A stretch of 64,000 nucleotides of DNA, taken from Tubiluchus corallicola. Lineage: Eukaryota > Animalia > Priapulida. The position numbers and the translations under genes were made by a program. The stretch is from contig JAQGDQ010000021.1 in assembly GCA_030141605.1 (NCBI GenBank), positions 372,001 to 436,000 of the forward strand. Reading direction: 5' to 3'. This document shows positions 1 to 64,000 of the stretch, piece by piece. Position 1 is the first letter of the stretch, and every line of letters starts with the position of its first letter. Under the pieces are notes generated by a model. It searched no databases. It saw nothing but the letters and a program-made list of their open reading frames with translations, and was not told the DNA's origin.

Positions 1-252
1 TGTTTAATATAATATTACCATTCACCAGCTGTGCATGCATTAGTAAAGACAAATGTTAAACAAAACAGTGGCAAATAAAGGAAACTCATTTTTTACGCTA
101 ATCAAACTAGCGCAAGAAAGTCATACAATTAAAAAAGTGAAGTGTATCATAAATCAGGCCTGTGATGAAGATGAATTTTTTACAGTGCTGACTCTGCTGT
201 GCTGCAAGGTGTGCACCTAACTTCATCATTATGCCATCATTATTACAGCATA

Positions 253-498
253 CATTAATGCTGTCAGCTTTTCCTTTATTTCCGCTAGACACGTTAGCTA
301 CTACCGTTCCTAACATAATAAATATGCACAGCATGCATTAATGCTGTCAGCTTTTCCTTTATTTCCCCTAAACACGTTAGCTACTACCTTTCCTAACATA
401 ATAAATATGCACAGCATGCATTAATGCTGTCAGCTTTTCCTTTATTTCCCCTAGACACGTTAGCTACTACCTTTCCTAACATAATAAATATACACAGT
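253..498. repeat. Tandem repeat, 83-bp unit, about 3 near-identical copies, in the probable sulfotransferase 3' UTR/downstream region
   Basis: CATTAATGCTGTCAGCTTTTCCTTTATTT recurs at 253, 336 and 419 (period 83). Confidence 0.95.
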
Positions 499-1014
499 AA
501 TTTAACGACAAACAATAAATGATCACAGTTAACAATGAAAAAGTTTAAATAATACAGTTGATTGGCCACCATAATGAGATGTTATTTTCCCAGGGTAAAC
601 AGCAAAATCTAACTGCTGAACATGGCAGGCCCATTGCATGTATGCAAACTTGCCAATCATGGACGGGATGTGATAGCTATCACAGTGTTGTTCTTGTGAT
701 TTGCAAGTATTAGTGTACTTAGTGTACTGTGTTATGCTGAACAATGTTCAAGGACAAACACAAATATCCTTCAAGCTAAAACAAATAATTATTGACCTTT
801 TTGTAACCTAACATTTTTGCACATGACGCATTACACACGTTTAAAAATAACTTATTTTTTTGATAAACTAAGGACTTTAGTGCCTTTTACTAGCACCGGG
901 TATAGTCTTTTGGCTTTTTATAGCACATAATCACCTTTCATCAATAAGAATATTTTCAGTATGTACATTTTTACATTTTCCACACGTCTTTGCAAAATGT
1001 TGTTTTAACAGCTG

Positions 1015-4000
1015 TTAAAGTCTTATTTCCATATTATCTTTCACACTGCTGTCGTCATCATTATCAGGCACTTGTGATTCTAGTCCATCGAGTTCCTCGT
1101 CGGGAAGAAACTGAAATTTGAGTCCTGTACCTTGTATCTGATCTTCATACATTTTGTCTAACATTTCTGATGCCTTGGCACTAAAATGATTTTGCCAATC
1201 TCCAATTATACCTAAATATAGTCAAAAAGTAGTCAGTTCAGAAGAAGAAGGTAATGATGACATGATGTGAAGAAACTGCCTAACATAGATCTAGCTTTGA
1301 TCTGACATAGATCTAACATAGAGCTGACATAAATAGCATCAGAGCTCTAACTTGTGTTGTGCAGTCTTTTTGAGTTAAACAAATCACTTATCTTTGGTGG
1401 ACATTTTTAATTTCATGTAATATGTATAAGAATTCATTCTGTTTACATTGTGTCCACAATGATGCCTTCCCTTCAAGAAAAGAAGAGTGAATTTTACAAT
1501 ACAATGGTTAAGTTCAGGGATTTTACTGAAACTGAAATTACAAACCGAAATTTATGAAACATAGGAAAGAAGATACTGAAACGAGACAGAACTGAGTTTA
1601 TTTATTTTTAACAGGCAAATAATCTAAAGAAAAGAAAAAATCATAACAGAGAAAGTAGAACAGTGTTTATGGTTAAAGATGATGATAAATTTTATTTTGC
1701 AAATATTTAGCTGCCTATATTTCGTAAATTATAAAATTAAACTTGGCTTTGTTCAAATTACAATTTTGATAACTCCGGTTGATTGTGTGTCAGCACAGAA
1801 GATGTGCTGCATTGCCTGAAAATTTTGTTTTTCTAACTCTGATTAAGTCACCCTTTGGTAATGCAACATAGTAATTCATATTGCTACATAAAGGGTGTGT
1901 GTTATTTTTTAGTATTACTTGCACATGACTTACCTTTTCGCATAAATTTATGTTCCTTTAGGTCAAATGCTGGTACGGGTATTCCTTCTCTATTCACTTT
2001 GGTGTTGTGCTTCATCTTGTCAAAGCTGCAATGTTCGACAATTCTGTTTATGGCTTCGTCTGGGAGCTCCTTGCCCATAAAATTGCAAATTTTCAGAACC
2101 GTCCCTCGAAGATCCTGAAAACGAATGTAATTGTTTAAAAGATAATTACTTAAACAACAAAATTTGTTTGAAATTCAGTAATGCAACATTGACAGCCAAG
2201 CTTAATCAACTAGCTTGTGCCATTGTACTACACATGGCAGAGTATTTTTTTCACATACAATAATCCATCTCTGTATGTGCGAAACAGCCAATGAAGCTGT
2301 CAGATAAAAGGCTTTTATGCATTTTCTTTAATGTAAATATGCAAACTTCTGGCAAATCTGTCATTCTGTTGGTGGTCAGAAAGAGATTACTGCTGTAGTA
2401 CAATTGTAGCAATTTCTTGATCAGCAAGACAACACTTAAGTAACAGCCACTTGGAAAATATCATGGGCATGTGTTTAAACAACAGTGAAGTTCAACAATT
2501 CTGTCTGCAAAGCCATGTGGCCACATCTCAGTTTTTCACACTTTGAAAATGTTATTGACATTTTTAAATGCATGTGTAGTGTCTAGTCATTTCACACTAG
2601 CCATATACTTCTAGATGTGATACCTTTTTCATGTCTTCATAGTGCAACCAAAGTACATTTCCTTGACCACTTTGCTTCCATTTCCAAAAGTCTAATACAT
2701 GTTTGAACCATGAACCATGTACCACTGAAAATGAGGCAATAATAGGAATGTAAGGTTCTGCTAAAATGGTAATACTAACGTCAGCTGTGTGTGGTGGAAG
2801 ACAATGAGATATTGTGTCGGTAATAACAAATCATTATTATTTTTAATATCTGGCTGATGTTCTGTTGTATTTCATCAAAAGTTCTCACCAGTTTTTTATC
2901 CATCATACCTGATGGGAGACCACCTTTGTACGGTAGGACAAACATTGTCATCATAAGATTATGTCTGTGATTGATTGAAACACATAACTCATTATCTTTA
3001 TATGTGATTGAGTATGACGTATATAGCAACCTAAGTATCTTTTACATTTACTTTCAGATTTTAAGTTTGAATAGTATACATTTACATTTACCAGTGGCGT
3101 ATTAAGATATAATGACACCCTAAACTGATAGTACAGACCTGCCCTTTCCCAAATGGTTATTATAGATCATACTTAGTACAAAAGGCTTGTGGTACTTTAG
3201 TACCTAAATATTACATAACTACTTGTAATGTAATACCTTTTCAGCATTAATTGTGTAATAGTTTATTATATAGCACTTATATAAAAGCCGACTCTGTAAC
3301 TGCTTGTGGTGTGTTAGAACTACTGGTATTTTAAATATGATCTGGAGATTGATTGCATCTAAGTCTTCGAAATATTTGGCAATCTCCAAGAAAAAGAAGA
3401 CTTGCAGGTCTACACAGACTTTCAAAACTAATCGTGTGGCATAAGTGCTTTATCGATACACGTTTTCCGAGGAGAATTATAAGAATAACAATTTTTTTTA
3501 ATATGTGGCCCTTAAAAAATTTGGTATCTTAGGCAACAACCAAGTTAGCCTGTTGGTAAACACGTGTCATTTATTGCTAACAACTGCACAAATTTACGAT
3601 TTTTTAACGTTGTGTAGTTAGCTTCATTTACTGTGTTTTAATCTATATCAAACCTGGTAAATTATGTTCAACAGTTTACACATCTAATCAATCTGACTCA
3701 TTTAACCACAAACTGTGTAGAGAAAACAGCGCTCGACAAGTTGCTCGTGAGTTCATTACACTTCCTGTTATTCGTGTGTTCATTATCGTACACTATGCCC
3801 TTGTATACTTAATTTTGATATTGAAGAGCAGTTATGTATAGTTAAGTTACACATACGCTGTCCTCTCATGTATAAAGTAACAAAATCGTCAAAGCTGCCA
3901 TTGAAGCCACCCAGAAACTTGGCGATTTTATGGTGATAGAAATAAGAAACAGCATTGTCCTTTGGATTTCGGCATACGTATATAACCTATATGTGAGAAA

Positions 4001-7000
4001 AATTTTCATTAATAATTTGAACAGCAACCTTTTCAATGATTCTTGTGCACGAGTTACTAGGGTAATCCTGATCTGAGCAAATTCAACTTCTTTAACTATT
4101 AACAGCCAAAGTTACAGTTTGTTACAATGTATTGCAACATAATAAGTTCTGTATAAATTTAATAATAAACACTGGCGAATACCATTAAAGGAAGACAGGA
4201 TGATTTTTCATATACCACCCCGTTTTCAAGTCCGATAAATAAAAAGTATACATTTTAACACAATTAATATTGCGATAGTGTTTCTGGTAACTAAATAATA
4301 GATTAAAAACTTAGTTAACGGTGGGTAAGCCCAACTATTGATGACATCACAAACTAACATAATTTTCAAAAGTATTCCACGAGTGTGTTCCACGTGTTTG
4401 CAAAAGCAAAAATTGAAGAGATATTTGGTGTGTCGTACTAAAACTAGGCAAGTATTAAGATAAAATTTCAAATTTACCGCTGTGCTCATGCATGAGCTGT
4501 CGAACGTGTGCAATGCATTTCCGAAATGCAGCCGCTACTGCCCGTCTAACTAGCGAATAGCGAAATGCATGTAACATCGAAGAACTAGTGGCACGAATGT
4601 GAAATTGTTTTTGTGTGGTAATAATTCTTGCATGTAAGTCATTTTTGAAAAAAAAGTATGTTTTTTTCATTATTTTAAAGAGTAAATTGTTTTGACCTAC
4701 GGTACAAAATTGGTCCAGTTTTGCTTTAACATTTATTTTAGTAGCCAGCTGTGATATTTCTCCAATAATTATTATTAGTTAGGCCAGTATTATTTTTTAT
4801 GGCATCTCATTCAGCTTATGTGCCTCACTCCCAAATTCTGCACTCTCCTTTTTAAGACACTAATGTTTCGTAAATATGAAAAGTTCATGCCATTTTGTCT
4901 TGTGGTTTTGCTTAGATTCTTTATAGTCATCATTACCATACCTTTCCTTTGCCCTGCTGTAGTTGTGTGGGTATAAGCTCGAATGGAAGATGCGTGGCAA
5001 ATATCCGTGGAGATTTAAGGTTGTTCATGTAACGGATATGGAAGAATGGGCGGCCGACCTCCATGTGAATGACTCTCCAGTGCAGCTTAGACTTTAACAC
5101 CTTCTCTTCCTTGCCATCATATTTTATTAGTGAGACAATTTCTTCCGTCCACGTGGTTCCTTTAAAAAACATTGGAGAACATTGGAGTGATTGTGTATCT
5201 GTTCACCACGCATGTCTGCCAGTTAGTGACAACTGTGAAATACCTACTGCTTTTAGTCTGGAATAAAATAATAGTTCACAGCCTAGCTCACAGCTGATTT
5301 CCAAAATCAGTGCTACAGATACCTCTTCATTAATATATTTTGACGTATTTCTGCTGGAAGACTTATTCCTTATAGTGGTAAGGAAAGTATGAAGTGCAAT
5401 TCAGAAATTTAAACAAAGTACCAGCTCTGTTAGGTAGACTGTGAGAAATTAACTTTAATAGCAAATAACCTTAATGATGCATTTCATTCATATAACACAT
5501 ACTAATTGCAGCTGTGGTAACTATGCAAATCTAATTCTATTATCAGAAAAAAATTTACTATATTTTTGTTCAGGCTCTTTCTAATAGTCAGTCAAATTTA
5601 GAAAAAAATAAGAACTTGTGGAAGAGCATTGAATACTCTCGCTAGACGTATGAAATTATCCAAAAAAACAAAACATAAAAACATCAGGTTTCAATTTTCA
5701 AGAAAATGTTATAGTAAATATGATGGTTTCATCTCATGACAAACTTTTTATCTGCAGTCAAAAGTAGTAAGTGTATTTCATACTATGTAGTCCCTATTTC
5801 AATTAGAATACTGAATATTATCGGTTTCTAAGTTTGTCATAATCATTCAATAAAAATGCACTAACCTGCCTCAAAAAGTGGTTATCGCCAGCTGCAGAAA
5901 TTTTAATTGAATCATGAACTGATTTTTTATTTTAGCTCGTAAAAGCATCATAAAAAGCCAGTGAAGCTTTAATGTCTGTTTTATTGTACTAGTGGATTAT
6001 ATTTATTTTTTACTGAATTTTGTGAGCTAATAACTGCTAAATGTACTAGAAAACCTCCATATACCTAATGGGCGATAAGCTGTTTTTCTTAGGACAATAT
6101 AGACTGAATTTATTAAAAGCTGGCTTCAGTAGTTATAGATCCATGACATTCCATGCAAACATAATGAAAGCCTGCATTATACATAAGATGCAACGTATGT
6201 TAATCATGTACCTAGAAAGGCTTACGGTAAATGAGTGTGGTAATTCAATGACATTTTAATGCCATGGCACTATTGATTAGCTGTTTCATTTCGTAGGGTA
6301 GAATGTTTCAGTGGCAGTTGTTATCTGGTAAGTAGTAGTGATGATGAGGTCATGGTGATGATGATGTTGTTGACGATGACAATGACGGCAGATATGTGAC
6401 ATCATCAACTTAAACTCACCAAAATTGATCTCTTATCTCCAATGAGAGTTGGTTGGTTTGTTACTGATTGGTTCGGTCTGTTTGCTTGTTCATTGGGTGG
6501 TCTATTTGGAATTACAACTGAAAAGTTGTTGTTTTTATTCAAATCTGGTAAGGTTATTGACCACTTGACTTGAAGATGACATACAGTTCAATGGCCAAAA
6601 TAATTCGGAGTTTCTTCGCTCGCCAATTTCATTTGAAAATAATGCAATTCAGTTAGAAAAATCCTGGTGAGAATACTGGCTTCAAAGATGCCTATCTGCC
6701 ATAACTATGTAAGAATCCAAAAGGTCAAAGTTAAACTTACAGTCTGAAGTTGTAAATGAGAAACAGCTGAAGTGTCGCTAATATCACCCTGACTGATTAG
6801 CCGATTCATTTTAATGACCTTTATACCAAATGAAAAATTATTGTGGAGAGGAAAAGTTACAGGTCAAAGTCATGATCATGGTCAAGGATAGGTTATTTAT
6901 TGCTATCCTTCTCTAATCTCAACTAAGAGGATTTATGTAGTTCTGTTGATACCTAGGTCTATCTACCTGTTGTCAATTTTTCATCTACATCCCTAATGAT

Positions 7001-10000
7001 CAGTTTTAAAATAAAAGAATTAATCGACAAACTAAATTGTGCAATTTAAGTATTCTTTGCTACTAGGATTATTTTTAAGGACTGCAATGCACCACAACCA
7101 TTAGTGTAGTACAGAAAAACTTTACTGAACTCATATACCGCCATTATACCATCAGTGTAATAATATTCGATAAAAATTTAATGCTTTTTGCTTCCACGGA
7201 AACCATTCTTTGGCTTCTCGCTCAGAGAACTCTGGGATAGAATGTACTATAAAAGTACAGGTGCACTTTCCGCGCGTGCGCGTTATGTTGGTATTTGTTC
7301 GCCGCAGAAAGTAATTATATACCTGTTGAGTGGAGTCATTTATCTATGACTACCACATAAGTAAATTTACTTAATACAAGTTTGCTTAGCCCACATTAGA
7401 AGGTACACAAAGAGCAAATGCTGTCGCCGCTGATAAATTAACTTTCTTGGGTTGGGTGTGATATCTTTTGAAAAGACTACGTGTGCCATAAATAAAGAGA
7501 GCTTATTGAATCACTTAACTTTTTATAATAAGAAAATCTGGGCGTACGTAGTTTCTCTCATCTCTATAAGTCACATATTGCTACAATAATCTTGAGTCAT
7601 TGATAAGCTGAGTACATACGTTTATTGCGTGGAGTGGTAGTTCTATAAGTGTGTAGATTGCATGCCTAATGCCTATAGACACTTGTGACTTGTGAGTCAT
7701 CATTAAAAAGTAGTAATTCGTATCCTGTGTGTTGCAAATATCGTGTCACGTATTTACTACAAACGCTTTCCCTTCAAAATGCATGTAAGAACAATTGTGG
7801 TTCTTAAAAGACAAGAAATCTTAACGTAAAGCTAAAAAAATCGCCTATACATTAATTTAATTTAATTAACGCAGCCATTTAATTTAACGCTCAGTTAAGT
7901 ACAAAATCGAAACAAGTTTAGATAATATTTCGTAAAGTTTGGAAACGTAATCGGAGCATCCGCAGCGCGCACTTCACTAACTAAATTAGTAATAGGTTGT
8001 TGTTTTTTGGTGAACTGCACATTTTTAGTGCACACTGAGATAGTGAGCTAGTGACGTTTTAACAGTTCACGTGAACATTTTAAGTAATTAAGAATTTTCT
8101 TTTCCAGTTTACGTACGCCTTTCAAACAAGTAAGTGTAATGCTAAGTAATAGAATTTTGTACGGGAAGTTTCTTTAGGACGTACATTAAAATTCCGTTTT
8201 CTTCCCCTTTGAGAGCATAACCAGTGTGCCGCTATAATTTTGTAGACTATATTTGCGATTTATTGGCAAAATAAATACTGTTCTCATTTTTCTTCTAGTT
8301 TCAGTCTTTTCTTCAATTTGATACTTTTTAAACTGCTTTACACAAATGTGGGCGGAAATGTTCTTATTGAATTAAAGCGGTGATTTGGACAAGCTTACAA
8401 TCCTACCTCTGGGTGCAGCATATCGAATTTGATGCTACAATGAACTATATAATCAGTTGAAGGTTAAAAAAAGATCTCAAACAAGACATTGAAGATTAAG
8501 TATATTTAAATTTGAAAAGAAATTTAAGTGATGAATCCAAGTTACAGTGTTACACAACAGACAAAAATGTGATGGAATGGGCCAAACAAAAATCAAACGG
8601 CGCTTTTCAATGCGACACCAAATTTTTCCTGCTGCAAGCTGTTCAAGTCTTGTGCCAAAAAGCTGTTTCGTTAGCAAAACTAAGATCTGCATGCAATGAA
8701 ATAAAAAATGTTGCCTAGCTTGAGCCAATGAACTAACTCGATATCCTTTTTAATGGTAAATGTTCCAAATTAAAAAATATTAAAAAGCCAAGTCTTAATC
8801 GCGGAGTTTCCGTCTTTTGGAATATAGCGTTGTCATTCACAACAGCTGCTGTAAACTTGAAATCACCGAGCCCTTCCCACACAAGAATGAAAATATCTCA
8901 ATTACGTCTAAATAGATTTCGACCAATGTTTTCGCTTTGGGCTATTAATGCAGCGTTCGTAAGTTTCATTTTGTAACTCATTCGAGGGATATTCATTCAA
9001 CTCAAGTAAGGATATATGCTTAGAACGGGAAATACTGTTAAATTGGATACATACCGAATTTATTATCAATACAAAAAATTTGGACGCTTTCATATAAAAG
9101 TAAAAATGGGTGTCCGAGCTTGTTTATTCGTCCTTACTACATCATTTCGTTGACTTTATTAGATTTAATCAAACAGTTTAAAAATGATTTTACGTTTACA
9201 GAATGATGTAGTATTGACGGCGGTTCCCGGCTGAACGACACGCGTAGTTTGCCTGATTTCATTAGACATTTATACTACTTGTCATTTTAGTGCACGGACT
9301 GTAGTTTTATAATTACGACATAACGACTGGATCTCGGAAGTCACCCGGATTCAGTCAAGATTGTTTTTCTAACGTCTTCAAACAAGTTAGAGCTACAGTA
9401 GATGAATTAAGAAATTTAAAGAACGTGCAACATTGAGAAAAGCGTTTTCTTCGTGAATTCTCCATACAAGCAGCCCGCATTCAGAAAATTCAAAATTTCA
9501 TCAGTTACTGCATACCTGATTTTGGATATGAACATACGACGACATCATCATCTCGCATTTTTAAGGATGGTAGGCGTTTGAGGGTGTGCTTATATAACAT
9601 GAAACCCTGTAGTAGTATCCCTTTGTAGAACTGACCACCGGGTATTGTCTTCACGTAACCTTTGTACAAATCATCGTTCTCAAAGTGCGGGTCATTCGTG
9701 ATAGAAGCTACTTCTAAAAAAAGCGATAACTTTGAACGTAAATCAATAAAATCACATGCAAAGCCACACTTTGTAGATTTATCTTATAAAATGATTAAAG
9801 GATGGCACGTAATTTACATATTCGACACTTGGTAGCAAATATTATGGCAGCCCATTACTGAAGCAATAGATAGTAATTTATTGCAACAAGTTAAGCTAAA
9901 TACTGCCGCCTCTTAAATCGCTCGGTCATCTTTAACAATGGTAATTTTTTATGGGAATTTGCATTTCTCTAAAATCCTATTGCACTAGTGCCTTTATAAT

Positions 10001-10308
10001 GACCGTAATTCTTAACTATTGTATTAAGCTGTAAACTTTTATCCTTTTTAACTACGTGAAGTTATAACTGTGTTTTACTAGGAAATAAACTATAAAAAAA
10101 TCAGAATTAGTCTTCACTGCTAGGCCTACGTATAAATAAGATAGCTTTGAAATAAGAAATTTGTCATAAATGTCAGTGTCGATTCAAATGACACAATTTA
10201 TTACATTTAATTACAATACATTAATTAATGTACATTAATCTAACAAGCAATAATAAGGAACAAAATTTTGTGAAGAAGCTTTTCAATCTTACCTTTACTT
10301 GGCTTCAT
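1015..10308 (-). CDS. Cytosolic PAPS-dependent sulfotransferase (Sulfotransfer_1, SULT1-like), 7 coding exons, 346 aa
   Basis: Exons 10293-10308, 9516-9713, 4942-5159, 3857-3986, 2624-2724, 1934-2114, 1015-1211. All GT-AG and phase-compatible, 1041 nt total. Motifs: 5'-PSB YPKSGTTW, catalytic His in PRIFATHLP, 3'-PB RNPKDNAVSYFYH, GSWFKHV, YEDMKKD, RKGIIGDWQNHF. The 16-nt first coding exon is the least certain part. Confidence 0.93.
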
Positions 10309-10635
10309 TTTCAAGCTTTCGTCAGCTCCTTGTAAAAGAGGCGCTGGAGCTGATACCAGATGTTGACTGTATTATTCCTTGCCCTGAGACTAGCAACGGT
10401 TACTAAGAGAGACCACGCGCGTTGAGTTGATTTCTATTACAGGTACATGTAAATAACAGTAAGGTCCAAGGTTTAAAATTTCACCTGTCGATTATTCGCC
10501 TGCCTTTTATGCAATTTCGAGTAATTCGTCGTGATGGCTGCTCTGGCATGGTGCCACCAGAGTGACCAGAGCTGACCTTATGTCCCCTCTGAGCCAACTA
10601 GCGTCATGCGTCCCGTGTCAGGCATAGTCCATCGT

Positions 10636-10645
10636 GTGACGTCAC
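10636..10645. promoter_or_regulatory. Full palindromic CRE (GTGACGTCAC) upstream of the sulfotransferase
   Basis: Perfect TGACGTCA in a locally GC/CpG-richer stretch about 330 bp upstream of the ATG; a TGACGCA half-site lies nearby at about 10667. Confidence 0.4.
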
Positions 10646-13011
10646 TGTCTATAGGGCATGCAACTCTGACGCATATTATCATGATGCGTGTGTTCGTTTT
10701 TAGCATACAGGTAACCAATTTGTAATCAGTGCAATGAAACCAAGAAACTTTAGGGCGTAGATCAATATTATACTACAAGCCTAGAACAGCAAGGCTGCGC
10801 TTATGCTCTAGTGATAACAAAAGCAAAGCTTACAGCATATTCACTTTCGATGTGTAAGAATGAATAAAGACACTTCATGACCCTGAGTGTAATTTTAAAG
10901 TAGTAAAGAATTTCGTTATTTAAAACCCAACCAGTTTTCTCCTTATACCAAACTTCCAAATCATAAACACCGTAAGATAAAGCAAATGTTATGGGGAAAA
11001 TGTGACCGTTAGCGGAATTTTAAGGTGGTAAATATATTTCATTTTGGAAAACCCGTCGTTCCTACTGTTCCTTTCAGTGACTAGTTTAACTAAAGGAGTC
11101 AAGGTCTAAAAGTCATAGGTTTAGGATTGCTTTCATTTGTCATATGCATTGAGCATATTTTATTACTTTAGCTCATCAAAACACAAGTCTAATAAATATT
11201 GTTGTTTTCTCCACATTATTAGCTATATTATCATGATGTAAATATAGATCGCCGTATAATATTACTAACCAGAATTTAGCCTCTGCAAGCGTTAGTGAAA
11301 CGAGTGATAGCGTTTTTCCAATATGAATTTAGGATTTCTTCCGACAGAAGACAGCACCGTGCAATGCATTGTCGAAGCTATAGTTAGTTCAGTAACGCTT
11401 TTTAATTTTTATGCCAATTTAGTTTTTGTCGACCGTTTGCAATATAATTAGAGGAATCTTTTTCGGCTGATTTAGTAAAATTATTATGACTTTGCCGCCT
11501 AACAAATTAAAACCAAAATCAACTGAAACATGATCACTTCCTTTAAAAAATTATTAATGCCACACTGTCATGCTGAAATACATGTAGGCATCAATCTGGC
11601 TACCGTTAAGCCTCTACCAGTAATCTTATGTGTAAAAATAAAAAAATTAAGGAATGTATAGACCTGATCGCTTCATTTAGGGGATACTTGATTCAAAATG
11701 TGCAACGACACTTTTTTATTTCTGTCCTGTTAAAAATTTAAAAGTTTTCCTATTCATGTTTAGTAATTAAATTTTGTGTAGTGCCAAAATGATACGAGTC
11801 AGCTAATCTGCATAAATAATATGCAATACTCATGTGAAAAAGTATGCTAAAAATCTTTAAAAAAATTGTACATATACACTTGGTATGTATGCGATTGCAT
11901 AACTCAACTACAATCGAAATATCGTTTCGTTATTTCATTATATATTATTGTTTCATTAAAGCTCATTTTCATTTAACAAAACAACGAATCATAACTAGAA
12001 CTTATGTCAAATTAGAACAATTGTCAAACTTATGCTAAGAAAGATAAACATTCTATATTTGTATTTCACGCGTATACAGAGTTTGCGAGTAGTACTCGTT
12101 GGGCAAAAACAAGATTGCCCAATGGATTTTATTCTGTTGATATAATTGTTTTTTGCCCAGTAACTAAGGGCCTTGGGCTAGACTCAAGAGGACATTTGGG
12201 GCCCCTACCAACAGCTGTTCACAAGAAACATGATGATAACTAAAAAACAAAAGTACAAGAATTACTTGGGCCTAAACGCTGCCGAGATTCCAGCATCGAT
12301 CTATGCTTACTTTTGAAAAAGAATCTGAATTTGTTTTCGTTTTTCGTTTTCAATCAGCTTAGAACCTTGACTGTAAAAATAAATCACTATTATTAATTTT
12401 AGTTTTCTCTCAATCAGTGGTTTCACAGACTACTGGGGCCCCCAGTTCGTCAGACGTGCACCCCAGAGTCTCTCTCTACCCCTTTCTTTACACGAGTCAA
12501 AATTTACTGCAAGTTGTATTCTGCAAGTGGTTTCATTTCTCTTCTAAATCTGAGTATAAATGATGCAGCGTTCCTTTAAAAATACAAATTATATGATGGC
12601 TTGCGAAACAATAATATATTATAAGATTACAGTTGATAACCAGTATAACGTTTTCGACTTCGTTTTGTTAGAGACTATTCCTGTCCCTTCAAAACGACAT
12701 GATTATAACAATAATATCAACTACTCCCTGTGATACTGAAACATGTATTGCGAAATCGTGCGCAAACACAAAACTTAAAAGCTTGCTGAATGAATGTTAC
12801 TTTTTATGAGCAAAACTTCTTTACGATTACTGGCGTTTCCGTTTTGACATTTTTGTAAATTTTTCTCAATCTCTCAGAGCGGCTCAGCCGTCTGCAAAAT
12901 TAAAAGGGAAACCTTAGAAGCATTTTGGGAAGGAATTGGTGCTGACAGAGTCATCTAGCGACGAAAGAAATTGAGTTTTGAGAATAGGAAGATTTCTTTG
13001 GAAACAAAGCT

Positions 13012-13422
13012 GAAATCGATGCGTTTCAAAGGCGAAATAACAGAAACATTTTGGGTATTAGCTGGCCAAAGAAAATTTTAAACAAAGATCTATATGAAAA
13101 AATAAAAGAAGAACCTTGGACAAGAAAAATAAAAAGACGCCGTTTAAGATGGTTTGGGCATATGCTTAGACTACCTGAATTCCAGTAAAGATAGCTCTTC
13201 AACAAGCCATAGAACCAGCTAAAAACCTGCAGGAGGACAAATGTTAACATATTTAGATTTTGCACAGAAAGATTTAAACACTTCAGCATTGACTCTTAGA
13301 AATAAGTGTACTTGGGGCATTGCGGCGAGCAGGGAGTCGTGGCATAGGGAGGTGTGCAGAATCATGTCACTGGACGTGTGATCCATTGGATGACGATGAT
13401 GATGATGATGATGATGATGATG
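13012..13422 (+). mobile_element. 5'-truncated, decayed RTE-like non-LTR retrotransposon 3' end with (GAT)n tail
   Basis: Translation IDAFQRRNNRNILGISWPKKILNKDLYEKIKEEPWTRKIKRRRLRWFGHMLRLPE matches the post-RT region of RTE-type LINEs (RRLRWFGH). Stops follow, then AASRESWHREV (AxDRxxWR-like terminus), then a (GAT)n tail at about 13389-13422. Confidence 0.85.
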
Positions 13423-13461
13423 AAAGAAATTCATTATAACAATAATGACATTAAAAGAAAA

Positions 13462-13462
<1 letters not shown>

Positions 13463-13510
<48 letters not shown>

Positions 13511-13605
13511 GTTATTATTGTTATTATTATTATTATTATTATTACTATTATTACTATTATTATTATTTATTATTATTATTATTAGTATCACCATTATCAT
13601 TATTA
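13463..13605. repeat. (TAT)n microsatellite, imperfect
   Basis: Long TAT run directly visible; it produces the spurious poly-Y ORF 13354-13647. Confidence 0.97.
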
Positions 13606-13763
13606 AATGTTATTTATTTAAATTTATTTTTTCTTTCAGTAACGTAGATTAAGTTAGGCGGGTGTAATACTATTTGCTATTTTCACCAACAGATGGCGCT
13701 AGGTTAAAAGTGTTGAAAAATCTTTTCTGTTTAGTAGTTAGCTTTGTGGGTCGTAAAAAGTTA

Positions 13764-14018
13764 GATGTTCTAACTTTTTAAGTTTTGTGGCCATTTAATA
13801 AATTTTATTTTTCTACTTTAATATCTATTAGTAGTTTATAGCGGGACAGTTACTTAAATATGCTTCGCTATATGGTTTGCACAACATAACATATAACCAA
13901 ACATAACACAGATGTTGTAACTTTTTAAGTTTTGTGGCCATTTAATAAATTTTATTATTCTACTTTAATACCTATTAATGGTCTATAGCGGGACAATTAA
14001 TTAAATTTGCCTCGCTAT
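13764..14018. repeat. Two-copy direct repeat, about 107 bp aligned, period about 147 bp
   Basis: GATGTT.TAACTTTTTAAGTTTTGTGGCCATTTAATAAATTTTATT...TATAGCGGGACA...TCGCTATA at about 13764 and about 13911. Confidence 0.9.
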
Positions 14019-14676
14019 AGTTTTTACAACATTGCGTAAGGGTTATTACCTCAATTTACCTGCATCTTGTACGAGCGTCGAGTGTAACAAAAACGCGTAC
14101 TTACGCTTATCAATTTTTTTACTCATTTATTATTTTCTTTTTTTAATATGCTCTATTCACTGCTATTTCTAACATGTATGCTTAGGGGCAGCGTTCAAAC
14201 GATATGTTATCATCAAATTAAAATGCGGCAACTATGTAGCCTGGCTTTGCCTGTTGCGTATGCTTGATCAAAAGTACAAGGATCAAGCAAGTTTATCACA
14301 GCCTATTCAGTATTCCACCAAAAAGCGCTAAATTCCCGATACCAAATTATATATGGCCGACTATTGTAACTATTATTACCATAGTAAGACATGTAGTACG
14401 TTTGTCTTTTACTCGTTAGACTCGCAAATAATATCCAATGCATAATATTAATAGAATTATCTATGTTGTACCTATGATGTTTTAAAATGTTCTAAATAAT
14501 TTCGCTATATGTTGCATTAACAATATTATATGCTTGCATTATAAAATCCTTATCACAGAAAATGCGCATTCAGTACCAGAAGTAATAGGCATCTGTAGTA
14601 ATGGGTTTTCATGTGCTGTCCTCTATTTTCGTTACAGTGTTTTGCTAACTTTTAACGCGACCTAAATGTTAGGTAA

Positions 14677-15747
14677 TCATTGCTCATCTTCTGATGACTG
14701 GTATAGCGATTCTTTCCCCAATTCCCTTCGAATTTCAGTGCAGTCGCTGCTAACCGCATCATCAAATGTTTCTTTACTACCATTCATGAATTTCCCTTCG
14801 CTAACTGCAACTCCATCATTGCCATCAGTTTCTTCACCATCAGATACAGATGTTGCAGAATGTCTGCTACTAGACCGGGATCTAATGGAGAACATCCGAT
14901 TTTCGTCATCGTCATTGTCATTGTCAGGTTCATCAAGGCTGGCATGGCTGTTGCTATTTGGTTCTACATTTTGAATATGTGGTTTTTGTGTGCTCATGTC
15001 AGGACTCCTGACATGAATTGCACTATGTGACCTCTGCGAGTTTTCATTATTCAGCCGGCTGTGAGATGCAACACAAGATTTACTGTCTCTATGAGAATTA
15101 GCCTGCTGTAAAGACATGTTTTGCAGTAACATCTCATCTTCTACTACAGCATCATCAAAAAATTTTCGTTGATCATCTCCTTGCCCTTTCATATCTCTAC
15201 TATCATTTTTAACATATGCGTTATTCTCTGCCTTATTTTCCCTCGCAGAATTCTTGCCCATTTCTTTCTTTTTGTTCATGTTTTCTAGCCGTAACTGTGC
15301 AGCACGGTTGGGTCTCGCATTCATTGTTTTCCTCGGATGAACTTTTGTGCGAGTATTGCCGCTTTCAGCAATGTGCTCAGCATCTACTGAATTGTTTTCA
15401 TTCTTATAATTTACTATTGTTTCATGTTGGTTTGAATCTTTTTTTGTGTTTTGCTCATTTTCTTGTTGTTTGCCATTATTAAGCTTACTTCTTTTTTCCT
15501 GATTTTGTGTTTCATTTTGCGAAGCGTTAGATAAATGTTGTTCTTTATCTTCCTGGTGTTGCTGTTGCCGTTGTTGGTGGTGGTTAGACAGCTGTGTCTG
15601 CTTTCGTAGTTGTTGCTGTTGCTGTTGGTGGTTAAACAGATGTGTCTGCTTTCGTAGTTGTTGCTGTTGTTGTTGTTGATTAGACAGCTGCGTCTGCTTT
15701 TGTTGTTGCTGTTGTTGTTGTTGGTTAGGCAGCTGTGTCTGCTTTTG

Positions 15748-15778
<31 letters not shown>

Positions 15779-18700
15779 TGTTGCTGCATTCGCGGTTGCT
15801 GATGCTCTTTTTTGAGTTTACTTGATGTATCAGGTAACGTTTTTCGATTTAACAGAGCCTTATTGTTATACGGTCTGTAGTTGATGTCGTCATACGCTAC
15901 TATGTTATCATTTTTTTCCGTGTCTGAATCTCCACTTTCACGGTATGTTATATCATGTCGTGCTTTGCTGCTTGACGGATTTTTTGCCACCGTTTTCTCG
16001 GTCGATGAGGGATTGTCCCGTAAGCTGTCTTGAGATTGTTGGAAACCTGCAGAAGACACGGGCTCTGATTTTTGGAATACAACGCTGTCCTGGTCATTTG
16101 TTTGCAGAGAAGTTTTACGTTGCCCGGGAATTCTTCTCTTTTCTGAATAAAGGGCTGCCAAGTTCCTCTGTTCGTGCTTGATGAAGTACTCCTCCTGCAA
16201 GACCTAAAGAAAATTATTAGCACGCAGGGGCAATAATTAGTATACTATATGCAATATTTCTTGGTTTTAGTTATGAATCAGCATAATGCTGCGCTACTAC
16301 AACACAAGGCATATTGCAATATTTCTAAAAGGCAATGGGAAAATTTGACACGAATAGAATAAGACTAGACCTTTCTATTAAGTATCTTTCGTCGCCAAAA
16401 GACGTACTAACGCAGTTTTTTGTGATTGCAAGTAGGTATGCACTAACCCAAGTAGTAAGGTACAGCATAGGAATATAAAATCTAAACCTGCTCTAATTAA
16501 TTAATGAGTTGTTATAATTTTTTTTGGTTTGAACCAAGGAAACGAAACTAATGTTCCTACCAAATTTCAACGCATTTGGATACATACTTTTGGAGTCGAA
16601 AAAGTTTGACGGATAGAATGATGAATCACAGATTTTTTCTAGAATCTAAACTGACGCTCGGGGCCTTTGTCAAGTTAGAATCGTTGTAAGTAACAATCGC
16701 CCTAGTGTGAATGATCTAACACTGAAAATGCTGCATTTCGTTGACCAGCTGTAAGAAGTGAACGTTGGATTACTTTGAACACTGGGAGATGCAATGGCCT
16801 AGTGGTTGAGGCGTTTTTAATGTAAGCAGAAGGTCAGGTCAAATCCAAGCTACATCCCAACTTGCTCACATTTCCTGTCTTTCAATTTCGGTATCAAAAT
16901 TTAATTAAGTAGATTAGAGTGTTATCATGTGAATGAAAAACTTCGTTTTATAGAAAGTAAGCTTAAAACAAGTTTCTGTATGAGTACAAGTGCGCTAACG
17001 TACACTTAACTGGATTTTGATTAACAGCCTTCTCAAGCAGCAATAAAATTCCAAAATTTTCATTTGATTGCGATTGCGATTTACTTTGAGTACGCCATAT
17101 GAATAATCGTTCATAATTAATTTTTTTTGAAGAACAGGAAGGTTTTATCGTTTATTCATATTAAGTGTTCAGCTTAAGTTGACACTGTAAATTTGGCCAA
17201 ATTAAGATGAATAACTATTACTTTATACGACTGTCTATTTGGTTTGTGGTCGGATATGACTGCTTTTGATGGTGCCTCGATATGACCAAGCGTCCCATAC
17301 TTGGTTTGGCACACGGTTTAAGGCACACGGTTAAAGTCCTGCAGAATTGATCTTGAGAACGTCCCAGTAATGAAAGAACAGTAGGCCAACTACATGCTAG
17401 TCGAGATATCAGTCTTTTTGTACCTCGAATATGCAAGGTTCCATCACAGATTTATTTCCCTTTTTAAGTTAAAATCGTTATTGCAACAATTCTAACAACA
17501 ATAAAAATTATTTTATAATGCTTCAGTCTTTTTCAACTGGCGAACTTAAAAACGCAAATTTACACGCATGCTGCTTAGTTGCTCTTCACAAGGTCTATGC
17601 TAAAATGAATTTCTGGCATAAAATGTTAAAAAGAGCAATCAAATTTTGCAAGGTGCTTGGAGCTATAAGGGTACTGTTTCCTTGAAACTTTTGAAGAAAT
17701 GCTACTAGCTACTTTTATGGATACTTTTGTAAATTTTTCGAACAGCATTTGCGTAAAGCCCTAGATAGATAGCTTCCCTGACAAACAAGTAAACAAGTTC
17801 GGTTCAAATTATTGGTCGATGGACTCGTTGAATTCAAGATCGTGAATTAAAAATGACGTCAGTCCCGCCATTTTGAATTAGAGAAAATTGAAGACTCCAC
17901 CAATCAATGCAGAATTCGTTCTAGTATTCATGTGGGGTTTCATGACGATCCGTTGCGAATGAGTGGAGCCTTAAGCTTTTCTCTAGGTTGACGTTATTGC
18001 TGTAATCTAAAATTCGAGATGGCAGATGAGAAGTCCCAGTCTGTCAGTCGAAATGGAATTCCTTCTAGTATAGTCCAATAAAGTTTCATGACAATCTGTG
18101 CTATGAGCCTTACGTTCTTTCAAAAATGGTGTATTGAAAATCCGGCTCCATCAAAACTTGCGCAATTCATTTTATTATGTAGCATATTGCTATAAAGTTT
18201 CATGATAATCCATGGCCAATTGGTCTTCGGGTTTTCTCGAAAATCACGTTATGGCCGCTGTCTTAAATGCAGTAAGACATGGAAAATCCGACTCGGTCAG
18301 TCGATGCAAAGCCAATTCTACTACATTCTTTTAAAGTTTCATGACAATCCATTGCAAATTGGAGGAACCTTAGGTTTTTTTCGAAAAATATGTTATCGCC
18401 GCCATTTTGAATTAAGATGGTAAATCAAATATCCGACTCGATTAATCGATGCAGAATTTATTCTAGTTTATTTGTATGAAGAAACATGCGATGCGTGGCG
18501 ATTTCATGGAGCCATGGGTTTTCAAAAGGTCATCCCCAACAACAAGAGCAACATCTAGATGAGTAGCGATTTGGGTTGAGTCCCTCGCCCAAAAACTTAC
18601 AAGACACTAACTTTGCATAACCTACAATAGATCTAGAGTTGGTAATAAAACATTTTAAGAAGAATGTCTATAGAAGTATACAATAAATTATCTTTCATAA

Positions 18701-19157
18701 TTTATGTATTAGTAGTCTATACTGATAGACTTACTCTTACTTTGCGTACATTTTGTTCGTCTTGTTTTTCCTGAGCAATGATCATCAGAACCTTCTCTTG
18801 GTTTAAAATTCTAGCTTTGGCTTCTTCAACGTCCCTCTTAGTATCCTCTTTAAGTATGTCTTTAGCAGTAGGCCTGTGTGGAGGCGCATTTGCGAGAGTG
18901 TTATCCGGAACCATTAGTTTGTTTTTCATAACTTTCAGCTTTTGCCTTCGCACTTCTCTAAGTTTTTCTAAATTTGGCGGTGGCATGTCATCGTCGTCTT
19001 CATCTTTTGAGCTCTTTTGTGTTTTGTTAGTCGATCGTTTCTGCTGTGGTACTGGTCGCCCTTTGACTTTGTTCTTATCATTGCCAAATTGATCAACGGG
19101 AACAAGTCCTGGCAGCTCTTTCTTCCTTATGTGTCCAATAGACCCTCGTTGAGCCAT
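14677..19157 (-). CDS. Uncharacterised low-complexity Q/N/K/E-rich protein with polyQ repeat block, 2 coding exons, about 647 aa
   Basis: Exon 18741-19157 (ATG preceded by in-frame TAG; phase-0 GTAAGA donor) joins in frame to exon 14677-16203 (TCTTTAG acceptor, phase 0, long open frame), 1944 nt total. Probable non-coding upstream exon with donor at 20062/20063 and acceptor at 19216/19217. No recognisable domain. Confidence 0.8.
16784..16860 (+). mobile_element. tRNA-derived SINE-like head (degenerate)
   Basis: A-box-like TGGCCTAGTGG followed about 35 bp later by B-box-like GGTCAAATCC; no complete cloverleaf. Confidence 0.5.
17783..18595. repeat. Degenerate tandem array (unit about 115-145 bp, 4-5 copies), possibly the internal array of a non-autonomous Helentron/HINE-like element
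   Basis: GTTTCATGAyrATC recurs at about 17937, 18083, 18197 and 18335; CGCCATTTTGAATTA recurs at about 17866 and 18400. The element class is inference. Confidence 0.6.
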
Positions 19158-20272
19158 ATTATCAAAAGTCCGAGTAATTTGATTTGTGTGCTTCTAAGAA
19201 TCTTTGGTAGTAGTTTCTGAAAGAACAGAAAATCATTGCTCTACGTGCAAATACGAATGTAGAGCTATTAAAACTGAAAGCCGTTAAATCTCAAACATCT
19301 ATAATAACTAATAATACGTTTTTCTGGTTGCAGGGTGTTTGTGAAGAAACCCCTACCAAGGAAATAAATTCTAATTCTCGGCAAATTTGGCTTTGAAAAT
19401 TGAGAATCGTTTTGAGCAAATCTTGGTTAATTTCTTGATTTCTTTCACACAAAATGAACAAGCCTGTAGTTGCCATAAAAATCACAATTCTTTCTCAGGA
19501 CGTATCTTTAGTAGCAGTGGCCCAAAACTTTATAAATTAAAGACATTTATTAATTGCCAAACCGAAGTACTGCTCTCAATAGACACGCTACAACATAACT
19601 TTGTTATTAAACTGCATACACAAATCATCCATAATTCAAGGAAAAATATGTAACGATTCTATAAACCCGTAATATACCAATACTATGCTCTAATCACCTA
19701 TAATGCACGAGCAAAGAGTTCGATTTAAAGAACGATTTAATAGCAATACTAATAGCAATTTATCAGCCTCAAATTCATAAAATACTCTGTAGCTTTACTC
19801 TCATTATTAGATGAGAAGTGTGAATAAAAAGGGCAATGAGCAAGTTTAAAAGCTATACACTACAATAAAACTAGAAGCATTGGTGAACAACACACAAGGC
19901 ATTCTACGTATAAAGTTTGAGGCATAATCACAACCCATGTCCAATTTAAATTAAGTTGATTGAATGATTACAGTTAAAAGATTTTAGAAATAGAAAGGTT
20001 TGAGATCGAAAGATACTGACTCTGACTGCCATATGTGAATAAGTGTTACACTTATTACTTACCTGTGTGCGTAATTAAAATTCGTCTTCTGATACACAAA
20101 TATTATAAGTTTACTGCAGAATTACAGCTAACGAAAAGTGGCTTTATTTCATATAATTCATATGATTCACATATTTCATATAGCTCTATACAACGAATCA
20201 CAACGTTGATATGGTTTCTTTCTGCAACAGATATTTTACGAGTAATGTCTCAGCTTCCGAGGCATCTCGACA

Positions 20273-20286
20273 GTTGCTGAGGCAAC
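20273..20286. promoter_or_regulatory. RFX X-box-like motif GTTGCTGAGGCAAC upstream of the polyQ gene
   Basis: Near-palindromic match to GTTGCCATGGCAAC. A second related site GTTGCTAAGGCACAC is at 20341 and a CRE TGACGTCA at 20671. Confidence 0.45.
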
Positions 20287-22566
20287 GCAATAACAGCGTC
20301 CTACCATCTATACAGAACCGTTCGTACTTAATATTTAATTGTTGCTAAGGCACACTTATAAATTAAATGAAAATTAATTAACCCTACAGTAATACAGCCA
20401 TAGATGACAAGTGTGTATGCAAGCACAGAGTCCCCATTAGTTCTTGGAAACGTAATGTATAAACGCCTTTTCAGTGAAATTTACTCACGGCTCCATTCAG
20501 AATTTATCTATGGAAACCTGTTGCTAAGTTTCTATTTAACTAGCTTTCTCAGCGTAATGCGTATCAGTTGGAGATAATGGAGCCAATAGTGCTGCTATTT
20601 TTGACACTCTGTAGTGAATTTTATTACTTTACTGTTTTCCACAGTGTATTCATGCTATAGCCTAACATGATGACGTCAATGTCGTTTACATAAATAGCAG
20701 CACGTTTGCGATGTATTGTCAATTTGCTTTCTGCGCATTATTTTCTTCCACTTTAAGGACTAAACTTTTATACGATGCGGGAAGGGGGGTAAGTGTAGGA
20801 TCCTGGCAAACCTGTACGAACAGTCGAATGTTTCGTAGGATATTGTGATGAAGTCCAAGTAATTTAAACTTTTCTGGGTACATGTGGCATGATTAATAGA
20901 GATTTTAGTAATTGTTGTATCGTCAAAAAGTGGATGACGTCCATGTACTGTGTATTCCACTTGACTCCACTCCAATCTAGTTTTGTAGTGACGTGATTTG
21001 ATTCTGATAATGTAACTGGTTACCAAGCAACCTGTTTTACTATTCTCTGTGTTTATCTTACTTGCACTGAACGTTTTTCTGCCCTCCTTTACGAAGCATC
21101 AAATTCCTTTCATTTCATGCCTTTTCACCTATATATTTGTCGCAAAATCAACGTCACTTTATTTCACTAGGACTTTGTTCTGTCTTAATCTGTTTCACAT
21201 CACTCCACCTACTCCACCCAATCCACTTCACTTAGGTTACCTTCATTCAAATCCATTCATTTTCATGTTGTTCCATTCCAACGCCGTTTCATCAAGACCT
21301 CTCAGCGCTAATTCATAGTTTCCGCCATTCTGTGCTGGCCTTGTCAGCTCCTCATGCACAATTTCACAGTTATTTGATTTTACACTATTAAATCTACTGC
21401 ATTCTAATTCCCTCAAGTCCATTAAGTGGATTTTACATTTTCGACTTGCATTATATTACTCGACCAGTCTTGCCTTTATTCATTTGATTTATCTCTATAG
21501 AACTCCAGCGAATCTGCTTTGTTCTCTTTCAACACTGTTCCAGTCTAGATCACTATGGCTATTCTAGTCTTGTTTAACTAATTATTTTTACTCTATCTTT
21601 CTGTTTCAGTCTTACGTTCTCCAATCTATATTCTTTGATTTATTTAAATTTATGTATTCGTTTCAGTTTCTTCATACACGTTTATTCCTCAAAATTTCGT
21701 TTCAATGCTCATTCAGTTCATCAAGTTGTCGCTTTCACTTTCTCTCCTAAATTAGCCATTCCACATAAAATTAAATTACCGCGATTAAGCTATTCGTTAA
21801 AGGTCTAATAATAAACATTTTTAAACAGATTTAATAACGCTGTTTAATCACTGAGTAGATCTAAACATAAAATTTTCAAAAAAAATCGCCTATAGATTTA
21901 AAGGCCAAAAGTTACCTAAAGGTTGTAAATTTAATGTCCATAGCGGCACATTCGTTGCCCACAATACGATCACGGCACTGCATAAGGGTAAGCACAAAAC
22001 ATGACAATTATTTATTGCACGGTTGCATAATTTATTGTAACTGTACTTTGTGGCATCGATTACTCATTTATCATTACTAGCTTATTTAGCATAACCGCAA
22101 TTATTGACAATACTGAATCCATAAGACCAATTAACGTCAAACACATTGGTCTATCGGTCCGCCTCCACTGTAACGTCAGCACGCTCAGCCGCATTGGGGA
22201 CAACAGCTCACGCTGGACAACTGTCTAAACTGTACTAAACTAAACAACATGACAGTCACAACTAATGTCTAATCAGCAGATAAACCGATTGCACTTTTTC
22301 ATAAACACAAATTTGCAGAGCAGCAGCTATTTTTATACGAAATTAACACTTCAAGCTGCAGCACCTAAACGTAGTAGACGCACTTTTCAGAAGACAGCCC
22401 GACAAACTCCGTGAAATAGGTTTCTGACGTCTAATCTACAGTGAACACGGAACTCCAGTGTTTAACTATTCGTAACTCGCTTCACGTTCCTATCGTTGAT
22501 TAACTGAACAGCAAAGTATGTTGTGGAAAGACTGGACACTACATGGATTTGCGCCGATTCTGGGAG

Positions 22567-25500
22567 TTACTCGAAGATATTCTCATCAGAATAAGATCTG
22601 GACAAAATCAGTTTCAGTCCAGCAGCTTTCTTTTTATCTAATTTTCCCGTGGATTCTCTCTCCACCTGTGCTGATTTCCAGATCTGTAATCTTCGTTTCA
22701 AGTCTTCATAGCTAACATCGTATATGTCAACTGGTGGAGTGTTATCCTCGTCACCTGCTAAAGTCTTGTCTCGTAGGGCATTGTTCTCTTTGTGAGGTAA
22801 CACGTTCTCGTTGTATTCTGCTATATCTTTGCAGCAGTCCAAAGCATCATCGAGTTTGACTGCTGATCTAGATGGATAACGCCAAGTGTTCTGATCAGGA
22901 AAGAAGACTGGCTCTACGTCCATGTTTGGACTATTGTCTCGATATTCATCTTCCACTGATACATCAGATCTACCATCTGAAACAAAATACTGATAAAAGA
23001 ATAATAAAAACGACGATGAAAAGGATAAAGCAACCATAACTTACAACATTATTTATCGCAAAGCATCTACGAATCACGAAGCAAAATATTTATGAAGTTA
23101 AATTAAACTACTAATACACAAATGTAAGTTTACAGGTCTGAAAGTCTGTTATTACAGTTCCAATCTGATTCCAAGCATTATGATTGCTGCGATTTCTTGA
23201 AATGAAATCTACTGCTTCCTTTCGGTTGCGTTTGCGTCAATTTCGCAAGTTTAGCAAATTCAGTTATAGGCGTTCCGATTTTTTTATGGCACCTGAGACT
23301 AAGATTATTTCTTTGAAATGTTGCAGAGGCAGTTGGCTCGTATGGAACGAATAATTGTAAGAGACTACCTTCTTCTGCAAACTCGTCGTTATCTGTAACG
23401 GAATCAAATTCATTGCGCATGACGTATTCAGGCTCACTTTGGAATCGTCGAGATTTTGGACGTCTGGGCCACGTTCCAACCACCCGCTGTGGCACTGATT
23501 CAGAGCGTTCAGCACTACATAAGAATTACATTATGAAAATATACGTACAGTACCGAAAAATAACGTAACTTATGCGTTGTATATATGCAAACACGGTTGT
23601 CAGAAATATATCAATACGTAATTGCATATCATACCTCTTAGATATAATGTCATCACTTGCATCATCACAGCTCACTGTGTAATTACGTTCCCTCTCACTT
23701 GTGCGCTTTAACATATGAATCGTGTCTTGAATTTTCAAAAAATGGCGCAGTATTTGTCTGTCCTGTGCCTGCATAATTCGCTGAGAATAATAAACAGAGT
23801 TTTTACTTTATGAAATTCATGCTTGTAGATAATACATTTTACAATATTATGTGCTCGAAATTTCACAAAAGTTTTGCATTGTGCTAGCGGTAACAAAAAA
23901 TTCTCATTTTATTTTGTTGCTGTTGCTGCTGTTGCTGCTACTTAACTAGGTCATTTGGTTAGGAAAAGGCAAATTGTTCTTATTCGAGTGAGCTAGGATA
24001 AGGATTAGAGATACGCTTTATCAGTAAAATTTCAGTTTCGGATATGAATCATGTGGCTGTCAACTCCTGGTCATAAACCCATATAGGATCTTATTTGTTG
24101 CTTTTGTGTTACATCTTTGTACAAGCCCCTGGTTCGAGTCGCTAGATAGTTGTGAATTGTCAATTGATTGAACAAGGGCAAATAAATGTTGTCTTTGTCT
24201 TTAATGTCGTATTTTATTATTTTTCGAGTTTTGAGTATACAAAGACAATGTCACTCACAGGAATATATAATAACGTGACTTCTGTGAGGAGATGCGACTG
24301 AGATATGACAAATAAACGTAAGACTAACGTAGAAATCTTGATTATGGTTAAAGGAAATCAGAAGATTTGCCATCCCAGAACTTGCACGGAAAGACAACTA
24401 ATAATTAGTGTAGCAATTAGTGCTTTAAAAATTAATTAGTGTATCAACGAACAGACCAGCCTAACGAATCCGACAACGAATTGTGTTAGGCCCACACACG
24501 ACAACGAATATTCTTGATTTGCAGTTTCCAATCATTAGTTTATTTAGTCATACATTTTGTTTTACTACTTGTACTAAGTAAGCAATAACTTTCAAAAAGC
24601 TCTGTTTAATGCATTCATACCAGTTCTTTTCTGAGGGTGTTAAGGGCTTCGTTTATTCGGTTTTTCCTGTTAATATAGTTATCATGACTGTCATCTATCA
24701 TCACAGCACCAGTGGCTTCTTTTTCTACCTCAAATGGTAATTCCAGTAATTTATTAAACTTGCATGGGTTGTGTAATGAACTTTTACGATGTGGCAATGT
24801 GGAAATACCTGTAACATTAAACACAAGTATAGGCAATGCGTATGCATTTTTACAAATGTCAGTTTCCACTAAATTCAATTCTAATGTTTAATGTCATCTA
24901 GTGATCATTTGTGTTGCACGTTGCCAGCTGTATAATGTCTATTCTAAGCTTCCAGTATTCAGAAATTTGTAATTACCTCAACAGCAAACTTTCAGGATAA
25001 GCAGAGGACAATTACCAGGAGACAGCAAGGCCATTAAAAATCATTATAATTTCAAAATAAGATGATTAAATCTATGTGCTTCCAAAATTTGTGTAGGTAA
25101 GAAAAGTTATGCCTCTAATTCGATTCAAGAAGAGGCGTTTCTGGAAGAAATTAAACAGTTGTAGTCAATTTATCACTTTCCATTCTGAAAAAGAACTTAT
25201 GTTGAACTCAAAAAGAAAAGGTTTTAGAGGCTTATTAAAATGATATGCCTACAAACTGAGCAACGACCTTTTTAAGTCTGGTTACACGTAACCTCATTTT
25301 TTCTGCATAGCCGCATTTAAAAAATGAATGTCAATAGTCCTTGTATTTTAAGATCTACAAATACAAGTTCAGTAGCCTACAAATAGGTAAGCCGTACAGA
25401 TACCACTTACTGTTTTGAGTGCTAAAGCAGTTAAAAGTTATAAAAACATCTACCCATTTAGCTGTTTTTAACTATCGTTGGTAACGACTATTTTTCCTGG

Positions 25501-26384
25501 CATAAATTTGTTTTCAGTTTTATGTTATATCAAGTTAACAGTTAAATAGGGTCTCCTGCATGACTGAGCAATATAGAACACAAACCTTTCAATAATCAGA
25601 TGTATTTTATATTTTCTTAATAGTAACCAAGTTAAAGCGTTCATAATTATTGTTAGGCCTACTGTATAATCTTTTTAATTGCCTTTCTGCAGTTGTTTCT
25701 TTAACCACGTCATTGTATACAGTTTAACTACGTATCTAGCAGGTATTGACCATAAGTGAGGATGATACTCAGTGAAGATGAAACGTTTTGCCTGCTTTTA
25801 ATTTAGTTGTGATTGTCGTTGTCATGCAACGATATGTGTAATGCATCAGCGGCTCTAGCAAATGGTTGGAAGAATACTGAAGAATATTTTTCCCGATTTT
25901 TGAAGCAATCAGTGAAACACAGAAAGGGCTTATATTACTAATAATGCAATAAACGGTCCATTATTTTAGTTCAGCAAAAAATAATCACTTCACGTGCTTA
26001 TGAGTCGTGAATGCCTGACTGGCTCGGGTTAGGCTTAGTGAATATTTTATTGAGACTCTAAAATCAGAAAATAGTTTTTGCACCTGAATGATCAGAATCG
26101 GTGAGACTCTTGATGTTCGTCAAACTCGTTTCGCTTCTTATCCTGCGCAGTTGTATGCGTCGATGTAGCATTCTAGAACAATCTTCGCTAATTCTCCTGG
26201 TCTTCTCTTCTGGCGTCCCAGACATGTCACTCAATTCCAGGTGTGCAGGAAGGGCCATCCGTTCCTTAGCGTCTAATTCGGGCGCACGACTTAAATCCGG
26301 GTAGTTTGCTAATTCAATGCAGTCAGTGGTAGCACTAAAACGAACCTTTGCACTTTTCGACTTTCTGACTGACATGTTAGCCAT
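22567..26384 (-). CDS. FAM167/AARD-like coiled-coil protein, with two alternative C-termini (323 or 396 aa)
   Basis: Exons 26084-26384 (ACCATGG start), 24621-24808, 23635-23780, then either 23178-23514 (stop) or 23369-23514 plus 22567-22976. All phases are compatible. The spliced segment RINEALNTLRKEL|RIMQAQDRQILRHFLKIQDTIHMLK resembles the FAM167/AARD core (AxxxLRxELxxMxxQDxxLxRxL). Confidence 0.8.
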
Positions 26385-28635
26385 GGTTATTAAAAATTCT
26401 ATAGAAGTGAACTCGTCACCGCATAAATGTGGGCTCACTACGTTCAAATAACCGATATGCAATAAAAAGTGATACACGTGTTTACTTTCATAGACTATAA
26501 CAGTGTATGTAAACACTTGAAGAGAATGTTAACCAATCCCAACTTCCGAAAAAATTATTTGTAGGATGAGTTATTTCCTATTTCCGTAACTGAGGTGCAA
26601 CAACTAGAGTACATGTATGCATAGTGATTGGATTCTATTCAGGACAAAATGTTTATGAAATGTATATGTTCTTAAATGTATGTTACAGATAGCACTTTGT
26701 GAACGCAACAACCATAACAACAGCGGTAAACATGCGAGAGCTCATTTTCACATCTTTTCGCCCTCATAACCTAGCTGCCCAGTATTCCAGTAGCAAAGCT
26801 TTTTTGTGTTTGTTTATTAATAATAATTTGATTTCTGTTTATTTTTATTTGTGGATTTTTTAAGTTCGGTTATAACGCACACCCATTAAAAACAAAAATC
26901 GAAGTTTTCAAAAATAAATAATACTCTTATTAAAGACAATAAAACATTTCAATCCAGAAGACTTGCAAATTTAAATTACGCAGAAAGAAACAAGAAGCCT
27001 TGCAAGAGTAAGCAATAGCTTTTACAAATACGGGATTCCTACAAACACATCACATCTACCAAAACATGTAACTGAAAATACTATTACTAGGAGGCAGCAC
27101 CTGAGTAATCACGAAATGTACGTGCTAAGGTACCCTATTTTAAAAACTCCAATGAATTTCATAAATATATGAGTGTTAAAAACTATGATGACGAAGTTCT
27201 AAAAATATAGAATAAAAATATAAAAAAAGTGTTTTCCACTGTAAGAATAAAATTAACAGATAATTGTAACACAAATAGTCAATTGATGGCACCCCACAAT
27301 AAAAAGCTGATCAAATAAAACATCATTAATTATCTTTGTGTACTGTTTGTGCTATTGCATGTCTACTTTATAAAATTACTGCACAGTACAGTAAAATTAT
27401 TTATGAAAAAATTATAAAGTATTCTATAATATAGCATTAAAAGGAAGAGGACCAGATGCTACAATTTCCTGATGCATATAACATGAGAGGGTAATAACTT
27501 GTCAGCTCAGCTCATTCTAGTCATAGGCATACAGGAGGAAGTTTCACAAAAGGGAGTTAGGACACAGAAGGAATTAGCCCTAAAAATGTTCTAAGATGCC
27601 CTAGTCTGAGTGATAGTAGACACTATTACTTTCATCAGTCCTCTGACTGTTTGTGCACAAAAATTTTATGTAGATGTATTTTGTACAGTAAAGTTTGTGT
27701 ACATTAATTGCAATAAAGAATATTGTTATTATATTACATTATTTCCAAATTCCAAATGGGAACAAACAATGGGCCACATAATTAACTAGGATTTAGACTG
27801 TCAAACGTGTCTAAAAACAGAATATTTGTGCTTAACTTATAGGCCTATATGTTTATATTTATTTATATTAATAGTTAATTGTACTTAGTACAACATATAG
27901 TAATTGCAATAGTAATAGAATATAAATGCGGGAAGTCCAAATTATAACAACATTTACTAAAAAAATTGGGAGTTTAACAAGACTCAAGACAAAGGTTTGT
28001 GTTTTACTGAGCAAACACGTAGAAACTTTCAAATGTGCTTTTCTAATGTTTCAGAAATTAAAAAATATATAAAAGAAAATAATGATGACAGTCTATGTTT
28101 TCCTATTGTAAACATGTCTATGATCTTGTCAGTACATTGATTAGCACATTCTTAAAAAAGTACGTGAAAAACTTGTGTGGTTTAGTAAACTAATTTTGCT
28201 AGAAACTGTAATATTAACTTTAAAATTGAAAACAAATTGTCGTACATGTACAAGAAACATTCCAGCAAGTAAAAAAGAGGTTGTTCAGCTAATCTTTGAA
28301 TATTGAAATCTTAAGATAAAATCGTACACCTATGATTCTTGTGGAGGTGCCAACTAATTAATACTAGCCAAATGTAGCATTGCAAGCTAATTGTAAGTCA
28401 CAAATTATTTTTATACAATTGATATTAGGTATTAGTCCAATCAGGTTCCTTATATAATAATTTTCCTCTGTATGCGTTGCCATGTAGATTGCAGTTAGCA
28501 CCTGGGGTAAATGAGTTTCTTATGCAACCGTATCACTAAATTTCAGCAAAAAATACTTTCCGACAGACAAAGTCAAAATAAATATTTTACTTATCTCAGC
28601 AATTTAGTTATTAATGTAACATAATAACCTAACTA

Positions 28636-31600
28636 TTATAATAGTGGGACAGCTGAACTGTGGCTGCAGTAGATAATTCCTCCAACAAAGTTCATCAGAG
28701 CAGCTATTACGAAGACTGGAAACCACCGACCATGAGACTGTGTAACCAATTCTGCTGTTAGTGGACCACAGAGAATACCAGGTATTGTTGCCTAGAAAGA
28801 TAACAGTTTATAGGGCACAATAAATATTCACATTGAATTTAAAAGCAGAAAACAACTTGTGAAACATGCTCTTTAGGCTCCAATAATTAACCATTATGCA
28901 TAATTTCAGAATTTAAACAGCTGCTTGCTATAACCTTGCTCACACTAGCAGTTTACTTATAAGAATAGTACTAAAAACATAGTATGTCAAGAAATTCAAT
29001 TTCCAAAATAACACTAGTTTACTGCATGCAGTCCACCTTGTGGTTTCTGTATGCCAGGACTTTCAAATTACATTGGCCACAGACTCTAACGACAATCACT
29101 GAAATTTCATTACCTGCCTCCTTGCAAGATAATATTGACAAACAACAAAACCTAGTGCTGTGCAACAGAAAGCAGAAACAGTCATTATCCACTGGTGCCT
29201 TAATTTTTGGTTTTTGGCAACTGCAATTTTAGCTGTTTTCTTGCAGTTGCTCCAATTTACCAGCTAGTTTACCACAATGGCATTGCTCAACTTTTAAGCT
29301 GAGAATACAGCATAAGTACTCAAATATATGCCTCAACAAGAGTTTAAAGTTACTCTTAAGGACATGATCACAAAATCTGCCATATAATGGAAAATAAGCT
29401 TCAATAAGACAATAAGTATTAAATTATGTTGTCCTAACGCTTTGGAAAAATATTAAAGACATAAATGTTATTTAAGTTTAATGTCTCACAGCTGTTACTG
29501 AAACAAAAAACTGAAAAAGGTGAATACAGCCAAAACTCTACACTTACCAAAGTATTAGAGATTGCAAATGTGATTGCTGCATGGTTTGGTGCTACATCTG
29601 CATGATTACTAAGATGACCCGCAGAATTGCAAGCAGAAAGACCCATCGATAATGATATTATACTGAAATAAAAACTACACATTACAGACACTCTTTTTAA
29701 TCTTTAAAATTAAACTGTTTAAAAAGTTTGATGAAATGATAACTTTCAGAGCAGCAATTCTTATTGTCTTCCTTCTATAGCTCTTAACAGAGAAAAAAAG
29801 GGATATTTGCATGCAATTTTCATCTCATCTGAATGCTGGCTGGTATGATATTTGGCTTCACATTTTAATTAATTCAGTTCCTATACACCTTCTTTGCCTA
29901 GCATGTTATAGCATTTTCTCGCTTTCATTGAAAAGCAATATTATTAGGTTGTTTGAAATCACTTCTGGTACAATGTTTACTTGAGAACATCACATACATA
30001 TAATACAGTACATTTTAAAAGGAGATAAATTATTATTTTAAGCTCAGGATGTAGTGGTGAGCATAATACAGATAATGATTTATCATTGACCTTTTATATA
30101 AAACCAGTAGTGGCATGTATGATACAGCAATTGCTCCTGATAGGTTGCAAAACACAGTCTGATACGTTAGCGTTTTATATAATTGCAACCACAGTTTCTG
30201 CAACGAATTCAAGAAATCAAGAAGCTTACAAAACTGAGAACACTGTTGCTATTACAGTGAGAAGACAGTTAACATTTTTCTTACATCACAGCTAAAGGTA
30301 AATGATGCACTGCAGTGAAGCATAAAAGAAAGACGCCTGGAACAACAAGTCCAATCGCCGTCATGGCTCGACGGACGGAAATCACCGATGAACGATGAGT
30401 AATGAGAAAGTCAGCAAGGTGACCACAACCTGCAGAAGAATAAGAACTGGAATTAACCAACAATTAATCAGACATTTATTCAGGCTAAACAAAATTCAAG
30501 CCAAACATTAACAACATGTCACTTTCACGTCATAAAATATATTGTTTTATTTCATGGCGCTAATGGTACTACTACACAGCAGATTACTCTAATGACACAT
30601 TTCTTTATTTTGATAGCATGTGCACATCATATTATTTCACGGTACAGACATACACAATATTTCATTTCAGGACAGATCTACATCACAAAACATAATTTCA
30701 TTTTACGGCACATAGTGTACATGGATTATTTACTGTAGATTAGCTGTTTTGCTTTACTGACAGAGTATTTTCCTAGAGTATATACACACTGTCTGGCTTC
30801 CACGCGAAAAAATGTGACTTGATTTGTAGCAGTTTATTACAGTATGTGAAATATTTTAAACATATTATTTTGTAAACGGTCAAACAAAAATAAATTTAAT
30901 CTTGCACTTAATTATCACTTGTCTTACCAAATTCACATTTAATTTTCTGAGATTCATTTATCATGCACCAACAACCAGCGGTTAATGCATACAATCCAGT
31001 TTCTGATGCTTTCATTTCATGTGATGCGTCATTTAATTTAATGTAGTTTACAGAACTCAGCATGTTACAGAACTCAAATTAATGTGCCAAAAAGTGAAGT
31101 AGTGACAGGAAATAAATTGATGTGCACATACTATAAAAAATAATAATCATGCAATTGTGTACAGTTGTAGCTAGTACAAACATGCACATTATATAATACA
31201 TTTTCTCAGTCAATACCAATCAACACATTCTATACATACCTACACCTATCAAAGAGTTCATTACATAAGGTAATGCTGTGAGACTCAGGCTTTCCTTGTT
31301 TGCACCCAAATTTCTTGATAAGTATGTTGGAAGCCACTGCATGATAATGTAGCTTGACCAGTTCATGCTGAAGTGAGCTATGTATATTGACCACAATGGC
31401 CATAGCTTGAAAAACATTGTCCAGTGCACACCAGTCACTGTAACCTGTAAAGGCAACATATGTAGCTTGATAAACACGATATAAATCAAAAAACCATAAA
31501 ATGAAGTCATACTTCCGTAAGATTAGTTAGGCGAGCTTTTCTGTTATTCTTAAGTGTGCCACTACTTAGCCCATTTTAAGATTAAATCATTTCAAGAAAT

Positions 31601-33366
31601 GCCATTTTAAGATATTCATTAAAATCACTGAGCTTCCTTATTATGTTTTGGGAATAAATTCAGAAAAGACTTCAATAAGTATTTCAACCTGTAGGGGAAT
31701 AGAATACAGGACATTTTTGGAATAGATAAAATAATTATGTCTTATTAACAAAAAAGAACACCTTTTATAAAGGCTTTCAATGGTAAACGATATTAAAATA
31801 AATTATTTTTTGTGTCTTTTCTTTGATAATTTTTTCTGCATAGAAGAACCACAAAAACACTTCAGCATTTAAATAAAAGTAAAGATATTATACAAACCTT
31901 TGGTAAGAAGCCAATTTCCTCATCAACCACCGGACTCTCTATTGGAGTTTCACGATAAGACCAAATCCATAAAATTACCCATGCTAGCCCCAAAAAGCCA
32001 AATGTGTAAAACATCACAGGCCAAGGAAGATGCGGACAAACCTATCAAAAATACATAAGAAAGGTGTACTGCCACACACTAATGCATGCACTACTAAAAC
32101 TAATCAAAACCAAAATTACACTAATGTTACACTAGAGATAAATATGATGAAAAAAGAGAACTGCAAAAAATCAAATTGGTAGACATTAAAAAATACACTA
32201 CCTACCAAAGAAGCCACTGTCTGACCAATGGTACCCAAGGAAATAAGATAAGCAAAAGCTCTAGAGCGCTCATCAGCCGGCACAGTGTGCGTTAGAATGT
32301 GGTAAACGGTAGGTAAACCTAAATGCAAACAAACCTTGCAACACATGAAAGTAATGTTAGTGACATACTTAGGTATATTAATAAAAATCATAGTGATACT
32401 TTACTTAATATATATAAACTTCATTAATACTAGAAGGTTACACTGTATATTCTTTAATAATCGTGGAATTCGTAAACTGATTGTGCAGAATCAAGACTGG
32501 AAAACATAATAACAAAAAGCTGAAATGTTCTGTTTTTGTTAAAACCTCTTTCATTTAACACAAGTCACAAAAAATTAGAGTGCTGTTGGCCTAGCCGCAA
32601 AATCTTACCAATTCCCTCTCCAATTCCTAGCAAGATTCTCGATATGACTAACAATATCACAGAAGGTGCAAGCACTGGAGTCAGCAGAGTGGACAGTGAC
32701 CACAGAAACACAGCACATGTCAACACTCGTTTGCCTCCATATTTCATTGCCACACCACTGCCCAGTATCTGGAAAAAATTAACTGTGGAGTCCTGGAGGA
32801 CAAATAAAATAAAACAAAAGGCCTTTGCATTGAGAATTAACAGCTTTTTGCATTTTTGGGCATGGTAACTTTTGAGATAGCAGCAAAGTTATTTTTAGTG
32901 CATGCACAATTGTCTTGTGACTACATTTTTGTACTTGTTTACAACACAGTTCTATATTGATGCATGTTTGTCTAGGTAACAGAGCACAAAAATTAAAACT
33001 CATTATCTTGCATGAAAATGTAATTTGCCATTATTTCATGTTTAACTAAAACTAACAGATGCACTTTTGCATAATCAAAAGTGCTATTAGGTAAGATGTA
33101 TAACATAGTACCAAAATCTTGACAAAATTTCGACAAAGCACAAAAAGTGAAGTGTGAGCAGAAATCTATCTATATCTTACCTGACTAGTAATATAACCAA
33201 AAGCAAATGAACTCAGTATCACTCCTTGCCAATGCAAGGTCCACTTGTACTGATCTGTCATAGGAATAATAGCTATAGGCATAATAACTCGATCAGCAGC
33301 ATTGATGAAATTGGCCGCTGAACATAGCGCAATTGTCTTTGACACATAACCTGGAGTCATAATCAT
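28636..33366 (-). CDS. SLC17-family MFS anion transporter (SLC17A9/PHT4-like), 8 coding exons, 407 aa
   Basis: Exons 33181-33366, 32609-32768, 32206-32318, 31898-32041, 31240-31444, 30285-30429, 29548-29662, 28636-28791; 1224 nt, all GT-AG. Motifs: INAADRVIMPIAI, QGVILSSFAFGYITSQ, KYGGKRVL, RILLGIGEG, VPADERSRA, WLPTYL, DVAPNHAAITFAISNTLATIPG. Confidence 0.93.
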
Positions 33367-34189
33367 CTTATTCACTTAGATCGATTTACCAGGTAAAACT
33401 GCCATTCCAAAAAGTATAGTTGACAATGAATAGCATCATACAAGTTCTGCGCTTCACATCCTTCTTGTATTAATATCAAGCCAAAACCACTACAGAACTG
33501 AAACAAACAATAAATTTATAAAAATATAAAGAGGTATGAAGTTTTTATTTACAATGCAACACTTTGGAATCAAATGATAAAGTAGCAAACATGGGTGTAA
33601 TATTAAAATTGCAATAATTACAGCTAGACTGTCTCTTCAGAAAACTGGCAGGTTTCACTATAAATAAATGTTTTTATGTGTTCAGCTTGAATACAGCTGT
33701 AAATATATAAAGCTATGTGTCTTTGATCTAGACATAGTACTATTGATTTTGTAAACGCATATGAGATTTTGAATGACATGTAATTAAACTTTCTGAGCTT
33801 CTGTCCATGCTGGCAAAAGAACATTATGAAAAAGCATCTATAGTAAATTGCAGAAACGGAATAAGAAAATACAAGTATTTTGGGGGCGTTACCTCTGAAC
33901 CTTACCAGAGAGAAATTATTTCACTTTCAACATTTCATGCCGGCAGTTGGGAGGGCACAGCTCAAATGAGTTCATTCAACATTTAGTAAATCCTTTTGCA
34001 TTGTATATTCAGAATCATTTTGCAGATTACTCACTACCCACATTCATTCTAATCATATTGCCCCTTTCAGTATAGGTTTCCCCATTGCGTCAGCATCTAA
34101 TTCACCTTTAATTGTAGTTCATTATTATAATAGATTCAGCAGAGATGTTTTCTCTCATTCTTTTTTTCACTATGTTTTACTTTATGTTA

Positions 34190-34670
34190 CATTTTGGTGC
34201 AAATAACTTGATCATATATAATTGTATATATAAAAAACTTATTAAATTTATACAGATGATAGTTATGTTCAAATATTTAATTACATAACTAGTCAATAAC
34301 TAACTATATTTACAAAGAGCTGGAGCCCACTGTTATCATCATCATTATTATTATTACTATAGATAATAATGTTAATTGTATTATTATAATAGTACAATCA
34401 AGTTATATTACTGTACAATAATGATGTTGCATGTAGAATATTATTATCATTATTATTACTGTATGAAATTGTGTTTCTAGTTCTAGTAAAGGTCATACTG
34501 TAGGTCTTTTCAAAACAAAGTTTATTTTGTTCACTGTTATTCTCTTTTTAAAATATGCTTTACTTACTAATTTTGATGCAAATAACTTGATACCATATAG
34601 AAAACTTATCAAATTTATACTAACGAAAATTATAAATATATATGATAGTTATGTACATTTATTTAATAGA
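34190..34670. repeat. Dispersed imperfect direct repeat pair, about 95 bp each
   Basis: TTTTG.TGCAAATAACTTGAT...AAAACTTAT.AAATTTATAC...ATGATAGTTATGT.CA...ATTTAAT at about 34192 and about 34571. Confidence 0.75.
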
Positions 34671-34956
34671 CAACTTTACATCATTATTTAATCTGCCATG
34701 TTAACCAGTACCCAATCTTATTGCTAAATGAAGGGTAGCTGACTTGATGACCTTTTAGTCAATTCGATACCCATCTCGTTAACTTTTATATTTACTTTAT
34801 TAACACATTTATTTCTCTATTTATATTTATATATTTTTATGCATGTATTCGTTCCTGAAATGTAACAGAGAAAAATAAACTTGATTTGAGTAGCCATATA
34901 AGAAATCTGAGTGAGGATACTGACAATTTATAACGTTGTCATTCTTTTCACCATAC

Positions 34957-35173
34957 CTACTTTAGAGTCGCGTGACAAGTAGTCGACGAATAAAAAATAT
35001 ACTTATAATACAGCCTAAAAACTAAATATAAAATTTTAGCTTCGTGGCTTCTTCTAAACCGACTATTGGCAATAGCGAAAACTTTCGACGTTTACGATTC
35101 ACGCACGAAATGCAATAAAAGACTGCCCGTAGTGATTTCTGGAATGTGTGCCGTGTGGCCAAGTAGCTGTTAC
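34957..35173. promoter_or_regulatory. Putative bidirectional promoter and first non-coding exons of the SLC17 gene (-) and nardilysin (+)
   Basis: Locally CpG-rich patch bounded by a minus-strand donor (AG|GTATGG at 34956/34957) and a plus-strand donor (AC|GTAAGG at 35173/35174). Both genes' first coding exons are preceded by splice acceptors. Confidence 0.45.
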
Positions 35174-35399
35174 GTAAGGGACTTAAACAGAGTTACTGAA
35201 TTAAATTATTAAGATTTTTTATGTTCGCAAAATATAGCACTGAGTATATTTTGCCCTTGCCCGTCGTTTCCAACCTGTCGCTCTTAACGGTATACATACT
35301 GATTGGCGCCCTGTATTCTTGATGCTATTAGTATTACTATTAGTTGTACGAGCCTAGCAGTACAACACTCGTTACCACGATCTGATACAAAAGGGATTT

Positions 35400-35920
35400 A
35401 GGCACCTTACAGATGGATGGATTCCCCAATGAGCTTTGAGTGGCCCACATTACTCCTTAACCCGTGATCAGTATTAATGACATTACTTATTGTATTTCCC
35501 CATGGACTAGCATCCTGTTAAATGTTGATAATTTACAAGTCCTTTCGTCCAATCCAGGGCGATCTTGATCGTCACATATTACAGCATTACTTGGATGAAA
35601 TATTAGACTGGTGCAGCAAATGGTTAACAGCCTTAAAAGCTTCTAGTTAATTTGGTTTGCCTAGAATATGCCCTAAATCTATAACCTTTTTCTGAATTTG
35701 CATAAATAGCTGAAAAAATTATATCAACGATTTGGGAGTAATAATTTTCTACGACCTCAAATGGAATTATCTTGCAAACCCATATTATTGCAAAGTAAAC
35801 CATTGCATTGGCATGATCAAGCACTGTGTTGTATCTAGAAGTGCAGCTGTAATTGCACTTCTCTCTATAAAGTAGTTATTCGCCCCATTTAGGAATCCGC
35901 ATAGGTTGTGTAGTCACAAT
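35400..35920 (+). mobile_element. Decayed CR1/L2-like LINE reverse transcriptase fragment
   Basis: Frameshifted pieces occur in RT order: GIPQ-like then SGP, SINDITYCISPWTSILLNVDNLQV (YIND...FADD remnant), DRHILQHYLDEILDWCSKWL, KVNHCIGMIKHC, YKVVIRPI*ESA*VV (LYKSLVRPILEYAxxVW-like). Confidence 0.75.
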
Positions 35921-37396
35921 AATATGGTAATGTGCTCAAGAATAGTATTTAAATATAAGAACTAAAAAGTAACTAAGCAAGAACAAAAATCATATATCAT
36001 TTCTCTGCATGACTGCAGTGTGCTGAGCACTGCTAGTTCTAGTTCTGTTGTAAGTTTTATTGTTAGGTTCCACACTTTTTTATTTCTATTTGGTCATTTC
36101 AGGTTTACTGACAGTTCTTACGTTGTACTTATCAGGTGCCAGATTCGACAAAATTAAGTGCGAGTACATCAGGATATTTGTCATGATGTCTGACATTGCA
36201 GGAAAAGAAGTGGTATTATGTTTCACTATTGTTCTTTATCATTATTAACATTAAAAAAATAGTTTAGTCAGTTAATATAGTTCATCATTATTATCTTAAC
36301 ATGTGCGTAAAGAGTGATTTGATAAATCACAATGTGACTTTTAGCCGTTCCTCCCAACAAGATACTTATTGTATCCTAACAGCATTTTTATTGATTGTAT
36401 CCCAACAGCATTTTTGTTGATATCTCACTGGATTAACCAGTGAATCTGTTCAGTAAGTTATCACATCAGTCGGTAGTAATTTATGCAGTACTTGGAGTTA
36501 ATTTTAAATCAAAAGACCCACAGACTCATACATCCTGTCCATATTGCGTACACATAACTACTCGGTCGGGTCAGTCCTCCTGCTCCAACGAGTCATCATG
36601 ATTCCTTCTCTTCAAATCTCCTTGAACATTCTTTTACCAAACACTTTTATATCGTTGTTTGTGCCACTTAAATTGCATAATACCCACGAACCTCCTTACA
36701 GAGGCGGAAGAACCTAACAAGGTTTACGTCTGCTTTTCAGCATCAGTGATATATGCATGCTGTTATACCATAATATTAAAAACTGTATTTTTTTCAATGT
36801 TTGCACAAATTGTATTTTTGCATTTCCAAGTAAATTACAATGTCATATTTGACCACTTCTCTTCAATCCTTAAACGTGGTCAGGTACTGGTGAGCTAGTC
36901 ATGTCACTTGGTCAGCTTCTCGTTGGTCAGTTAGTAGTTGGTTACACCAGCCAACTATGTTAGTTAGTCAGTAATCGAGGGGCCTTAGTCACTTAGTTGG
37001 CTTATTAGTTAATTATTAACCTAGGTGTAAGTTGCAGAATGTGTGTGTCAGTTAATCAGTGAACTCAGCTAGTCATTTGGTAAATCTGTGATTTTTATCA
37101 GTCAAAGGAGGCTGTCGATCAGAAAAATTGTCATTGGCTTAGTTATTCATTAGATATTTGACAATTTAAAATTAAAATTAAGAATGACTCTTAAAACTAA
37201 GAATGCCTTACAAGTGCAAGGTGAAATAATGTCTTTCTTTATTCATAAATGGCGAATTCTTCATTTTAACCAAAAGTCTGTATTTTGTGAAGTGTTATTT
37301 GATTGCTAATTCGCAAGTTTTGTGCAACTATATTTGCACAAATATGCAAATATATTTTAATGTGTTTTTTCCTTCTGTAGTTTAAACGCAGCTCAA

Positions 37397-38038
37397 AGGG
37401 GACAGGACATTTGGGCTCGGCCATTTGGGCACAAGACATTTGAGCCTCATCACTGACACACATGTTATGTTCAATGTGTGTGTATGTTCAAGTTATGTGA
37501 ATCAATCATGCCAGAATGTATACATTATTTCCGTTTTGCGCAACAAATCAAGATGCCTAATAGGTTAACATAACTGTGGGAATCCTCGTCGACTGCCTGA
37601 TTACCATGTAAATTTTAAAATGCCTAAAATTTTTGTAAAAAAAATAATTATATTCGTAAGCACGATCGTGTAAAACTGGAAAAAACTATATATTGTATAA
37701 CTCCCTTAGTGCGTGTAAAACATTAATTATAATGCATAATATTATTGTGCATTGGCAGAGGATACAGCAAAAATGCTTACAATTAATGTTGATCTTGATA
37801 TTGATAAACACACATCATTTAATTGACTTACTAATTGATCTAGCTAGTAGTTTTTGAGCTGACAGCTTGTTATAAGCAGCTAATGAACTAAACAACACAT
37901 TTTAGGTCAGGTTCTTCTACAGCGCACTAAGCATTCATTGAATATAATACTGTGATATAATACTAGTTAAATTGCTGTACCAGGTGTCCAAATGACCATG
38001 TCTCGTGCCCAAATTACCATGCCCAAATATAACACACC
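37397..38038. mobile_element. MITE-like non-autonomous DNA transposon with degenerate, internally repetitive terminal inverted repeats
   Basis: Left ATTTGGGCTCGGCCATTTGGGCACAAGACAT; the reverse complement of the right end reads ATTTGGGCATGGTAATTTGGGCACGAGACAT. AT-rich non-coding interior. Confidence 0.65.
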
Positions 38039-38146
38039 TAGTGCAAAATACAACAATTTCTGATAACAACAGTGTTTGAAAAGGAAGGGTACATCTTTGC
38101 TTGTAAAAATGACATGCTTTTTCTTTGTTTTGTTAGGTTACTTTGA

Positions 38147-41100
38147 ATGTTTTCATTGCTTAAATTGAGCCAGAGTCTAATATTGCAACAGTGCAGCTAC
38201 TCGCTACCAGGACTGTTTGACGCATGTAACATGAGCTGCTTCAAAAAACATAAAGCACAACCTAAAAGTATGTCAACTGGAAAGAAAGGCTTTGCTTTAC
38301 GTGATTACTTGAATGCTTCACCCCCCACGAAGAAAACAGAAGTTATAAAATCTCCAAATGACAAGAAAAGCTACAGGTGTGGAACCAACCTTGAACACAT
38401 AATTATAATTTTACTTTTGGTTAATGTTTGTATTCTGTAATTGTTGCCAATTTCACAGTTTGCACATTTTGTGGAACTTGTAGTCTGTCAGTTCTTTAAA
38501 AAACACTTGAATTTTACTATTACGCCCAAATATTACTATTACGTTTCACCTCTAACTGTATTCATCACACATGGTAGGGGTGGATTTCTCTCATTTAAAT
38601 GAGCTTTTAAACAGTCACAGTTGTAGAGGTACGATGGGTAACGTTGTTTTTGTGGTTGTTGTTGAAAATTGTATTTGGTGTTTTCAAATTGAAAATATTA
38701 AACATTTTTTACTTGATTGCTCTTTGCATGTTGTTTGTAGAAAGGAACTCAAAGAATGACTAACAAACCTATGCCAAACAAATGCATTAATTTTTAATAT
38801 GCAAGTTTGACCCACAATTAAAAATCTCAGTTTTTCTTTCTGGTAGTCCTAGTGTAAATCTTACAGTGAGGCAACCTGATCAGCATTTATCAGTTGATTG
38901 CCAGAGTTTATCCAAAGACAATTATTTCAAATAAGTATATTTATAAAAAAATGCAGTCTGTACAAGTCAAGTCACAGAGTCAATCAGCAGAATGAAAGTA
39001 CCTGAAGAAAATCTTTTAGAGTTTTTATCCTGCTAATCCTAAGTTAAATTCATTATTTTCAGTAAAAATACCTAACCTAGCTTTGCAATTACATTATTGT
39101 GCACGATCCTAAATCTTCAATGTGCGCAATAATGTTTTAATCTTTCTAAGTTTTATTGTCTTGCTTATCCACAAATAGGGAATGTCAGAAAAAATATGCC
39201 TTGCTTGTCATAAAAAATTACTGCACTTTTTTCAGAGCATTTACACTGAAAAACGGATTGAACACTTTGCTGATATCAGATACTCTTGGTAATTTTATTA
39301 TGAATTTATTATATACTGCTTATAATATTGCACAATTTGCTGTGCTTAATTAAATTTTTTTGTTGCAGTTGATGTGTTAGAGCTTCCATATTCTTAGTGT
39401 TATGTATAATTTATATTAGGTGCTAAATGTACAAATGACTGCATTAAAATATTTTTATGAAATTCATATACAGCATTTTGAAACAGCATGTATGTCATAT
39501 AACTGCGTACAGCAGCAATATGTTTTGTTTTTTATACATTTGTGTTTTCAGCTGAGGCACTTGATGACGATAATATTTGTGAATCTGACAGTGATTTTAC
39601 TGACTCTGGCAGCAGCAGCTGTAGCAGCGATGAAGAAGATGAACTGCCTGATTTTCAAGTATCTGGTTCTCACCTTTTAAGAGTTTTCACTTTAATGTTT
39701 TCTGTCACAATTGCATTGCAATTTGCATTGATCATGTGTAAAGAAATGTAAGGAAAACTGAAATGGGTGTTTAGATTTCGTTGACAGTTTTTTCATTACC
39801 ATTAAATGTCTTAATTACCATTAAAATTGAGTTGCTTAAACAGTTAAAGTTGTTTCACCATAGTCATGTTAGTTTTTTTGTTGCTTGTGGCTTATAAGAT
39901 AATTGTTTATTATCGTAGTTTCTACTATAATCATTTAGGAAGTGCATCTTAAGTGAATTATGCTTAATATATTGCAAATATAAAGTGGTACGAGGTCATA
40001 CATTCGCATTAACAAGAACAAGAATACACATTCGAGTTGAATTGGGTTTTTGTGGGTGCTTTATAACTAATTGTTCCAATTATTCCTATAAACTTCTTAG
40101 GGCATAAGAAACCTTTCTGCGGAGTCTATTGATTCCTAGATTTAGATTCTTATATTTACTTTTTGTGGAACAATAGTTAAAAATTGTTTTGCACTTTAAT
40201 CATCATTTGCCATTTAACAATTTCTAATTTTAATTGCCTTAGTAATTTTTTCAGTTTAAATTGGCAGTAAACCTTCACTGTTTCAATAATGTTCTTGTTT
40301 AACACTAAATCTTCTTCGTTTTCTTTTATAGCGACAAGATGTTGATGTTGATGCTGACGGCAATCGAGTGGATAGACCTAAAAAGAAATCATACAGAGGC
40401 TTAAAACTGGTAAGATTTCCTTTGAGTGAGACCCCCCTATGCATTATTTTATTAGGTATTCATTTCGAAAATTACCAGAATCTTGCATGTTTGACTAATT
40501 CACTTCTCTTACAGATCAACTCTTTAGCTTCATTTCTTGCAAAACCAGTTTTAATTTTTTTTTGTGAAAAATTGTTTTGTAGTTTTAAAGTTTATGCATA
40601 TTTTAGAGTGCTGCAGCACTGGCAATCGGAGTTGGGAGTTTTTCTGACCCTGTCGCAATACCTGGCCTTGCTCACTTTTTGGAACATAGTAAGTATAAAG
40701 TGTTTAGCCTGCTTGTGCCACCACGTTGCTTCAAGTATATGACTTTATTGCCATCAGTTGTTATGAAGCTTAGCAATGTCAGAATCGTATTTTGTGCATT
40801 ACTCTTTTTAATTTTATTTTAACAGTATTGTATTTTCTTTTATATTATTTCTGAGCAAGATACTGCTGCTTTTTGGAGTGATTTCATAATCTTAGGATAT
40901 AATGTTATACTGTTAGTGCGTGCTTTCATAAGTGTAACAAGCAGTGCTGAATCGAAAGACATAGTAGCTAGGGTACCGTCTAGCAAGATTTCTCAGCAAA
41001 ATCCAGGATTAAGCATCCGATTCACATTTAACTTATTTTCTCGTCTCATAAAAGCCCATTTTTTATTACTTTAAATACGTAATATTCATTTTTTTATTCT

Positions 41101-44100
41101 GCATTCTGTCATATATTGTAGTTTAAGGTTGTGATATATTTAAGTTTATGTATTTTGAAAATAAAATCGCTAATTTCTAATTGACATTAATGTCAGTATC
41201 GCAGAGAGATGAGAGTGAAGCACCGATAATTTAAGATCACAAGGGTGCGTGAGTGTACCACTTCTGATTATGGTCAAGGTGGTAGGTGCGGACCATTGTT
41301 AGTTAATTCGCTGCTGATGTGGACATGCAAATTTTATTACATAACAACAGCCTGTAACACCAATGCTTGGAAATTTTTCAAACGTGGCTGTGAAACTCAG
41401 TATTGAAGTTTGGCTTACATTTGCTTTCTAAAGTTAAAAAAGATGAGAAACTGGAATTGGTTTTGGATAAAACATGTTGCATTGATAGCGAAGGATTTGT
41501 ATGAGTGCATTTCATTGTCTTCATCAGTTAAGTACATTCTTCTGAGAGATGCTTCAATACTGATACAGATTAGGGAAACTATTCTTGGTGTACTATAATA
41601 AAATAGTGACAAACTCAAACCGGTGCCATGTCATTGCTTGAAGGTTTGAATGTAAAAAAGCTTAGATGCACGGACAGCACGACTATTGAATCATTATCTC
41701 TTTATCATACGTTTATGTCCTAAAATACTTGGTAATTTTAATTCTAGCTTTTAAGAAGAATTATTGCTTTTTAAAGCATGAGTGTAATACTAAATCTTGA
41801 AATTTAGTGGTTTTCATGGGAAGCAAGAAATACGAAGATGAAAATTCGTTCGACGCTTTTGTGAAAAGCAACGGTGGATCTACCAACGCTTCAACAGACT
41901 GCGAAGTGGTGAGGATTTGTTGTTCTGCTAAAATTGTTGCTTGAATCAAAATCAAAATTGTTCGTGTTATGTAAAACTGGCCTAGTGTATTTCTTTTGTT
42001 TATTTGTTCAAAATTAAATACCCGGGTGGAGAATAGACATTATTTGCTTCTTTACTGACACAAAATTATGCATCTAATAAATACCTTCCCTGTTGTCTCC
42101 TTAGTCTCACTTGTCTCACTTTGGAAGCAGTAGGTCTTGGGTTTGAATTTCTGTGGAGGTGCAAAATGTTTCAGACTTTTTAATTTAACATTGCTCTCGT
42201 ACATTTATATAATTGAATGCATAACACTTTGAATGTCGTGTTATTAAAGCTTCTGCTGCAGTCTTATTGTCATCTGTTTTGTTTCAGACAGTCTTTCAGT
42301 TCGACTTGCATCATAAAGCTTTACATGAGGGGTTGGACAGGTTCGCACAATTTTTCATTAGTCCTTTGTTAAAACAAGACAGCGTCGATAGAGAAGTGTC
42401 CAGCGTTGATAGTGGTAAGTAATTTGCTCAGAAGCATTTGCAAGATATTGATAATTGTGAAATTGTGATGTTTTTTACTTACGTTGTTAACAGTCATATT
42501 TGTGTAAATTACATATCGCGTCATTCATACTACAGTTTTCTCACACTTACTGCATCTTGTACAGTGATGCTGTACATTATTTTTAGGTAAGTCTTTATTC
42601 AAATTCTTATTACAATATAATAATTATGTAAGACACACATCTGATATTTTTATTTGCAGTATCTAATTTTGCTGATTTTTGTTACTAGAATTTGACAGTA
42701 GCAAGAACAGTGATGCGTTCAGAGCGCAGCAGCTGTTAGCAAAACTAGCAGTATCGGGTCATCCGATGGGAAAGTTTATGTGGGGTAATCAAGCATCCCT
42801 AAAGGACCAGCCACTTTCTCAGGGCATTGACGTGTACAAGCAACTCCAGGAATTTCATAGGCGCTGGTATTCTGCTCATTACATGACTCTTGCTGTACAG
42901 TCTCAAGGTAATTTCTTAATAAGGGTATCTAAGAGAGTAACAATGTACATCAATTTTAATGACAGTAATGCTGACAAAACTATCTAGTGTGTGCTAGCCA
43001 GACAACTGTTGTGTTTTCTTGTTTTCATGACAATTTTTTTCAATTCTGGTTGTCCAACATCTATAACAGACATAATGGGCATTTGGCAGTGTACAGAGTT
43101 GCCACCATAGTGGCAAATTGCAGTTTTCCTTGAATTTTATTGCATTTTAGGTTTTTTACCAATATTGGAGCTTTGGAGCTTTTTGTGGAATCTTGTTAGA
43201 TCCTTATTAGATTAAAGTTCTAAGTGAGCATTCGGCTTTGTACTACAAAGGAAAATTCCCTATCCAAATTGATGCAATACAAATATTCTAAAATCTTGCA
43301 AATCTAATTGGGCGATAGTTGACATCTGTGGTTGCGACATATGGAGCCGAGAGATATTTCAAACAGTCTGTGTTATGACTTGCTGTAGACTTATAATGTT
43401 AACACAATGACTGCCATGCCTGATCCTAGTGTTTTTTCCAGATACCAAATATGAGCTTAAACATAACTGATGTAAATTCTGCAATATCACTTTGTCTCAC
43501 ATCAGTGCATATATGAGTGCATAGCCAATTTGCTAGCAAAACTTTAAAGTGTGTTGGTGGACTGCCAAGCTTTTCTGTTCACAGTTTAAAGTTATTTAAG
43601 CAACTAGATCATAATCTTAGTAACAGTATATGAAACATAACTTAGTTACTAGTATACTCAGAGTTGCCAGTCAATGTGTTAATTAATAGCATTAATTTAA
43701 ATTACATTGTATGCAGACAGTTTGGATGATTTGGAACAAATGGTTAGAGACACGTTTACTGCAATTCCAAATAAGTGAGTCTATTTTCTCAATTGTTTTG
43801 TTATTTTTGCACAAAAAAGTCATCTGGCCCATATGATAATAAACTGCTAGCATAATAGTGTTCTTTCAGCTAACTCTTTACTTATTTGCCCTTTGCTTTT
43901 ACGTCAAACACGTTTGTCTAGTTTTACATTAATTGCCCAAGCACAGGCTTGTACCCATCCAAGCTTTGTTGCAGCTAGCACTTTAAACCATTTTTTTCTG
44001 GCATTTTGTACGTTTTTATTACAATTTTGCCATTCATTGTTACCATTTCTTGCTATATTTACCTATTTGGCATTTCAGTTTTCTTTTCATGGAAAAATAT

Positions 44101-47100
44101 GTCTATTTACTCCACTAGCGGCATTGTTCCATTAAATTAACAATTATACTCAATTCTTTTTTCAGCAAACTACCAGCTCCAGATTTTTCCCAATTAAAGG
44201 TTGGTCATTACTTTTGCTTTTATTTTGTGCCATTTGAAGACTAATTGCAATCAAAAATCAATAAAGTATCCAGTCTGAATCATCCGAAATATAATCTATG
44301 GGTCCTTATTAACTGCAGCAGATACTTCTAATTAGGCGTGACCTGCTTTAATGTTTCACTGAAATCAAGCAAATTTTAAAAAAATTAAAAAAATTCACAA
44401 ATTACAGCATTCTGTTTACAGAAAGAAAATTACGCTGTAGTTTATTCTCTGATAATCACTTCAACAACAAAAAATTAATTACTTATGGTTACACTAAAAT
44501 ATTATTATATCACATATATTCAAACTACAATTGCCAACAAAAGCAGTTCGACAATTAAAGAGATAAACAGCGCAGTAAATATGGTCGGTATTGATTAGTT
44601 TATCGACAAGTGTTCTTGCCAAGCTAGAAAATCTAATCTTCCCATGGGGCAATGAAGACATTCTATTATTCTGCTCGACTAATTAATGGTGTACCTATGG
44701 CTTCCCTTCATGATGGCTTGAGGCATCTGTTCAGTGTTGCTGCAGTTGTATGCATATGATGACCAGTAATTATAATAAGCTTTCAATAGTGGATGAGCTT
44801 TGCATAATTATGACGAACTATTTGACTCAGTCTAGTTTTGTGTGTTTCCTGTGGGAAGTCACACTGTAGCACATGTTAGCTTTCGCATTTACGCCATAGA
44901 TGTTTACCACTTTGGTACATTCTTGGGTTAAACGGAGATGCACTGATGATTACTGTGTCAAAAGGTAAGTAATGATAAATAGTATTAAAGTTAGATAATT
45001 ACAATTTACTTAATTATTTATTGAAAGACTAGTGTCTACATTACAATTTAGGACGTGCAATAAGGTTCAAGATGGTTAACTCCTGAAATGCCTTTCTTGT
45101 GCTAGGCCAGTTCCTGCACTGGTATTTTAAAGGGTTCTAAGTTCTAATCTCTTCTGAGATTTTTTTGTTACTGCAACTTTTATGTCCTCCTTGAATTTTT
45201 GTCGTTAGCTGCAAAACTTACATTTGAAAGTTTTGTTTTCATTTATTTATGCAATCAGTGAAATTATTTGCTTCATCAATTATGTAAGTTATCATAAAAA
45301 AAATCATGATGGAACCTAAAGTGTTAGCAAATTTACAACTTTATTAAATATATTGCAGGTATTTAAAGAATATTGTTACCCGCCAACTGGTAGTATGCAA
45401 GAATAGTCAACTTTTGCAGCTTCAAACTTCGGTATTGCAGAAAATGTTTATGATCTCGCTATCGTATTGTGACCTATTGTTTGCCTGAGCATTAACATTT
45501 TGTCATAACATGTTGCCATCATATACAGTGCAGAAGCGGCACCAAGAAATGCTCTTAACGTTACATCAGATGCCTACAGATGATGAGATTGCCTCAGACG
45601 AATGTGATACATTGCCATACATTGTGGCTCCTGCAGATAATATTGATGAACCTGAATTAGTAGAGTGCAATGAAGACATCTTTGACAAGAAAAGGACACT
45701 AGTAGATAGGCGGCACAGTACTGATGTCACAGTTTCCAAACCGCTTGCTAGTTACTATCATAATGTACGCCGTAAGTCAGCCAGACTAAGGCATGCTCTG
45801 CCAGTTGTGCATATTAAACCTGCACCTATTTCTTCTTCACCTATGCCAAAATCAGCTACAGGTGGCTCAGATCATGATGAACTTGCCTTACCTTTTGTGT
45901 GGGATAAACCTACATTAATCATTACTTCGCCTTCACCAAAACCAGATACAAATATTGCAGATGATGGAGAAATCAAGTTACCAGTTGTGGATTGCAAACC
46001 TGTACCTATTGTAACATCATTCCTGCGAAAATCTTACCTGGATTCTGCAGATGATAACGAAGCTTTTCGAAACTCCTTAGATTTTAAAAACACTAAGCCT
46101 GAAGTTGCCACAGTTTTTGGTAGAAGGAATAGCAAAAGATCAACTGTGGAAGGAAATTTATCTGTAGCTGGAAAAGCCTGCATAATAAATGAAATCGTGC
46201 ATGTTCAGAGCAAAAGTACAGAGACATCTCATTTAAATGTGAATATCCAAGTAAGTTCTGAAAGAATAAATGAAAACTCAAAAATGGTTTTAGTAACCAA
46301 AACTGGTTTGAGGCCCTCTAACCTAACGGCCAATGTGCAGTGCAACCATGTAACAGGCAACAACGTTTGTGAAACTTCTTGTGTTTCGGAAACAGATAAA
46401 GCAGACACAATGAACAAGATTAATGACAAAAGCAAAATGCCTACAAGCAGCATCACTTATTCCAGACTTTTACCACTGAAGCAGGCGCATTCTAAAAGTT
46501 CTATACCCAAAAGATATTCTGATCAAAAAGGTAGAAGGATAGCTTCATTGACACAGCAGATGCTTCATAGCAGCAGCTGTAGAATCTGTTTAAGTTATGC
46601 AAAATGGAAATTGAGTAAATCTAGAAAATCAGAAGCTACAACAGCAATTCAGAAGCGGAACTTTTTTAGAATGTCCTTGACAAAACATAAAATGAAAGGT
46701 GATAAGGTGAGACAAAATTCTACTGCTGTTAAAGACAAGCATAATGCTGATGTTGAAACAAAAGTTCAGAAAAGCAAGTGCTATGTGAAAAAGGTGACTA
46801 GCATGAATAAGAAAAGTGATAAACACGGGAAGCATCAAATTACAAACAAACAAGCTTCTTTACATTTCAGTTCGTCTGAAAATGACAAAATTCTGAGAAA
46901 GCCTACTTCGACTATAAGTACAATTCCATCGGAGAAGGACAGCAGAAATTTATCTGTTGCTGATGAGAAAACCATTCCATGTGGAGATAGTGAAAATGCA
47001 ACTAGAAACATTTGTTCCAAAGAAAAATTACTTTTGCATAGTAAACATGATAAGGTTGGCCATGGAGGAAATTATTTCAGTTTGCATAATTGTTGCAATG

Positions 47101-50100
47101 TTAGTGACCAACTTTTGATAAATTTTCCCCGAGCCGCATCGGCTATGTTCACGGATAACCAAGAAAACCAAAAACCAAATGATGCTAGAAATCGGTCTAC
47201 TTCTGCACCACAAAGCAGTCGTATTAGTCATTTTTGCGCAAATGCTCTTACTAGTGTCCAAGATGTCAGAAATGCAAAAACTAGTCAAGACTGTAAATCA
47301 AGTAATGCTAATATAGTGAAAGAAAAACGGACTTTGTCGTCTTCTACAAAAAAAATAATACCACCTATAAACAGAGCACAAACGTTACCAAAGCCATTGC
47401 ACCGAGCTGAAACGTTCTGTGAAAAAAAGTTGGTAAGGCGTCATACTATAGATACCGTGTGTACTGCAGCTTCTTTAGAAGTCAGTCTTGATTCAATTAT
47501 GCCCAGCTCTCCAGAAGATGCAAAACCTATAATTGGGCAAGACTACAACAGTACTACTCAGGGAGGGCATGAAATTTGCAACCAACAGAAACTAGTGGAC
47601 ATGACACCACACAGAATTGCGAAATCTGTATCACTTTCTTGTTGTGAATCTGCTGTTTGGATTGCAAAAGCAGTTAATATGTCTACTTGTAGTGAAGGCA
47701 ATGAACCAGTATATAATTTAAGTCATTCTTCTTTAGAGAATCATGAAAGTGAAACAACTGAGACTACTGAAAGGAATGTGAGTGCAAGTACATCGAGTGC
47801 CACAGTCAGTAGTGAAAGCATACATCAGCACAAATCAAACAGTGTAGTTCATGAATGTAAAACAGAAAATTCAAAGGTAATAAACTTGCCCAATTGGAAT
47901 GAAATGGCTAGCTCATTTGTTTTGCCTGATGTCAATGTGGGGCCTTACCAAGAAGACAAATATCATTTGGAAAATGATAAAGCAGCTCATCATACTAAAC
48001 AAGCAAAAGTCATTCATTCTGGCTTAAAAACAGACTGTTTATTACTGTCGCATAGAGAGCTTAAGATTTGCTTTACCAGAAGCGCTTCATCGGCAAAGAG
48101 CGTAGATGATTTGCCATCTGACCGTCAAAGGAAGTTATCTGTAGGTGATAAGGCATTGTTAAGACAAAATTTGTCTTGTGATGCTGAGCCATTTTTTGGC
48201 TCGTTATCTGTGCTTATGAAACAGGACCGTCATTTAACATCTAACTTGTCTTCCATTAATCGAAGCTGCCCTAATTTAACAAAATCATCTGATACAGAAA
48301 GCTCACATGCCACAGTGCTTAAGCCTGCTGCCATAGATATTAAATTTGACACCACTTGCATTGACAAGCCCCTTGAAGGGAGGTTTATACAAACTCCTAC
48401 GGTGTGTGATGATGTGAACCAAGGTGAAACTGTCGGTACAGCCATTAAAGTGACTGTGTCTAAGCCATTTTCACCAGATTGCGAAAATGTACATGATGCT
48501 AGTGATAATCAGTCAAATTCGCAGAAAGAAAATCTACCGAATTCTGAGCCAGAATTAAGTTCTTCAACAGTCACGTCTATTGTTCCTTTAGATCAAGCAT
48601 CTAAAAGACGCTCATCAGGATTCACTTCTACTGCTCCTGTTTCAGGGCTTAATATGTTGCCTCATGAATTTTACAAACCAAAAGAGACAGTGCCTACTGA
48701 AGACACATTGAAAGTAGGTGTACAGTCTAGAAGACGGTCGTCAGTATACTCTTCTGCTACTCCTGTTTCTGGACTTATTATGTTGCCTCATGATTACTAC
48801 AGACCACTGGAGACATTGCCAATGGATGATATGTTGAATGTAGATATAGAGTCTAGAAGACGATCTTCTGCTACTCCTGTTTCTGGGCTTATACTGGCCA
48901 AGTGTGAACCTTGTAATTTACAAGAGTCTGTGCCAGAGGATTCTCCTTTGAAACTAGCACCGCTGCCTGCAGAAAAGCCAAAGGTTAAAGTCCACTATTC
49001 ATATCTGCAAGATAAAAGTTATAAACGAATAAATAAGGCCAATAAGAGGGCAGATCATCGTGGGTTTTCTAAGTTAGAAGATGAAGAGCCGATTTATGAA
49101 CAAATGCATGTACAACCAGTAGCACTTAAAAGTGAAGCAACTACAACACCTAAACAATGTAATCGCCTTAGGGATCATGATATCACTGTTGCAGTTATGA
49201 AGATGGACATTTTAACTCCTTGTTCTAGAGTTCATACTAACAATCTTGTAGATACTTGGATTCTTGCTGTTAACAAGTATATTATTAATGGCTCCATCAT
49301 GAAAATAGATTATCCTCCTTTAGAGAGTTGTGAAATATTAGATCAGTTACCATTTATATAAATGGCAATGTTTTACATACATTATAGTTTAAAATAACAT
49401 AATTCGACTTTTTAGTATACTTATTAAATTTACTTATTGTAATATGTATATTAGTGTAGTTTAGTCTGTGGATATTTATTCCTTTATTTTGTTGCAGTTT
49501 TGAAAGTATAGCTATTTGTAATCGTGTACTTCGTAATCTTTTATCCCTGAAAACTTTGCATTTGAAATAATGTGGCAGCTATGGACAATGGTCCTATTAT
49601 TGTGTACGTTACATCTTATTTTACTTTAAAATCAGTCAAGCTCTGGCTTTTTGTCCATCTGCTACTACTTTTCTTGAGTAGTTGTTCCTGAGCTGAACTA
49701 TATCTGTCCAAAGAACCAGAACAATTGTCATTTTGGCAATGCTCTTGTGGAAGAATTTCTAGCTAATATTTGATGAACTCTAAAATATATAACTGAAGTT
49801 GCTGCATTTATGTTGGATAACTGCACGATAAGTTTTTGTAGCTTGGAATACTAAATTCAATTAGTGATTGTGTTTATAGTTTATTACTGTTTTTGTACTG
49901 TAGTTTGAGCATTATAATATTTGTTGTGTGACAAATGCAGTTTTGCTGTTATTAGAAATAAAATGAACATACATTTGGCGGGTTAGCAAGTTATTTTCGT
50001 GTTTTATTTATGGCAAATTTATTTAGTTATAATAATTAGTATGCTAATTTATTTTAGCTTTTTGGAAACATTGAGCAGTCTAATCCTACTCATCATGAAA

Positions 50101-53100
50101 TCCTTGTTCAGCACACTTTCAGTGCTAGAAATGAACCTCTACCTGAGACAGTTGAAACTGTAATTGAAGAATTAAATTATAACAATTACAAAAGCATAAT
50201 ATATAATAGGACAGCTATTAATCTCAAATGTTTTTTTTATTAAATGCATTCATTAATGTTTAATACTTATTGAATGGTATCTTTTTTTGGAAATACTGTT
50301 AAGAGCATACATTAAGCTGTGAATAAATAGCACACCACAAACACTTTGCCTTGTTACATATCTGGTTAATTAAAATTTGGCACCTCACGTGTATCAAGCA
50401 GAAGCAAAGTGAAAACTAAAAACACGTTAGTTCGCATACTCTCGTCATGTGTAGAGAGACTAGAATTTGCCTGAGTTGATAAAGCTGATCATTTTTGGTG
50501 CAAATTTTTGTTTTTTATTTCTAGTTTTTAACTTATTAATTAAGAATTGGGATCGAAGCTAATAAATACTTAAATTTGATGTGCAAAGAAATTGTTCACT
50601 GTTTTTTGTTGCCTTTTTTAAATGCAATAGAGGAAATGCTTAAGAAAGTTCCTAGAAGATCTTAAAATAACAGAAAAATTATAGAGTTTTGTTTGTGGGC
50701 TCTCTTATATAGGCTTGACACAAAATACTGTTCAAATACAGAACGTTGAAGAGGCATTATTTACTTCGTATTAACTAAAATTTCTTCGACTTCCGTGGGC
50801 ACTCTGCAGGTTTTAGAAAATATGGTGTGCTAAAAATACTTGTAAAATTAGTGCTCAATTTAAAATTCCAACTTGATAATAATTATTATAATTGGATTTT
50901 TAAATTTAAAATTCCAACTGTCGCTTATAACTGTCTTGCAATTAAATTTTAATAAAAGAATAAATCAGACAAGTGTGGTTTTACTCGTGGTGTAATTACT
51001 GTAAAGACAACTATACTATTTAAATGTGCAACCTTGCATCTTGAGGGAAGTAGCTCTTGTCACAGACGTGTGCCATGTGTGCGTGCAGTTTACATCTGTA
51101 ACTTAACATCTTAAAGAATGTAGCCCTTGTCACACAGATTGCACATAAGTGCACTAATTACACTTGCATGTTATCATAGTTGAACAATGCAGCATTTACC
51201 TCTATCTGAAAGTTGGCTGGTGCATTGTAATTTGGTGTTTTATCCTGCAGTTATAATAGACAAAGACTTTGTTTCAAGTGATGTCACAATAATGTTGTAG
51301 GGTCTTTGGTTAAGCACATTCCATTTATTTGTTGTTTCAGCAACCTTTTGACACAGATGAATTTAAGAAGATATTTAAAGGTAATTTATCCTACGTATTA
51401 CTTGAGATTTTTTGTTTTGACCTCACAAGATTGAGCAATATATTTTATATTTGTTTTATAATTTGCAAATGGAACACTGAATTTTGCAGCTTTATGTATC
51501 AATTCTTTTTATTTAGTGATGCCAGTGAAGAAGAAGTATGAGGTAAAAATCACCTGGGATTTACCTCCTCAGCATCACAATTACAGGTAGTATTTTAAGG
51601 CTAGTATTCTGATTATTTATGGAATACATGTCATGTAAGTTATTCCAAGCTGTACAGCTGGAAACCTGTTAACAGAAGAGAATACGAATCATGTGTGATA
51701 TTGCACTACAACTAGGTAGAAGTAGAAATTTTATTTATTTCTGATGTATTTCAAAGATAAGATCAACCGAAAGCTATTTTCCGACAAAGAAAAAGAAATA
51801 AAAAATTCTACAAAGCATATAAAGACATGAGCAGAGTACTAGATTGTCAAGAACACATACTATATGTAGCTGCCATGTGTTGGCAGTAGCACACATTTTG
51901 ATAGAAATGGTAAAATCCCAGGTTCGTATTGTGTTTAGTATGGGTATGTAAGAGATTCATGACAAGTTGGCTCAATCACAAATGGTTTAGATGACATTTA
52001 ATAGGATAATTATAAATGTAAAATGTTTCAACACGAGAGTTTACAAGCAGATTGAATGATGAAGAATCTTTATATTGGTTAACAGAGTAGTTACAGTGTT
52101 GACAATTTTAGAATTTTTATATAATATAGTTGCGATATTATGAAGCATAAGATTGTAATTTTGTAGGTAACTCAGCTAGTTGAATGGCAAGTATACGACA
52201 TGTTGTGCAACACTGACATTCACAGGAGGCGTTTTTCAAATATTTTTTAACAGAACCTTTAAATTTGTTTAAATCATTACATGCTCTACTTTCTTCAGGT
52301 GACTTATTCCGCAGTTTAACACCTTGATAAGATAAAGAATGATAACTAAATTTGACTGTTGAAAATCTGGGAAGTTTTTGAGTATGTACTGAGCTCGGGT
52401 TATAGTGTTGAGCATATACAATATTATGCCAATTCTATTTTTGAAGTTTAATTATTATTTGTTTAAAAGTCGAAAGAAGTCGAGAAAAATCAGAAAAAAA
52501 TGTTTACAGCTTACAGTGTAAAACAGAAAACATTTGTAGTAACCAGGCTATATGGAAAATGCTTGCAGCAATCAGGATAAACAGCAAACACTTGCAGTAT
52601 GTGATCAGTTGCAATGGAGTAACGACTTTTCTATTTTACAGATCAAAACCACTCCATTACCTGTCATGGATAATTGGGCATGAAGGCAATGGCAGTCTTC
52701 TAGCTTACTTGAAAAGCAAGTATGTAATTGACTATGTCTGTTTTAGAAGCAGTCCTCCTCTATTAGCACATACAATCTTCTAAGACTAAATGCAAAGATC
52801 TCTTGGTACATATGCAAAAATCAAGAGAAAAATTGCCATTATACCAGATTTTATGACTTATTCAGCCTACCTGCATTAACTAGAAATTAGTTTTTCATTG
52901 AATTTTTTACAATCAGTAAAATTTGTTACTAATGTTTTCATCAGCAAATATGTAACGAGTAAGTGAATAAGACAGTAAATAGTGATGTGTGACTGAGTGA
53001 CTGAGTGAAATGAATGAGGGATGATTGAGTAGATAAGTGTGCAATAAATGAGTAAGAAAGTGATTGGGTGAGTGATGGGTGAATTAATGATGCATGAATG

Positions 53101-56100
53101 AGTAAGCTATTGAGTCATTGAACATGTAAGTAAATTGTGATCAACACATTCAGCTGCTGCTGTCACTACCCAAGTTTCATTTGCATTCGTTGATACTGAG
53201 CTTGTAACTGATCATTTATTATTGCCACTTGGAACAGGAAAACCCATCAGTGAGTTTACTGGCTTTCGATTAATTTTCTCTGTCATTAACAGTTTGTTTG
53301 TTCACTTTGCCAATTACTCAACTTCAACTTCTACACATTCAGCTTGATGGGTGCGTTTATAAGTCAATCAAGTTAACTGTTAGTTGGTTATTTATTGGTA
53401 GTCATCATTACCATTTCTGTTGATGTACATTGTAGATTATTAGCACTGGAGTTGACATGTGGTAACGATGAAAGTGGTTACGAACACAGTACAACACATG
53501 CTCTATTTAGCATCAATATTTCTCTTACAGAAGCCGGTCTGAAGGCCATTCATGAGGTTTGACATAAATCAATTTTTCGGTGTACTCAAAAAGCCTTGCC
53601 TGTTTGTAATCAGTGATTTCTAGTAGATTCGTAACTGTTACTTTTACTGTATAGACAACAGAGTAAACTAGACAATACGATTGTGTCATTTAGCAAGATT
53701 TCATAGACCTGCTCGGTTTGTTAGGTTTCTGCGTAAGTGTAACATTTGGAAATCTCGATTATCAACATTTGAAATTTATTGTGGTTCTTTCAACAGTTAC
53801 ACACAGTGAGATGTTAAGAAACATTACATACAAAATAATAGACTTAAAATAAAAATGGTAAAGATTTTGTTCATGTAGTTTAAAATAAAAGTAATGAAAT
53901 ACTGTCTATTGTTTGTTGAGACTATTGTTTGTATAGTAACTATGAAGTAAGTCTACAATTATGTAAAATTTATTAATTGTTAAAAACGTTCTTGAATTTT
54001 GTTCTTTTTGTCTTTCCATCAGCAAGAAAAATTAATTGCCTGTATTTAATTTAAAATCAGAATAAGCCAGAGAAACATAGATGATTAGTTGTTACAGTCA
54101 GTTTTTTCAAATTTTCTCAATAATTGCGACTGTACTATACATCAATATCAGAATAATGCATAGACTATTTGTAGAAGTTGCATGTTAGGAGAAACACTGC
54201 TTTTCAAGGCTTATATGATACTCAGTCTTCTAAAATAACATGTTTGATAAGGAACTACTTTCTAAGTCATCAGTTACTTTCTCAGACAAGTAACTTGTGG
54301 TGGTCAGTTGTTACAATTGTACATTTTTTGTGTAACATCAACAGTAATAACGTTTTGTCATAGTTTGTGAAGAACTTATTAGAAATGGGTGTTTGTAAAC
54401 TAAAGCCTGTAATTTTTTTCATATGTTTGGTTCTGGTCTGTATATGGTTTGAGTCATGTTTTGAAGTAAAATATATCATATTGTCACAGGTCTTGAGTGT
54501 TGTATTCGAGTATTTGGAAATGCTGAAACAAGAAGGACCAAAGGAATGGCTCTTTAATGAGATGAAGAAAATAGACGATACAAGTTTCATGTTTGCTGCG
54601 GATGTATGTTACACTTTTTTGTAATTGCTTATAGGCATTACATATTATTGCCGTAATAGCACTGTATTTTCTTTTCATAAGCGTACTGATGAATATTGAC
54701 ATTGTAATTATCATCAGGGTCACCTGATGTCACTGTCAATGTGGTCATCATCACTGATTTTTACCATTATTGTCATGTTGTTATCTTTATCTATCATCAT
54801 CAGCATAGTCAACATCGTCAGCTTCATTGTCATCGTTAACATTCTCACTGTCCTTGTCATTGACATTTACTTACCAAAATTTTTTTAATTGTGCTTAGAT
54901 ATGTAACATGTAACACATTTGGCTTTCATTTAACGTTGTTTGACTTTACCGTTTTTGACCTGTATATAGATGCACTATTGTTGATTAATCCTGCCAAGTA
55001 TATTGAAGTCTTTTGATCCGTGGACTGTGATTCGATGTTTTCTATGATCATTTTGATCAAAACAGCATATTTTTACTTGATATAACTTGAACAAACTAGG
55101 TTACTTTATGAGATAAAAAATGCCATTGATAGCACATTCTGTTACCCAAATGTTTCTGCGTAAGCCTGTCAAGTTCACATGTACACTAACCGAAGTGTGT
55201 CAAAAACTAGTAATGGCATTTATTTTACAGAAAGAAACTGTAGAGGACTTAGCCATCAACATGCATTACTTCCCAGCAGAACATTTCATTACCGGAGAAA
55301 AGCTTTTCTATGAATACAGTCCCCAAGTGAGATCATTTAATTTTTACACTATGTCACTATCTGCTACTGACTGATTTTTTTTACTAGATTTCTGTAAGTA
55401 ACATTGCAAACTGTACTGTATTTTTTTACTTATTCAATGCGACACTTTCTAAGCTAGAATTCAACATTTTTTGGCAATTAGGGTTTTAATTTTGAGAACA
55501 ATCCTTAAAAATGACTTAGGTTTCTGTTCGGCCACATCCATTCAGGGTGAGTGTTAGATTCTGCTTTACAAGTTCAGAAAACATTTAAATTTTTGGTTTT
55601 CAGTTTTATTACTATTTGTTTTTGATCACACTTTACATTTTTGCAATGTAGGCCATAGATGATAACCTCAGACTCTTGACTCCAAATAGAATGAATGTCA
55701 TGCTGCTGTCTAAAACTTACGATGACATTTGTGTTTCGAAAGAACCGTGGTATGAAACGCGTTATCATCAAGAAGGTGAGTACTGTACTATTAATTTATA
55801 TTTCTGCAAATGAGAGTTTCTGTCAATTCGGGCTCATGATTTCCAGCGACATTTAAGTTCAGAGTGTGGCGGCTCATAGCTAAAATTAGCGGAGGTGCTG
55901 CTTCAGAAAATTTTTTACCTTTGCTTTAATACTGTGTAAAACAAACGAACACATGTACTTTTAATGTTGTAATTTGTAATTGTAATTTTAAACAAACAAA
56001 TGAAAGTTTAGACCTAAACTTGATAATTCCTAAACAAAAAAAAATGTCTTCTCCTTACTAATAGACCAAATTGTCGCAGTTCAAGCTTGATCCTTTCCTG

Positions 56101-59100
56101 GTAAGCACGTGACAACTGACAACAAACTGTTTGAGTGATAGTACTTTCTTTACCTGGTCGCATGGCCGCATGTGCACAACAGCCAAACACTGCATTGCTG
56201 GAGTGCGCCGTGCTGGGCTGTGAAGCGTATACACTACTACACTCATGTGCTCTGGTTCCATACAAGTATAAATAATGAGCTAAAGAAAAAAGACTTATTA
56301 CGTTGAATATTATCGATAATATCGAGTGAAAATAGGTCGTGCTGCAGTTCCACAGTACCTATACACGAGCCACCACTGAGTTCAGATGTGATATCATTAA
56401 TACATATATTTTAAGATTCAATTTCAAGTTCCTTCAGTTTTGTCTAGGATTACTAGTAATTTCTCAATTTTGCACCACATGCAGTAGATTCTAAAATATT
56501 TCACTAACATTGTAGTTTATTATTAAAAAGAACAAATGTGCAAAGCCTTCTAAGTTTTGAAATTTGACTACAAATATTAAAAATATCAAGTTTTTTTGTT
56601 AATGTAGCTGTAAAGCTGCAGTTACACTGGCCACATTTACATTAAAGTGTTGTCAAGAAAATTTGACACTCTTTTTGAAACTGATCATTCAGCAGACAAT
56701 TTACGCCATTGGTTTAGAAAATTTGAAATTTAGTGTTCTCTGGTGAGCATCGACAGCAGACAAAACTTTGTAAATTTTTCAGCAAAAATAGTAACTGTAG
56801 ATGTTGGTTATGTAAATATTATGCCAAATTTATACAAAGAAAGATTCTAAATAGTTATGTGACTTGCCTGACTGTGTTCCCAACAACTTCCCAAGTTTCA
56901 AAACATTTATATGCAAAATTTTACTCTGTGAATTCTTATTATCACCTCCTTTAGGATTAGAATATTTCTTTAATTGGCTTTAGCCATTAAAAAATATTTA
57001 ATGTTTTAGTTTGTTTATGATTTTACAGTTGAGTTTGGTAAGTTATTTTAAACCGTACGTATCAGTTTTTTGTAGATAAACAAGTAGATAATGTTTTAAA
57101 TAAAAAAATATATAATCATAATAATCGTAATGATTATAATAACAGTAACAATTAATATCATTTGTGCATCAGGTACAAACACACAAATATGCATCTTCGT
57201 TCTAATCTTCTAAGTATATATCAGAATCTTAGTGCAATCCATATTGTTATTTATTAATTATGTTTTTTCTGATTGTTTCTTGTCAATGCCAACTAATCTA
57301 GCTCAAAAATGTCAATGATTTTGTATGCTTTTCCTTTGTCGTATTTTATCTGATTGATCTGCTGACATGTTCAAGACAATTTTACCAAAAAATGCTGATG
57401 ACTTCGTAAAAACAAAAACCTAATTCCACATAAAGTTATTCCGTAATATTTGTATTTGCTATTTGATAACACCTAACATTTTTGAGTGAGCACAGGTGAC
57501 AGGGCAACTAAATATTGTTGTATTTATTCAGATTTTGCCACAGAGTGGTTGGATAAATGGAGTCACATTAAACCTCGTTCAGAATTACACCTGCCAGCAC
57601 CTAACAAATACATCGCGGAAGATTTTAATATTAAACAACCAGACTCTGAACTGACTAAGGTATTGACACTGTCTCAGTTTATTACAACACGCAACAAGTT
57701 GTGATTCTAACAAATTTATTCTGTGTCTACTGTTTACCTTATCATTGCAATTCTTGCCCAGGTATTATAAAGTAGGTTTTTTGTAGATCTTAACATGTCT
57801 TTTGTGCAGCTTTCATTAAATCATGAATCATTGTGTTAATCACTTGACTAACTAGAATGTAATTTGTATAACCAGTGATTTAGGATATAAATAGTACAGA
57901 GAGCTTTTATCTTTAAAAGAGGTCTAGTGAGTTGTTGCGGCATTAGCTTTATTTGCTTTCAACTTTGCTGTTTTATACCCTTTTTAAATTAAATTGTAAA
58001 TGTTCTGCCTTTGTGCTTGTCAGTTGATTAAATTATTCAGTCAGTTCCATTATCTTGGTATCTGATGTTAAAATAAATTGGTGATATATTAGATATCAGT
58101 AATGCAAACTAAAATTATTTTCTTGTGAACGAAATGTGTACATCTCTCCTTTTGCGATGTTTTAATTCTGGCTTCATTTAGTGCCACACGTGAAAAACAA
58201 GTAATATGTCTTAGTTAATCAGTTACAAAGTATCTCAAAGTTGATACTGTTGATTATAGATATATTGACAGAGAGCTTTTAGTCAAGATTGCCCTCCCTA
58301 TTCTTAACAACTAAAATGCCTATTTTTTCTATAAAGAGGTAAACACAAATTTTGCTTATTCCCTCTTGGCACCTTATAATTTAATCTTTAATTAATAACA
58401 ATCTGTTTTCAATTTTATCAGCAAATTAGTTTATATTTCTAACAATACATTTTTTTTTAGTATCCAGTGAAAATAATTGATGACAAATACTCACGGCTGT
58501 GGTATAAGAAGGATGTTAGATTCAAGATACCGAAAGGTTACGTTCAGTTCATTTTGGCTTCAAGTATTGTAAATAAAACTCCACTTCAGTAAGTATTAAA
58601 CCTTTTTCAGTTACTTCTTTGGGTGAGAATAGAGTTTAAAGGATTAGGAAACCAGTTTAGTGCTCAATCTTGAAAATACTGGTGCCTACTGAAAAGGACA
58701 AAAAATACCCTTTTACAGCTTCTGAAAGAAGCGTGATATTTTTCAAGACTAATATGAAATATTCGGTGACATCATTCAGATATCACACATATTTATCATT
58801 GTATTATAGTAAAAAATTTCTGATGAGCTCTTATTGCAATTTAAACTCAGATTTTAGTCGGTCAGTTCAAGGAGACATTTTGTATGGTTTTACCTTTGTT
58901 TTGCTGTGTGCACTGTTATTACTGTCATTTATTTTGCAAAATGCTGTAGCTTTTACCAATTTTGTTACAGTTACACATGTTTGGCTCTGCTCGTCAAAAT
59001 ACTGGACTATAATCTCAGTGAAATATCTTATGACGCTTATGTAGCTAACCTTTCGTAAGTATTTTTTACACCATGATTTATTGTTTTTGTCTTAAATTAA

Positions 59101-62100
59101 CAATATCATGCATAATTTTTCCTTATTGTATTTTTTATGTTGCAGACATGCTTATTTTAAGATTGCATTTTTGTTTTTGGTCACTCGCTTGTGTAGTAAC
59201 TTTAAAACTGTTTTCTTTCACTGTGATGTTGACATCATTTCCCTTTGCGTAACATGTTTTTGCCGTTCTGCTGTGTGCAGTCAGTTTTTGTTGTTCTTGA
59301 TCATCTAAGATATTTTTTGTTTGTCTCAGCTATGCATGTGTTTCACATGCATGACGTCGCCCGCTTGCGAAGCAACCTGTTATAAAGAGATCTGTTCAGT
59401 AGCCACAAACATAATTTGCTAAAATCAAACAGTCAGCAGCTCCTGTTCTGTACATGGGAAACTATAGCAAACGAGTAACCGAATACTTCACATTCTAAGC
59501 TAGTTAACGTACTGCCTGGTAATTTCTTAGCTTATGAAGAGAGTCATGCTGTGTGTTTAATAGATAGTTAACAAAATTAGGCAGTGTGTTGCACCTGGTC
59601 AGTAATTGATAGCTTTTGTGGTGCATCATCTCCCATATACAGCTGTTTATCTTAAAGGAGATGCTATACACTCCCAAACAAGGCCAAGACAACTTTCTGC
59701 CAGTCGAGTAGGTCTCATCTTGTCTTTAATAGATAGCTATGTTCTGAACCTGGCACATTCTGACCTTGCTACATTGTGGTCCTGCCACATTCTGGTCCTG
59801 CCCCATTCAGGTCTTGCCACATTTTAATCTGGCCACATTCTGATCCTGCCACATTACGATCGTGCGACATTCTGATCCTGCCACATTCTGGTCCTGCCAC
59901 ATTCTGATCTTGCCACATTTTGATTGTGCAACATTCTGGTCCTGCCATAATAAATAGCTTTAAATAACATATAGCTTTCAACATGTAACAGTGAAATAAA
60001 TATGTAGCTCAGTCAGCTACTTAGTTTATTTATCTGCTATTTAGTCAGTTAATTGATCAACAACCATTTACCTAGTTGAAAATTCACCTTTATCAGTTAA
60101 GCAAGTTGAAGTAACTGATTATTAAATTTTTATTAATGTGATGGCTACTTTTTCCACAGTGAAATGTTTCTTTATAATTCATTCTAGTTTGTTTTGTCGT
60201 GTGAAATATTGACAACTGTTTCCTCGGTAAAATAATTTATTTAACTGGTTAACAGTTCTCTTGTTTGTGTTTTGACCTGACTGCTTAACTGCACATTTAT
60301 GAAAATGTTCAGCATTTTTCAGATGCTTGCTGAAAGGCTGTTCTAAAGGCCTGCTGCTTAAAGTCAATGGCTACAATGACAAATTGCCTGTAAGTGTGAA
60401 TAGTTACTTAATTTTTTTTGAAAATGAATGAAATTCAATGGGAAACATCACAGTCCATTGTCACCATGTCTCTGTCTTGCCAGACTTTTAACCTTCCCAA
60501 ATACATCTGTAATTATTGTACTTCTGTAATTTTTTGCATTACATTGTAAAGAACACTTTCTCGGTTTGGTAAAGAAATGGTGATCTAAGAAAATTTGTTT
60601 ATTTAAGTAGTACAGAAAAAGTGAAGTAGTGTTTTGGTTGAAAGTTCATTCATTTAATATCACATGTAAGTTCATCTAAAATTACTTGATTACAACCGGA
60701 ACATATATCTCTGTACTAACAATGGTTAAACATTTTGTCTACTATTTGTAGGCACTGTTTCAAACAGTTGTCGATAGCATAGCAGACTTCCAGTGCAGCC
60801 AGGAACTTTTCACAGCTATAAAAGATCAACTGCGCAGGGCATACTATAACCTCATGGTTAAACCTAGCAGATTGTGCAGGTATTAAAATTAACTGGATAA
60901 ATTTCATCTATCTTTCTACTAATTTTTGTTTCTTTTTTAACAATATTAAGAACATATTTCAAACGTAAATGGTTCTTTCTAGGAGAGGCTACGATAAACC
61001 TACTTGTCATTATTGAATGGAAAAATTTTTCTCCTTCTGGATGAATAATCCAAATTTAGCCTATTGAATATTGAACTGCAGCTACTAATAGTTGTTTTTC
61101 TTCATAGGGAATTGAGATTGATGTTGCTGGAGCATGTACATTGGACACCTGCTGAGTCTCTATCTGTTTTGGACGATATTACAGTGGAAATATTGATGTC
61201 CTTCCTTCACAATTTCAAGAATACATTGTTCATTGAGGGATTTGTACACGGAAATTTTACATCGGATGTAATTCGTTTTATAACTATGTTATTGCTCCAG
61301 ATATATCCTGTCCATTTGTGTCCACTGTATTTTCTTCCAATGTTTCCTGTGACTATGCTGGACGCAGTGTCCTTCTATTTTGTAGCAAAATTTATTAACA
61401 TTTTATTTTTAAGTTTAACAGTAGGTTTTCATAAAGTCTTTATATTTGTAGGAAGCACGCACATTTGAAGCTGTGCTCAGGAAGAACCTTTGTTCTAGTC
61501 CTTTGCTACCTATTGTCTATCCGGAAACTCGTGTTGTTGCACTTCCAGAAGAGGACAGAACACTTGCTGTGGAAAATTTTGGTACGGCTGATGGAGATGT
61601 GAATACAGTTGTGACAAATTACTATCAGCATGGACCGGGAGATCTGCGGAGCTTATGTGAATTGGAACTCTTAAATGTTTGTTTATGTTTGAAACTTTTC
61701 TAAATATTTGTACTGCAAACCAAAATCCAGCATACTTATTGTTATTTATTAATGATTGAGGCGACAAAATCCATGTCATTATCACACTCAAACCTCTAGT
61801 GTGAGACTCTGAACTGGCTGATGTGTCTTAACTGTGTTTGTATGTATATTACAGTCTTTCCTAGCCTCATTGCTGTTTAACTGTTACAGCAAAGTACCAA
61901 TGCTGTAATTTCTCAGCTCACCCTCTTTTTAAGGCAAAGTAATATCAGGACAATGTTGTGCTTATTAAAAAATGTTACAAATTTTGCAAAAACAGCTTGT
62001 TTTTGCATTTTTGTGTATTTGTGATTAGGTCAGAATTAATCTCATCTTTAAGTGCAGTTACACTGCAGGCTGTTTTGCATTTACGTGCAGCAAAAATGCT

Positions 62101-63690
62101 TACCGTAAGCTCATTATATTTCATATTGGATTTAATTCTTTACATTTCTGAAGCCTGTACTGTACAAACCAAGTCATGTGATAAAACCGTGATAAATAAT
62201 ATACATCTTGTGCTATTTTCACTGGAACTTTCTACGTACAAGCCTTTTGGCACTCTATTTGTGGTAAAGGCAGAAATAGGATCGGTTCCTAAGCCCTATT
62301 TTAATCAATTATGCATCATTAATATTTTTATGATTTCAGCATTACATGGAAGAGCCTTGTTTTGACTGCTTAAGAAGTAAAGAGCAGTTGGGATATGATG
62401 TATACAATGAGTACAGCTACACAAGTGGAATCATTGGTTTTCTGCTGTGCATTGAGACACAAGCTGAGAAGTACAGGTAGTTGAAAGAACTAATTTTTTT
62501 TGAGTGGGAATAGTATTTCAGTATTTGTAAGGATTGGATGCCAAACTACATTGAAATTGACAAATTTCAGACATGAATAAAATTTCAGAAAATGACAAAG
62601 CGATGTACATTGTACATGTATAATAAACTTAAGTAAATAACTGTATCACTAACAGCAGCGGCAACATTGAACAACATTTTCTTTGACAACATTTTCCTTT
62701 GCAAACTATTTTATGCCATCCATGCAGAACAGCTTTTGCCTTTCCTCAGCAGAAAATAAGTTTGTATAATTAATTTGTAAGACGGTTTAGAAAATAAGTG
62801 TTTGCTTCTTGTCTGTCTACCTTGGATACATGTTTTGGTGTTACTATATTTCTAGATTATTGCTAGGCATGACTTTGCACGTATAAAATCTTATTAGTTG
62901 TACATGTTGTAATTTCTAGAAAAATGTAAGCAGCTTGGCTCAATATTCAAACTTTGTAAAATTCATTTCTCTACTTGGTAATTTGTACATTGGTAAAGTT
63001 ATCCTTAGAGAATTCAAAAAGAGTGCACTGAGAAGTTGTTGCTTGCTTGTTGTGCTACTATCTGTATGATATTACATGCGGCCTGTGTCATTGTCACTCT
63101 GACAGGAAGGACAAAAGACATTTGCAAGTTACTTAAATACGCATTGCTGTAAGAGTTGTAGCTTCTAACTATAATTACGTATAGTTGGTCAAGCTTTCAT
63201 GATTAGCCTATTAGTTATGGAGAAGGACAAAGAAAAATAATGATAAGTAATAATAAAAAATTTGCTAACCAATGAGTAACCAACAGTAAATAATGTTTGC
63301 TAGGCTTTCAAGATAGTATGCCAAATAACTCCGTCGTAGAAGATAAATTTTCTGCTTGGAAGTCTCAGGATATATTAATGGTTGTACTAGAATGCGAATA
63401 TCCTATTTGTCACGTGTGTAATTCTAGCTGAGCTAACTTTTATAGCTACATCAGTTTTACAAGGAAAGTATTATCAAGTAAATTATTATTATTGAAACTT
63501 TTCCACTATGTTTAAAATAACCAGTGAACATTAGCAAATAATTAATAATGATGGCATTAATCCGTCAGAAAATGCATTTATCGTATATTTTATTTCCAGT
63601 GCTGAGTATGTAAACAAACGAATAGAAAACTTCTTGAGCACATTTAGACAGAGACTGAGTGATGCAAGCAACATAGAATTCGAGAAGATA
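38147..63690 (+). CDS. NRDC: Nardilysin (N-arginine dibasic convertase, M16A metallopeptidase), 26 coding exons in window, 3'-incomplete
   Basis: Exons 38147-38376, 39236-39288, 39552-39658, 40332-40409, 40607-40688, 41808-41908, 42288-42414, 42689-42907, 43717-43774, 44166-44199, 51341-51380, 51517-51586, 52642-52719, 53436-53556, 54490-54603, 55231-55326, 55652-55775, 57532-57659, 58461-58588, 58971-59054, 60323-60389, 60752-60879, 61108-61267, 61452-61676, 62340-62476, 63600-63690; phases consistent. Motifs: IKSPNDKKSYR, an acidic insertion before the active site (separates nardilysin from IDE), inverted zinc motif GLAHFLEHMVFMGSKKY, GGSTNASTDCE, DREVSSVDSEF, KFMWGN, IGHEGNGS, EEPCFDCLRSKEQLGY. 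Confidence 0.93.
45510..49361 (+). CDS. Intronless 1283-aa Ser/Lys/Thr-rich, probably disordered orphan protein nested in nardilysin intron 10 (same strand)
   Basis: 3852-nt uninterrupted ORF in AT-rich DNA, lying wholly between nardilysin exons 44166-44199 and 51341-51380, which join in frame without it. Internal repeats keep codon phase. No RT, transposase or other domain recognised. Candidate leader intron 44965-45358 and AATAAA at 49957. Confidence 0.85.
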   Translation: MLPSYTVQKRHQEMLLTLHQMPTDDEIASDECDTLPYIVAPADNIDEPELVECNEDIFDKKRTLVDRRHSTDVTVSKPLASYYHNVRRKSARLRHALPVVHIKPAPISSSPMPKSATGGSDHDELALPFVWDKPTLIITSPSPKPDTNIADDGEIKLPVVDCKPVPIVTSFLRKSYLDSADDNEAFRNSLDFKNTKPEVATVFGRRNSKRSTVEGNLSVAGKACIINEIVHVQSKSTETSHLNVNIQVSSERINENSKMVLVTKTGLRPSNLTANVQCNHVTGNNVCETSCVSETDKADTMNKINDKSKMPTSSITYSRLLPLKQAHSKSSIPKRYSDQKGRRIASLTQQMLHSSSCRICLSYAKWKLSKSRKSEATTAIQKRNFFRMSLTKHKMKGDKVRQNSTAVKDKHNADVETKVQKSKCYVKKVTSMNKKSDKHGKHQITNKQASLHFSSSENDKILRKPTSTISTIPSEKDSRNLSVADEKTIPCGDSENATRNICSKEKLLLHSKHDKVGHGGNYFSLHNCCNVSDQLLINFPRAASAMFTDNQENQKPNDARNRSTSAPQSSRISHFCANALTSVQDVRNAKTSQDCKSSNANIVKEKRTLSSSTKKIIPPINRAQTLPKPLHRAETFCEKKLVRRHTIDTVCTAASLEVSLDSIMPSSPEDAKPIIGQDYNSTTQGGHEICNQQKLVDMTPHRIAKSVSLSCCESAVWIAKAVNMSTCSEGNEPVYNLSHSSLENHESETTETTERNVSASTSSATVSSESIHQHKSNSVVHECKTENSKVINLPNWNEMASSFVLPDVNVGPYQEDKYHLENDKAAHHTKQAKVIHSGLKTDCLLLSHRELKICFTRSASSAKSVDDLPSDRQRKLSVGDKALLRQNLSCDAEPFFGSLSVLMKQDRHLTSNLSSINRSCPNLTKSSDTESSHATVLKPAAIDIKFDTTCIDKPLEGRFIQTPTVCDDVNQGETVGTAIKVTVSKPFSPDCENVHDASDNQSNSQKENLPNSEPELSSSTVTSIVPLDQASKRRSSGFTSTAPVSGLNMLPHEFYKPKETVPTEDTLKVGVQSRRRSSVYSSATPVSGLIMLPHDYYRPLETLPMDDMLNVDIESRRRSSATPVSGLILAKCEPCNLQESVPEDSPLKLAPLPAEKPKVKVHYSYLQDKSYKRINKANKRADHRGFSKLEDEEPIYEQMHVQPVALKSEATTTPKQCNRLRDHDITVAVMKMDILTPCSRVHTNNLVDTWILAVNKYIINGSIMKIDYPPLESCEILDQLPFI
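52955..53130. repeat. Degenerate (GAGT/GAAT)n tetranucleotide-like simple repeat
   Basis: Runs of tgagtgactgagtgaaatgaatgagggatgattgagt etc. Confidence 0.7.
54700..54865. repeat. Degenerate (CAT/CAC)n-like simple repeat
   Basis: Period-3 catcatcatcagcatagtcaacatcgtca... in a nardilysin intron. Confidence 0.6.
55864..56378. mobile_element. MITE-like element with degenerate CAGTGGCGGCTC-type termini
   Basis: Left GTGGCGGCTC at 55866; right CACGAGCCACCACTG at 56364-56378 (reverse complement CAGTGGTGGCTCGTG). Interior is GC-richer than the flanking intron. Confidence 0.55.
59752..59947. repeat. 16-bp minisatellite (GCCACATTCTGrTCCT), about 12 copies
   Basis: Directly visible tandem units in the nardilysin intron 59055-60322. 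Confidence 0.93.
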
Positions 63691-64000
63691 GTACGTTAGA
63701 CGCTTAGTTCTACATGCTATTTGTGATTATAAAATTCCTTCTTGATACTTTAATAAAAAAGATACTTGTGATGATGTCTACAAGGCTTAATGTTTCTTAA
63801 GTATTTATGGTACCATTTTTGTGTCAAACTGTAAATGAAACTGAATGCTTATGGGAAAACTCTAAAAGTTCATTTGAAACTGGCCTTGCAAATATTAAAA
63901 TTATTGAAGTGCATTCAAGTAATAATTTCAAAAAAATTGCTAACAATTTTAAATTTTGAAATAGAAACATAGATCATCTCCACTTATAATTACCATTTTT

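What the first reader, a model, noticed from the sequence alone, without database searches (positions are those of the whole stretch)
44200..51340. Same-strand nested gene: a 1283-aa intronless orphan ORF inside nardilysin intron 10
Seen: the host intron is 7.1 kb, far longer than any other nardilysin coding intron here. It holds a 3.85-kb stop-free ORF on the same strand, while the flanking exons (PDFSQLK|QPFDTDEF) join cleanly in phase 0. The ORF seems to have its own transcript signals: donor AAG|GTAAGT at 44964, acceptor TTGCAG at 45358, in-frame stop at 45486 before the ATG, and AATAAA at 49957 followed by GT/T-rich sequence. Known: nested genes are more often antisense, and a sense-strand intronic polyA site can truncate host transcripts. 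Inference: a lineage-specific, tissue-restricted gene whose expression may be mutually exclusive with, or may regulate, full-length nardilysin.
Basis: partly seen in the sequence, partly recalled or inferred. Interest (0 to 1): 0.75.

Follow-up and report, generated by a model that had tools for sequence, protein, structure and literature searches.

The report
Orphan gene inside nardilysin intron
In what is likely a priapulid worm, one intron of the housekeeping protease gene nardilysin holds an unbroken 1,283-codon reading frame on the same strand with no relative found, likely a separate, fast-evolving gene for a protein predicted to be unstructured and rich in kinase sites; such nested genes are common in flies and mammals, and its expression is untested.

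Summary
Nardilysin coding intron 10 (44200-51340, 7,141 nt; the other 24 are 136-1,756 nt) contains a same-strand 1,283-codon ORF (45510-49361). Chance is excluded (about 1e-40). It has strong codon periodicity, near-intronic third positions, and more RRx[ST] kinase motifs than shuffles (5 vs 0.6 after removing repeat copies). No homologue, domain, fold, terminal repeat or diverged copy was found. AlphaFold gave pLDDT 33-34. The host is likely a priapulid.

The signals are mixed. The 44964 donor is the best in the intron and the 49957 polyA site has good context. The 45358 acceptor is weak, and no promoter signature was seen. Two points are new. A stronger acceptor at 44421|44422 allows expression from the host transcript. 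A fish-like record suggests intron 10 splits what is one 74-nt exon elsewhere, so the intron may be a gain.

No RNA run holding the stretch was listed, so expression, tissue and any effect on nardilysin are untested. The few variants show no amino-acid constraint. Best reading: an old, fast-evolving, likely germline-biased same-strand nested gene, a known class. Interest 0.4.

The parts
38270..44199 (+). [quoted passage not shown] Exon 10 is 44166-44199 (34 nt) and ends in a phase-0 donor.
44200..51340 (+). Host coding intron 10, GT..AG, phase 0, 7,141 nt; possibly a lineage-specific gained intron
   Evidence: P0004 comparison
44402..44422 (+). Strongest acceptor-like site of the intron (first exon base 44422), 222 nt after the host donor; with the 44964 donor it brackets a candidate 543-nt exon
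   Evidence: 13.2 bits, P 0.006; predicted only
44900..44964 (+). Candidate 5' leader exon (start unknown), ending in a perfect-consensus donor; contains 3 ATGs
   Evidence: predicted only
44965..45358 (+). Candidate 394-nt 5' UTR intron: strong donor, weak acceptor; alternative acceptors at 45420 and 45441
   Evidence: predicted only
45348..45488 (+). 46 open codons in the ORF's own frame, closed by TGA 45486-45488. With the 44900 ATG and the predicted splice this would be a 64-codon upstream ORF ending 21 nt before the main ATG.
   Evidence: the TGA is also in X1 contig 45277-45675
45510..49361 (+). Nested ORF P0001, 1,283 aa, Ser/Lys/Thr-rich, predicted disordered, no transmembrane stretch
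45798..46067 (+). Three diverged in-frame 90-nt (30-aa) repeats, residues 97-186
48600..48892 (+). In-frame 126-nt (42-aa) repeat, two full copies and a partial third, each with an RRSS motif; length-variable in run X1
49957..50005 (+). Candidate polyadenylation signal with upstream TGTA words and a downstream G/T-rich stretch (3' UTR about 600 nt)
   Evidence: predicted only
51341..63690 (+). Nardilysin coding exons 11-26; the gene runs beyond the window. Exon 11 is 51341-51380 (40 nt).
   Evidence: three host junctions are spliced in RNA-like contigs of a relative

Best explanation
A 1,283-codon reading frame lies on the same strand inside nardilysin intron 10, and it is likely a separate, old but fast-evolving gene that would be transcribed from a start inside the intron in a narrow set of cells (likely the male germ line) and is predicted to make an unstructured, kinase-regulated scaffold protein. 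Shown: the frame, its position, its coding signature, the motif excess and the lack of detectable relatives. Inferred, step by step: (1) In most cells the nested promoter is off and the 7.1-kb intron is spliced out whole, so nardilysin is unaffected. (2) In expressing cells a transcript starts shortly before 44964, loses a 5' UTR intron, and ends about 15-20 nt after AATAAA 49957. (3) Translation starts at 45510 or 45549, damped by upstream ATGs. (4) The protein acts through short linear motifs (RRx[ST] sites of PKA type, two EP[IV]Y tyrosine motifs), not through a fold. (5) Where both genes are active, some host transcripts would stop early as a side effect. (6) The gene most likely arrived by insertion of a duplicate (retrocopy or DNA copy) whose parent can no longer be recognised.
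For: Open frame at about 1e-40 by chance; 3-periodicity P 7e-47, present in all six 642-nt blocks, with none in the 5' or 3' flank (P 0.39 and 0.48). Codon positions 1 and 2 differ from intron composition (chi2 204 and 179) while position 3 is close (chi2 11). Synonymous usage fits the intron model better than the host-exon model, and CpG o/e is 0.43, like host introns at 0.42. This points to long residence with weak codon bias. RRx[ST] occurs 9 times vs 0.7 in shuffles and 5 vs 0.63 without repeat copies 2-3 (0 of 2,000 shuffles reach it). The two shifted frames show 1 and 0, and nardilysin shows 0. The donor at 44964 and the polyA context are better than background. There is an in-frame stop 21 nt before an ATG with A at -3. 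X1 contigs cover 26 of 30 bins, 18 of 22 records are at least 99% alike, the one indel listed in the ORF is in frame (12 nt), and none of 15 substitutions is nonsense. Class behaviour: same-strand nested fly genes are mostly single-exon, fast-evolving and testis-biased (PMC3814207, passages).
Against: No transcript evidence supports the model. No promoter signature lies before the ORF: no TATA box, no strict X-box match (recalled consensus), and no CpG island, unlike the host promoter at o/e 1.3-1.45. The 45358 acceptor is at decoy level. An upstream ATG with equally good context at 45444 and an in-frame upstream ORF would hinder translation. The strongest acceptor (44422) makes more sense for a transcript coming from the host. 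Substitutions in X1 are 6 synonymous and 9 non-synonymous; 6 of 14 transitions are synonymous against 34% expected if neutral, so no amino-acid constraint is visible. Internal repeat copies differ at all codon positions (7/10/13). The motif classes were chosen after seeing the sequence. AKAP-helix, 14-3-3 and PxIxIT patterns were not enriched. A low pLDDT from a single sequence does not by itself prove disorder.
Confidence: 0.52

Rival explanations
1. Host-driven expression. The ORF has no promoter of its own. Nardilysin pre-mRNA is alternatively spliced from exon 10 (or from an upstream non-coding host exon) to the acceptor at 44422 or 45359 and ends at the 49957 signal. The ORF is translated as a separate protein, and full-length nardilysin is not made from that transcript.
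For: The two best splice signals of the intron (acceptor 44422, P 0.006; donor 44964, P 0.024; both together 1 of 3,000 simulations) bracket a 543-nt exon 222 nt after the host donor, a normal intron size here. No donor of the form GT[AG]A with a good context lies between 44200 and 44400. No promoter signature lies in the intron. Mammalian precedent: 13 human and 14 mouse intronic retrocopies are expressed with upstream host exons (PMC4772013, passages).
Against: From exon 10 the host frame would stop 18 codons into the new exon, upstream of a further junction, which from general knowledge is a nonsense-mediated-decay target. The leader would hold 17 ATGs in 44422-44964. 543 nt is over twice the longest internal host exon (225 nt). 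The matrices rest on 24 sites, and the sites were picked after the scan.
Confidence: 0.22
2. Giant alternative last exon. Exon 10 splices in phase 0 to the AG ending at 45533, fusing nardilysin's first 322 residues (zinc-site domain) to a 1,275-residue disordered tail.
For: A phase-0 acceptor exists 8 codons into the ORF and gives an open join. Four of 24 real host acceptors score as low or lower in leave-one-out. The site falls at the linker after the first domain, by alignment of P0003 to IDE (the domain boundary is recalled). An unreviewed note reports a giant terminal exon in this genome's IQGAP (e1-10418089).
Against: The acceptor scores 2.3 bits, and 138 decoys in 14,563 nt reach that. 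An out-of-frame AG lies 5 nt earlier. The stronger in-frame acceptors at 45420 and 45441 run into TGA 45486. The ORF has its own ATG in good context. The fusion would lose three of four peptidase domains.
Confidence: 0.12
3. A transposon, endogenous viral or other mobile ORF that recently inserted into the intron.
For: It is a long uninterrupted ORF in a swollen intron that may itself be a gain. X1 depth is raised over 48379-48989 (19-32 vs 2-8 elsewhere in the intron), although the tool warns that depth is not copy number.
Against: No Pfam hit above cutoff, no PHROG hit, no PDB hit. No hit among 1.84 billion representatives or in viral contigs. No long terminal direct or inverted repeats. X1 shows 22 records, 18 of them at least 99% alike, against 56 contigs at a true repeat near 55.9 kb. 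Third positions and CpG depletion match host introns. Repbase and Dfam were not available.
Confidence: 0.07
4. A recently silenced gene, or an assembly join that placed a foreign segment in the intron.
For: Variation looks neutral. The frame is open for 46 more codons upstream of a single TGA, which could be a recent nonsense change (chance about 3-6% by my estimate). No listed X1 contig spans the intron.
Against: No break in 1,290 codons. The one length variant is in frame. The intron has canonical ends and the flanking exons join in frame. X1 lists no joints in 43650-51650, though X1 may be the assembly's own sample.
Confidence: 0.07

Closest known systems
Same-strand, single-exon nested protein-coding genes of Drosophila and mammals (PMC3814207, passages; PMC8467205, abstract and section 11; PMC11694760, passages)
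   Same: Wholly inside the longest intron of a many-exon housekeeping gene; same strand; uninterrupted coding sequence; signs of fast evolution.
   Different: The coding sequence is 3,849 nt against a fly median of 817.5 nt for same-strand nested genes. No parent or relative was found. Expression is untested. The host intron may be lineage-specific.
Mouse H13/Mcts2 host/nested pair (PMC13309782, abstract and outline only)
   Same: A nested gene inside a host intron, with intronic polyadenylation as the route by which it could cut host transcripts short.
   Different: Mcts2 has a methylation-controlled CpG-island promoter and the interference is shown by experiment. Here no island was found and nothing is measured.
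Intronic retrocopies expressed with host exons: mouse Taf9 in Ak6 (PMC4772013, passages); Utp14b in the first intron of Acsl3 (PMC5750009, passages; its use of host untranslated exons is recalled)
   Same: Uninterrupted coding sequence in a host intron, with splice signals upstream that could join host exons.
   Different: Those have recognisable multi-exon parents. Here no parent, poly-A remnant or flanking duplication was found, and the insertion follows ten coding exons.
Pragmin/PEAK-type scaffolds with EPIYA motifs (PMC4946704, search listing only; the long disordered N-terminus is recalled)
   Same: Long low-complexity region with EP[IV]Y tyrosine motifs.
   Different: The motifs here are EPVYN and EPIYE. 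There is no pseudokinase domain and no sequence similarity. A resemblance in style only.

Membership tests
Same-strand nested protein-coding gene | Lies wholly within one intron of a host gene, on the host's strand | tested here: met
Same-strand nested protein-coding gene | Coding signature beyond chance | tested here: met
Same-strand nested protein-coding gene | Own transcript, distinct from the host's | not testable with these tools
   No RNA holder listed; splice and polyA signals are only predicted
Same-strand nested protein-coding gene | Purifying selection on the protein | tested here: inconclusive
   6 synonymous, 9 non-synonymous, 0 nonsense of 15 substitutions; one in-frame indel
Retrogene | Multi-exon parent gene in this or another genome | tested here: inconclusive
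   No homologue; no second hit in the window; the genome itself is not held
Retrogene | Poly-A remnant and target-site duplication | tested here: not met
   No run of 6 or more A after 47422 in the intron; no long flanking direct repeat. Both decay with age, so this is weak.
Transposon or endogenous viral ORF | Transposase, reverse transcriptase, integrase or viral structural domain | tested here: not met
Transposon or endogenous viral ORF | Terminal inverted or long terminal repeats | tested here: not met
   longest inverted arms 27 nt at 70%
Transposon or endogenous viral ORF | Many dispersed copies | tested here: inconclusive
   X1: 22 records, 18 at 99% or more; local depth rise at 48.4-49.0 kb unexplained; no whole genome
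Giant alternative terminal exon of nardilysin | Strong, phase-compatible acceptor at the start of the frame | tested here: inconclusive
   45534 is in phase but scores 2.3 bits; stronger in-phase sites meet TGA 45486
Giant alternative terminal exon of nardilysin | Exon 10 to ORF junction in RNA | not testable with these tools
De novo gene | Alignable non-coding sequence at the same site in an outgroup | not testable with these tools
   No related eukaryote genome available. The length and internal repeats argue against a recent origin (inference).
Pragmin/PEAK pseudokinase scaffolds | C-terminal pseudokinase domain and an exact EPIYA motif | tested here: not met
Selenoprotein or read-through extension | SECIS element in the 3' UTR | tested here: not met
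   Rfam: 0 matches in the window; a loose recalled pattern gave none in 49362-50100

The most novel reading that the evidence does not exclude
The arrival of this gene created nardilysin intron 10 by splitting an ancestral 74-nt exon into 34 + 40 nt. The locus now works as a splicing switch: using the acceptor at 44422 and the intronic polyA site turns the nardilysin transcript into a message for the 1,283-aa orphan (alone, dicistronic, or fused to the protease's first domain), so the two products exclude each other. With the CEP290 case noted elsewhere in this genome, it would point to a lineage in which kilobase-scale genes repeatedly land in housekeeping genes on the same strand and become their introns.
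Probability: 0.13. Interest if true: 0.72.

Novelty: new member of a known kind. Interest (0 to 1): 0.4.

Why it matters
On the best reading it is one more same-strand nested orphan gene, unusually large, in a poorly studied phylum. That is useful for annotation, because gene finders can fuse, miss or truncate such loci. It would matter more if the intron proves to be a gain caused by the gene's own insertion, or if the host promoter and alternative splicing drive it. Either would be a directly testable case of intron origin by gene insertion, or of a housekeeping transcript switched to a different protein.

Tried and rejected
Homologue searches, all blank:
- Word-seeded search of 705-2,246-aa proteins: 0 of 7,986 candidates.
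- phmmer of residues 1-1197 against 1.84 billion representatives: 0 at E 0.001; the last 86 residues were not in that query.
- Exact look-up: absent.
- ESM Atlas: best score 0.81, recognition 986, leads only; residues 1020-1283 gave no usable hit.
- Pfam: one hit at E 0.81, below cutoff. PHROGs 0. PDB 0.
- Metagenome contigs 0 of 27 and viral contigs 0 of 4 pattern matches.
These blanks are weak for a fast-evolving disordered protein. The host exon found only 3 relatives among 27 candidates, at best 57-66% identical, so this lineage is thinly covered.

Expression: no RNA holder listed. Run X2 (RNA is a guess; about 90-93% alike in host exons) laid 0 records on 43650-51650, including the short host exons there. 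This is no evidence either way. X1 has 4 of 30 bins without cover, also uninformative.

Other checks:
- No whole genome is held, so copy number and a parent could not be searched.
- Two single-sequence AlphaFold models had pLDDT 34.4 and 32.6; I ran no fold search on them.
- AKAP helix, PxIxIT, 14-3-3, Akt, PP1 and SxIP patterns were not enriched; strict X-box, TATA and SECIS patterns were not found (patterns recalled).
- Intron position: of 80 nardilysin/IDE-like metagenome loci, 4 had three or more aligned pieces. I inspected 9 of the 80. Six read across the intron-10 site (L002, L004, L009, L010, L022, L047), but all are intron-poor or intronless there. L033 and L038 have alignment gaps just before or over it. 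No intron-rich invertebrate locus was obtained.

Literature: nardilysin + intron + nested gene gave 0 papers. Nested genes + same strand + intron + ascidian gave 0 (my early tunicate guess was dropped). A nardilysin isoform search gave 7 papers, none about a nested gene by title or start of abstract. The library lacks most subscription papers, and no supplements were read.
Full report
Observation. The window holds a + strand ORF at 45510-49361 of 1,283 aa, inside a stop-to-stop frame of 1,290 codons. Around it, 26 exons from 38270 to 63690 join with GT..AG ends into 919 codons without a stop. They match nardilysins P0003 (named, Salminus) and P0002 (unnamed) by tblastn. Intron 10 is 44200-51340, phase 0, 7,141 nt; the other 24 have median 645 and maximum 1,756 nt. 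RNA-like contigs of a relative (run X2, about 90-93% alike) are spliced across three other host introns, so the host gene model is sound.

Organism. The neighbouring SLC17-type transporter has a near-identical unnamed relative, P0005. P0005 is 73.8% identical to the Priapulus caudatus protein and groups with it in a FastTree of 69 near-full-length proteins out of 120 listed (no support values shown). The animal is likely a priapulid. No whole genome is held.

Is the ORF a real coding region? From its own base composition, an open frame of this length has probability about 1e-40, and the other five frames carry 48-156 stops. Codon periodicity is strong (P 7e-47), holds in all six blocks, and is absent from both flanks. 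Codon positions 1 and 2 depart far from intron composition (chi2 204 and 179). Position 3 departs little (chi2 11), and four-fold sites depart modestly (chi2 17). Synonymous usage fits the intron model better than the host-exon model (log-likelihood -1903 vs -1962). CpG o/e is 0.43, as in host introns at 0.42. I infer long residence in this gene body with little codon bias, not a recent foreign insert.

The protein. It is 12% Ser and 8.5% Lys, poor in aromatic residues, with no hydrophobic 19-mer above 1.01. Single-sequence AlphaFold models have mean pLDDT 34.4 and 32.6. This fits disorder but is also expected without an alignment. There are three 30-aa repeats and a 42-aa repeat. RRx[ST] occurs 9 times against 0.7 in block shuffles, and 5 against 0.63 once repeat copies 2-3 are removed. 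EP[IV]Y occurs twice against 0.02. These motifs were picked after reading the sequence, and their meaning (PKA-type and Src-type sites) is recalled. Six other motif classes were not enriched.

Against amino-acid constraint. The 15 substitutions that run X1 shows in the ORF are 6 synonymous, 9 non-synonymous and 0 nonsense, near the neutral expectation. Ten of them and a 12-nt in-frame insertion lie at 48790-48927 at one depth, probably on one contig that may be an allele or an extra repeat copy. Repeat copies differ at all codon positions. What seems kept is the frame and short motifs.

Relatives. None was found. There are no terminal repeats. X1 lays 22 records on 43650-51650, 18 of them at least 99% alike, unlike a real repeat near 55.9 kb with up to 56 contigs. 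A mobile element is therefore unlikely but not excluded, since no repeat library or genome was at hand. X1 may be the assembly's own sample. It confirms the letters, including TGA 45486, but is not independent support for function.

Transcript signals. With matrices from the other 24 host introns, the donor after 44964 is the best in the intron: 10.9 bits, above all decoys in 14,563 nt, P 0.024. AATAAA 49957 is one of 10 in the intron, but it ties for second of 26 in downstream G+T and has two upstream TGTA words. The host promoter region (34.8-35.4 kb) has CpG o/e 1.3-1.45. Nothing comparable lies before the ORF: one 200-nt window reaches 1.03 on few sites, and there is no TATA box. Several upstream ATGs lie in the ORF's frame and end at TGA 45486. 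It lies 222 nt after the host donor and, with the 44964 donor, brackets 543 nt. Joined to exon 10 it gives a stop after 18 codons. This keeps open the reading that the host transcript feeds the ORF. A direct in-frame fusion needs the weak acceptor at 45533|45534 (2.3 bits).

Age of the intron. Exons 10 and 11 are 34 and 40 nt. The fish-like record P0004 looks like an unspliced gene prediction. It reads 24 residues straight across this site, flanked by intron-like text at the positions of introns 9 and 11. That implies one 74-nt exon there, inferred from a protein record and not from DNA. Locus L002 has an intron at the intron-11 position and none here, but it is intron-poor. Intron 10 may thus be a gain on this lineage, or a loss in fish. 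P0004 also seems to have an intron inside the window's exon 8, so the gene structures differ both ways. Whether the ORF's arrival made the intron is untested.

Mechanism and rivals. Best (0.52): a separate nested gene with a start inside the intron, narrow and likely germline expression, and a disordered motif-bearing product; interference with nardilysin would be a side effect. Rivals: host-driven splicing (0.22), fusion as a giant last exon (0.12), mobile element (0.07), dying gene or misjoin (0.07). No RNA holder was listed, so these cannot be separated here.

What is known. In Drosophila 71.27% of nested genes are on the opposite strand. Same-strand ones are 72.53% single-exon and 58.46% peak in testis (PMC3814207, passages). 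In human and mouse, 74-78% of simple protein-coding pairs are opposite-strand (PMC8467205, section 11). Across all gene types the bias is slight and anticorrelated expression is rare (PMC11694760, passages). Nested transcription causes host intronic polyadenylation at H13/Mcts2 (PMC13309782, abstract). Intronic retrocopies can use host exons (PMC4772013, passages). Rat nardilysin peaks in late spermatids (PMC13527935, passages), which is only suggestive for a worm. Searches found no report of a gene nested in nardilysin. Two unreviewed notes on this genome describe an intronless CEP290 on the same strand in a PLPBP intron and a giant exon in IQGAP. I did not test them.

Verdict. The feature is real, and it is a new member of a known kind. 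Its size, the strong upstream acceptor and the possibly gained intron lift it above routine, but expression, origin and any regulation of nardilysin are unshown. Interest 0.4.

Noticed in passing
window 48379-48989: Run X1 depth is 19-32 here against 2-8 over the rest of the intron, and two versions of 48760-48957 exist (one with 10 substitutions and a 12-nt in-frame insertion). This may be a longer or variable repeat allele than assembled.
   Followed up: partly
window 45348-45488: The ORF's frame stays open for 46 codons upstream of a single TGA, and the predicted 44964-45359 splice extends it in frame to an ATG at 44900. It could be chance, an upstream ORF, or a lost N-terminus.
   Followed up: partly
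window 14680-26528, minus strand: Several long open stretches (508, 158, 157, 154, 115 aa), Gln-rich or basic, with no Pfam hit. Probably one or more further low-complexity genes without known relatives.
   Followed up: partly
window 28639-33366, minus strand: An SLC17-type MFS transporter gene, head to head with nardilysin; the CpG-rich stretch at 34.8-35.4 kb between them may be a shared promoter.
   Followed up: partly
window about 1000-9800, minus strand: Exon-like stretches that read like a cytosolic sulfotransferase, recognised from recalled motifs and not searched.
   Followed up: no
window 55866-55960: A short high-copy element in nardilysin intron 17: up to 56 X1 contigs and depth in the thousands; also hit by run X2.
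   Followed up: no
window 42689-42907: Nardilysin exon 8 (219 nt) is uninterrupted where fish-like record P0004 appears to have an intron, so intron positions differ in both directions.
   Followed up: no
window 12988-13295: A short open stretch that reads like the tail of a non-LTR retrotransposon protein, next to GAT and TTA microsatellites; the resemblance is recalled and was not searched.
   Followed up: no
window 59742-59947: A 16-nt tandem repeat, about 13 copies, in nardilysin intron 20.
   Followed up: no
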